The notes under the pieces: generated by a model
What the model was told of the DNA's origin: nothing
Database searches by the model: none
What the model saw: the letters and a program-made list of their open reading frames with translations, nothing else
In this document: positions 1 through 64,000 of the stretch, piece after piece
Layout: each line of letters begins with the position of its first letter
How positions within the stretch are numbered: the first letter of the stretch is position 1
Position numbers and translations under genes: made by a program
NCBI GenBank assembly: GCA_043228905.1
Contig: JBHGNT010000002.1
Coordinates: 21,638,001 to 21,702,000 of the forward strand
Length of the DNA: 64,000 nt
Reading direction: 5' to 3'
From: Azolla caroliniana
Lineage: Eukaryota; Plantae; Polypodiophyta

Positions 1-2
1 CC

Positions 3-1255
3 ATGGCCGACATGTTTTCGAGAGCGAGGTTTGATGACGAGGGCGGCATGGTTTCGGAGGACGAAGAAGTCGGCGTGGACTTCTTCAGAGCAACGTACGT
101 GACGACCGATGGGACGAGCACTCCGACACTTAACGACTTCGACGAGAGCAAGTACGACGGCGAGTGGCTACAGATCGGTGGGTTTTTGAGGACAATGACG
201 CCGGATGTGTCATGGACGAGGGATGAGGTCAACCGGATCCGGAAGAAAGCATACCGATTCTTTCTCCGGGACGGATACTTATGGAAGCACCCGAAGAAGA
301 GGAACGGCGTCCCGCTCCGGGTGGTGGCGATGAAGGAAGAACAGGAGAAGTTGCTGATGGCCTACCACGACAGCCCTTGGGCTAGACACCGTGGAACGTG
401 GGCCACATTCGAGAAGATAAAGGGGAAGTACTGGTGGCCGGGATTGTACCGGGACGTGCATCGGTTCGTGACAACTTGCGAGAGCTGTCAGATGCACTCC
501 GTAGTCCGACATCGGGACGAGCTTCACCCTACGTACCCTCCGACCATCCACTTCAAATGGATGGTAGACCTGGTGACGATGCCGATGGGAGTAGGACAGA
601 TGCGGTATCTGGTCCTAGCTCGGGAAGATCTGACGAACCAGGTAGAAGGCCGAGCCCTTCAGAACAAAACGACCGCGGCCGTATGTTGGTTCCTGATTGA
701 GGACGTTATATGCCGATACGGGTGCGTCGGGAAGATCGTGGCTGATAGCGGGGAGTTGGACGCCGAAGAGGCCAAAGAGCTGTTCGACCGGCTAGGCGTC
801 AAGCTCTCGCTTACCACTTCGTACAATCCGGAGGCGAATGGGAAGGTGGAGCGCGGACACGGACCGATCGTCAAGGCGTTAGTTCGGGCATGCGGAGGTC
901 AAGTCGGGAACTGGCCGCGGCTGCTGCCTTACGCGTTGTGGGCGGACCGAACTACGTACAGTTCGGTAACCGGATTCATGCCGGCAGAGCTCATGCTTGG
1001 GCGGAAGCCGATCATGCCGATGGAACGTACGATCTCCTCATGGGCAACCGTGGACTGGAGAGACGAGATGAGTCGGGAGGACCTGTTGGCGGCGCGCATA
1101 CGACAGCTCGAGCGAAGACCGGAGGACGTGGAGCAGGCCGCGGGAAAGCTTCGGGTGGCAAGGACGAGGAACAAAGCCCGGTTCGACCGAACGCACAGGC
1201 TCCGACCGAAGAAGACCGAGGAAGGTGACTGGGTGCTAGTCTACGACAGCAGCCT
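3..1255 (+). CDS. Ty3/gypsy pol C-terminus (RNase H end, HHCC zinc finger, integrase DDE core); C-terminus deleted after DSSL
   Basis: Motifs MADMFSRA, H..H..GKYWWPGLYRDV..CESCQ, WMVDLV, IVADSG, YNPEANGKVERGH, LPYALWADRTT. Homology is lost abruptly at about 1255. Confidence 0.92.
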
Positions 1256-1412
1256 CACGACGACGAGCCGGATCCGGTTAACCTGGACCGCGACGACGAA
1301 CGATCCGAAACCGAGGAAGACCCGACGGGTGAGGAATGAAGGCTGGACCGGTTTTCTCCGTCCCGACTCAATTTGGCGCATGCCGGAGGATGCGCGGTTA
1401 GGTGGGGGCAGA

Positions 1413-2043
1413 TGTCGTGAAGAAAACCGTCCACAAGCAGAATCGGTACACCAGAGCGTAGGAACCGGCTCTTCATACACGTACGCCTTATGTTGTACAT
1501 AGAAGATCCTAGGTAGGTAGATTCAGTAGGTAGGAAGTTAATGGGAAACAGCTCCTTCCTTGCCTATAAAAGGAGGGAGACGAGGAGGGAAAAAGGGGGA
1601 TCGCGGAATCAAAGAGGACGAAGTGCTGTCGGGTTGTCGACCGAAGGCTTCTCTCTCTCTTCCAAACTCCATAGCTCCTTTCTGTGCAGGTTTCGGGAGG
1701 CTCGCGCTGCTCTGAGGAATGCCTGAGTGCTTCCGGCAGCACCTCCAACCTACTCCTTTCTTTCTGTACGCTTACGAATAGGCATCAGCATCTGTTCGCC
1801 GGCCTGTTCGGTTGTAATCGACTTCGTGCTTCTTGTTGTTTGTCTCCGTTTATATATAGATACATACCTTAGTGTCTCTCTGTGTTGGTTTCCCGCTCGC
1901 GTCTTCATGTCGAAGGGCCGTGTCCCTGTGGATCTACGCTCGCACCTAGTGGGTCTCTTCCCTTCTCCTTTCTCTCTTGCTGTTCGGTACAAGACCCCCG
2001 GGGTCCCGCCTCATTCCACGCATCCGCGAGGAATACCTCGACA
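1413..2043 (+). mobile_element. 3' LTR of the Trp-primed gypsy group, with PPT at 1401-1412
   Basis: PPT GGTGGGGGCAGA, then TGTCGTGAAG...CCTCGACA inverted termini, a TATA-like CCTATAAAA, and the group's conserved GACCCCCG.GG..CCGCC motif near the end. Confidence 0.85.
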
Positions 2044-3225
2044 TCGGTCCGCCTCTTCCCTCTTCAGCCAAACTCCGGAGAGGCCTTCTAGCACTAGCGG
2101 CCAGAATCCGGAGTCCTTCACCTTCTAGGTCTTATCACCCCTGACCCGAATTCCCGCCGACACTAAGTAGTTAAAGTCTTCGACGTGCCATGTTGCGGCC
2201 TCTTCCATCAACCTCTTCATTCCGTCGCGCTCCGTATTCAGTTCTAGGGCTCTCTGGGTCTCGCTCGAGTGCACCCGCCCGTTCCAGAGGTACACCACAT
2301 TGTTCTTGAGCGCGTCGGCGAAATCCGCGCAATCCTTCCGAATGTGACCAATCACATCACACCACATGCACCGCTGCCCAGCCGGCGGCCTCCGGTCGCG
2401 AGGTTGTTCGCCGCTGTCTCTCCGGGCCTGTGCGATCTGCTAGTCGCGCACCATCTGTGTCAACTACTCCAGAGCTGCTCCTCCGGATGCGCCTCTGACC
2501 ACGTCGTTCGATGCCGACCCCGACTCTGGCCAGATTCGGGTCTCTTCCTTCCTACCGGCCGGCACCGATACGGGCTCCTCGAGCCTCCTCCCCGGGACCG
2601 GCCCCGACCCCAACGAGCTTCCGTCACTCCAATCGCACTGTTTGTCGAAACGGCTGCAGACCCGTTTTACCACTGCCCAGTCTGCCATGAGCCCTTCGTC
2701 CGTTTCCAATAGGGGACCCACCTTTTCCCTGTCGAGCGCGTCCATCGACTTGACAAACAGTAGTACTCGACTTGTTTCGAGCACCGTCCGGTCCAACGTC
2801 GACAACCGCACGAACCATTTTTCGAACTCCTGGAGGAGCACCGACGTGTTCCTCCCCTTTCTGTGGCTTTCCACCCATGGCATGAAGTCCCGCCTCGATA
2901 GCCGAAGCGAGTCATCAAACTCGTACTTCTCGAGGAGCTGCAGCTTCAACTCCTCCCAGGTTTGGCATCCAGCCAACACCTCCACGTGGATGCCCGGCGT
3001 CACCACCCGAGGGAATCCGGACAGCCGCCTATCCACCGGGATATCCCTCATGATCATTTCGGCCCGGTAAGCCTCCAAATAACTTGTGGCGTCTTTCCCT
3101 CCGAAACGGCCTATAGAGCTGACGATCGATTCAATGGCTCTGTCGAGGGTACCCGTCCCCTCACGAGCGCTCACCAGCCGGTCGACGGCCACCGTCATTG
3201 CCTCTGCTAGCTCCGATCCCCTCAT
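2044..3225 (-). pseudogene. Gypsy gag (capsid-like domain plus degenerate CxxC knuckle), interrupted at 2044 by the upstream element
   Basis: ORFs 2464-3225 and 2125-2367 are separated by one stop and are near-identical to gag at 17430-18797. Confidence 0.88.
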
Positions 3226-3250
3226 CTTTCGACTCCTTTGCCGCCCCGTT

Positions 3251-3266
3251 CACGTCGGGTTCACCA
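3251..3266 (-). promoter_or_regulatory. Primer-binding site (PBS) complementary to tRNA-Trp
   Basis: TGGTGAACCCGACGTG lies 4 nt from the LTR end and matches the plant tRNA-Trp 3' end (CACGTCGGGTTCACCA, from memory). The same site occurs at 18822-18837, 30803-30818 and 37832-37847. Confidence 0.8.
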
Positions 3267-3270
3267 AATA

Positions 3271-3334
3271 TGTTGCATTGTTAAGCGCGCGCGTGTAGAA
3301 GGGGCAGGACCACGGGGGTCTTGAACCGAGGAGC

Positions 3335-3403
<69 letters not shown>

Positions 3404-3989
3404 AGATACGCGGAGCGAGAAGGAGAGATATAGAACGTAACACTTGATTTCAATAACAAGAGATTACAATAACAAGAGAATATGACTCTGACGGTTACAA
3501 CCGACAAGGCGGCGATGGACCCGACCCGGGGATCCTACTCACACACACAGACAACACTCGCTCGACTCCTAGAAACAACACAAAGGGGGAGAGACTCTGC
3601 TGGAAGCACACGGGCTGTCCATGAAGCAGAGGCAGTGAGCTCCCGACCCACAGAGACCAACGATCGGAGGAGAAGAGAGAGCTCGGCCCTAAGATTTGTA
3701 GCAGCACTTCATCCTCCCTAGCGCGCGATCCCTGTTCCTTCCTTCTCTCCCTCCTTAAATAGTTCCCCAAAAGGGGTGCCCCTTTTCCTCAGCCAAACTG
3801 CTTTATTCCCTGTCCCTATCGACAGAGATACGCACAAGATCCCCTAATAAATGTGCACTACCTAGTATTTACTCCAGTCGCCTAATTACGAGTTATGTAC
3901 AATATATCAATCCTCGCGTCCACCCGTGTAAGAGCCGGTTCATGCGCCCTTTTCTTCGATTCCGCCTATGGCCGGTTTTCTTCACGACA
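3271..3989 (-). mobile_element. 5' LTR of a Trp-primed gypsy element, containing a (GA)n tract at about 3337-3398
   Basis: TG...CA termini, adjacent PBS, and similarity to the LTR at 18842-19528. Confidence 0.88.
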
Positions 3990-5159
3990 ACGTCGCTCAA
4001 AAAGACGATTATCACATCGCACAGCTCGACTAATAACCTTTGTTAGAGACTTCGGATCTTCATGGATAGTATGTAGAAGATCTTTGACGTCATTACGCAA
4101 ACCTTGGGGGAATTGATCCATTAAAGCTGCCTCATCCCAGGGGATATCACATGCCAAAAGACGAAAATCAGCTACATACGTTGACACGGGATGATCTCCT
4201 TGCCGGAGTCTTAGAATCTTGTTTATCGTCGTCCTAGCGTTGTCGGTGTCTCCAAAACTAGCCTGAAACTCCTTAACAAATGCCTCAAAATCGTCTAGCA
4301 ATGGTGATTTCTTCTAAGAAGTGGTGCAAACCATGCTAATGTTGTACCACATAACAAGGTTCCCACTAATCCCACACGAGCCGTGTCAGTTGGGTACCAA
4401 TTGGGATGTAACTGAATAACCAAACGGACTTGATTCAAAAAACCTAGAAATAAAGACCTCATACCATCAAATTTGGCAGGGAGACTATTCTTTGGTTCTC
4501 AAGGGGATTTTTGAGCCCCCGACGCTTGTTCCCGTAATGACAATATAGTAGCGTCGAGTTGGTGAACCCGTTGTGATAATTCTTCAACTTGTTGAGCTCT
4601 TTCGGTACTCACTTGTTGTAGGTCACCCAATAGCCTTTGATTTTCATGCTCTAATGCCACAAATTTATTCCTGAGCATGTCGAGCTCGGAGAGAACACGG
4701 ATATATTCTTGTTTGCTCATGGACTCCATGACGAACAAGGGGAGACGAGAAGAAATAAGAGAACTTGTGGAAGAGGGAGAAAATGAAAGAAAATTGGTTC
4801 AAACTGTCAAGACAAAGAGAAAAAGAGAAGAAAGAGAGAGAAAAAAGGGAAAGAGATATATTGATGAGACAGAAAGAGAGAATTAAAAAGAAAGTATTGT
4901 ATTGCGATATAAGATGGAGTACACAGAGTAGGCAATAGGGAGCTATAGGATGGCGTTGAACCAATTTGGTTTTTGGATGGTTGATAACTCCTTATTTATA
5001 ACTCTCCATAGAGTAATCTAGAACACTCTAGAATATTATGGGGTAACCTACTAATCTAGAAGGTTTATAGCGTATTCTAGAAGGTTCTAGCATATAGAAC
5101 ACTCTAGAATACTCTAGGACATTCTAGAATGTAAAGTAATTCAGAATATCCTTATGATA
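3990..5159 (-). mobile_element. Degraded chromovirus-like (Tcn1/Tf-type) gypsy 5' end: LTR remnant plus gag
   Basis: Retrotrans_gag-like LRLRQG..VSTYVADFRLLACDIPWDEAALMDQF.QGLRNDVKD and an N-terminal coiled coil. The putative LTR (about 5015-5159) has TTCTAGAA repeats; its inner boundary is unresolved. Confidence 0.72.
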
Positions 5160-5308
5160 TTAGATTATATATTCTAAAAACAATACACATAAACTTGTTA
5201 TTACAATGGTTAAGGATTTGACATGCGTATAACAAGGTTGTGGGTTCAATTCCTTTCCAGACAAAATATGAGTGTCGCCATGACACACAAAAGAAGACAC
5301 AACCATCT

Positions 5309-5974
5309 CTCCTTTGCCTCCATGTCCTGCAACATCTACTGAGCTCGATCAAAGGATTTCAGATGAGAAATTGAGCCCCATCGACTGTCGCCGCAAGCAG
5401 ACTTCACGCTCTTGAGCATGGCCTTCGCTTCCTTCAGCCTACCTTGCTCCATCAGACATATCCCAACGTTGCAAACCTTGTTGTTGTGCTTCTACCGTTA
5501 TAAAGCTCAATTGATGCATGTATGCCCATCCGAGATTTCAACAGAGCGATCTGATCACCCAACCGTCCACACCTTATACAAGTCTAGTAACACATTATCG
5601 AGGCTTTCCTGAGCATGGTCTGAGCATCCATGGTGGAGCGACTTGATGGCCTCGATCGCTTCTTCCGGCCTATTCTGTTGCTTCATCTCGATTTCCATAT
5701 CTTTCAAGGCATTGTCCAGTCTATCTCCTGCGTTAATGGTGGCCCAAAACAACACGATGGCTCTGTTGGGGTCCTTGTCAACGAGCTGGACGTGTTTAGC
5801 TTTGACATAAGGAGTGTCTCCAACGGGGTCCTTGTGGATGACATGGAAGGAATCAAAGTGAGTAGAGGTGTCGGGCGCTTCGAGAACAAGGCTTGAGAGG
5901 GGAGCAAGGAGCTGATTTGTAGAGTTGAGGTTGGCCATCGTTTTGGGGGATCTGCGAGAACAGGGGAGGCCCAT
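5309..5974 (-). pseudogene. MS5/TDM1(POLLENLESS3)/SDI1-family TPR protein pseudogene, intron-less, with a frameshift and two internal deletions
   Basis: FHVIHK..GDTPYVKAKHVQLVDKDP..AI.LFW..INAGDR.D.ALKDM...QESLDNVLLDLYK. Shifted frames continue with CGRLGDQIALLK, NLGWAYMHQ and NNKVCNVGICLMEQGRLKEAK..SHLKSFDRAQ*ML. Confidence 0.88.
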
Positions 5975-6283
5975 TCATGGTGGATGTCGTGGTGGTGGTG
6001 GTGATGGAGGTGTTTAGATATAGAGGCCGATGGTAAGGATAGTGATGGCGATGGTGAGAAGCACATCAACAAACAGGGAGCAGAGCAGCAATAGAAACAG
6101 GGGAGAAGAAGAAGAAGAAGAAGCTAGTCTACTTCTGCAGTTCGCATATCTTCCCTATGCTTAGAGCTAATCGAGGAAGGGAACTCTTCTCAAACCACTG
6201 CTGACATGAAAGTGGTATGTTATTGCAGTTGCTTCGCTACTCAGATTGGGTTCTTTCCACCATCATAGATGTAGAAATACAAG

Positions 6284-6334
6284 TTAGCCATGGCCAAAAG
6301 CAACAATGTTGACATGTATCTTCTCCTTCCCCAT
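6284..6334 (-). pseudogene. EF-1alpha N-terminal fragment (16 codons)
   Basis: MGKEKIHVNIVAFGHG* resembles the eEF1A start MGKEKxHINIVVIGHV and is preceded by a pyrimidine-rich 5'-UTR-like sequence. Confidence 0.65.
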
Positions 6335-6472
6335 GAGTGTAGATACCCGTAAATAGTCAAACAAGGTAGATGAGAAATAGGGATAGAGAGATACACACAC
6401 ATTCACAATGCAGAGAGAAAGTGAGGATAGACTTCCGCTCAAGGGAGGTCGGTTGTTCACGCATGCCAAAAG

Positions 6473-6818
6473 TGTTGTTGGGGTGGTGGGTGAAGCCTAG
6501 AATGGCTTCACCCCCCTCCCAAGGGGGTTAAGTTAGTGAGAAAGCTAGAGAGAAAGACAAATTGAAAATCACACAAAATGAGAGGGGGAAAATGTATATC
6601 TCATTACATACCCCATAGGGGGTTTATATAATACATCCAATGTAACGGTTACATGACTGTTATAAATAAGACTATTACACATTCTTGTACACATGCACAT
6701 AATTGTGCATGTGTCCATACACACACTCATCCTCACACACTCATTTACTTTACACATACACATCAACCACATCATTACACATACCCTTATGCCTCCCCGT
6801 ATATTCTTACGGGTAACA
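6473..6818 (-). mobile_element. Putative short LTR (TGTTACCC...CAACAACA) followed by a PBS-like TGGCATGCG
   Basis: TGTT/AACA termini and TATATAAA on the minus strand. No partner LTR or TSD was found in the window. Confidence 0.5.
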
Positions 6819-7278
6819 CACCACAATCCGAACTCAAGTTGAGCTTGAGGGGGAGTGTTGAGCGGACAAGCTCAACCGGATCCGGATCGGTTAAATAAGC
6901 TAGAGCAGGAACGGAGAACTGGATCCATGTGGAGATCAGTATCCAAAACCAAGAGCCGGATCGGATTGTAACCGGTAGGTCGTTAGAGGCCTACGGTCCT
7001 AGCCTAGTACATACGCATATTTCTTGGAGTCAGTGTCAGTCGCTTGTATGAGCATTGAAGTACATGTTAGTCCTTTAAGGACTTGTATAAAAGTGTTCTC
7101 TAAACACATTGTATGTATAGAGTGATATTTTGAAATGGAGTTTATGTTGTTCTGCTCTCTCTATCCCTCCCATGTACTCTCTGTGTGTTTTGAAGCTTCC
7201 ATTAAACCTGTGTATACTTTCTGTTAACATCCGGTGAAATCGATTAGGTCTTCAAGCTTCCACACATAATCCTTTTCA
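6819..7278 (+). mobile_element. Copia family C 3' end: 3'-UTR stub, PPT (GAGGGGGAG) and LTR 6856-7278
   Basis: Matches 55905-56400 (ATCCGA.CTCAAGTTGAGCTTGAGGGGGAG TGTTGAGCG). Confidence 0.82.
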
Positions 7279-7883
7279 GAAAGGAATCAAGATAATCTTG
7301 GAGAAGATGTCGATTTTTAGGTCGGGCTATTTGCGAGCGGGGTGTGAATAATCCAAACAAGTATATGCCCCGAGACTGAAGAAAATTCACGATTTTGTAG
7401 AAGGAGCGTTATACGTAACCCCTAATTGAGTGTGCATTTGACAAAGAGGAGAAGTCTCAGATGCAAAGCTTCGAGGAAGCTTTAAGAGAAGAATAAATAA
7501 TGGAAGACAAAAGCATCAAATGGGTTACGAAGGAAGCCTCATTTAACGACACCATTGGCGAAATGGAGAATGTTGTGGGCTATAACCCTCCTAACCAACA
7601 AATAATTCAGATAAACTCTATTGAAATGTACGTTGCCATCGACGAGTATAAACAAAATATCATGGCCGAGATGGTCGAAGTTAACAAAAAATACAAAACA
7701 GTGGACAAGAAAATAAAGCATGTTGTTATTCTACTACCTAAGGATAGCTGGCAAAGAATGAAGGAAGTTGCACAAGATCCAAGCCTAAGGGATCCACGAG
7801 GAATCAGACATACATTCACTAAAGAGACAAGAGATAAGCTTCGCATTGGAAAAGATGAATTTTCCTTGCCAGAAGAACAAGTC
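7279..7883 (+). pseudogene. Old AT-rich gypsy (basal layer), piece 1: protease end and pre-RT region
   Basis: KYKTVDKKIKHV...DPSLRDP..LPEEQV is homologous to 17010-16800 on the minus strand; the frame resumes at 20668. Confidence 0.75.
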
Positions 7884-8557
7884 TGTTGAGCAGATAACCT
7901 CAACATGATCTGGATCAGTTGAATAAGCCAAGAGCCAAATTGGTGTCTGGATCGGTGTTCGGAATGAAGAACCGGATCTATGTTCGTTAAGGTGAGCCGG
8001 ATCGGAGAGCCAGACCCATGTGCGAACTGGTGGACCGTTGGAGGCCTATGCTCCTAGTCTACTAGGTAGCTATGGTTCTAGGAGTTAGTGGCATAGCTCA
8101 GTACGAGCATTGAAGTACTTCTCAGTACTTCTGTCAATCCTTTTAAGGACTTGTATAAAAAGTGCTTTAAAGCACATTTGTATGTACAGAGTTTATAGAG
8201 TATTTTGAAATTGATTTTATTGTTCTGCTCTCTCTCTCTCTCTCTCTCTCCCGTGTACTCTCTGACAGGAACTAAACGCTCCCTTTGAACAATGCTCGGC
8301 CACAACCGAGCCTAGAATAAAACACAGAAAACAGGGAATGAAACACAACACGATAGAGAGAAGAGTACACAGGATGTTTACGTGGAAAACCCAAACTCGG
8401 GAAAAACCATGGCAGTCCACAGACCGCAAACTATCACTATGTCAGAATGTACAATAAGAAAGCACCGAGGCCACGACCTCGAGCTTGCTATGTTCGTCAC
8501 AGGCGGCGGTTACAATCAGAGGCAACGACCTCTTCCTCTCTCTCTCTCTCTCTCTCT

Positions 8558-8980
8558 AAATGAATGTCGACACACCTGCACCACTCGGACTTCTCCTTGA
8601 TGAAGCAAAAAATCAAAGAAGAGCCAAACGCCCTCGGATGCCAGGTTTCAAAGCAACTCGACGAGATGTAGAAGCAATAAAGAAAATAAGGGAACGTGAA
8701 CTACACCGCCTAGAAGCCATGGCTAGGGCACTCTATGCATCGGGACCATGGGTCACACCCACACCAAAAACTTTTGACCTCCCACTTCTTTTTGAGAGAC
8801 TTGGGTGGAAATGAGATTAGGCTTAGTGCAAAGTTTTGTACACTACTAGAACGTTCTTAGCTTAAGCTATTTTCTTTTATTTTAGTTTTGATGATTGGAT
8901 AAACACTCATTTTTGTTGTAACCTATTTGTCTCATGGGCCAAATTTGGCCTTAGAAGACGTTAATATATCTTTCTTTCTT
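8558..8980 (+). other. About 420-bp insertion inside the (CT)n tract of the 3' LTR only, carrying an 84-codon ORF end and an AT-rich tail
   Basis: Absent from the sister LTR (20230-20260); the ORF spans 8560-8814. Confidence 0.75.
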
Positions 8981-9295
8981 CTATACACAGTTGCACGCTC
9001 TAATCTTGCACCAACAAGAATGACAACAACTATCCTCGTAAACAAAGTTTGCCCTAAGTCATATTTATACTAATATGACTTTTCGGCTATTTACAAATAT
9101 AGCCCCGATGGACTCCAGAAACATATTTACAAATATGTCCCTTCATCCGGTGAGCACTCCTCACCGGGCCTTCACCATCCGGCTCTTCCTGGGTACTCCT
9201 CATCCGGTTCTCACCGGGTCTTCCAAAGCCGGGTACTCCACATCCGGAGGGACTTGTTTCCCAACAAACTCCCCCTTAAGTCCGGCATGGGGTGT

Positions 9296-11072
9296 CTTAC
9301 TAGTCCGATCCGCTTCCGCATGCATCCAGCTTGTCGGGTATCAGTACTTTGGTCAGCATATCTGACCCGTTCTCGGCCGTGTGGATCTTTGTCAGCGCGA
9401 ACTCCTGGTCATCTACTCTTTCCCGGATCCAGTGATACCTATGCTGGATATGCTTCGTCCGGGAATGGTAGGCCGCATTCTTAGCAAGGTGGATGGCACT
9501 TTGACTGTCGCAATAGAGCCGGTATTCATCTTGCCGGATACCGAGCTCTCCGATGAAGTCCTTCATCCATAATATTTCCTTGCCGGCTTCCATAGCCGCC
9601 ATGTACTCCGCCTTCGTGGTTGACAACGCAACCGTCTTCTGCAGCCTCGACTGCCACGAAACAGCTCCCCCTGCATATGTCATTACATACCCGGATTTAG
9701 CCGGCTGGTATCCACATCAGCTGACATATCCGAATCGGTAAAACCGTCAAGTTGAGGTTTACCGAAGCTGAATCGGAGACACATGTTCGAAGTGCCCTTC
9801 AAGTACCGGAGTATCCATTTGACTGCGTTCCAGTGCTCCTTGCCGGGATTGCTCATAAACCGACTCACCACTTCGATTGCGTATCCTATATCCGGTTGGG
9901 TACACACCATTGCGTACATTAAGCTCCCAACGGTAGAGGCATATGGAGCCTTCATCATATCCACCTTCTCTGCTTTCGTCTTCGGGCTTTGCTTACCGGA
10001 TAACCTGCAGTTTGCCAGAAGTGTCGATCCGACCGGTTTCGCATCTGACATGTTGACCCGCTGAAGCACCTTTGTCACGTATTTCTCCTGTGACAGCCAT
10101 AGTTGATTCGTAGGCCGGTTCCGGATGATATGCATCCCCAGCATCTGTCTTGCCGGACCCAAGTCTTTCATCGCGAAGGTTCGGTTGAGAGCCTTCTTCA
10201 GCATCCGTATTTTCGCTTGGTCCCATCCGACGATCAACATGTCGTCCACGTACAAGAGGAGTATTAGGAAGTCGCCTCCTCTTCACAAACACGCAGTGAT
10301 CGACCTGCGTCTTGTGGTACCCTTGATCGGTACCGAGCAACTATCAGGCTCCCTTTGCTGAATTTCATGACTCCGTTCTGGATGCTACCCAAGTAGCCTT
10401 CATCATCTCGCCAACTGGCTGATATCAGGTTCAATCGAACCTCCGGAACATGTTAGACATCCTTCAACAGCAACTTGCATCCGGTTCGTGTTGTCAACCA
10501 CACGTCTCCTATGCAGACAATTCAGCATGTACCTTCATTCCCCATCCGGACACAGCCGTGATCACCATCTGAGTAGGATGAGAACCATTTCCGGTCCGGG
10601 GTAAGGTGGAACGACGCTCCAGAGTCGACTACCCAGGTCATCTCGTCGCCGGCAAGGTTTATCTCACTCTCCTCGGTGATGAGCATCAACTCCTCTTCAC
10701 TTGCCGCCATTGTCGCCGTTCCCTTCCGGTCCGGTCCGGTGTCCGCTTAGAATCGGTACCATCGGTTTCCTTGTCTTTCCGGAAATGCCGACAGTTCTTC
10801 TGGAAGTGTCCCAGCTTGCCGCAATAGAAGCAAGTAGGCCTCCCCCTTGACTTTGACCGTGTCCCCAACTTTTCCCGATTCTGGGGACTACGGTTTCTAT
10901 TCCTTCCGCGTTCCGATTCGGTAAGGAGCACTTTGGGGTCGGAGCTCGTATCCTTATCTTTCCGACGCGCCTCCTCATCTAGCAAGCTCGACTTCACTCT
11001 TGCTAGGGATAACCGTTTCCCTTCCGGCCCGGCGTTGCCTAAGGTGACATCCAACGTCTCCCAGCTATCTGG
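9296..11072 (-). pseudogene. Copia-B zinc knuckle, protease, RT and RNase H fragments
   Basis: CFYCGKLGHFQKNC, WVVDSGASFH, YVDDML, VSWQSRLQKTVALSTT, YHSRTKHI; contains stops and frameshifts. Confidence 0.9.
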
Positions 11073-11377
11073 TGTCACGTTGTTACGCGCGTACGTGTAG
11101 AAAGGGGCAGGACCACTGGGGTCTTGGACCGAGGAGCGAGAGAGAGAGAGAGAGAGAGACGGAGAGAGAGATTCACCGACACGTAGAAGCGAGAAAGAGA
11201 GATATAGAACTTAACACTTAATTATAATGACAGAGATTACAAACACCGACAGTTACAACCGACAGAGCAGCGACGGACCCGACACGGGGACCCTACTCAC
11301 GCACACCGACGATAGACACACGACTCCAAGAAACAAAGGGGAAAAGGAGCGACTCTGCTGGAAGCACATGGGCTGCA

Positions 11378-14300
11378 AACTGGAGCTTCACGCGGTCGAT
11401 TTCACCTAGGTCAACGCCGGTGATGACCAAGTCATCAACATATAGTAAAATACTAACCGGTTTGAGTCGACCTTTTCGGATGAACAGGGAAGAGTCCGAT
11501 TTTGACGTGACAAAGCCCATCCGACGCAGTTGTTGCGTGATCTTCACGTTCCAGGCACGCGGGGCTTGCTTCAGTCCGTAAAGGGACTTCTTCAGTTGGC
11601 ATACTGCCGAGGAGTTCGTTCCAGAGTGAAATCCGGGGGGTTGTACCATGTACACCTGTTCCTCAAGGTCACCTTGCAGGAACGCATTCTTTACATCCAT
11701 CTGATGTAAGTGCCACCCCTTCACTGTAGCTACTGCGAGCAAAACACGGACGATCATCATTTTCGCGACCGGCGCAAACGTCTCATCGTAGTCGATGCCG
11801 TGTTTCTGCGCGTAGCCCTTTGCCACTAGCCGAGCCTTGTACCAGTTGACCGAGCCATCGGTGTTGTACTTGACCTTGTACACCCACCTACACCCGATCG
11901 GTTTTACTCCTGTTGGTGCATCAACCAGGTCCCAGGTCTCGTTCCTCCATCGCGGCACGCCAATTCGCGTCTTTAGCCGCTTCTGCGTAGCTCTCCGGCT
12001 CACGCACTTCCGCTACACGGGTCATGTATGCATGCGCCATGTACTCGTTGTATCCAAACCACAGAACAGGATTCTTGTGGCGGGTAGATCAGCGTAATCT
12101 CACATTAGCCGATGTCGAGGCCTTCTCATTCGACGCGGACTTCACCTTAAAAAGACCCGTCACCGGTTCCCTCGGAGTCGGACTCGCGTCGGTCTGACTC
12201 GTTCCTATCTGTGCCGGAATCCGACACCTTCTTCTTCCCTTTCTATTTACGCGTAAGCCGTCTCCTCGGCTTCCTGCACGGGGAATGCATGGCTGAATCT
12301 CCACTACTCGCCGGCTCTTCATCGGACTGGTCGTACCGACTCAATCGTCCAATCGGTCCACTTAAACGGAGCGAAATTGGACTCTCTTCGCGGGTCTCGA
12401 TTTCGGGCTCATCCGGAGGCATCTCGGCCTCGTTGACCCGCAAAGAGAGTCCAATTTCTCGGCCTTTGCGTCCAGCTTCCTCCTTTTCTCCTTCGGTACA
12501 TGCACATACGCAATGCTACCGAACACCCTCAAGTGTCGCAAGTTCGGCTTCGTTCCGAAATATAGCTCGTGCGCCGACACTTTGTCTCCGATCCGGTTCT
12601 AGATGTATACCGGGGTCCTTACCGCCTCGGCCCAGTAGAACTTGGGCAAGCTCTTCTCCTCCAGCATTGCCCATGCCGCTTCCACAACTGACCGATTCTT
12701 CCTCTTGGCCACGCCGTTCTGCTCTAGCGTGTATCTACAACTGAATTCGCGCCGAATTCCCATTTGTTGTAGATAACCGTTGAATTGACCGAAAAAGTAC
12801 TCTTTCCCGCCATCCAACCGCAGGCACTTGATCTTCCATCCTGTTTCCGTTTCCATGAACCCTTTGAGGTTCCGGAAACAGTCGAAGACTTCGCTCTTCC
12901 TTTCAATGAGGTAGATCCACGTGTGCCACGTGTGGTCGTCGATGAAGGAGACGAAATATCGGCTCCCGCCAAGACTAATGTTTTGTGCCGGCCCCCATAC
13001 ATCGGAGTGTATAAGGTCGAGCTTGTTCCGGCTCCGGTTTCGCTCGTTGGGGAAAGGAAGTCGGTGTTACTTCCCGAGCTGGCAGGCTTCACAAATTGGT
13101 GCCTTTCGGCCACTAAATTTGGGCAATCTGAACACTACCTGTTTCGATTGCATATCTTGAAGCCGCTGGTAGTTGACGTGGCCTATCCGCTTGTGCCACA
13201 AGTCGATGTCCGACTCGGATTTTTGTCCCTTCGCGAACATTGCGGTGCCGCCGTCAGTGGAATCGAGGATGAACATCCTCCCGTCTCTGCGCCCTTGTGC
13301 AATCACACGGCCTTCTTCCTCAATGAAGCACCCGAGGTGTGTAAACCGAACCTCCATCCCTTGGTCGACGATCTGTCCGACCGAGACCAAGTTCTTCGTG
13401 ATTGTCGGAACGTGCAACACGTTCATGAGTTTCCCTTTCTGCCCGACATGGCTAAGGGGAACTTCTCCGACATTCGCGATTGGATGCGGACTGTCATCTC
13501 CAGTTGCGACTACTCCAGGTTGTATCGTTTTTTCAAGGTACGAGAACCACTCCTTATGGCTCACCATGTGGTTCGATGCGCCGGAGTCTACGTACCACAC
13601 CTCGTCCGATCTCGAGGTGGTCCGTTTCATTGAGTTTGCTTTGTGTGTCGTCACGAAGGCAGACCCTTCTCCGGCTCTTCCGGAGTCTTTGGCGTAGTGC
13701 GATCGCTGCCGATTTCCCTTGTCGGTATGTCCAGAGCCGTTTCCGGAACCGGTTCTCTCCGAATCGGCGCGCTTCTTCCAACACTCACTTTCCCTGTGGC
13801 CTTTCTTACCACAGTACCATCACTCCGCGATGACCTTCCCTTGCCGGTTGTCATCGCTTCGACTCCCCCTGTTTCCGGAGGGTCCGAAGTTGTTGTCGGC
13901 ATCACTTCGGTGCATTCTTCCTTGATCTTGTCGGCCGCCTCCGTTGCGCGCCGACTCGCATCGTCCTCCACATCCATGGGGCCTATCTCCCTTCGTGTAC
14001 AACATTCTATTGTCGGTGTGCGTGCTTGTAGACGCACCCACGTGGTTCTCCTCTACCAGGAGCATTGACTGTAAGTCGAAAAAGGACGACGTATTCTCCC
14101 GGGTACACACAACCGTTCGGAACGCTCTGAACTTCGACGCCAAACCTCTGAGACAGATCTGGACCATCTCGCTCTCCTCGATGTTCACCTCTATGGAGGC
14201 GAGGGAGTCGCAGATATCCTTGATCTTCGAGGTATAGTCCGCCACCGACAAGTCGCGTTGTCGTAGGTTGCTCAACTCCTGTCGGAGCTGAAGCTTCCTG

Positions 14301-15134
14301 GTTGTGGTGCTCGCGGCGAAAATCTTCTTCAGATTTTCCCACGCACCCTTCGGCGTCTTTGCATCCCGAACATAGCTCAGTAGTTGTTCACCCACACACG
14401 ATGCAAAGAAATATAATACCCTGCTCGCCGATTGCTCCCACGACGGGAAGTCTCTGTGTGTCGATTCGGGTGCCGCGTCATTAGCTCCTTCGACATAACT
14501 CCAGTAGCCGTGCCCGAGCATGTACTGGTGCATCTTGTAGGACCAAGACGCGTAGTTGGTTCTGTCGAGCTTCTCTGTTGGAAGCGAGCTCACCATGCCT
14601 CTATCCATCGTTCTTCTTGTTCTTCTTCGTCAAGCTGTGTCGGCTGCAGAGAGGTTCTCAACCCTCGTGCTCTGATACCATGTAAAAAATAACTTGCGGA
14701 AGCAAGTATGAAAACCGAATAGAAGGAAGAAAACTCAGGTTTAATGGAGAGCTTGAGCTCACACAGTATACGCAGGAGAGACAGAGAGAGTGAGAGAGGA
14801 AAAACAAGAAGTATATTCAAAAAGTTACTCAATCTCTATTCACCACACTCTATACATATGTGTGTTCAATGAACACTTTTATACAAGTCCTAGAAGGACT
14901 GACCGAAGTACTGACAGTACTTCAATGCTCATTAAGAGCTCCTACACTAACTCCCAAATATATTCCTCACGGAATATCTTTCCTAACGGCCTCCCGGTTT
15001 ACGCACCGATCCGGCCCTACCTACCTACTGGTCTGCGTACCGGTTTACGCATTCGGCCTAACCGATCGGTCCCAACCGATCCGGTCCTCGGCTTCTTCAG
15101 CCGATTTGGCCGATGTTGAGCTTGTCTCTCAACA
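11378..15134 (-). mobile_element. Copia family C element, 3'-truncated: 5' LTR 14681-15134, PBS-Met 14669-14680, then gag, protease, integrase and RT fragments
   Basis: KLDRTNYASWSYKMHQY, WYVDSGASNHM, LWHKRIGHVN, DGGKEY, KARLVAKGY, LYVDDL. Confidence 0.92.
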
Positions 15135-17010
15135 GTTTCCATATCCACCCGTCCCACATGAAGAATCGGTACGCCTTCCTCTGTATCTGGCTCGCCTCCG
15201 CTCTCGCCCATGCTTCGTCCGGCATCATCGTCCGTAGGAACCTCCCGATTTGGAGCCACTCCCCGTCGTACCTGCTTTCGTCAAATTCGTTAAGTGCCGG
15301 AGTGTTCCCTTTCCTTCTTGTCGTTACGTTAGCCGACCCGAAGAAGTCCTCGCCGACTTCTTCGTCTTTCGAAACCATGCCGTCTTCGTCGTTGAACCTT
15401 GCCCTCGAAAGCATGTCGGCCATCGCGTTGTCCTTTCCGGAGATGTGCCGTATCTCCGGGTTCAGGGACTTAATGTACGCTATCCACCGGAGCATTGCTA
15501 GGTCCGGCGTCGCGCATCTGGAAACCATGCCAAGTATCAGCAAGCAGTCCGTCTCGATAATCACCTCCATCCCGATCAGATATTCCTTGTCGGCCTTGAT
15601 TGCCGAAACGACACCCCAAAGTTCGCGCTTAACTTGGGCGTACCCTCGCTGCCGCTCACTCAATACCTTCGCCCCGAACCGGATCGGGAATCATATGCCG
15701 CCCTTGTCCTCTTGACTGATTACCCACCCGATTCCGGTCGGGCTGGTGTCCACCGTTACGCAGATGCGAACATCCTTGTCGTAAACCGCTTTACGGAGAG
15801 CCGGTGCTGCCATAAGCGCCTCCTTTAGTCTCCGAGCAGACTCCGTGTGCTGCGTCCTCCACCCGAAGCTACGCCCCTTCAATAGTCCGTAGAGGGGTTC
15901 CGCGACATGTGCGTAGTGCGGGATCCAGATGTAGTACAATGCGCATGCCCCCAACAATCTGCGGACCTCCGTGACCGACCCGCAAACATTCCTCATCGCG
16001 GAGATGGCCTCTACCTTTGCCCGAGACGGTTTCCCACCGTAAGGCCCGCACAGGTGTCCGACCACCAAGATCTCCGATTGTCTGAAGCCCGACTTTTCCC
16101 TGTAGAAGGTGAGCATCGCGCGCTCTAGTCCCTGCAGCACCTTCTCGCAGTCATCGATGTGGGACGCCACGAAATTCCGACACCTGTCCAGCCCGATGGC
16201 CTGGTCCCTTTTCTCCACCGAGCATCCCTTGATCGGGATGTCGTCTAAGAACGGCATGGTGATGTCCGGGATACAATCCCTGAGCACTTTGTTCATCGCG
16301 TTCACCATGTGAGCCACTGAGTTCGTCCCTCCTTGTGGCAGGGTACACATCCGCACTAGGCCGAGAGGAGTCCACATCGTCGTAATGTCTCTGCTCTCCA
16401 CGGCTAGTTGGAACTGATTGTACCCTGAGTACAGATCACCGACAGAATAGATTGACCTTCCAGCGAAGGCCTCCGCGAACTCGTCTATGGTTGGTCTGAT
16501 CCCTGCATTACGGATGGTCACTATGTTGACCGGTTGTAGGTCCTGGATGAAGTGCAGCGTGCCGTTCTTCTTCGGCACCGTAAACCACCAATTTGAATAC
16601 GGGGCACTCGACGGTTCGAGGATGCCTATCTCCACCTTTTGCTTTAGGAGCTCCATCAACTTCGGGATGTGAGCTCTTGGCACTGGAATCGGCTTGACAT
16701 TCCACGGTACATGCGGTACCGTGAAGATCACCATCGGTTCGACAACTGTCGGGTCTACGCACCCGATCTCCTCCGGTGAGAATGCGAAAGCCTTCCCGTG
16801 CATTCCGAGCATTCTCCGAAGACAGTCCTCCTCCACCGGCAGTAGGAAGCCGCCCCCACCGACCTTGAGCTCCCGTAGCGTTATGTCGGTGAACCGGTGC
16901 CGTAAACTTGGGTTCGACGCGACCCCTTTTATCCGCTCCTCGCTGCCCTCCAGCAAGGGTCCCGCGACTGGCCTCACCATCCGGTCCACAGTCTTGTATT
17001 TCCGACCCAA
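15135..17010 (-). pseudogene. Gypsy pol: RT, RNase H and integrase start
   Basis: DLYSGYNQF, LPQGGTNSVAH, PFLDD, VTVDTSPTGIGW, KRELWG, ADMLSR; a frameshift at about 15690 and small deletions. Confidence 0.92.
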
Positions 17011-17429
17011 TCCTTTCCCCGAAGTCTGCGATGACTTCGTATATTCCCATTGACCCTACCGGAACGGTCCAGTCTTCCCTAAGGTCTTCACCGATCACCT
17101 TTCGTAGTTCGCCCAAGGTGTCGTCGAAAGAGACCACCTCCGCTGCGCCGCTGATGTCCTTGTCGGGGAGGAGGACTCTGCATTCCCTGAGCCGCTCCTC
17201 CGCTCGCTTTCTCTCCCTGCCGCTGATGTTGGTTATAGTACAACCTCCGCTGTCGGTGAACCAAAATTTCCTACCTATGGTACAAGTCTTCTTCCGTACT
17301 GTACATTTGTGGGGTTCTTCCCGGGTTTCCGGACTATCGCGGCCCCACGGCTTGACAGCCCTCTCTAAAAATCCCCTCGGGTTTCGCTACCGAGGGCCTC
17401 GTGGTTACGCTCGTGGTTTGGTCGCACTG

Positions 17430-18797
17430 TTAGGAACTGGACCGAGTGACGCCCATCCTGGCTCTTGACTCTTGCATAGCCTGAACCGTTGTCCAGCACC
17501 TTGGTCTCCATCCGTGCCGCCGTGATATATGGCTCAACCGAAACCCCACCTGCTTCTTTCCGTCTGGTGCGCCCGGGTTGCCGGCACCGATCGATTTCGG
17601 TCCGAACCGGGTCTCATACCTCGGGGGCCCCACCCCTCTGGCCTTTCCTGCCCGTTTGTCCTCCACCAGAACCTCGTAGTTCTGGCAAGTGGCTTCTACG
17701 AAGCCCGTTTTCTCTTCCACCGGATCGTCCCAACCTGTGATCTCCTGGACCCGTTGTTCCGCGCAGTCCGCCTCTTCGTTCCTCAGCCGAACTCCGGAGA
17801 GGCCTTCAAGCAGTAGCGGCCAGAATCCGGAGTCCATAGCCTTCCGGGTCTCATCACCCCCGACCCGAATTCTTGCCGACACTAAGTAGTTAACGTCTTC
17901 GACGTGCCGTGCCGCAGCCTCTTCCATCAACCTCTTCATTCCGTCGCGCCCCGTATTCAGTTCTAGGGCTCTCCGGGTCTCGCTCGCGTGCACCCGCCCG
18001 TTCCAGAGATACACCACGTTGGTCCTGAGCGCGTCGGCGAAATCCGCGCAGTCCTTTTGAATGGGACCGATCGTGTCACACCATATGCACCGCTGCCCAG
18101 CCGGCGGCCTCCGGTCGCGAGGTTGTTCACTGCCGTCTCTTCGGGCCTGTGCGATCTGGAGGTCGCGCACCATCTGTGTTAGCTCCTCCGGATGGGCCTC
18201 TGACCACATCGTTCGATGCCGACCCCGTTTTACCACGGCCCAGTCCGTCATGAGCCCTTTGTCTATTTCCAATAGGGGCCCCACCTTTTCCCTGTCGAGC
18301 GCATCCACCAACTTGAAAAATAGCAGTACTCGACTTGTTTCGAGCACCGTCCGGTCCAGCGTCGACAGCTGCGCGAGCCGTTTTTCGAACTCCTGGAGGA
18401 GCACCGACGTGTTCCTCCCTTTTCCGGGGCTTTCCACCCACGCCATGAAGTCCCGCCTCGACAACCGAAGCGAGTTGTCAAACCTGTACTTCTCGAGGAG
18501 CTGCAACTCGAACTCCTCCCAAGTTTGGCATCCGGCCAACACCTCGAGCACCTCCGCATGGATGCCCAACGTCACCACCCGAGGGAATCCGGATAGCCGC
18601 CTGTCCCCCAGGATATCCCTCATGATCATTTCGGCCCGGTAAGCCTCCAAATAACTTGTGGCGTCTTTCCCTCCGAAACGGCCTATAGAGCTGACGATCA
18701 ATTCAATGGCTCTATCGAGGGTACCCGTTCCCTCACGAGTGCTCACCAGCCGGTCGACAGCCACCGCCATTGCCTCTGCTAGCTCCGATCCCCTCAT
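17430..18797 (-). CDS. Gypsy gag, internally deleted; the distal part runs into protease remnants
   Basis: 455-aa ORF starting just after PBS-Trp, with RFGGKDATSYLEAY and CIWCD..H/P...DC. Confidence 0.85.
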   Translation of the reverse strand: MRGSELAEAMAVAVDRLVSTREGTGTLDRAIELIVSSIGRFGGKDATSYLEAYRAEMIMRDILGDRRLSGFPRVVTLGIHAEVLEVLAGCQTWEEFELQLLEKYRFDNSLRLSRRDFMAWVESPGKGRNTSVLLQEFEKRLAQLSTLDRTVLETSRVLLFFKLVDALDREKVGPLLEIDKGLMTDWAVVKRGRHRTMWSEAHPEELTQMVRDLQIAQARRDGSEQPRDRRPPAGQRCIWCDTIGPIQKDCADFADALRTNVVYLWNGRVHASETRRALELNTGRDGMKRLMEEAAARHVEDVNYLVSARIRVGGDETRKAMDSGFWPLLLEGLSGVRLRNEEADCAEQRVQEITGWDDPVEEKTGFVEATCQNYEVLVEDKRAGKARGVGPPRYETRFGPKSIGAGNPGAPDGKKQVGFRLSHISRRHGWRPRCWTTVQAMQESRARMGVTRSSS

Positions 18798-18903
18798 CTT
18801 TCAACTCCTCTGCCGCCCTTTCACGTCGGGTTCACCAAAGATGTCACGTTGTTACGCGCGTACGTGTAGAAAAGGGCGGGACCATGGGGGTCTTGGACAG
18901 AGG

Positions 18904-18996
<93 letters not shown>

Positions 18997-19528
18997 GGAG
19001 AGAGAGATTCACCGACACGTAGAAGCGAGAAAGAGAGATATAGAACGTAACACTTAATTATAATGACAGAGATTACAAACACCGACAGTTACAACCGACA
19101 GAGCGGCGATGGACCTGACACGGGGACCCTACTCACGCACACCGACGATAGACACACGACTTCAAGAAAAAAAGGGGAAAAGGAGCGACTCTGCTGGAAG
19201 CACTCGGGTTGTCCACAAAGCAGAGGGAGCGACCTCCCGACACCCGCAGAGAGCGACGAAGAGAGACGAAGAGAGAAAGCTCCGCCTTCCCTTCTGCAAC
19301 CACGCTTCTTGGCCTCCTTGCCCCCCCCCGTTTTCCCTTGTCCTCTTCCCTTTATTCCCTGTCCCCCTTCCCGGGATACGCACAATTCCCTTCCTAATAG
19401 ATGCGTGCGGCTTCGTATTTACACCCACTGGTTCGTGTACAAAATGTCAAGTCACGCGTCCATCTGTGTAAGGGCCGGTTTACGCGCTTTCTCTCCGATT
19501 CCGCCTATGGCCGGTTTTCTTCACGACA

Positions 19529-19985
19529 CCGGGAGGGAACCGAGTAGGAGTAGCGCTAGTAACTCATCGGCGAGAGGTACTTCCAATGATGTTGCCTGGT
19601 GGATCGGCCCCTGGAAGGCATTCATGTGCTCCGCCATGCTAGAGCCATCTTGGTACCGGAGTCTTACTAGCTTCCGGAATACCGAAACCTGATTAACAAC
19701 ATTTTTGTTTTGAAACATAATGCCGATTTTCTACCAGAGCTCATGAGCCTTGCTCTCTTTATTGAAGTTGTTGTATAGGCTCATGTCGATGAAGCACCGT
19801 ATGTAAGCCGTTGTCTTCATGTGCATCACCTCCCATATCGTGGCGTCGATTTTGTCCGGTCTCTTGTCCCCAAACTGAACCGGCAACCAAAGATCTTTAA
19901 CCACGAGCATGTCCCTCATCTTCGACTTCCACACCGAATAGTTGGAGCCGGTGAGCTTGAACATGCCTCCCAACGAATCGTCCAT
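19529..19985 (-). pseudogene. Copia-B gag N-terminus
   Basis: MDDSLGGMFKLTGSNYSVWKSKM...LLLLGSLP with one stop. Confidence 0.88.
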
Positions 19986-20667
19986 TTTTTGTGTCGTTTT
20001 GCTCTGATACCACTTTCACAGGAACTAAACGCTCCCTTTGAACAATGCTCGGTCACAACCGAGCCTAGAATAAAACATAGAAAACAGGGAATGAAACACA
20101 ATACGATAGAGAGAAGAGTACACAGGATACTATCACTATGTCAGAATGTACAATAAGAAAGCACCGAGGCCACGACCTTGAGCTTGCTATCTTCGTCACA
20201 GGCGGCGGTTACAATCAGAGGCAACGACCTCTTCCTCTCTCTCTCTCTCTCTCTATACACAGTTGCACGCTCTAATCTTGCACCAACAAGAATGACAACA
20301 ACTATCCTCGTAAACAAAGTTTGCCCTAAGTCATATTTATACTAATATGACTTTTCAGCCATTTACAAATATAGCCCCGATGGACTCTCAGAAACATATT
20401 TACAAATATGTCCCTTCATCCGGTGAGCACTCCTCACTGGGCCTTCACCATCCGGCTCTTGCCGGGTACTCCTCATCCGGTTCTCACCGGGTCTTCCGTA
20501 GCCGGGTACTCCTCATCCGGCGCTTGCCGGGTACTCCACATCCGGAGGGACCTGTTTCCCAACACTCTCTGTGTGTTTCAAGCTTTCCATTAAACCTTAG
20601 TTCTGTTTTCCTGTTACTATTCAGTTGAGCCGGTTGTGTTTACAAGCTTCCACATGCTATCTTTACA

Positions 20668-22030
20668 GAGTTTCATTTTAGGAAATGCTCAAAAGACACC
20701 AAAAAGAATTTTCATTGTATCCAAACGAAATTGGATGTGTTGATCCAGGGTAATAGAATTGATGGCTATATTCACAATACCACATGTGTCGTGAAACCTG
20801 AAGCCGATACCAATCCCAAGAGTGCACATTCCAAAATTATTCAAGCTCTTGAAAGAAAAGGTCAAGATGGGAATTTCGGAACCATCAAATGCTCCTTACT
20901 CAAATAGGTGGTTCACGGTACCAAAGAAGAATGGAACCTTAAGGTGACGATCCACAATGCTGGAATTGGTCTAAGTATTGATGAGTTCGCAGAAGCATTG
21001 GTGGGAAGGTCCATTTATTCTATTGGTGATCTCTACTTAGGCTACGATCAGTTTCAACTAACAGTCGACATCAGAGTTATCACAACAATGAGGACCCCGA
21101 TAAGGTTAGTATGAATGTGCACCTCACCTCAAGGTGCAACCAAATTTGTAGCACACATGGCAAATGCGATGATATAAAGTACTTAAGAGATTGCATTCCC
21201 GAGATAACGATGTCATTATTGGATGACATACCAATCAAGGGTGATTTGGAAGAAGAAAAAGATGAATCAAAGGATAAGGCTAGGTGTTGAAGATTTGTAA
21301 TAGACCACATTAAAGATTTTGAGAAGGTATTGCAAAAACCTCACGCTACATGCAAACCTCATGCTTTCGGGAGGAAGCCCACATTTGGGCAACCGGAAGT
21401 GTGGGTAGTAGGACACTTGTGTGGAGCATATGGCCGGAAACCGTCTCCAACCAAAGTGAATGCTACACAAGAGGTGAAGGAAGAATGTATATCCTAGACC
21501 GAGATGGAAAGATTCTTGGGAGGTTGTGCCTTTTATCATATCTGGATTCCGCACTACGCTCATGTCACCGAGCCATCATATGGATTGTTGAAGAAAAAGA
21601 GGATGTTTGAAATGGCAAGAGGAGCATACAAATTCGATACAAAGATTGAAGAAACTACTACTTGAAGTTCCAACATTCCGAAAGGCCGACTATACTAAAT
21701 TAAATCTGATTTATGTGAACGTGGATACGAGAACAACCAGAATCAAATGGGTTATCAATAAAGAAAACAAAGAAAAAAATAGATATGTAATTCAATTCGG
21801 TGCAAAGGTGTTGAGCGATAGACAAAGGAAGTACGCTCAAGTAAAGAGGGAGTTGTGGGGAATCATATCAGTTGTAAAAGCCGACCATGATTATCTTATT
21901 GGAACGGAGGTCATAATCGAGATTTCCGGTTGCGCCATACCTGACATTGCTATGTTGCGATGAATTGCGTATATAAAGTCACTTAATCCAAAAATACGGC
22001 ATGTAGTAGGCAAGTATAATTTGGTGGCGG
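20668..22030 (+). pseudogene. Old AT-rich gypsy, piece 2: RT and RNase H, many stops
   Basis: IDEFAEAL.GRSIYSIGDLY, LLDDIP, QRKYAQVKRELWG. Confidence 0.85.
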
Positions 22031-22811
22031 TGTCGTGACGATTCGTCACTACGTGTGGATCATGAGGCGGAACCGCCAGGGTTCTGGACCAAAAGGATTC
22101 GAAGTTTGCACTAGCTTTAGTGAGAAAAGTATTTAAGATAGATTGAAAGAAAGGGATTGATGTGATGAAAGAGAGATATTGAGATAAAGATTCAACTTTT
22201 AACTTTTAGATTTAAGAGAGAAGATACATCAACAATAGGATTACAAGTTTCCTATTTTTCCCAAATTTTTCCATTCGTTTCATTTGCTTGATTCCTCCAC
22301 TCTTTTATAGATGCCCCTATACATATGGTGCATGTGAGGGTGCAAGACATGCACGTAATGCATAAAATGCATGCAATGCATGTTTTCCATGTTATCATCT
22401 AAGCTCTCATGTATGAGAATTTACATGTAAAAGTATAATGATAAAAATATAGCTTCTAAGGAAATGACTTGGCTCGTCGGCTCCGTCCCGTTCCGGTCGG
22501 CCAAAACCTTAACAAGTAGATGGGCCACACCCATTAATTCGATTAGTTTAGCTCAAGTCACCTTGAACATTCTATGATCCACTCATAAACACAAAGTAAT
22601 AGATGTTGGCCTTGCTTATATATTATGGGATCCTTATTTGTCCTGTCTATGTGGAATATCTCGAAGTTTTTTTTTTTTTCTTCTTCTTCTTCGCAAACTT
22701 TATACCCACATAACTTGCCACTTAGTTGTTTGTTTCTTATGTAGTAAAGTGTATTCAAAAGCTCTTGAAGACCTCCATCTTTGTGTACCAACATATCAAA
22801 CTAGTATAAAA

Positions 22812-23084
22812 TGACGTGAAATATGCGAAATAATCTCTGGCCAAAACCGAAGCGTAGATCACTTGATGACAATCAAACACAAAGGAAATGGGAATGGAGG
22901 TAAGTACACAAACAGAAAGAGAATACACATGATGTTAGCGTGGAAAACCCTGAGAGGGAAAAACCACGGGAGTCCACAGACTCCAAACTATCACTATGTC
23001 AAGAAGCACAACAGGGAGCACGGAGGCAACGATCTCTTGCTCACAATCTTTGCCTGGCGGCGATTACAATAGAGACATGCTCTG

Positions 23085-23122
<38 letters not shown>

Positions 23123-26100
23123 CAGTCGTTACACCAATCACGCTATACAAAGGTAATAACAGCAACTATGATCGTCATCACACTATTTGCCCTAGGTCAC
23201 ATTTATACTAATATGACATTAGGACTATTTACAGATATAGCCCCAATGGGCTCTTAGAAACATATCTACATATGTGTCCCTTCATCCGATCAGAGGTTCT
23301 CACCTTGCCTGCAACATCCGTTTCGCACCGGGTCTTCCTTGCCGGGTACTCGTCATCCGGTTCTCACCGGGTCTTCCTTGCCGGGTACTTGTCATCCGGT
23401 TCTCACCGGGTCTTCCGATGCCGGGCCTTCATATCCCATCCGGAGGGACCAAGATCCTAACAAACTCCCCCTTCACTCTGGCATGGGATGCCTAATCAAT
23501 CCGATCCGCTTCCAGCATGCATTTAGCTTGTCGGGCATCAGCACCTTGGTTAGCATATTCAACCCGTTCTCCTCCGTGTGGATCTTCGTCAGCACGAACT
23601 CTCGGTCTTCTACTCGCTCCCGAATCCAATCGTACCTCCGTTGGATGTGCTTCGTCTTGGAATGATACGTTGTGTTCTTCGCAAGGTGGATGGCACTTTG
23701 ATAGTCGCAATAGAGCCGGTATTCCTCTTGCAGATCCCTAGCTCTTCGATGAAGTCCTTCATCCATAGTATGTCCTTGCTGGTTTCCACAGCCGCCATGT
23801 ACTCCGCTTCCGTGGTTGACAACGCAACCGTCTTCTGCAGCCTCGATTGCCACGAAATAGCTCCCCCCGCATATGTCATGACATACCCGGATGTTGACTG
23901 GCTGGTATCCGCATTAGCCGACATATCCGAATCGGTGAAACCGTCAAGTAGGGGTTTACCGCAGCTGAATCGGAGGCACATACTTCAGGTGCCTTTCAAG
24001 TATCGGAGTATCCATTTTATCGCATTCCAGTACTCCTTGTCGGGATTGCTCATAAACCGACTCACCACTCCGACTGCATATCCGATATTCGGTCGGGTAC
24101 ACGCCATTGCGTACATTAGGTTCCCGATGGCAGAGGCATATGGTATCTTCATCATATCCGCCTTCTTTGCCTTCGTCTTCGGGCTTTGCTTACCAGATAA
24201 CTTGTAGTTTGCCGAAAGTGTCGATCCGACCAGTTTCGCATCTGACATGTTGAACCGTTGAAGCACCTTTGTCACGTACTTCTCCTATGACAGCCACAAT
24301 TGCTTCGTTGGCCGCTCTCAAATGATATGCATCCCCAGCATCCGTCTTGCCGACCCAAGTCTTTCATTGAGAAGGTTCGGTTTAGGGCCTTCTTTAGCAT
24401 CTGTATCTTGACTTGGTCTCCTTCGTCGATCAACATATCGTCCACGTACAAGAGGAGTATCAGGAAATCTCCACCTTCGAACTTCTTCACAAATACGCAG
24501 TGATCGGCCTACGTCTTGTGGTACCCTTGATTAGTCATGAAGGAGTCAAACTTCTGGTACGATTGCCGGGGAGCCTGCTTCAACCCGTACAGGCTCTTTT
24601 TTAACCGGCAAACCAGCTGCTCCTTCCCTTTCTTCACAAATCCCTCCGATTGTTGCATGTAGATCTCCTCTTCGAGGTCGCCGTGGAAGAACGTCGTCTT
24701 CACGTCTAACTGTTCTACCTCGAGGTTCATGCTTGCCACTATGCTCAACACCGTCCGGATGGAAGTCATCTTTACTACCGGGGCAAATATCTCGTCGAAG
24801 TCCACGCCCTTCTTCTGCTGGAACCCCTTCACCACGATTCTAGCTTTGTACCTTGGAGGGTTGCCGGCATCTCCCAGTTTCAACTTGTACACCCACTTGC
24901 TTCGGAGTGCCCTCTTTCCTTTCAGCAACTCAGGGAATCATCTCGTCCTGCATGGCACTTAACCACTTGCGGCTATGGGTGTCGTCCTTCGCTTCTTCGA
25001 AGCTTTCCGGCTCCCCCTCATCGGTCAGCAGCACATGCTCTGCGTTCTCTCTAGGGGGGGCCTTCTCTCTCTAAGAGGATATCTACGTCTTTGCCTTTAA
25101 GCAACCGGCTCCTCCATTTGTTCTTCATCCGAATCCGATTCGAGGTCTTGGCCGGTTCCGGTTTCAGCTTCCTCTACTTCTTCTTCTCCCGGTTCGGTAT
25201 CCTCACCGTAACCAGCTGGTTCCTCGAGTGTCAACCGGCTCCTAGCCAGGTGGGTCCAAATCTCATCAAAGTTCATTATCTTCTTCTCCGACTCCTAGTC
25301 GGCAAGAGTCTTGTCCTCCATGAAGATAATATCTCGGCTACGGAAAACCTTCTTGTCCACCGGATCCCACACTCATTAGCTGAACTCATCGTCGTCGTAT
25401 CCGAGGAATATGCATGGCCGGGTCTTTGAATCCAACTTTCCTCTCCGGTCCTTAGCAACATGCACGTATGCGAGACACCCGAACACCTTCAAATGCCGGT
25501 AGGACACTTCCTTACTGGTCCACACCTTTTGCAGCGTGTCTCCATCCAAGGGCACTGAGGGTGATCTGTTTATCACATACGTCGTTGTCGACAACGCCTC
25601 AGCCCAAAACATATTGGGTAGTTTAGTATGTGCTAACATACTCCAGTCCCTCTCCATTATGGTCCGGTTCATCCTCTCGGGTAGCCCGTTTAGTTCCGGC
25701 ATCTTCCGCACGGTAAATTCGAGTCGGATTCCCTTCGAGTGGAAATACTCCTCGAATTGCCCCCGGTATTCCCCTCTGTTATCTGCTCGAACCGCCTTCA
25801 GCTTCCGTCCGGTTTCTCTTTCCACTCTTGTGTGGAGGTCCTTGAAGACGGATAACACCTAATCCTTTGTCTTCAACGGTGTGGCCCACAGCCTCCTGCT
25901 GTGGTCATCTATGAACGTCACGAAGTACTGCGCTCTGGCATGGGACTTCATGTCCACTTGACACACATCGGTATGCACCAACTCCAATGGTGCATTACGT
26001 CTCATCGGTGGCTTTGATTAGAAGGAGGTCCGGTTTTGCTTACCGGCTAGGTAGTCGGTGCACCTCTCAAGATGCACGTTCTTCATCGGAATGAGGTTGT

Positions 26101-27768
26101 CATCGGCAAGCCTCTTCATCCCCTTCACGCTCATGTGACACAGTCTCTTGTGCCACAGCTCACTCGCAGTGTCGGAAGCCACGTTCACTTCTTCCGGGCA
26201 TAACCTGGCATTCATCAGGTACAACGTGTTGACCTTCCGGGACCGAGCAACTATCAAGCTCCCTTTGCTGAATTTCATGACTCCGTTCCGGATGCTACCC
26301 ATGTAGCCTTCATCATCTAGCCAACCGGCTGATATCAAGTTCAATCGAACCTCTGGAACGTATCGGACATCCTTCAATAGCAGCTTGCATCCGGTTGGTG
26401 TTGTCAACCACACGTCTCCTATGCAGACAATTCGGCATGTACTTTCATTCCCCATCCGGACACAGCCATGATCACCGGTTGTGTAGGATGAGAAGCATTT
26501 CCGGTCCGGGGTAAGGTGGAACGACGCTCCGAAATCGACAACCCACATTGTCTCATCGCCGGCAAGGTTCAACTCACTCTCCTCGGTGATGAGCATCAAC
26601 TCTTCTTCACTTGCTGCGATTGCCGTCATTCCCTTCTAGTCCGGCCCCCTCCGGTCTTTACCGTTCCAGTCCGGTGTCCGCTTCGAATCGGTACCGTCGG
26701 TTTCCTTATCTTTTCGGAAGTGCCGACATTTCTTCTGGAAGTGTCCCAACTTACCACAATAGAAGCAAGTAGGCCTCCCCCTTGACTTTGACCGTGTCCC
26801 CGACTTTTCCCGGATCTGGGGATTACGGTTCCTTTGTCTTCCGTGTTCCGATTCGGTAAGGAGTGCTTTAGAGTCGAAGCTCATATCCTTGTCTTTGCGA
26901 CACCCCTCCTCATTTAGCAAGCTCGACTTCACTCTTCCTAGGCATAACCGTTTCCCTTCCGGCCCGGCGTTGCCCAAAGTGACAACCAACGTCTCCTAGC
27001 TATCTGGGAGGGAACCGAGCAGTAGTAGTGGTAGTACCTCATTGGCGAGAGGTACTTCCAATGATTTTTCCTAGTGGATCAGCCCCTGGAAGGCATTCAT
27101 GTGCTCCGCCATGCTGGAGCCATCTTGGTACCGGAGTCTTACTAGCTTCCGAAATACGGAAACCTGATTAACAACATTTTTGTTCTGAAACATAATGTCG
27201 ATCTTCTCCCAGAGCTCATGAGCCTTGCTCTCTTCATTGAAGTTGTTGTATAGACTCATGTCGATGAAGCACCATATGTACGCCGTTGTCTTCATGTGCA
27301 TCACCTCCCATATCATGGCACCGATTTTGTTCGGTCTCTTGTCCCCGAACTAAACCGGAAACCAAAGATCTTTAACCACGAGCATGTCCCTCATCTTTGA
27401 CTTCCACACTGAGTAGTTGGAACCGGAGAGCTTGAACATGCCTCCCAATGAATCGTTCATTTTTCTATGTCGTTTCGCTCTGATACCAATTTGACGTGAA
27501 ATATGCGGAATAATCTCCGGCCACAACCGAAGCGTAGATCACTTGATGACAATCAAACACAGAGGAAATGGGAATGGAGGTAAGTACACAAACATCAAGA
27601 GAATACACAGGATGTTAGCGTGGAAAACCCTGAGAGGGAAAAACCACGGGAGTCCACAGACTCCAAACTATCACTATGTCAAGAAGCACAACAGGGAGCA
27701 CGGAAGCAACGACCTCTTGCTCACAATCTTTGCCTGGCCGTGATTACAACAGAGACATGCTCTGTATT

Positions 27769-27812
<44 letters not shown>

Positions 27813-28192
27813 CAGTCGTTACACCAATCATGCTATACAAAGGTAATAACAACAACTATGATCGTCATCACACTGTTTGCCCTAGGTCACATTTATACTA
27901 ATATGACATTAGGACTATTTACAGATATAGCCCCAATGGGCTCTCAGAAACATATCTACATATGTGTCCCTTCGTCCGATGAGAGGGTCTCACCGGGCCT
28001 GCGACATCCGGTTCTCACCAGGTCTTCCTTGCCGGGTACTCGTCATCTGGTTCTCACCGGTTCTTCCGATGTCGGGCCTGCAACATCTGGCTCTCACCGG
28101 GTCTTCCTTGCCGGGTACTCGTCATCCGGTTCTCACCGGGTCTTCCGATGCCGGACCTTCGTATCCCATCCGGAGGGACTGAGATCCTAACA
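22812..28192 (-). mobile_element. Near full-length Copia-B element: 5' LTR 27492-28192, PBS-Met 27477-27488, gag-pol 27460-23473 (disrupted), PPT, 3' LTR 22812-23462, TSD TAAAA
   Basis: Perfect 5-bp TSD; domain order gag-PR-INT-RT-RH; several stops and frameshifts. Confidence 0.95.
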
Positions 28193-28374
28193 TAAAATAG
28201 TATCTTCACTATTATTGTTTTATGTCATGTGTGAAGAACCACACTCAATTTTGGACATTCCTTGCAATTTTCACACCGTTGTCGAAAATCTTCATGACAT
28301 CCGCCCCCACCAAACAGCACGTCGTGTGGTACGTGCCAAGAAGAGAGAGTGAGAGATTTCGGCTATGGTGATTC

Positions 28375-30760
28375 CTACATTTTGAGCATGAACCATTGTC
28401 GCCACCCAATCCACCATATCATTCGCTCATTCTTTGCTTTACCATGACCAATTGTCATGGCCCCTTGTTCTCCTTTCGAACATAACTCTTTAGGGTTTAT
28501 GCATGTTCCACCTTTGTCTCGATCATCTCCTTGCTCAATGCACTTTGACCCATCGCACATTTTTGTTTTGTGTCTTTCTCTCCAAGCCTTTATCTAAATA
28601 ATATCATTGACTACCCCATGTAGTACCTTCAAATGCATGCCTACTTTGAGATCCTTACGCGACCATGCTCTATATTTCTCACTTTGTCTAGTTTCATGAT
28701 ACAATCTCATATTAGACTCGACAATCTTCACACAAGCATCTTTGCTAGATGTTTTGATCACATTCTTCGGATCCTGATGGCTCGCTTGGCCATCGCCATC
28801 CCTTTTCATACTTTGCTCAGACTCTTTGTTGTACACATCAGCTTTTGTCTCTATTCTTTGCTTGACCTCTTCCTCCCACAGATCAGCTTCAACCCTTGCT
28901 TCTTCTTCGTCATTGTCCTTCTCTTGGGTCTTACATTGGTTAATGTCCAAGTCTCTGGAACGAGTGTGGAGATATCCATATGTATTTGTTGGACACACCC
29001 CGACATCATTATTTTCATCGGCTTGGACCTTCGCTTCCACGCCGTCATCTTCTTTCTCTTGGGTCTCATGTTGTCTTTGAAATGCAACTGCCCAAGTCTC
29101 TAGAACATGTGCGAAGGACTCCGTTTTTCTTTGGTCAATTTCCTTCGACACCTTTGTCTTGATGTCATCTTTCACATCAGATTTGAACTCCCCTTGTTGC
29201 CACTTTCCGTCTCTTGGGTCTTATGTTGGTTCTCGGACGCAACTACCCAAGTCTCTAGAACCAGTGTGGGGAAAGTCTTGTCACTGCCATCATTCACGAT
29301 TGACTCGTCCATATCTATCTTAGCCTCGATGTTGTGCACACCATCTTGGTCCTTCCCCTTACTACCACATTCCATCTCTTGGGTCTCACGTTGGCTCTCT
29401 ACAACTACCCAAGTCTTCGGAACTTGTGAGAAGGAATCCTCGACGTGGCCATCTGCCATTAATTCTTCCATAGCCACCTCTGACTTGATGTCATTTTTCG
29501 TAGCTATCTCTTCAATCTCATGGGCCTCGTACCCATTGACCCTCTTGATCGAGCAAACTTCGATTATGCTTCTCTCTTCATTGCATGTATTCGTTTTGAC
29601 CTTCGGCTCCTCGCCGACACCTTCCATCTCTTGGGTCTCACATTGGTTCTTGGATGCAACTGCCCAAGTCTCTAGAACATGTGTGAAGAAAATCCAATCG
29701 TGATCGTCGTCGACGCTTATTGTCTTGTTCATAGCCGCCTCCTCGATGTTGATTTTAGTGGCTAGATCCTCCATCATGTCGATCTCACACTCTTAATCTT
29801 CCTTAATGCAAGCTTCGATTAGGCTTGCTCCTTCATCATCCATTGTTTCGAACACAACGCGTGTCCCGAAACAGTTGTCCTCCTTTGAAGTGGCCTTCGT
29901 CGTCCTCGAGTCATCATCAATCTTCTTTTCGTGTAGGATGCGTTGTTTAGGCGTCTCTACTTCTTTAGATGGTCTTGATTTTTCTCCGCTTGGCCTTACC
30001 AAGTCAATATCATCAAGCCATTGACGACGCCTATCGATCTGATTGCATGCTCTCTTCACTGCAACCCAGTTTGCCACAAGCTCGTTCACTTGGGTATCAT
30101 CTTCGAGGAGACTCCCCAATTCTCGTCTATCTTTCATATCCACAACTTTCAGGAAATACAAAGTCTTGTCCTCCTCAAGCAGCACTTGGTCCCTATTGGG
30201 GAGACAACTAAACATCTGATCGAGCTCGTCGTACACCCTCGAGGCGCTCATCTTCTTATTCACTTCATCAAGGCATGTTGAGTCATCCTCATCAAATCTT
30301 CCATCGCAAACTCTGCTAATATTGCTCTCTCGAACTCAGACCATGTTGTCTTCCCTTCTTGAAGCTGAATGACCTTTTCTATCCACTTCATCAAGGCATG
30401 TCGAGTCATCCTCGTCAAATCTTCCATCGCGAACTCCGCTAATATTGCTCTCTCGAACTCAGACCATGTTGTCTTCCCTTCTTGAAGCTCAATGACCCGC
30501 CTTTAGATGTTGTTGGCGACCACTCTCTTGAAACTTGTGATTTGACACGCTTCAGACATGTCCCTTTGATTCATCTCCCTTTTGTATGCATCAAAGAACT
30601 TCGTAATGTTCCTTCCATCAAATTGACCCTCAAGCTCCACGACACGGTTGACGGCCTTCTCCACGCTTGCGTCGTTGTCTCGAGATCTCATCATTTGTTC
30701 CACGATTAATATCATCCTTTCGAATTCTCCCGCTTGATTGCTTGAGGATGCCATCTCCAA
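28375..30760 (-). pseudogene. Decayed Gag-capsid plus acidic-repeat ORF, homologue of 33556-37809
   Basis: AVNRVVELEGQFDGRNITKF..Y..EM (gag), repeats VLETW(A/V)VAS..Q(H/R)ETQE, and C-terminal WWIGWRQWF. A tandem duplication of about 120 bp lies at 30260-30500. Confidence 0.75.
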
Positions 30761-31897
30761 GTATCAGCCGATCCTCGACTTGATCCTTCCTACCGCCTCT
30801 TTCATGTCGGGTTCACCACTTAATTATGTAGTGAAGATCCGTCACTACGTGCGGATCGTGAGGCGGAACCGCCGGGGTTCTAGACCGGAAGGATTTGAAG
30901 TTTTCACTAGCTTTAGCGAGAAAGTATTTAAGATAGATTGAAAGAGAGAGATTGATATGACGAAAGAGAGCTATTGAGATAAAGATTCAACTTTTAACTT
31001 TTAGATTTAAGAGAGAAGATACATAAACAATAGGATTACAAGTTTCCTATTTTTCCCAAATTTTTCCATTCGTTTCATTTGCTTGATTCCTCCACTCTTT
31101 TATTGATGCCCCCATGCATATGGTGCATGTGAGGGTGCAAGACATGCACGTAATGCATGAAATGCATGCAATGTATGCTTGCCATGTCATCATCTAAGCT
31201 CTCATGTATGAGAATTTACATGTAAAAGTATAATGAAAAAAATATAGCTTCTAAGGAAATGACTTGGCTCGCTGTCTCGCTGACTCCGTCCGGTCACCGT
31301 CTCCCCGTTTCGCCGGATCCGTCTGGTCGCCGTCTCGCGGGCTTCGTTCGGTCGCCGCCTCGCCAGCTCTGTCCGGTCGGCCAAAACCTTTACAAGTAGT
31401 TTAGGGGTTGTCGTCTCGCTGTCGCCGGATCCGTCCAGTCTCGCCGTCGTAGGATCCGTCCAGTCGCCATCCGGTTCCGGTCGGCCAAAACCTTAACAAG
31501 TAGATAGGCCACACCCATTCATCCGATTAGTTTAGCTCAAGTCACGTTGAACATTCTATGATCCACTCATAAACACGAAGTAACAAATTTTGGCCCTGCG
31601 TATATAATCTGGTATCCTTATTTCTCCTGTCTATGTGGGATATCTCGTAGTTTTGTTTTTCTTTTTCTTCTTCTTCACAAACTTCATACCCACATAACTT
31701 GCCACTTAGTTGTCTGTTTCTTATGTGGTAAAGTGTATTCGAAAGATCTTGAAGACCTCTATCTTTTTGTACCAAGATATTAAACTAGTATAAAATAGTA
31801 TCTTCACTATTATTGTTTTATGTCCTGTGTAAAGAACCACACTCGATTTTGTACATTCCTCACAATTTTCACACCGTTGCCAAAAATCTTCACGACA

Positions 31898-32873
31898 ACG
31901 GATATTTTGTCACGAGCAAGATACGACAATGAGGAAGACTCCAGATTTGATGAAGAAGATATTGGCTTGGACTTCTTTGAATAACTTCTTGTGTCAAATA
32001 TTCACAACTTTGAAAGATGAAGATTATAAAGGGAGTTCATAGAAATCGGCAAATACATAAGCTCCCTGAAAAAGGATGAATCGTGGATGGATGAGGATTT
32101 TCATCAAATCTGGAAGAAATATGGGTGACTTTCGCAAAGTTAAAAGAAAGGTATTGGTGGCCAGGATTCTACAAAGATATGGCAGGTTATGTTGAGACAT
32201 GCAAAGAATGTTAGATTTACTTGAATATTCGCCACAGAGATGAGCTTCACCCCACCTATCTATTATCGATACACTACAAATGGATGGTAGAAATTGTAGT
32301 GATGCCATTAGGACTATGGCAGATGAGATACCTTGTGTTAGCAAGAGAGGATCTCACAAACCAAGTGGAGGGTCGAGCATTCAGAAATAAAATGACGTCG
32401 GTAGTATGTTGATTCCTTCTAGAAGATGTCATATGTAGATATGGATGTGTCAGGAAGATAGTAGCAGATAGAGGCGAGTTGGATGTTAATTAATCCAAAG
32501 AGTTCTTTTCGAGCATAACGGTCAAGCTATCACTTACTACGTCTTACAACCTAGAGACAAATGGGAAAATAGAACGAGGTCCCGAACCTATTGTGAAGGC
32601 ATTAGTAAAGTCTTGTGTTGGGAAGTTAAGTGAATATCCTAGATTGCTACCATATGCATTGTGGGCTGATTGAACAACACGCAACACTGTCACTGGGTTT
32701 ATGCCAACAACGTTCATTATGGGTCAAAAACTTGTCATGCCAATAGAGCAAAACATCGTTTCATGGGCCGCTTTACCATGGGAAGATGGAATGAGCAAAG
32801 AAGACTTGCTAGCCACAAGGATTCGACAACTAGAGCAAAGTCCTAAAGATGTCAAAATGGCAATCAACTGCGT
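31898..32873 (+). pseudogene. Old AT-rich gypsy, piece 3: integrase (continues at 38523-38610)
   Basis: HRDELHPTY, YLVLAREDLTNQVEGR, LPYALWAD, IRQLE; homologous to 3-1255. Confidence 0.88.
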
Positions 32874-35800
32874 TGTCGCGTTGTTACGCGCGTGCGTGGA
32901 GAAGGGCGGAACCACGGGGGTCTTGGACTAAGGAGAAGGGGAGAAGGAATAGGACTTCGGAATGGAGCTTAGCACAAGAAGAGAAAGAATGAACAAGAGG
33001 AAGATGGAGGCCAAATGCTCAACAAGATATATTAGAACCGAAAACCGATTACAAAATGGCGGCCGCGTAGGCCGCACCAAACGACTATGATAAACCCGAA
33101 ACCCTAATCCGACGAAGAAGAAAAGAAACCCTAACCCTAAAACGAAATGGTATACCTCACTCACACTCAAAATAAGGCAACCCCCACAATGGTGCTCTTC
33201 CTCTCCCTTTATAGCACAAGGAGGGAAGACCGTTACATAAAGGTGCTACAAAATATCCCCTTTCAATCAATGGGGATATTTCCCTTGATTTTAGGGGAGG
33301 TGGGAAGGATGGGTCTTAACTCCCACCTCTACACGAACTACTATGTACCTATCTCTCTCTCTCACGTGGATGTGCGCGCAAAAGCACATCACCTTTACAC
33401 TTTACAAATCCTAAGGTGCATTTCTAGCACCATACTTATCACTATCGATAAATAGAAATACAACATGTTGATGTGCAACGTCGCACATCGCGGGTTTGCT
33501 TGCTTCGCTCGGTTTTCCGCCTATGGACGAAAATCTTCACGACATCCGCCCCCACCTAACCGCACATCCACCGGTATGTGCCAAAAGGGGAACAAAACGC
33601 GAGATTTTCGGCCGAGGCGGCCAACCGAGCCCTTGACAACCTCGTGGGCTTGCCCGGCTTAGTCTTCCACTTCGAGCAAGTCCACCCCGTCCACACGAAC
33701 CACCGTCGCCTTCCGGCCCACCATCTCCGCCGAATGGTCTCGAACCGTCGGCTCCATCCGATCCGCCACACTTGACGACGTTCGCCGAGTCGTGGCCTCC
33801 ACCCGATCCGCCACGTCCACCGTGTTTCCTCGAACCACCGTCTACATCCGGACCGCCGTTTCCGATGCCCGCGCTTTCTTCCCCGATCGGTCCTCCCGAA
33901 CGCCGTTGCCGACCCTTTGTCCGCCTCGCATATCCTCCGGATCCGCCTTTTTCGTGCCGCGCACCTCGTCGTGCCGACTCTTCTCGCTCCGCGCTTGCCT
34001 TCCGTAGGCTTTCCCCGTACGTCGGTGTCGTCCTCCGAATGCGTGCTCGTGCTTCGGTCCTTCGATGACCCCATCACGCATTTTTCGCCTTCCCCTTGCT
34101 TGCCGTGCTCTCTCGCCGTAGAGCATACCATCGTTCCCGTGCTCGTCGCTTGGCCCTCATGCGGCCGTATTGCACGATTCGCATTCCGCTCCTCTTCGCG
34201 TACCCTTTCGGAAAGGTACCCTTCTTCCCCGATCTCCGTTTCGCTCGGAGGAACACCCTCTTGGCCCTCTTGGCCCGCTCGACCGCACACATCCTTCGTG
34301 ATGTCGTGTTCGTTCTTTTGGGCGCATACATCTTCGTTCTCCGCGACCTCCCGTATGCCTCTCTCGGTGCCTTCATCCGTTGTGGCCTTCGTCCCCTCGC
34401 CGCCACCGTCCGCCACTCTTGGTCTCACGTCGGCACTCGCGCCGATCGCCGGAGTCTCTATAGCCGGTGTGGAGGATCCCTCTCGGGTCTTATCTTCGTG
34501 GCCGCCGGTCTTAGCCTCTCCGTAGGCCACCTCTTCCCACCAATCTTCCCTAGCATCGTGCCGGGTCTCGTCGTCGCCGCCTTCCTCCTCGTATTCGCCT
34601 CTCGAAGGCGTGATCCGACCGTCATCTTCGGTCGCTCGATGTGGCTCCTTCGTAGGCATGCTTGTGTCTTGGCCCTCCATCGGCCGTATTGCATGCATCT
34701 CGTCTCGCTCTTCCGCCGTAGACCCGACCTTCGTGTCGGTCTTCTCCTCCTTTGTCGCCGTAGCCCGTTCCGACACGGGCTCGCCGTCTTGGACCCACCC
34801 GTCCACCATCTCGTACCGGATATCCGTTCCGGTAACCTCGTACGCTCCGGCCTCCGACTCCTCGCCGCCACCCGCCGTCTCTCCGGTCTTATGTTGATCC
34901 GCAACCGCCGTAGCCTCTAGAGTGGGTATGGAGGGTCTCGTTTGTTTCCGTTTTTCCCCTGAACCATGGTCGTCGTGCCCGGTTAGCCTCCATCTCGCGC
35001 TTACCGGCTCCCATCGTAACCGTAACCGTAACCGGCCAATCGGTCTTGCCGGCTTCCTTCGGTTTGGGCCCGGTTCGCCGGCCCTTACTCCCTTCTTCTT
35101 CCGTGCTGTATTCCGGTCGGGTCGGTTCCCGACTCTCTCCTCGTTTCCGCTCCGGTCCTTTCCGTCGGACCCACCGTATACGCCCATTCCGGGCCCCGCA
35201 TACTCGTCTTCGTATGCGCTCTTTCCGGGCCTCACCTCCTCACGGTCATCGCCCACCTCTTCGGTCTCACGTTGGCATTCGAGCACAACCGCCGAAGTCT
35301 CCGGCCCCGGTGTCAAGGGGTCTTGCCTCCGTCCGCTCCAATCTTCCTTCTCGTTTCCGTTGCCCGCCTTGCCGCCGTCACCTCCCGTCGCACTAAGCCT
35401 CATGCCGGCACTCGGGCCGGCCATTGGAGCCTCTAGGATTGGTGTGGGTAAGGACCCGGCACCGCCGCTTGTTGTCTCCGTAGCCGCTTTCGTTCGGACG
35501 TCGTTGTTCGCGGCTCCCCCATCTCCGATTCCGTAAGCCTCTAGTATGCTTGCCACCACCTCTTCTTCGCCGTTCTCCGCGTCATTTTGTTTGCCCGCCT
35601 TGCCGCCGCCACCGCCCGTCGTTCTAGGTCTCGTGCCGGCACTCGGGCCGACCGCCGAAGCCTCTAGGGCCGGTGTGTGGAAGGTCGCGGCACCACCGCT
35701 CGCCTCCTCTCCGCTCGATGTTTTGGGCCGCCGTGCCCCGAATCTTTCGCCCACTTTCGAAGTGGCGCTCTCCGCTTTGTAGTCACCGGCCTCATCCTTG

Positions 35801-38522
35801 GCCGTCCATTCGCCGCAAGACGAGAGGGTTGCTCGCTCCGCACCCTCTCCCATGTCGTCGTCGTTTCGGTTGCCCGCCTTGCCGCCGCCACCGTCCGTCA
35901 CTCTAGGCCTCTCGCCGGCTCTCGGGCCGGGCGCCGGAGTCTCTAGGACCGGTGTGTGGAAGGTCGCGACACCACCACTCCTCTCGTCCGTAGCCACCTC
36001 CATTCGGACATCGTCGTCCGTGGCTACCCCGTCTTCGGTTTCGCAAGCATCGAGAATGCTTGCCGCCGCCTCTTCTTCACCGGTCTCGTCCTCATCTCGG
36101 TTGTCCGCCTTGCCGCCGCCACCGTCCGTAGCTCTAGGTCTCGTGTCGGCACTCGGGCCGACCGCCGAAGCCTCTAGGGCCGGTGTGTCGAAGGTCGCGA
36201 CACCATCGCTCGTCTCGTCTTCCTCCTCCATTTCGCAAGCCTCGAGTATGCTCGCGAAATCCTCGTAGAACGTTTCGGGCAACCGCGTCCCGAAACTTCC
36301 GCCCACTCTCGAAGTGGCGTCCATCGCTCCGTAGATATCGGCCTCGTCCATGGCCGTTCTTTTTCCCCGAGATGAGACGGTCGCTTGCTCCGCACCTTCT
36401 CTCGTGTCGACGCTGTGGTCGCCCGCCTTGCCACCGCCACCGCCTTTCACCATAGGTCTTACGCGGGCACTCGGGCCGGCCGCCGTGATCTCTAGGAATG
36501 ACGCGTGTAAGGTCACGGGACCGCCGCTCGTCGATGTAATGTCCGTAGCCACCTCCGCTCGGACGTCGTTGTCCGTGGCTGCCCCGCCTCCGTATATGCA
36601 AGCATCGGTTATGCTTGCCGCCGCCTCTTCCGCGGTCTCCTTACCGTTGTCTCGGTTGCCCGCCTTGCCGCCGCCACCGTTCTTTTCCCTCGGTCTCACG
36701 CGGGCGCTCGGGCCGGCCGCCGGGGTCTCTTGAACCGGTGCGTGGAAGGTTACGGTACCGCCGCTTGTCTCCTCCGTACTCGATGATTCGGGCCACCATG
36801 TCCCGAAACCGCCATGTCCACTCGAATCGGCGATCGCCGCCTCACCGTCCCCGACCTCGTCCTCGGTCGTTCTTTTCCCCCATGTCGAGAGGGCGGCTCG
36901 CTCCGCACCCTCTCCCGTGGTACCGATGTACCATTCTCTTTCGGCCTCCGCATAGGCCCCGTCCTCCATGTGTGAGGAAGCTCCTTCCTCCGCGTCCTCC
37001 GATTCGCTCGGGCCCGACCCCGCAATAAGCCATTCTTCGCCTTCGATTTTCGCCATTACGAGCCCGCACGCCTCCCGTATTAGCGCTTGTAGGTCGGGCC
37101 CCTCCAAACCGGTTCGCGATGAGCTCTCGTCCGGCGGCATGGCGTAGTCGGTCGTCGCTCTCTCTTCTCCCCCGCTCGCGGGCCGTGTTGTGGCCGACCG
37201 CCTCGCCTCATGTTGCCAACACACCCATTCCACTTCGGGCCACTCCTCGGTGAGACCATGCGCCCCATAATCGTCTTGAAGCTCGAACATGATGTCCATC
37301 CTCTCCTCATGATGGACCGTCTCCAAAAATAGGAGGACTTTGTCCGCCCCCACCGATCTTCGTTCCCACTCCGAGAGTTGAGAGAAACGACGCTCGAACT
37401 CTCGGAATGCCTCCATTGCGCTCCGGTGGTGCCTCGCCGACGCCACCCACCGATCGAACTCTCGCCGACCTCTTACCTCCGATTCCGCGCACCCGTATGC
37501 CTCCATTAGAGCCCCTTCAAAGGACTCCCACGATTCGTGAGCTTCTTGGAGCTCCTTGACCTCCTCGTACTTTGATGCGGCCACCGCTCGACGAAAGAAC
37601 TCTAGCCTCGTCGCTTCGTCCACGCCCATCCTCGTCATTTCCGCATCGTAGGCTCTCAAAAATTTTGGGACCTCCTTCCCATCGAACCGGCCGACTAGAC
37701 GGACCACCCTTTCGACCGCTTGTTGAGCCGCCTCTCGCCTCGCCCTCTTCCGTCCGGCGTCCATCAAGATCTTTGTCATCATCTCCTCGAAGTCGAAGCC
37801 TTCCTCCATCTCTTTCTCCCTTGCCGCCCTTCACGTCGAGTTCACCAAAGATGTCGCGTTGTTACGCGCGTGCGTGGAGAAGGGCGGAACCACGGGGGTC
37901 TTGGACTAAGGAGAAGGGGAGAAGGAATAGGACTTCGGAATGGAGCTTAGCACAAGAAGAGAAAGAATGAACAAGAGGAAGATGGAGGCCAAATGCTCAA
38001 CAAGATATATTAGAACCGAAAACCGATTACAAAATGGCGGCCGCGTAGGCCGCACCAAACGACTATGATAAACCCGAAACCCTAATCCGACGAAGAAGAA
38101 AAGAAACCCTAACCCTAAAACGAAATGGTATACCTCACTCACACTCAAAATAAGGCAACCCCCACAATGGTGCTCTTCCTCTCCCTTTATAGCACAAGGA
38201 GGGAAGACCGTTACATAAAGGTGCTACAAAATATCCCCTTTCAATCAATGGGGATATTTCCCTTGATTTTAGGGGAGGTGGGAAGGATGGGTCTTAACTC
38301 CCACCTCTACACGAACTACTATGTACCTATCTCTCTCTCTCACGTGGATGTGCGCGCAAAAGCACATCACCTTTACACTTTACAAATCCTAAGGTGCATT
38401 TCTAGCACCATACTTATCACTATCGATAAATAGAAATACAACATGTTGATGTGCAACGTCGCACATCGCGGGTTTGCTTGCTTCGCTCGGTTTTCCGCCT
38501 ATGGACGAAAATCTTCACGACA
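32874..38522 (-). mobile_element. Very young pol-less Trp-primed LTR element: 671-bp LTRs 37852-38522 and 32874-33544, PBS 37832-37847, PPT 33545-33556, TSD GCGT
   Basis: The LTRs have equal length and no mismatch was seen by eye (identical ORF-track translations at offset 4978). The 4-bp TSD is perfect. Confidence 0.96.
33556..37809 (-). CDS. 1417-aa protein: Gag capsid-like N-terminus, acidic Gly/Ala/Thr-rich tandem repeats, Arg/Trp-rich C-terminus
   Basis: Uninterrupted ORF from just after the PBS to the PPT. The N-terminal about 200 aa align to gag 17430-18797 (RFDGK, FERRFSQLS, KVLLFL, GLTEEW). No zinc knuckle, protease, RT or integrase. Confidence 0.88.
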   Translation of the reverse strand: MEEGFDFEEMMTKILMDAGRKRARREAAQQAVERVVRLVGRFDGKEVPKFLRAYDAEMTRMGVDEATRLEFFRRAVAASKYEEVKELQEAHESWESFEGALMEAYGCAESEVRGRREFDRWVASARHHRSAMEAFREFERRFSQLSEWERRSVGADKVLLFLETVHHEERMDIMFELQDDYGAHGLTEEWPEVEWVCWQHEARRSATTRPASGGEERATTDYAMPPDESSSRTGLEGPDLQALIREACGLVMAKIEGEEWLIAGSGPSESEDAEEGASSHMEDGAYAEAEREWYIGTTGEGAERAALSTWGKRTTEDEVGDGEAAIADSSGHGGFGTWWPESSSTEETSGGTVTFHAPVQETPAAGPSARVRPREKNGGGGKAGNRDNGKETAEEAAASITDACIYGGGAATDNDVRAEVATDITSTSGGPVTLHASFLEITAAGPSARVRPMVKGGGGGKAGDHSVDTREGAEQATVSSRGKRTAMDEADIYGAMDATSRVGGSFGTRLPETFYEDFASILEACEMEEEDETSDGVATFDTPALEASAVGPSADTRPRATDGGGGKADNRDEDETGEEEAAASILDACETEDGVATDDDVRMEVATDERSGGVATFHTPVLETPAPGPRAGERPRVTDGGGGKAGNRNDDDMGEGAERATLSSCGEWTAKDEAGDYKAESATSKVGERFGARRPKTSSGEEASGGAATFHTPALEASAVGPSAGTRPRTTGGGGGKAGKQNDAENGEEEVVASILEAYGIGDGGAANNDVRTKAATETTSGGAGSLPTPILEAPMAGPSAGMRLSATGGDGGKAGNGNEKEDWSGRRQDPLTPGPETSAVVLECQRETEEVGDDREEVRPGKSAYEDEYAGPGMGVYGGSDGKDRSGNEERVGNRPDRNTARKKKGVRAGEPGPNRRKPARPIGRLRLRLRWEPVSARWRLTGHDDHGSGEKRKQTRPSIPTLEATAVADQHKTGETAGGGEESEAGAYEVTGTDIRYEMVDGWVQDGEPVSERATATKEEKTDTKVGSTAEERDEMHAIRPMEGQDTSMPTKEPHRATEDDGRITPSRGEYEEEGGDDETRHDAREDWWEEVAYGEAKTGGHEDKTREGSSTPAIETPAIGASADVRPRVADGGGEGTKATTDEGTERGIREVAENEDVCAQKNEHDITKDVCGRAGQEGQEGVPPSETEIGEEGYLSERVREEERNANRAIRPHEGQATSTGTMVCSTAREHGKQGEGEKCVMGSSKDRSTSTHSEDDTDVRGKPTEGKRGARRVGTTRCAARKRRIRRICEADKGSATAFGRTDRGRKRGHRKRRSGCRRWFEETRWTWRIGWRPRLGERRQVWRIGWSRRFETIRRRWWAGRRRWFVWTGWTCSKWKTKPGKPTRLSRARLAASAENLAFCSPFGTYRWMCG

Positions 38523-39358
38523 GCGTAAAGAAAGCTCGACTAAAAAACAAAGAAACTTTCGATAAAAAATACTGATCCTTCAGCCGAAAAAGATAGAAGA
38601 AGGTGACTCGGTGGGTGTCGTGAAGGAATTGTTATCGTGGGTGTCGTGAAGGAATTGTTTTATGATATAATATATGTATATATATACTCAAGGATTATAT
38701 TGAACCCACAACCTTACAAATCAAGTAGAAAGTACATGCCACTAGACTAAGTTGTTTCCCTTAAATCTATTTTTTCATCATCGTATTTTTCACATGTAAT
38801 TTTTCATATATAAGAGCTCAAATGAGTGAGATGGATATGATGCATCACATGTAATGCATGAGCGCAAATGGCGATCATGCATCACATGCATTTCGTGCAT
38901 TATGTGCATGTCTTGTACCCTCACATGCATCATATGCATGGGGCATCTATATAAGAAACAAAGACAAAAAGGAGAAAGGGAAAAAGCTATATATGGAATC
39001 AAGAATTAATAATAAAAAATCCTAGTTATCTCATAGGTGAATGTGTTTTTTCTCTCAAAATTGAAGTAAATGTATGTTTATATTAAAACAGTTCTGACAA
39101 TACAAAAAAACTTGCTATCAAAACTACTTCAAAAGTAGCGATGTGGCAAGTTCAACCTTCTAAGGTGTTGCATTACAAAACGACACAAATGTAACTCATC
39201 TGGGCGCAAAGTTCCCATACAACATAACTATGGTACTTGGGCATGTTGTATATTTGGAACTTGCGGAATGGTTTCTTATTTGATGGGATTTCTGGAGTAT
39301 CTCAATGGATATGTAGGATAAGAGGAAAGTTGATGTGGCAGTTTTCACAGTTTTGGAA

Positions 39359-39359
<1 letters not shown>

Positions 39360-39403
<44 letters not shown>
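39360..39403. repeat. (TG)n microsatellite
   Basis: Read directly from the sequence. Confidence 0.95.
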
Positions 39404-39405
<2 letters not shown>

Positions 39406-42400
39406 TGTTGAGCGAGCAAGCTCAACCGGATCCGGATCGTCTAAATAAGCCTCAGCCGGATCGACATCTGGAAGGATGAGTCGGATCGGTATCCGAATGA
39501 TATCTGGAAACAACTGGCCGGATCGGAGAGCCGGATTCGATCGGGAACCGGAAGCCTAGTAGTAGCCTAGACTACTAGGTAATCATTGTCTCGTAGTTAG
39601 TGTCAGTCGCAGGTATGAGCATTGAAGTACCTGTCAGTACTTCTGTTAGTCCTTTATGGACTTGTATAAATAGTGTTGTTTAGCACGTTGTGTGTACAAT
39701 GTTTTAGAATTATTTTTTTAATAGAGTTTATGTTCTGCTCTTTGTCTCTCCCGTATATACTCTCTGTGTTAAGCTTGTCCATTAAACCTTCATCTCATTT
39801 TTTGTTGCTATCCGGCTGAGCCGATTCTGTCTGACGCTTTTGCACATTAACATTCACATGGTAACAGAGCGCAAGGGTTGAGAACCTCTGCAACCGACAC
39901 TTGCTTCCATTGACGAACCCTAGAACCCGCTAACAACAGATACAGAGAAGATATGGACAGAGGAATGGCGAGTTCACTTCCAACAGAGAAGCTCAACCAG
40001 AGCAACTATGCTTCCTGGTCATATAAAATGCACCAGTACCTGTTGGGGCATGGATATTGGAGCTTCGTGGAAGGAATAAATGAAGTAGCATCGGAGCCGT
40101 CACACAAAGACTTCCCGGTATGCGAGTAAGGAGCGAGTCGGGTACTGTATTGTCTCGCGTCCGGTGTGCATGATCAGATGCTCAGCTACATCAAGGATGC
40201 AAAGACGTCGAAGGAGGCCTGGGAAAATCTATGGAAGATTTTCGCCGCAAGTACCACAGCCCGTAAGATTTTCGCCGAAGGAGGCCTGAGACATGTCGGT
40301 TACGGACTACACCACCAAGATAAAGGAGATTTGCGACGCACTCAGGTCCATCAATGTGACGATGGACGAAGACGAGATGGTACAAATCTGCTTCGGTGGT
40401 CTAGCGCAAAGGTATGGGCAAATCCGGACAGCGATCTGCAGCCGGGAGAAACCACCGTCCTTCTTCGACTTGTAATCGATGTTGATGGTCGAAGAAAACC
40501 ACGCGACCGGGTCAAGGACCACTCAATCGAACGGTCGGATGTTGTACACGGAGACAGATCGGCCCGATGGACGTGGTGGACGAGGTGGGTCGGCACGCAA
40601 TGGAGGCGACCGACAAGAGCAGGACTGGAGGCACAGAGGTGGTGCCGATAGCAATTCCAGACTCTCCACAAGCAGGGGGAGTCAAAGCGGCGCCGGGAAC
40701 CGGCAAAGGAAGGCCGACACGGAATGCGAGTACTGTGGAAAAAAGGGCCACAGGGAAAGCGAGTGTTAGAAGAAGCATGCCGATTCAGAAAAATCCGGAT
40801 ATGACAAAACCAGTCGGGAGAACCAGCAAAGCTCGCACTACGCGGAAGGATCGGAAGGATCCGGAACCAGGAAAACCGGTAAAGGGCCAGCCTTCGTGAT
40901 GAAGCACAAGGCTAACTCGATGAAGAAGACTACTTCTGGATCGGAGGAAGTATGGTACGTTGATTCCGGAGCGTCCAACCACATGACAAGCCATGAAGAG
41001 TGGTTCTCTTCTTTGGAGAAACCGGAACAACCGGGGATTGTCGAAACCGGAGACGACACCCCTCACCCGATTGTGCATGTCGGAGAAGTTCCTTTAAGCC
41101 ATGTCGGACAAAAGGGGAAGCTGATGAACGTACTACACATTCCGACAATCACGAAGAACCCGGTGTCGGTCGGACAAATCGTCGACCAGGGGATGCAAAT
41201 GCAGTTTACACGCACCTCGGGTGCTTCATCGAGGAAGAGGGCCGGATAATTGCGCAAGGGCGCAGAGACGAGAGGATGTTCATCCTCAACACTAATGATG
41301 TCGGCACCGCTATGTTTGCAAAAGGGCAGAAGCTCGAATCGGACATCGACCTATGGCACAAGCGGATCGGCCACGTCAATTATCGGAGGCTTCAAGACCT
41401 ACAATCGAAACAAGTTGTTTTCGGTTTGCCAAAATTTATCGGCCGGAAGGCCGAAATTTGTGAAGCCTGCCATCCTCGGAAGCAACACCAGCTTCCATTC
41501 TCCACCGAACAAAACCGGAGCCGTAACAAGGTCGATCGAATACATTCAGATGTATGGGGACCGACACAGAATGTTAGTCTTGGCGGGAGTCAGTATTTCA
41601 TCTCCTTCATCGACGACTATAGCCGACACACGTGGATCTACCTCATCGAGAGGAAGAGCGAAGTCTTCGAGTGTTTACGAAACCTTCAAAGCTTGGTTGA
41701 ACGGGAAACAGAGCGGAAGATCAATTGCCTACGGTTAGATGGCGGAAAAGAATACTTTTCTAGCCAATTCAACTGTTATCTGCAGCAGAACGGAATTCGG
41801 AGGGAATTTAGCTGCAGATACACACCGGAAACGGTGTGGACAGAAGGAAGAACCGGTCGATTGTCGACGCGGCAAGGGCAATGCTGGAGGAGAAGAGCAT
41901 GCCCCATTTCTATTGGGTTGAGGCGGTCTGGACGGCCGTCTACATCCAAAACCGGATCGGAGACAAAATGTCAGCACACGAGCTGTATTTCGGGCGCAAG
42001 CCAAATTTGAGACACCTTCGGATATTCGGTAGCATAGCATATGTGCATGTACCGGATAAAAAGCGGAGGTGGTTGGATCCGAAGTCGGAGAAGTGCATCC
42101 TAGTTGGTTACCCGCATGAGCAAAAGGGTTATAAGTGCTATAACCCCTAGACTAAGCAAGTTCGAGTAAGCCGAGATGTCGAGTTTGATGAGACGGCATC
42201 ATGGTACTCCTTACCGACTCCAACTCCCAACAAAGACCCGATTCCGGAAGATGAGGCTAGTGAGCCCGAGGGGGTCCAGGTACAAGATGAAGTTTTTGGC
42301 ACTCTAGAAGAGAGCCCAATTTCATTCCGGTTGAGTGGACCGAATGAGCGGCTGGGTCGAGATGACCAGTCGGATGAAGAACTAGCGAGTAGTGGAGACT

Positions 42401-44401
42401 CTGTCATGCTCTCTTTGCACAAGGAACCGAGGAGACGGTTCACACACAAAGAGAAGGGGAAGAAGAAGATGTCGGAATACGAAACCGACAACATTGAGTC
42501 GGATCAGAGCAACTCTGACTCCGGAAAGGATGAAGGCGGATCTTCGGGAACGAAGTCCGAACAGGCCAAGAAGGACCCCAAACCGGGTGATGACAAGTTA
42601 CATCGGTCTTCCCGCCAGAAGAACCCCGTTACGCGGTACGGATACAATGAGTACATGGCGCATCACTATACATACATGACCAAGGTGGCGGAAGTGCGTG
42701 AGCTGGAGAGCTACGCAGAAGCAGCAAAGGACGCAAATTGGTGTGCCGCTATGGAGGAAGAAATGCGGGCACTAGATGCCAACGACACATGGGACCTCGT
42801 TGACCCTCCCCGACACTATAAAACCAATCGGTTGCAAATGGGTGTACAAGGTAAAGTACAATGCCGACAGTTCGGTTAACCGGTACAAGGCTTGGTTAGT
42901 GGAGAAGGGATACACACAGACCCACGGAATCGATTACGACGAGACCTTCGTCCCAGTAGCGAAGATGACGACGGTTCGTGTGGTACTGGCAGTTGTTGCA
43001 GCAAGGGGGTGGCATCTTCACCAGATGGACATGAGGAATGTGTTTCTTCAAGGTGACCTTGAAGAACGGGTCTATATGATCCAACCTCTCGGCTTTTAGT
43101 CGGAGATGAACAAGTCGGCGGTGTGCGGGCCTAAGAAGTCGCTCTACGGTCTGAAACAAGCCCCCCGAGCTTGGAATGCGAAGATCACGCACCAATTGCA
43201 TAAGCTGGGGTTTGTGACATCTAAATCCGACTCGTCATTGTTCATCCGGCAAGGTCCGGACAGTCCGGTTTGCATCTTACTTTATGTTCATGATTTAGTC
43301 ATCACCGAACCCGGACTCAATGAAATTGGCTGAGTCAAGTCCTAGTTGTCGGACGCATTTGAAATTAAGGACCTGGGGGACCTTCATTATTTTCTTGGGA
43401 TCGAGGTGATCCGAACCCCCGATGGCATATTGCTCTCACAACGTACAAGCATCACAACCGGGATCACTCCACCGGGTATCACCCACGACGGGAAGATTAC
43501 GGGAGGTATGACGACCAACCTCGGCAAGGGTACCGCAACAAAAAGAACTTTAATAAAAAACGGCATTTCAAAAATGGGAGCCACCCACGTGAACCGGAAA
43601 AAGGCGCCTCAAGCAGCCAACCGGACCAGAGCCCCGCGGTTACCACAAGTCCTCCACTGGGTACAGGAAACAATGCCGAATCCAGCAACACCCGGAAAGC
43701 ATATTGTTATTACTGCCGCCATGAAGGACATTATAGTAATCAATGTCTGGCAAAGAGCTATGATAAACGACCGGCAGTAAACATGGTAGTCGCCAAAGTC
43801 GCAGACCTACAACAGGTCACCACAAGGTCGAAGGGCAAGACAACGGAATAGGAGACACAAGAGGCCATCCGGAAACAGGCGACGGAATAGGTGAAAAAGG
43901 CAAACGAGTGAAACGTAGCAGAACTCGCGCAGCAATAGGAGAACACCGAGGAGCTCGCCGGTGGCAGTCAGTCCAAAAACGCGACATGGTAGGCATTGCC
44001 GAAATGCCAGATCACGGTGCCGTTAGGACGACTCTTGCAACTAGTACCAAGATTCACAGAAGAACTCAAGCCCGGCATTACGACAGACGGCACACCACCG
44101 GCTCCGGCATTCTTCTCAAATCCGAAGGAAGGACCAACCGTGGTGGACACCAACAGTCCGGCAATTACGACCATTGTGAAAGGGAAAGAACTCCCCGGCA
44201 CGATAATAGACGGAGGCTCCGGCGTTAATGTAATCAGCCTCCGGACGTGCGATGCTCTTGGAATCCAAGAGTGGGAGCCATGTCCGTTCTGGCTCCGAAT
44301 GGCGGACACAAGCTCGGTACAACCGACAAGATTAATACGGAACTTGGAAGTAACCATCGGGGGCCACACATTCCGAATCTCATCCGTAGTTCTCCAGTTG
44401 C

Positions 44402-47400
44402 TGTTATTGCTAGGGCCGGACAATAACCTAACACAGGGTGTCCACTTAAGACACGTCACCAAAGGGTGGTACGGCATAATGACTTACGGCACAACGCTTA
44501 ATTAGACCTTAATCGATTACTTAGCCATCCATAATTAACACGCGTAAGATATAACAATAAATACATAACGGTAATCAACACTTGAAGATTAGGACAATAC
44601 GCTTTATTAATTATCCGCTCCTGATTACATTGTAACCAGGCCTTTATATAGGTCTCCTGTGCGAAATACAAAACGGTGCCAAATGGCACCTTTACGGAAT
44701 CGTTCCGGATCCAGATCGGCATACCGATTCCGGTCCGTCCGTCCACATCTTTTTATATAATAATATGTATATATTAAGACTACTAATTACAATAGTTCCC
44801 GAATAACTATTCCTTTCACACTCTGGTTTGGACCTCCTTAAGCCTTCTTTGTCGGCCGGTAACACATGGCACGCCCGTGGGACAGTACCTTGTATGTCGA
44901 ACACACTATCCGGCCCTTTTACGCTTTCTCCAAAATGTCCAGAATGCTTTGCTCCAAAATTTCCAATGGCTCGTCAGGAATCTGTTGTTGCTGCTGTGGC
45001 TGCTCCTGTTGTTCCGTTTGTGGCTGTGGTTGTTGCTCCGTTTGTGGTTGTGGCTCCGTTTGTCGCTCTGGCACCGGTTTTTCCGTCGTTGGTTCCTCTG
45101 TCGGAGTTTTCTGTGGTTGACTGACCCCGGCCTGTTCCCCCTCCGGTCTTTGCACCGGCGACGGTTCCTCATCACTAAGGTTGACCGTTGCTGCCTTTCG
45201 CGCTTTTTCTTCCCGGAGCTGGGACCGCTCATAGCTTTCGAACTGTATTTGAGCCTCCAGTCAATCATCGTCCAGTTGAGCTATGAGCTGCCGAACCTGC
45301 ACCAATCGTTCATCCGCCAGGGCTGTGAAATCTTCCGCCAGCTCGTCCATGATAGTGATGAAGTTCTTTGAGGTCAGCATATAGCAGTCGTCGCCCTCCT
45401 TTCGCCGGTTTTCAACGTCCACCCTAAGCAATTGGAGTTCCGCGGTATTCTGCGCCCATTTTGCCCACCAACGCACAGAGCTGACATCAATCAAGCTTTT
45501 GGTTTTAGTGAGCCATGACCAGAGGATGCACTGGATCCGTTCGGCTCCCATATGTGATTTATATTTTGCGGCTTGTCACTCTTCCTTCAACTGCTTGATG
45601 ATCCGAACCGTGTCCGCCTCCTGCTCCCTATAATGAAACAATTGAGTTTGATAGGTGGTTTGCAACCTTTGTAGTACCATTGTCGCTCTTTCCTTGTCTT
45701 CATGGTTCTGTTTGTGGAGCTCCATCCGGTCATTCGCCGCTTCCTCCAATAGCCTGGAACTTTCCACTCGTTCTTCGACGAGTGCCGTTGTGGCCTTATC
45801 AACCTCTTGTCGGAGCTCGGCCATCCGTTGCTGATGCTCCGTCTCCAGCTGCTTGTAGTCCCGATGCAGATGATCGAAATCATCGGTCTTATACTTCAGC
45901 CTTCGGTTTATTTGACGGCGCGCGCGGTCCTCCCGGTCCTTCTGTTGCCGGAGCTCTTCCTTCAGCCGCTCGATTTCCATTTCCGCCATCCGTAGCAGCT
46001 TGTCTTTTTCCTGCAGCACTTTCTCTTTTTCCTCCTTCAGCCGGTCGTAAGCATGATGTCCTTTACGTAGGTTTTCCTCTGCCCGGCGAAGGTTCTCAGT
46101 AGTCTTTCTTAATTCTTCTTCGGCCGCCTTCTTCAAGTCGCGTTCGCGGCTCCATAATGCTTCTTGTCCGACTAGCTCATCTCGTAATTCCGCAAGCTCT
46201 TGGGCTTGCGCCGCCTCTTTCTCCTAGACAGTTTGTGTCTCCGGGATCTTATTCTTCTGTACATCAAGCGGAGTCACCGGTGCTTGGACCTGCGTTGCGG
46301 TTAAGGCCATTTTGGCCATATCTCCTGTGATCCGATCCAAGTCTTGTTCCAGGCACCGGATCAATGATCGGGCTGTCTCCAGTTCATCGGTTGTGACGAG
46401 CAACCGTTCCGTTTGCGCTACCGGAGCCATTGGTTGTCGGTGCACTGTTGTTGCGCTTGCACGGAGAGTTGGTTGATGGGTTGACTCGCTGGTGGCTAGT
46501 CCCGCCTTTCTACGTCAAGTTGCACTTCTGGTTCTGCCAGCTGACCACTTTGTCGTTCCGGCTCTGCGTGTGTTTCGTCTAGTCGCCCCTTGTGTGCTTG
46601 TTCTTGGCCAGCTGGGGCGGTTGGCCTTTGTATCTCCGGCTCTTGGGTGACGGGGCTTGCCGGTGTTGCCTGTTGTGCCGGCGTCTGAGGTCTTTGCCGG
46701 TTTTCCTTTGGTGTTGCCGACTCGACTTCCGGTGTTGGAGGTTTTTGCCGGTGTACTTCCGTCTCCGGAGGTTGCTCCACGACGAGTGCCGAAGGTTCTT
46801 GGTCTGCCAACTCTGGTTCCGGTGTCGGTAAAGTATCCGACTCCTCGTCCTCCGGTCCTCCTGGAGTGTCGTTACTGCTGCGATAGTTCGTATGCGCGCT
46901 GTAACCCCCTTCCGAATCCGATTCCAGCACTGAAAATGCTTCGGATTCGCCGTCTCTTCCGGCCAAGGCCTGGAGAAGAGTTTCCGCTTCCCGGAGGCTG
47001 CTTAAGCTGATTCCTACGTCCGGGTAGGCGTTTTGTTGTAGACGGAGCGACTCCTCCGCCACTTTCCGGATCACTTTGGAAAATGATCGATCCGTTCGGA
47101 TTTCTTCCGCTGCTTGTTGGAAAGCCTCTCGCCGCCGTCTCCGTTCAGCAAGTCTTCATGCTCTCTCCGTAACCGGGTCGTCTGTTGGCCTAGTCATCCA
47201 TTCCTATCGTTGTTCACTGCGATAATGTAGGAATCATGGTCGCCAAAAACTGTGTTATTGCTAGGGCCGGACAACAGCATAACACAGGGTGTCCACTTAA
47301 GACACATCACCAAAGGGTGGTACGGCAGAATGACTTACGACACAACACTTAATTAGACCTTAATCGATTACTTAGCCATCCGTAATTAACACGCGTAAGA

Positions 47401-47715
47401 TATAACAATAAATACAGAACGGTAATCAACACTTGAAGATTAAGACAATACGCTTTATTAATTATCCGCTCCTGATTACATTGTAACCGGGCCTTTATAT
47501 AGGTCTCCGGTGCAAAATACAAAACGGTGCCAAACAACACCTTTACGGAATCGTTCCAGATCCGGATCGGCATACCGATTCCGGTCCGTCCGTCCACATC
47601 TTTTTATATAATAATATGTATATATTAAGACTACTAATTACAACAGTTCCCGAATAACTATTCCTTTCACACTCTGGTTTGGACCTCCTTAAGCCTTCTT
47701 TGTCGGCCGGTAACA
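44402..47715 (-). mobile_element. Non-autonomous 3.3-kb derivative of the same family: LTRs 47253-47715 and 44402-44864, TSD GTTGC
   Basis: The LTRs are reverse-complement homologues of 54401-54858 and the 5-bp TSD is perfect. The interior is a decayed ORF homologous to 52530-54346. Confidence 0.93.
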
Positions 47716-47800
47716 GTTGCAGGCTCAAGGAGCGTACCCATTATTGCGGGGACGCCCGTGGTTAAAGACGGCACATATCAAGTAGAACTGGAGGAGGAAT

Positions 47801-50800
47801 TTGATTACGTTCCGGCGGGGAAAAGCGAAGGTACAAGTACCAATGCAACCAAGGAAGGGCACCGGCAAGGATCTGACACCGTTATATGCGGAGTGTGTCA
47901 ATATGCTGGAAGGATTAGCAGACGAAGAAGAAGAGCAGTACTTGCTGGAGAACCCGAAGATTGTACCCCTATTCGAAGTTTACGTCGTCAAAGCGGTATC
48001 ACCCTACTTACTGCAACCGGACGAGAACGAAGCGGAACCGGATAAAGAAGCAATCCGGGAGTTACGGCATGCGCAGGAGGCGTTGGAAAGGGAAATGGTT
48101 GTATCCCAGCACGTAAAAGCGTCCCAATTAGAAGAGGTAAACCTAGGAACGACGAAGGAGGCAAAACCGGTGCACATCGCCAAAGAAATGAATGCAAAGA
48201 ACAAAACGGCGATAATTACACTCCTCAACGAGTTTCGCGACTTCTTTGCCTGGTCGTACGAGGATATGAGAGGCCTGGATCCTCAGTTGTATCAGCACCA
48301 GATACATCTGAGTAAAGACGCCAAGCCGGTAGCACAGCATCGGTACCGGATGAACCCAAACTACGCCGCCAAAGTCGAGGAGGAGATCGACAAATTTCTG
48401 AGGGTCGGCTTCATCCGTCCCGTAAAGAAATCTACATGGCTGAGCACGATCGTAGTCGTACCGAAAAAGAACAGCAAAATTCGAGTTTGTGTCGACTACC
48501 AGAAGCTCAATGCGACTACGGTAACGGATACATTTCGACTTCCGTTTACGGATGGAGTTTTGGATGTCGTCGCCGGCCATGAAGTCTGCAATTTCTTAGA
48601 CAGATTCAGCGGGTATAATCAGATCCGAATGCACCCTCAGGATCAAGAGAAAACGGCTTTCATCACCGAATGGGGAGTGTTTGTTGCAGTGGTGATGATG
48701 TTCAGGCTGAAAATGGCACCAGCAACATTCCAACGGATCATCATGGAGATCTTTGGCAAATACATACCGGCTTTTATGCAGGTGTTCCTTGACGACTTCG
48801 CCGTCTATAGTAGAGAAGAAGATCATTTGCAACATCTCAAACTATGTCTAGAGAAGTGTAGGGCGTACCGGCTAAGCCTGAATCCGGCGAAGTGTGTATT
48901 TGGAGTCTCTAGCGGAACGCTACTAGGGCATATAGTGAGCAAGGAAGGCATTGCCGTAGATCCGGACAAAGTGAAAGCAATCCTAGAAGCACCGGCAATG
49001 GCAACGGCAACGGCAAAGGCATTGAGCCGGTTCCTAGGACAAATCCGCTGGCATAGCCGTATGCTCCGATATTTGTTAGACCTGGCTACACCTCTGCATG
49101 CGGCAATACATCGAACACCGTTCCAATGGACCGACATCGAAGACAAGGCGTACTAGGCACTAAAGGTGTTATTGTCACAAGCACCGGTAGTGCAGCCTCC
49201 GGATTGGAGTAAAGAGTTTCATGTGTTCGTGGACGCTTCTGATTTCACAATCAGTAGCACGCTCATGCAGCTTACCGAGCCAAGGTGGTACCGGCCAGTG
49301 TACTATGCCAGCCAGAAGCTATCCCAAGCGGAACGAAATTATTCTACCACGGAAAGGGAAGCTTTAGGAATGATCTACAGTGTAACAAAATTCAGGCATT
49401 ATTTATTGGGAAGAAAGTTCTCCTTCCATGTAGATCATTCGGCACTCGTCTACCTAGTATCCAAAGCGTCACTTACCGGTAAGTTGGCCCGGTGGACTTT
49501 GTTGTTACAAGAGTTCAAATTCGAGATATTCCACCGACCCGGCATACAGCATGCGGTAGCAAATTACCTAAGCATGCGGAGACAGGTGACGGAGTACCGG
49601 ACGAGTTTCCGGATGCAGAGCTTTTTCGAGTCACCACGGAAATGGCAACAGATGAAACGGTGGCACAAGAATATAATTGGCTAACTAATATGCACCAGTT
49701 TCTGAGTACCGGATTGCCTCCGGAGGAGATGAACCAGGACGAGAGAAAACGCCTGGCGGTACAGAGCCGGCACTTCTGTTTATTACAGGACACGTTATAC
49801 CACAAAGGTGCGGACGGTATCTGGCAACGAGCGGTGCGCAGCGACGAGAAGGAGGTAATACTACGGGAGGCACATTGCGGAGTCACCGGAGGCCATTATG
49901 CTGGAGATTCAACGACAAGGAAAGTATGGCAAAGTGGCCTATGGTTGCCGACCACATTGAAAGATGTGGTCCGGTACGCGAAGGAGTGTGATCTATGCCA
50001 ACGAATGGGTCAGCCAACGGAAAAAGCTCGGATGCCACACCAGCCAGTCCTACCACTAGAACCATTCCAGAAATGGGGGCTGGATTTTGTCGAGCCATTT
50101 AAACCACCGGTAATGAGAACTAGAAACCGGTACGTGATCGTCGCGACGGATTACTGCACTAAGTGGGTGGAAGCGAAAGCCCTACGAGACAACACCGCGG
50201 CGTCAACGGCAAAATTCTTATACGAATGCATTTGGTGCCGGTACGGATGCCCCATAGAGCTAATAAGTGACCAAGGAGGGCACTTTCTTGCACAGGTGGT
50301 AGAAAGTTTGACGACGTTCTATGCGGTAGTACATAAACGAAGCACACCGTACTATCCGCAAGCAAATGGGTTACTAGCTGAGTCGACGAACAAAACGCTC
50401 CAGAATATCCTCCGGAAGATCGTCAATGAAAATCGGGCAGATTGGGACACGAAGCTGCACAGTGCGCTCTGGGCTTACCGGACAGTGTACAAAACAAGCA
50501 TCCGAACAACACTGTTCCAGTTAGCATTCGGATTAGAGGTTGTCATGCCGGTCGAGTTCGAGGTACCAAGCTTACGAATTCAAATTCGGGAACGATTAAA
50601 CGAAAAGCAATCGGAGGCAATTCGGTTAAAGGCTCTGTGTGAACTGGAAGAACACCGACTGGTGAGCATTATGCACCTGGAATTGGAACAACGAAGACAG
50701 AAAGCATTTGTAGATCGGCACCGGAAGGGAAACGAAAAGATGTTCGGAACCGGCAAGCCAGTACTCGTGTTCCAGACCCGGATGGGCAAAATGCTAGGTA

Positions 50801-51147
50801 AACTACAGTTTAGATGGACCGGACCGTACTGGATCACACGCGAGTTCAATGGGTCCTACCAGTTGGGGACACTTGCCGGAGAAGTGTTGGGCAAATGGGT
50901 CAACAAATTTAGACTAAAATCATACAAAGGACCTATGCCTAAGAACCCATTTGAACGAAAGGCCACCACCGAATCAGACGTCAGCAGGCCAACCATAACG
51001 GCAACCGATGAAGCCGACGGCTACCACCAAGCCAGTAAGGAGGAGCATGAGCCAGCAACCGAGGAGAGCAAAACGATGGCAAACCGTCAAGAGGCCAGCA
51101 AGTTGCACGTTTCAGGTAAAGGTCCGACAGGACCAGAGAAAAATTAA
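47801..51147 (+). pseudogene. Gypsy pol (RT, RNase H, integrase) with one stop at 49154-49156 and one frameshift at about 49570
   Basis: ORFs 47801-49156, 49166-49684 and 49492-51147 carry canonical RT, RNase H, HHCC, DDE and WTGPY motifs. Confidence 0.95.
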
Positions 51148-51275
51148 CCACACAAGTAATTTTTAAAAATAAAAATAAAAAAAATAAAGGAGCGAATCAA
51201 ATAAATCATGGAAAGGAGTGGTGGAAACGGCCATGCACACGAGTAAAGAGGCACGTCAAAAAGGTACGAGGAGTT

Positions 51276-54200
51276 ATGAATAGGACATTAAACCACCGCC
51301 ACATGGCACACAATGCTATTATAGTACACGACATGCACATGCGGAGGCTTGAAAAAGGCGCCAAGATGCAGAGAGAAAAAACCCCACGCATCGAGACCTT
51401 CTCCTATTGCGAACCAAGGAGAACAGACGCAGAGCGACACATGAAGATAAATCGTAGAGAGCTCGCACACAGAGAACCCCCTCCCTCAGAACTTTCTCTC
51501 GCACACTCTCCCCACCATCAAACCTCGCCAACGATCTCCGACCTCGACGCAGAAATGGACTGCCAAACGTTGTCTGAAGCCGCCAAGAAATGGTTACGGC
51601 AGCACGGTCTAGAGGGTTTCTTAACGATCATGGAGGCGGCGCCACACAAGGAGGCCGAAAAGATGATAATAGAAATCGACACAGAGGTGATCACGGAGGA
51701 AGCGATCCGTGCATTAATAGGCCTTCCGGAGGGAGGTATCTACACGATCGACAATCCTACCTCCGAGCAACTCATCAAATATTTCGGTGAGTACTCTCTA
51801 GCCAACAAGGGCTATAGGACACAGGGCGGCGAAGATATGCTATTCCGTGAAATTGCCCGTGTGCTCCACGAGTTCGGCCACGTGTACCCTCGACCCCCCG
51901 TCATGCCTCAGAACCGAGCAGGCTTGATCATCGCAACGTACGAAGGGGTCAAGGTAGATTGGCTGGTGCTGATCGCCGACGAGCTGTGTACGACCATTGA
52001 TATAGTAAGAGGAAAGGACTGCAAGGAAGGCCGAAAAATATGGCATGCGGTGACACAATGGCTCACCCTGTTGGCGCCACCGGTCGAGCCCGTCCAAACC
52101 AAGAAGCGGGGAAGAGCAACGGACGGCACCCCGAAACCTGCTTCGAAACGACAACAACTGTTGGCCTCCAAGGCCACTAAGGGGAAGACTGCCGAAGCAG
52201 AGAAGGCGGCAAAGGAGCGCGCCAGCCGGAAGCGGCCGACGGATGCAAGTGAGGAGACACCGGCACGGCCCTTAAAGAGCCCACTCCACCGACCGGTGCA
52301 ACAGGAAACGGACACCTTGGCGGCAAGAATGAATGCCGGTACTCAGGCGGAAGAGATGGAGGAAGAACCCACGGAGCACCTCCAGCGGCGGCCGGTGAAG
52401 AGCACCGCGGAATCAGCCGGGAAGCGTTCGGAGCCACAGAAGGATGGAACGCCCGCAACTCCCGCTGAGCAACCCACGCCAAGGGAGGCACCGGAACCGG
52501 TTCGGATGGAACCGGTCACAGAAGTCCCGGCACAACAGGCAGCACCGGCAAGCCCCATCACCCAAGGGTCGGATATACAAAGGCCAACCGCCCCAGCCGG
52601 CCAAGAACAAGCAAACAAGGGGCGTCTAGCCGAAACACACTCAGAGCCAGAACGGCAAAGTGGTCAGCTGGCAGAACCAGAAGCGCAACTCGACGCAGAA
52701 AGGACCAGCCACCGGCGAGTGAACCCATCAGCCAACTCTGCGCTCAAGCACAACAATAGTGCACTTGTAGCCAATGGTTCCGGTGGATAGGCGACCAAAT
52801 TGCCGGAGTAGTCAGATGCATAGAGGCGGAGGAAAGAGCGCAAACGGAACGGTTGCTCGTCAGAACCGATGAACTGGAGACGGCCCGGTCAAGGATCCGG
52901 TGCCTGGAACAAGACTTGGATCGGATCACAGGAGATATGGCCAAAATGGCCTTAACCGCAACGCAGATCCAAGCACCAGTGACTCCGATTGATGTACAGA
53001 AGAATAAGACCCCGGAGACACAAACTGTCCCGGAGAAAGATGCGGAGCAAGCCCAAGAGCTTGCGGAATTACGAGATGAGCTCGCCGCACAAGAAGCTTT
53101 ACGGAGCCGCGAACGCGACTTGAAGAAGGCGGTCGAAGAAGAATTAAGAAAGACTGCTGAGAACCTTCGCCGGGCAGAGGAAAACCTGCGTAAAGGACAT
53201 CACGCTTACGACCGGCTGAAGGAGGAAAAGGAGAAATTGATGCAAGAAAAAGACAAGCTGCAACGGATGGAGGAAACGGAAATCGAGAGGCTGAAGGAAG
53301 AGCTCCGGCAACAAAAGGACCGGGAGGACCGTGCGCGCCGGTTGATCAACCAAAGGCTGAAGCAGAAAACCGATGATTTCGATCATCTGTATCGGGACTA
53401 CAAGCAGCTGGAGATGGAGCATAAGCAACAATAGGAATGGATGGCCGAGCTCTGGCAAGAAGTTGATAGGGCCACAACGGCACTCGCCGAAGAACCAGTG
53501 GAAAGTTCCAGGCTATTGGAGGAAACGGCGAATGACCGGATGGAGCTCCACAAACAGAACCATGCAGACAAGGAAAGAGCGACAATGGTACTACAGAGGT
53601 TGCAAACAACCTATCAAAATCAATTGTCGCATTATAGGGAGCAGGAGGCGAACACGGTTCGGATCATCAAGCAATTGAAGGAAGAGCGACAAGCCGCAGA
53701 AAATAAATCACAGATGGGAGCCGAACGAATCCAGTGCATCCTCCAGTCATGGCTCACTAAGACCAAAAGCTTGATTGATGACAGCTCTGTGCGTTGGTGG
53801 GCGAAATGGGCGCAGAATACGACGGAACTCCAATTGCTTAGGGCGGACGTGGAAAACCAGCGAAAGAAGGGCGACGACTATTATACGCTAACCTCGGAGG
53901 ACTTCACCGCCATAAGGGATGAGCTGGCGGAAGATTTCAGAGCCCTGGCGGATGAACAATTGGTGCAGGTCCGGCAACTCGTAGCTCAACTGGACGATGA
54001 TCGGTTGGAGGCTCAAATACAGTTCGAAAGCTATGAGCGGACCCGGTTCCGAGAAGAAAAAGAGCGAAAGGTGGCCATGGTCAACCTTAGTGATGAGGAA
54101 CCGTCGCCGGTGCAAGGACTGGAGGGGGAACAGGCCAGGGTCAGTAAGCCATAGACGACTCCGACGGAGTAACCAACGAAGGAAACGCCAATGCCGGAGC

Positions 54201-54346
54201 GACAAACAGAGCCACAGCCACAAACGGAGCAGCAGCCTCAGCCACAAACGGAACAACAACAGCAGCCACATCAACAACAACAGGTTCCCGACGAGCCATT
54301 GGAAATTTTGGAGCAAAGCATTCTGGACATTTTGGACGAAGCGTAA
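51276..54346 (+). pseudogene. Large sense-strand 3' extra ORF: globular N-terminus, Pro/Glu linker, long coiled coil, Gln/Pro tail; now broken by two stops and a frameshift
   Basis: Collinear ORFs 51276-52790, 52853-53434 and 53441-54154, plus a tail ending ILDILDEA* at 54346. Confidence 0.8.
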
Positions 54347-57300
54347 AAGGGTCGGATAATGGGTTCAACGTACAAGGTACTGTCCCACGGGCGTGCCATG
54401 TGTTACCAGTTGGCAAGAAGGTTTAAGGAGGTCCAAACCAGAGTGTGAAAGGAATAGTTATTCGGGAACTGTTGTAATTAGTAGTCTTAATATATATTAT
54501 TATATAAGAAGATGTGGACGGACAAACCGGAATCGGTATGCCGATCCGGATCCGGAACGATCCCGTAAAGGTGCCAGTTGGCACCGTTTTGTATTTCGCA
54601 CCGGAGACCTATATAAAGGCCCGGTTACAATGTAATCGGGAGCGGATAATTAATAAAGCTTATTGTCTTAATCTTCCAGTGTTGATTACTATTCTGTATT
54701 CATTGTTATATCTTACGCGTGTTACTTATGGATGGCTAAGTAACCAATTAAGGTCTAATTAAGCATTGTGTCGTAAATCATTCTGCCGTACCACCCTTTG
54801 GTAAAGTGTCTTTAGTGGACACCCTGTGTTAGGCTGTTGTCCGACCCTAGCAATAACAGGTAGCACGGTTGTTGCGTGGAGCAGCCAAGAGTGGCTCTGT
54901 CGAGCATTTAGGTTGAATACCGGGGCGCTACCCATGCCACCTGTGAATCCATCTGGCTTCGGCGACTGCTGCAAGATCTGTGAATCAAGGTACAGACCCC
55001 GATCTTGATCTACTGCGACAACATGAGCAGCATTCAGCTCGCCAAGAACCCCGTATTCCATGCTCGGACAAAACAAATAGAAGTGCACTATCACTTTGTA
55101 CGTGAGCGGGTCCAGAGCGGTGAAGTTGAACTTCGGTATGTTTAGACGGATCGGTAGGTTGTCGACATCTTCACCAAACCGCTCGGATCGGACAAGTTGC
55201 AGCACTTCACTGAAATGCTTGGTGTTCAGCATCTCAACGTGCCGCACTTGAGGGGGAGAAAAGGAAAGTGAATGGAGGGCACCGAACAAAGAGCCTGAGA
55301 GGAAGAAAGAACCAACAAAGGGGGAGACAAGAGGAGAAAGGAAGTCGAGTCGACGAAGGAAGTCGGCACATCCGAACAAGTGGAAAAAAGTGGCAGCGGC
55401 TGCAAAGTCAAGAAGGACAGAGCCGACCGGAAGAAAAAGGCCAAGACCCGGACGTGGTTCGATGTGGTGAAGGGCCTGAAACTAGAAGACGAGTTGGAGA
55501 ACACCGTTTCGAACAAGAGCTAGAACGAATTGAAGGAAACTGATTCGGTTCAAGATTCGAAGAAGCCGGATCAACTAAAGGCCAAACGGACACGGAAGTC
55601 GACGCCAACACGAAGGAACCGATGGGTCGACAAGCATCGGAGTCACAGCAGCGAGGGAGCTGAAATGGGCCTATTGAGCAAACAAGCCGACCGAGGAAGT
55701 CAAAGTGCGCAGAACCAGAAGGCTCGCGGCAAACAGGACCGGACCGGACGAGGAGCGCAAGCAAGACAAGCCGACCAAGGAAGTCGAAGTGCGCAGACCC
55801 AGAAGGGTCGCGACAAACAAGACCGGACCGGACGAGGAGCGCAAGCAAGGCGGAGCAACGCCAGAAGGAGCCGTGTAGAAGAACCGGCTGCCGCGGACAA
55901 TAACATCACGATCCGACCTCAAGTTGAGCTTGAGGGGGAGTGTTGAGCGAGCATGCTCAACCGGATCCGGATCGACTGAATAAGCCTGAGCTAGATCGGC
56001 ATCCGGAAGGATGAGCCGGATCCGTATCCGGATAATATCCGGAAACAACCAGCCGGATCGAAGAGCTGGATTCAAGCAGGAACTGGAAGCCTAGTAGTAG
56101 CCTAGTAGTAGCCTAGACTACTAGGTAATCATTGTCTCATAGTTAGTGCCAGTCGCACGTATGAGCATTGAAGTACCTGTCAGTACTTCTGTTAGTCCTT
56201 TATGGACTTGTATAAATAGTGTTGTTTAGCATGTTGTGTGTACAAAGTTTTAGAGTTATTTTTTTAATAGAGTTTATGTTCTGCTCTCTCTGTCTCTCCC
56301 GTATATACTCTCTGTGTTAAGCTTCTCCATTAAACCTTCATCTCATTTTCTATTGCTATCCGGCTGAGCCGGTTCTGTCTAACACTTCCGCACATTAATA
56401 TATGTATATGTATGTATGTATATATGTCTATCTTAAATACTTTCTCGCATACGCTAGTAAAATATCGACTCCTTCCAGTCTAGGACCCCCGCGGTTCCCC
56501 TTCATTTCACGAACACGCGAGGATTTCCCCGACAACGCTCAGAGGTTAGAATTAAAATTTGAAAAATCCTCATGATCTTCATGGTGAAGGCTTCATATTG
56601 ACATGAGGAATTTCCCAGTGAGATGATCTGTTGACTTGGTTTACGTTGCTTTCACCGAAATTCACATAATTTTGTGTCCCACGCTTGGAATTCCAAACCG
56701 AACACTCCATGCAATTCTAGTGGCAAAGTCTTTGTGTCAAATACTAGAACAAGGATTTGCACAAAATAACAACATAAATATTATATTAAGATTTTGTAAG
56801 CAATAGTAAGTTTAAGAGAGTGAAAGTATATCGAGAAAATTCTCAGCTCTGTTACATGGAGTGAAGAAGAGATACAAGAAGAGCAGGAAGAAGATAGGAC
56901 TAAACGGAGAAAAGATAATGAGTAGAGCTTTCAGGAATATCATCATCCCTTGTCGTCGTTGATCTCACACACCCTCTTGATTCACAACCCTAGCTCTCTC
57001 TTCATATTTCGGCATAACTTCCATGTCTCTCTCTTCCCCCCCACCCAAACAAATTAGTGTGTGTTTTTTTATTTTAGCATACACCATGCTTTTTTTTTCA
57101 TTTGCATGCTCTACTTGAGTCTTATAAAAAACTTAATTGTAATATCCACATCCTCTTCCATATCCCCATTTTCTTTTGATCATTTTTTAAATATTCTTAT
57201 TTCTACATTTTCTTTTTTAATGTCTTCAAATTTGCACATCCCATTTTCAAGAAACCAAAATCTTTCTTTATTAATGACATGACAACTTTTATTACATTGA

Positions 57301-57357
57301 ATTAGGACAAAGCTAAATTTCCCGAACTGTTGTTACCCCTCTTCCTAAAGCCAAAAC

Positions 57358-58330
57358 TAAAATTCCTTCCTTGATTCACTCCTAAGACTATCCCTATTGT
57401 GTTCATGGGTTCATCTAATAGTAAGAAATTGAATCAAACTTGATCCATCTTGACTTCGAATTCGAGCATATGTCGAACCATTGTCAACCACATTCGTTTC
57501 CATCCGAGCCATTGTGATATATGGTTCCCCAAGTATGATGGGGTGGGACGTTGATTTTTGCAAAAAGAACTATTGCTCTAGTTCAATGTCACCAATCCTC
57601 ACTTTCACATTAGGGCAAGCTCCTTGAAGTTCTTCCATTGCCCTTGTCATTGCCTGAATCTTCCATCCATGCCTAGTGCTAATCGACCACCCCCCCTTTC
57701 GATAGAAGTCAAGGGACATAAGATTGATCTCTACGCCATGGTCGACCAATGCCACAACTAGTTCTTTCTAGGGAAAAGTACCAAGATACCCCTGGAAGTT
57801 CGTCTATTTACCAGAATGCCCCTGGAAGTTCCAAATTTACAAAACTACCCCTATGTCCAAAAAAATACACTTTATAAAGTAATTATACACTCAAATCTTT
57901 GGTAAATAGGGCTAGTTCGGGTCCATTTCTTCAATTTTTGGTAAATAGGGCTTGTAGATTTGAGTGTATAAATACTTTATAAAGTGTAATTTTTTGGACA
58001 TAGGGGTAGTTTGATAAATTTGGAACTTCCAGGGGCATTCTGGTAAATAGATGAACTTCTAGGGGTATCCTGGTACTTTTCCCTTCTTTCAAATATCCTA
58101 TTCAAACCGAGATCTCAATTTTAGCTCTAGCTAGTGTGGCCTTGTGTAATGGTTATTAACATAATCTTTCTTGACATCTAGACGTTATGTTGTGCTAACA
58201 TTCGTTAATACATTCATAGGCTTTGCCCCATCTTCAATAGTGGGTTGCCTCTTCCTCTTCATAAAGTCAATGATAACGTCATGGAACTCCTTTTTGGAAA
58301 TCCCAAGAATTCCCTTCAATGTGAATTCTA
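57358..58330 (-). pseudogene. Old gypsy gag/protease fragment of the Trp-primed group, interrupted by a MITE
   Basis: ALVDHGVEINLM (aspartic protease site), GACPNVKV.IG, IILGEPYI. Confidence 0.75.
57771..58083. mobile_element. Mutator-type MITE with TIRs of about 127 bp and a 9-bp TSD TTCTTTC(T/A)A
   Basis: GGGAAAAGTACC...GGTACTTTTCCC long inverted repeat; flanks 57762-57770 and 58084-58092. Confidence 0.92.
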
Positions 58331-58332
58331 AT

Positions 58333-60683
58333 TGACTATCTGATAGAAAAATAGGAACTCAGCCACAACCGAGTCGAATACAGAATGGGAGCAACAAGCA
58401 AAACAGAGAGAGATAAGAAAATATATATCATGGAAAACCCCAAATAGGGTAAAAAAACACAGGTGCCCACAGACACCAAACATATCACTATCAGAGAGAT
58501 ATACAACGAGACAAACACACATGCACCAACCTAAGTTCGTTCACTTCGCGGACTAGCGGTTATAACAGAGAAACTCTCACACGCTTCATTGGTACTGGCT
58601 ATGGAGGCAAGGACCTCGCATGCACTAGTTACACACAGACAACTTACTCTCTCATATTGTCTGTGAACACACTAACATAAGGTTAGCCTTAGTTATCTTT
58701 ATACTTAGATAACTTTCGGGTTATTTACATAACTAGCATGAGTAGGCTCGACTCAAACCTATTTACATTTTCCTTTGTCCTGAATTTAGCCCATCCGAAA
58801 GGGACCTAATTCTCAACAAACTCCCCCTTCACTTCGGATGGGTCTTGACTAGTCTGACTCGACTCCGACATGTTTCTAGCCTTTCTACCGACAACACCTT
58901 TGTCAGCATGTCGGATCTGTTCCTGATGCGTGGATCTTCGTGAGAGCAAACTCCCCTTCTTCCACTCGTTCTCGGAGCCAATGATATTGTCTTTGGATGT
59001 GTTTGGTCCTCGAGTGGTAGGCCCCATTCTTAGCAAGGTGGATGGCATAGAGTAAGAATTCACCTTGTCGAATTCCCAACTCTTCGACAAACTCCTTCTG
59101 ACTTCATCCATATCATTTCCTTGCCGGCTTTGACAGCATCCATGTACTCGACTTCTGTGGTCAACAAATCCACGACCTTCTGCAACCTTGATTGCCACGA
59201 GACAGCTCCCCCTGCACAAGTCATCACATACCCGGACGTGGACCGACCGATATCTACATCAGCTGACATGTTTCAGTTCGTAAAGCCTTCTAACATAGGG
59301 TTACCTGAACCGAATCGAAGTCACATGCTCGAGGTGCCTTTCAAGTACCGAAGTATCCACTTTACTACTGCCCAATGATCTCTTCTGAGCTTGCAACCGA
59401 ATCGAAGACACATGCTCGAGGTGCCTTTCAAGTACCGAAGTATCCACTTTACTACTGCCCAATGCTCTCTTTCGAGGTTGCTCATGTATCGACTAACGAC
59501 TTCAATAGCATATCCAATGTCCGTTCTGCTACATACCATCGTGTACACAGGCTTCCGACTGTCGAGGCATATGGCACCTTCATCATCTCAGCCTTCTCAG
59601 TCTTCATCTTTGGACATTGTGTCGATGATAGCCTATTGTTTGTCAGGAGTGTTGAATTGACCGGTTTCGCGCATTCCATGCCGAATCTTTGGAGCACCTT
59701 TGTCACGTATTTTCCCTGTGACAGCCATAGCATCTTCTTTGTCTGATCCCGAACTATGTGCATCCCCAAGATTTGTTTTGCCGAACCCATGTCTTTCATT
59801 CAGAACGACCTACTTAAGGCATTCTTCAACATTTGAATCTTCACCTTGTCCCATCCGCCAATCAGCATGTCATCCACATATAGCAAGAGAATAAGACAAT
59901 CTCCTCCGTCAAACTTCTTCACGAACACACAGTGGTCGGCCTGTGTTTTGTGGTACCCTTGATCGGTCATGAAGGATTCAAATTTCCAGTACCATTGTCG
60001 AGGATCCTACTTTAGTCCATAAAGGCTCTTCTTCAACCGACACACCATATTCTCCTTTCCCTTCTCAATGAATCCTTTTGGTTGTTGCATGTAGATTTCT
60101 TCCTCTAAATCCCCACGCAGAAATTCCGTCTTGACGTCCATCTGTTCGACTTTTAGATCCATGTTGGCCGCTATGCTCAACATCGTACAGATGGATGTCA
60201 TTTTTTGTACTAGGGCAAAAATCTCGTCGAAATCCACTCCTTTCTTCTGCTAGAAACCCTTGACCACAATGTGGGCTTTGTGCCTTGGTGGATTTCCGAC
60301 ATCTCCCGGTTTCAACTTGTATACCCACTTGTTTTGAAGTGTCATCTTTCCTTTCAGTAGCTTCATCAATTCATATGTGTGGTTCTCATGCAGGGAGTCC
60401 ATCTCATCCTACATAGCACTTAACCACTTGTGGTTGTGGGTTTCCCTCTTTGCTTCCTTGAAGCTTTCCGGCTCCCCCTCGTTGGTTAGCAGCACATATT
60501 CCTTATCCGCAAAGCTTTGGGGGGGCATCTTTCTCTCAAAGAGTATCATCTTCCTATAATTTCCTTAGTTGTCTCAGTAGGATCTTCTTCTTCTCCTTCG
60601 ACTGGTTCTTTGTCTAGGTTTGAGTCCGCTATCTCTTCATCTTCATCGGATCCGACTCCAACACCCAACTGGCCCCCGACTTT
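58333..60683 (-). mobile_element. Older Copia-B-like 3' half: RT and RNase H, PPT 58819-58829, 3' LTR 58333-58818
   Basis: RLKKSLYGLK, LYVDDML, AVSWQSRLQK. Contains a local duplication of about 65 bp (59310-59376 and 59398-59463). Confidence 0.88.
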
Positions 60684-62107
60684 CATGACAATTTTGGACT
60701 ACTCGAAGGCGACAAGAACCATTGGGAACATACAAGAGTTTCTTAAAAAATAGTAATCCATCATCACATTCGAATTGTCGATAGTCCGTACCTGGTTGTT
60801 GCGACTGTGAACAGGTTGCCTGCAAGGGATCAATTTGCGCTAGAATGGCTTGAGCAAAAGCGTTTATCTTCAAGTCTTCACGTATGGTGTCAATAATGTA
60901 GGAATCCAATGGAGTGTCGAAAACCCAGGTTGCTTGTAGTCGTGTTGGTGCCAGGATGACTTGCTTTTGATTGTCGAATGTTGGATCACTAGGAAGAGGT
61001 GCTAGATACGAGCGCCGCGATAATGCATCTGCCTTCCCTTATTGCTTCCCAAGACGATATGTAATTTTGAAGTCAAAACAAGTGAGGAATTGGGCCCACC
61101 GAACTTGTCGTCGATTTAATACACGGGCATTCTGGAAATAGGCAAGGTTTTTGTGATCACTGAATACGGTGACTTGATGAGAAGATCCCTCTAAAAAATG
61201 CCTCCATTGTGCAAAAGAATCCACTATTGCTAATAGTTCCTTATCATGTATCTCGTAGTTGATTTCGGCAGCGTCAAACTTGGGCAAGTGGAAAGCCACA
61301 GGGTATAGTTTTTCATCATCGTCTTTGTTGTGACAGAATGCTACCAAGGGCGAAATCCGGCGCGTCTGCCTCCATGATGAACGGTTTTTTCAAATCAACA
61401 TGAGCTAGAATAGGAGCTAATGTAAATTCTTTCTTAAGATTTACAAAAGTCGTGTCCACTTCCTTAGACAAACAAATGATTGCCCCTTCTTGGTAAGTTG
61501 TCTAAGAGGCAAAATAAGCTTTGAGTAGTCTTGTATAAACTTGCGGTAGAAATTTGCGAAGCCTAAAAAACATTGCACATCTCGCAACGAATGGGGGGTT
61601 TGCCACTCTATCACAGTTTTGACCTTAGCTGGATCCATAGAGATGCCTTCCAAGGAGATGACATATCCTAGAAATTCCACCTGGTTGCACTCAAAACTAC
61701 ATTTTTCCAGTTTCGTATAAAGACCATGTTCTCGAAGTCGTTTTACTACATAATAGTACATGGGAATCATGCTCTTCCTAAGTCTTCGAATAAACTAGTA
61801 GATCATCCAATTTATCGCATGGTCGAGTAGTCTTGATGTGTCGTTGTAATAGCTACACCTGATTTCCAATGTCAAAATAGGATGGAAGCCGATGACAATC
61901 CGCATAAGCCTTCTGTGTTTGTTGAGCTTGATGTAAATGGGTATATAGATCTGCCTGTATCTTGCGTAACCCCTCCAAATGATCCTCTGCACGAGGATTT
62001 GTGGGAACTCTGGAGTTTTGAACACACACCATTGAGGATGATAGCCTGTATAAACATAAAAAGGGGTAACCCTAGTCGATGAGTGAATAGAGTTATTATA
62101 AGCAAAT
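60684..62107 (-). pseudogene. Chromovirus-like gypsy RT, RNase H and integrase-start fragment
   Basis: KLEKCSF..QVEFLGY, FLGFANFYRKFI, NYEIHDKELLAIV, SDHKNL, ADALSRR. Confidence 0.88.
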
Positions 62108-62510
62108 TGTTAGGAAACAGGTCCCTCCGGATGGGAAGTGAGAAGAACAGTGTTGATGAGCAACTCGGCAGAGGCCGAATCCAGATGTGGAGTACCTGGC
62201 AACGGAAGACCTGGTGAGAACCAGATGTGGAGTACCCGGCAACGGAAGACCTGGTGAGAACCGGAAGTGGAGTACCCAGGAACGGAAGACCCGGTGAGAA
62301 CCGGATGTTGCAGGCCCGGTGAGAACCTCTCATCGGATGGAAGGGACATATATGTAAATATGTTCCAGAGAGCCCACTGGGGCTATATTTCTAAATAGCC
62401 CGAAAGTCATATTAGTATAAATATGACCTAGGGAAAACTTAATAGTCATGATGTAGAGTTGGTTGTATTATTATAATTGTTGCGATAATTCAGAGAATAA
62501 TTATGTACAT

Positions 62511-62556
<46 letters not shown>

Positions 62557-64000
62557 GAGGTCGTTGCCTCTATTGTAACCGCCTGCTGGCGTAGCGAGGG
62601 AGCAAGAGGTCATTGCCTCTGTGCCCCATTGTTCTAATCTTGATATAGTGATATTTTGATGTTTGAGAGCTGTCGTGGTTTTTCCCAGATTTGGGTTTTC
62701 CACTTTAACATCCAGTGCACTCTCTTTCTTTACGGTTTCGTGTGTAGATACATCTCACCACATCCCTATTTTCTGTTCTTGATCCGACGTCTCGGTTGCG
62801 GCCGAGCATAGCTAAGGAAACCGTATTCCTTTCAAATTGGTATCAGAGCGAAACGACACAGAAAAATGGACGATTCGTTGGGAGGCATGTTCAAGCTCAC
62901 CGGCTCCAACTATTCAGTGTGGAAGTCGAAGATAAGGGACATGCTCGTGGTTAAAGATCTTTGGTTGTCGGTTCAGTTCGGGGACAAGAGACCGGACAAA
63001 ATCGATGCCACAATATGGGAGGTGATGCACATGAAGACAACGGCGTACATACGGTGCTTCATCGACATGAGTCTATACAACAACTTCAATGAAGAGAGCA
63101 AGGCTCATGAGCTCTGGGAGAAGATCGGCATTATGTTTCAAAACAAAAATGTTGTTAATCAGGTTTTAGTATTTCGGAAGCCATTAAGACTCCGGTACCA
63201 AGATGGCTCCAGCATGGCGGAGCACATGAATGCCTTCCAGGGGTTGATACACTAGGAAACATCATTAGAAGTACCTCTCACCGATGAGGTACTAGCACTA
63301 CTCTTGCTCGGTTCCCTCCCAGATAGCTGGGACATGTTGGTCGTCACTTTGGGCAACATCGGGCCGGAAGGGAAACGGTTCTCCCTAGCAAGAGTGAAGT
63401 CGAGCTTGCTAGATGAGGAGGCGTGTGGGAGAGATAAGGATACGAGCTTCGCCTCCATAGCGTTCCTTACCGAATCGGAACGCGGAAGGCAAAGGAACCG
63501 TAGTCCCCAGAACCGGGAAAAGTCAGGGACATGGTCAAAGTCAAGGGGGAGGCCTACTTGCTTCTATTACGGCAAGCCGGGACACTTCCAGAAGAACTGT
63601 CGGCACTTCCGAAAAGACAAGGAAACCGACGGTACCGATTCAAAGCGGACACTGGACCGAAACGGTAAAGACCGGATGGGGCCGGACCGGAAGGGAACGA
63701 TGGCAATCGTGGCAAGTGAAGAAGAGTTGATGCTCATCACCGAGGAGAGTGAGCTAAACCTTGCCGGCGACGAGATGACCTGGGTGGTCGACTCCGGAGC
63801 GTCGTTCCACCTTACCCCAGACCGGAAATGCTTCTCATCCTACTCAGACGGTGATCATGGCTGTGTCCGGATGGGGAATGAAGGTACATGCCGAATTGTC
63901 GGTATAGCAGACGTGTGGTTGACAACACCAACCGGATGCAAGTTGCTGCTGAAGGATGTCCGACACGTTCCGAAGGTTCGACTGAACCTGATATCAGTCG
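62108..64000 (+). mobile_element. Copia-B 5' part: LTR 62108-62834, PBS-Met 62838-62849, gag-protease from 62866 (one stop at 63253-63255), runs off the window
   Basis: TGTT...TTCA, TGGTATCAGAGC, MDDSLGGMFKL, WVVDSGASFH. Confidence 0.93.

Follow-up and report, generated by a model that had tools for sequence, protein, structure and literature searches.

Retroviruses and LTR retrotransposons are generally regarded as alike in priming their second DNA strand from a polypurine tract (PPT). The 64-kb stretch of DNA that was analysed here as a whole (the window) holds two copies of an element in which the last nucleotides of a tRNA stand just before the 3' LTR, at the place where the PPT should be. 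This raises the question of what starts the plus strand of such an element. The anatomy of the site, its conservation, its match to a mature tRNA and the covariation of a hairpin within it were established by sequence comparison. The element appears to represent a new variant of LTR retrotransposon replication, for which tRNA priming of the second strand is the likely mechanism.

Nested copies with a split tRNA copy at the 3' junction

The window is made up of a nest of LTR retrotransposons. Between 39406 and 56401 the nesting is three levels deep: one element (copy A) is inserted in the protease (PR) region of a second (copy B), which itself lies in the reverse transcriptase (RT) region of a copia element with LTRs at about 39406-39853 and 55941-56401. 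Copy B lacks its 5' end and 5' LTR, and its degraded gag-pol (43446-51147, + strand; the start is approximate and was set from the sequence), which encodes PR, RT, RNase H (RH) and integrase (IN), is split by copy A at 44402-47715. Downstream of pol an extra ORF in sense orientation (51555-54154, +) is present in three coiled-coil-like pieces; it matched no Pfam family and is kept across families at 26-72% identity. Copy B ends in a TG...CA 3' LTR (54401-54858, +) with a TATA-like box about 208 nt in. As a previous, sequence-only reading of the window had it, RT, RNase H, integrase, the extra ORF and the TATA-like box all read on the + strand.

Copy A (47715-44402, - strand) is an internal-deletion derivative that retains a remnant of the gag N-terminus (46619-47197, -; 43% identity to residues 1-182 of P0122); from there a deletion extends into the extra ORF, whose 3' half is kept. 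Its 5' LTR (47253-47715, -) and 3' LTR (44402-44864, -) are 95.9% identical, and the target site duplication (TSD) that had been ascribed to it is the 5-bp GTTGC at 44397-44401 and 47716-47720. The short 9-mer resembling a primer binding site (PBS) that had been noticed 7 nt inside the 5' LTR is indeed there, as TGGCGACCA at 47237-47245 (-). The order PR-RT-RH-IN between LTRs, the TSD and a tRNA-type PBS just inside the 5' LTR are those of Ty3/gypsy LTR retrotransposons. Contigs spanning the insertion site of copy A and lacking this copy were found in three of the four sequencing runs described below, which indicates that other copies of the host element exist without copy A. In run X1 the contig depth of the copy A internal region beside the 3' LTR was about that of the LTR. 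Elsewhere in the window, at 32874-38522, lies a very young element with 671-bp LTRs that are 100% identical and a 1424-aa ORF (33556-37830, -) without a Pfam match. It has a G-rich purine tract, and the patterns used matched no tRNA-type PBS in it.

The sequence preceding the 3' LTR of copy B was compared with the complete 76-nt tRNA-Arg(UCU), including CCA, that is present in a gapped metagenome locus (L002). It proved to be a tRNA copy in two parts. A T-arm block (54359-54368, +), in which eight of ten nucleotides equal tRNA positions ~49-58 and the remaining two are G-to-A changes, is followed by a 13-nt insert (54369-54381, +) that sits between tRNA positions 58 and 59 and contains a 4-bp hairpin (stem 54370-54373 with 54377-54380). 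Next comes the 17-mer GTCCCACGGGCGTGCCA (54382-54398, +), which equals the last 18 nt of the mature tRNA including CCA, minus one base 11 nt from the end, and a 2-nt spacer, TG (54399-54400, +), separates the CCA from the TG of the 3' LTR. In copy A the T-arm block, insert and 17-mer occupy 44867-44906 (-), with the 17-mer at 44867-44883, again 2 nt from the 3' LTR (44864-44402). The claim that both independently inserted copies have the 17-mer and its 2-nt spacer before the 3' LTR was therefore correct. The near-exact match to tRNA-Arg with a one-base gap was likewise borne out, whereas the T-arm block and the hairpin insert had been overlooked.

A purine tract adjoining the 3' LTR, already reported as missing, is absent from this family. 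Within the 30 nt before the LTR, purine runs reach 4 nt at most in the two window copies; at the 31 sites counted the longest run measures 3-6 nt in every case. Ordinary purine tracts stand beside the LTRs in three other element families of the window.

When gapped sites were compared with the L002 tRNA, the insert was usually 13 nt long and was placed where a standard 18-nt PBS ends. The T-arm block matched at 7 or more of its ten positions in 25 of 26 distinct gapped sites vs none of 71 distinct 18-mer control sites. Over 27 distinct sequences of the insert hairpin 91.7% of the cells pair, and three of the four pairs vary on both sides (23 cells). The paired share and the covariation score were matched by none of 500 shuffles; two of five covariation measures were not above shuffles (107/500 and 172/500). 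The T-stem, read in cis on the tRNA-matching strand, showed no compensatory change. This is expected if its partner is an unchanging tRNA; the insert hairpin, by contrast, covaries. Hairpin wobbles occur on the sense and on the antisense strand alike, so that their direction does not reveal the strand that folds or pairs. At the 3' site searches with ARAGORN and Rfam gave no match, and both an acceptor 5' strand and a tRNA fold are lacking. For the minus-strand site together with the 3' 30 nt of the tRNA a duplex of 27 paired nt is predicted, with one bulged tRNA base and the hairpin, forming a three-way junction. Its predicted energy was -45 to -58 kcal/mol in all seven sites folded, RNA parameters serving as a proxy for the RNA/DNA hybrid.

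Occurrence of the site beyond the window

Metagenomes were scanned with a pattern that allowed the gapped or the ungapped form of the motif. At least 120 stretches were obtained from the 17 of 64 parts scanned and 119 loci were kept; among these motif-selected loci listed, 30 carry the gapped 17-mer (31 sites) and 89 carry 18-mers. The 30 gapped loci all come from one assembly series and are often collapsed, and because they were in addition selected by the motif, the share of elements that carry the site cannot be read from them. The spacer is 2 nt in all 31 gapped metagenome sites listed (the pattern allowed 1-3 nt), two of which can also be read as having 4 nt. By blastn 25 LTR starts fall into 12 groups that are not linked to each other, a number that is too high because some relatives are separated by the shortness of the query. 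The two separate blocks keep their match to the tRNA amid differing flanks and LTRs.

Contigs of four sequencing runs with four organism labels were aligned to positions 54320-54440. The summed contig depth peaks over 54360-54405, at about 750,000 in run X1 vs 20,000-30,000 on the flanks (about 30-fold), bearing in mind that contig depth is not copy number and that overlapping contigs inflate it. This spike, with loose ends on both sides, was present in all four runs, which suggests that many other families share the motif alone. The 17-mer in the run contigs has one substitution position (0.5-2% of the depth) and no insertion was listed. It was absent from the viral contigs, in which neither protein nor alignment searches revealed a relative; 11 pattern matches there were taken as chance, all being without RT or integrase. 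As far as could be sampled, the 3' site is real, conserved and lineage-wide.

A relative was also obtained without using the motif. An integrase search of genome contigs gave two loci, one of which (L152, a 34% integrase fragment) had neither a tRNA-like junction nor LTRs that could be clearly paired on the two sides of the match. The other, L151, is a full-length element with intact catalytic motifs, 1.65-kb LTRs that are 93% identical, an imperfect TSD (3/5) and an RT 61% identical to that of the window; it is a single element, present in one copy in its genome. At its 5' junction lies a perfect PBS of 18 nt, separated from the LTR by 2 nt and exactly complementary to iPBS primer 2395 as given in the available text of PMC9245474. 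At the 3' junction GGGTT and an 8-bp hairpin come first; then follow 18 nt ending in GTGCCA, 14 of which agree with the L002 tRNA, and 2 nt more lead to the TG of the LTR. This site, which differs from the tRNA at four of the 18 positions and has no one-base gap, is not accompanied by a purine tract, the longest purine run within 60 nt being 6. With a covariance model of the gapped sites it was the sole match in L151, at a weak score (12.5 bits, E = 0.37) that is level with two chance matches in other loci. Given this score, and as 14-15/18 matches to the tRNA end occur twice elsewhere in the window, the case for the L151 site rests on its position.

Two further features of L151 were observed. 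Pol and the extra ORF, which are separate in the window family, are fused in one 2444-aa frame (7037-14371). Besides, the contig belongs to a bacterial MAG and at 1-3300 has bacterial-looking genes on one side and AT-rich DNA on the other; it is probably chimeric or a contaminant.

Polarity of the element and priming of the plus strand

Of the twelve 5' junctions catalogued, nine match tRNA-Arg(UCU), over 10, 10, 10, 10, 13, 13, 19, 35 and 76 nt, and three are of the TGGCGACCA type, with spacers of 2-7 nt. We take TGGCGACCA to be the end of another tRNA, probably tRNA-Arg(UCG); 31 viral matches to a pattern of this tRNA were left out of the analysis. The base missing from the 3' site is present in the longer 5' tRNA copies, and perfect copies of 19, 35 and 76 nt are confined to 5' junctions. 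In L002, a small non-autonomous member, the 5' PBS (1190-1265) is the complement of the entire mature tRNA-Arg(UCU) including CCA, and that of L087 carries 35 nt of the same tRNA. These long copies are likely the result of primer read-through and aberrant strand transfer. Since read-through of the minus-strand primer would be expected to leave them at the 5' junction, their position argues that the 5' site is the first-strand PBS. L087, as well as L039, is linked to the lineage via an LTR similarity of 76-85%. Two related elements in L062 (at 165 and 2503, minus orientation) have the same sequence after the 5' PBS and a different 10-nt PBS, which suggests a switch of primer tRNA.

The polarity of the element was read from eight of the 30 gapped loci, in which protein matches were present. 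Pol or the extra ORF lay upstream on the same strand in seven, and gag-PR lay downstream of the LTR and PBS in one. In the control, 4 of the 89 ungapped loci had protein matches, with pol on the other strand in all four, as for a normal PBS. Among 21 LTR starts a strict TATA pattern was found on the pol strand in 7 and on the other strand in none, and a looser pattern in 13 and 1, respectively. A sense genome is favoured, and an antisense one made unlikely, by the gag-pol arrangement, the TATA boxes and the long tRNA copies occasionally present at the 5' site. That the 3' site is left uncorrected is weak evidence by itself, because Ty1 and Ty3 do not normally renew their PBS from the tRNA, according to the available text of PMC5371799.

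The explanation that we consider probable is that these elements form a plant Ty3/gypsy lineage without a PPT, whose plus strand is started from a second host tRNA annealed to the minus-strand DNA. Because the left LTR boundary is set by the TSD of copy A, the plus-strand primer has to end just 5' of the LTR's TG. The CCA-ended motif is the sole primer candidate just upstream of this TG. An annealed host tRNA-Arg(UCU) would explain why both blocks match the tRNA, why a CCA stands at a constant 2 nt from the LTR and why no compensation is seen in cis. In the cycle that we envisage, the genomic RNA would be the gag-pol strand and the minus strand would be primed by a first tRNA at the 5' PBS. 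After removal of the RNA by RNase H, a stretch complementary to about 27 nt of tRNA-Arg(UCU) would be free on the minus strand. The second tRNA could anneal to this stretch in a three-way junction, leaving one of its bases as a bulge and the hairpin looped out. RT would extend the CCA of this tRNA across the 2-nt spacer into U3, and its removal by RNase H would yield the usual 2-nt overhang for integrase. It may be speculated that the bulge and the hairpin, by interrupting the RNA/DNA hybrid, spare the primer from RNase H before it is extended. We incline somewhat to the broader proposal of a high-copy land-plant clade in which the PPT has been replaced by a second host tRNA, both strands are tRNA-primed, often by two tRNA-Arg species, and bulge and hairpin shield the primer of the plus strand against the RNase H that the element encodes.

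The main rival, improbable as we judge it, does without a second tRNA: RNA of the element itself would survive RNase H at the 3' site and prime the plus strand, the PPT being replaced by a non-purine sequence in imitation of a tRNA end. This would be the standard pathway with the same 2-nt spacer; in some families the sense RNA can fold as an extended hairpin, and the insert hairpin has sense-strand G-U pairs in four cells. However, the self-folds vary among families and are weak, at -13 to -22 kcal/mol, the departures in the T-stem are never compensated, the acceptor 5' strand and tRNA fold sought with ARAGORN and Rfam are lacking, and the tRNA identity of two separated blocks would be left unexplained. 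We give a smaller chance to a site that binds tRNAs or tRNA fragments for RT docking, packaging, strand transfer or as a silencing decoy, the plus strand being started otherwise. Ty1 and Ty3 have extra tRNA contacts away from the PBS, but these are complementary to the tRNA on the genomic RNA, as far as PMC5371799 was available, whereas the present site is identical to the tRNA. The RNA ends could pair over 10 nt in families with the 5' PBS TGGCACGCCC, yet pair over only a few bases in those with TGGCGACCA or the L151 PBS, and the CCA lies exactly 2 nt from the LTR with no other primer candidate there.

The sequence-only reading had also proposed a packaged RNA antisense to gag-pol, in which the long site would be the first-strand PBS and the short 5' site would prime the second strand. 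Read on the minus strand, the long site does have the textbook geometry of a PBS (LTR-CA, 2 nt, TGG), and its gap alone does not exclude this use, in view of the PBS of Ty1 and Ty3 not being rewritten from the tRNA (PMC5371799, same text). Against it stand the TATA-like boxes on the pol strand, the perfect 18-nt PBS of L151 2 nt from its 5' LTR and the confinement of long tRNA copies to 5' junctions. Besides, such an element would equally need two tRNA primers, since the other strand of its 5' junction likewise lacks a purine tract. This proposal is accordingly disfavoured and seems to us very improbable. A local rearrangement or assembly artefact, by which an inverted LTR and PBS fragment became joined to the pol of another element, might be suspected from the 5' truncation of copy B and the nest of insertions in the region. 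It is refuted to the point of having a negligible probability: copy A carries both sites plus a TSD, the polarity is the same in all eight informative loci and in the intact L151, and the motif is present at very high depth in raw-assembly contigs of the four runs.

Priming of the plus strand by a second host tRNA would mean that a natural and abundant lineage exists without PPT priming, and hence that the second-strand step can be re-wired. Such a lineage would be a direct system for studying how RT and RNase H select and spare a primer. It would depend on host tRNA at two steps instead of one and be open to tRNA fragments at a second target. In annotation, tools that use PBS and PPT for orienting or validating elements may place it in the wrong orientation or overlook it. 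No description of a tRNA-like site replacing the PPT was found in the literature searched, a search outside of which lay most subscription papers and the Repbase and REXdb records; the per-element table of PMC6317226 (Additional file 1) may bear on this.

Relation to known elements

Trees of RT-RH-IN were built from 83 sequences and then from about 69, after 15 near-identical Rhodiola rows had been dropped and L151 added; neither REXdb references nor Phygy or Selgy proteins were part of them. The window element, P0122-P0124, P0126/L151, P0127 and P0129 form one clade (support 1.0), which groups among proteins of Riccia, Cryptomeria and unnamed sources. The best named RT match was that of Adiantum nelumboides (51%). 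A non-seed land plant is the probable host. The clade is sister to seed-plant elements without an extra RNase H (support 0.99-1.0), a group that we take to be Athila; the support of the non-seed group itself was 0.99 in one tree vs 0.11 in the other. The extra archaeal-type RNase H (aRH) is absent from the window ORFs and from the intact relatives P0122, P0124 and P0126. The link to Tat/Retand drawn in the sequence-only reading thus holds for the tRNA that is used and fails for the proteins: membership of Tat was rejected for want of the extra RNase H and because the RT-RH-IN phylogeny places the clade outside the aRH-bearing Tat branches.

By the table in supplementary file 3 of PMC6317226, the part of that source relied on here, the family fits none of Athila, Tat, Phygy and Selgy fully. 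With Athila it has in common the lack of an extra RNase H, a 5-bp TSD and an extra ORF 3' of pol. The Athila PBS, however, is given there as that of tRNA-Asp (72%), Asn or Ala, whereas here it is that of tRNA-Arg; PF03078 had no match in this family, and the clade, which is distinct from that of the seed plants, groups with proteins of Riccia and Cryptomeria. Tat, Retand and Ogre elements likewise use tRNA-Arg, and the ungapped 18-mer is their kind of PBS (PMC6317226 and PMC11963269, available text), whereas in the present family the motif is gapped, inverted and located at the 3' junction, the extra RNase H is lacking and the extra ORF is in sense orientation. Phygy and Selgy are, like this family, non-chromovirus elements of non-seed plants without an extra RNase H; they are set apart, on the descriptions in PMC6317226, by a 4-bp TSD, a tRNA-Trp or tRNA-Ala PBS and the absence of an extra ORF.

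Ordinary PPTs are described in the available text of PMC10085805 and PMC5014426. Yeast Ty3, as portrayed in the accessible sections of PMC5371799, resembles the present family in its TG...CA LTRs, its tRNA PBS beside the 5' LTR, its order gag-PR-RT-RH-IN and a primer site just upstream of U3. Its plus strand is primed by a PPT that the element encodes, whereas a tRNA-identical motif without a purine tract occupies this place in the present family. On the genomic RNA of Ty3 the bipartite PBS is the complement of the tRNA and acts in minus-strand synthesis, whereas the bipartite site described here is identical to the tRNA.
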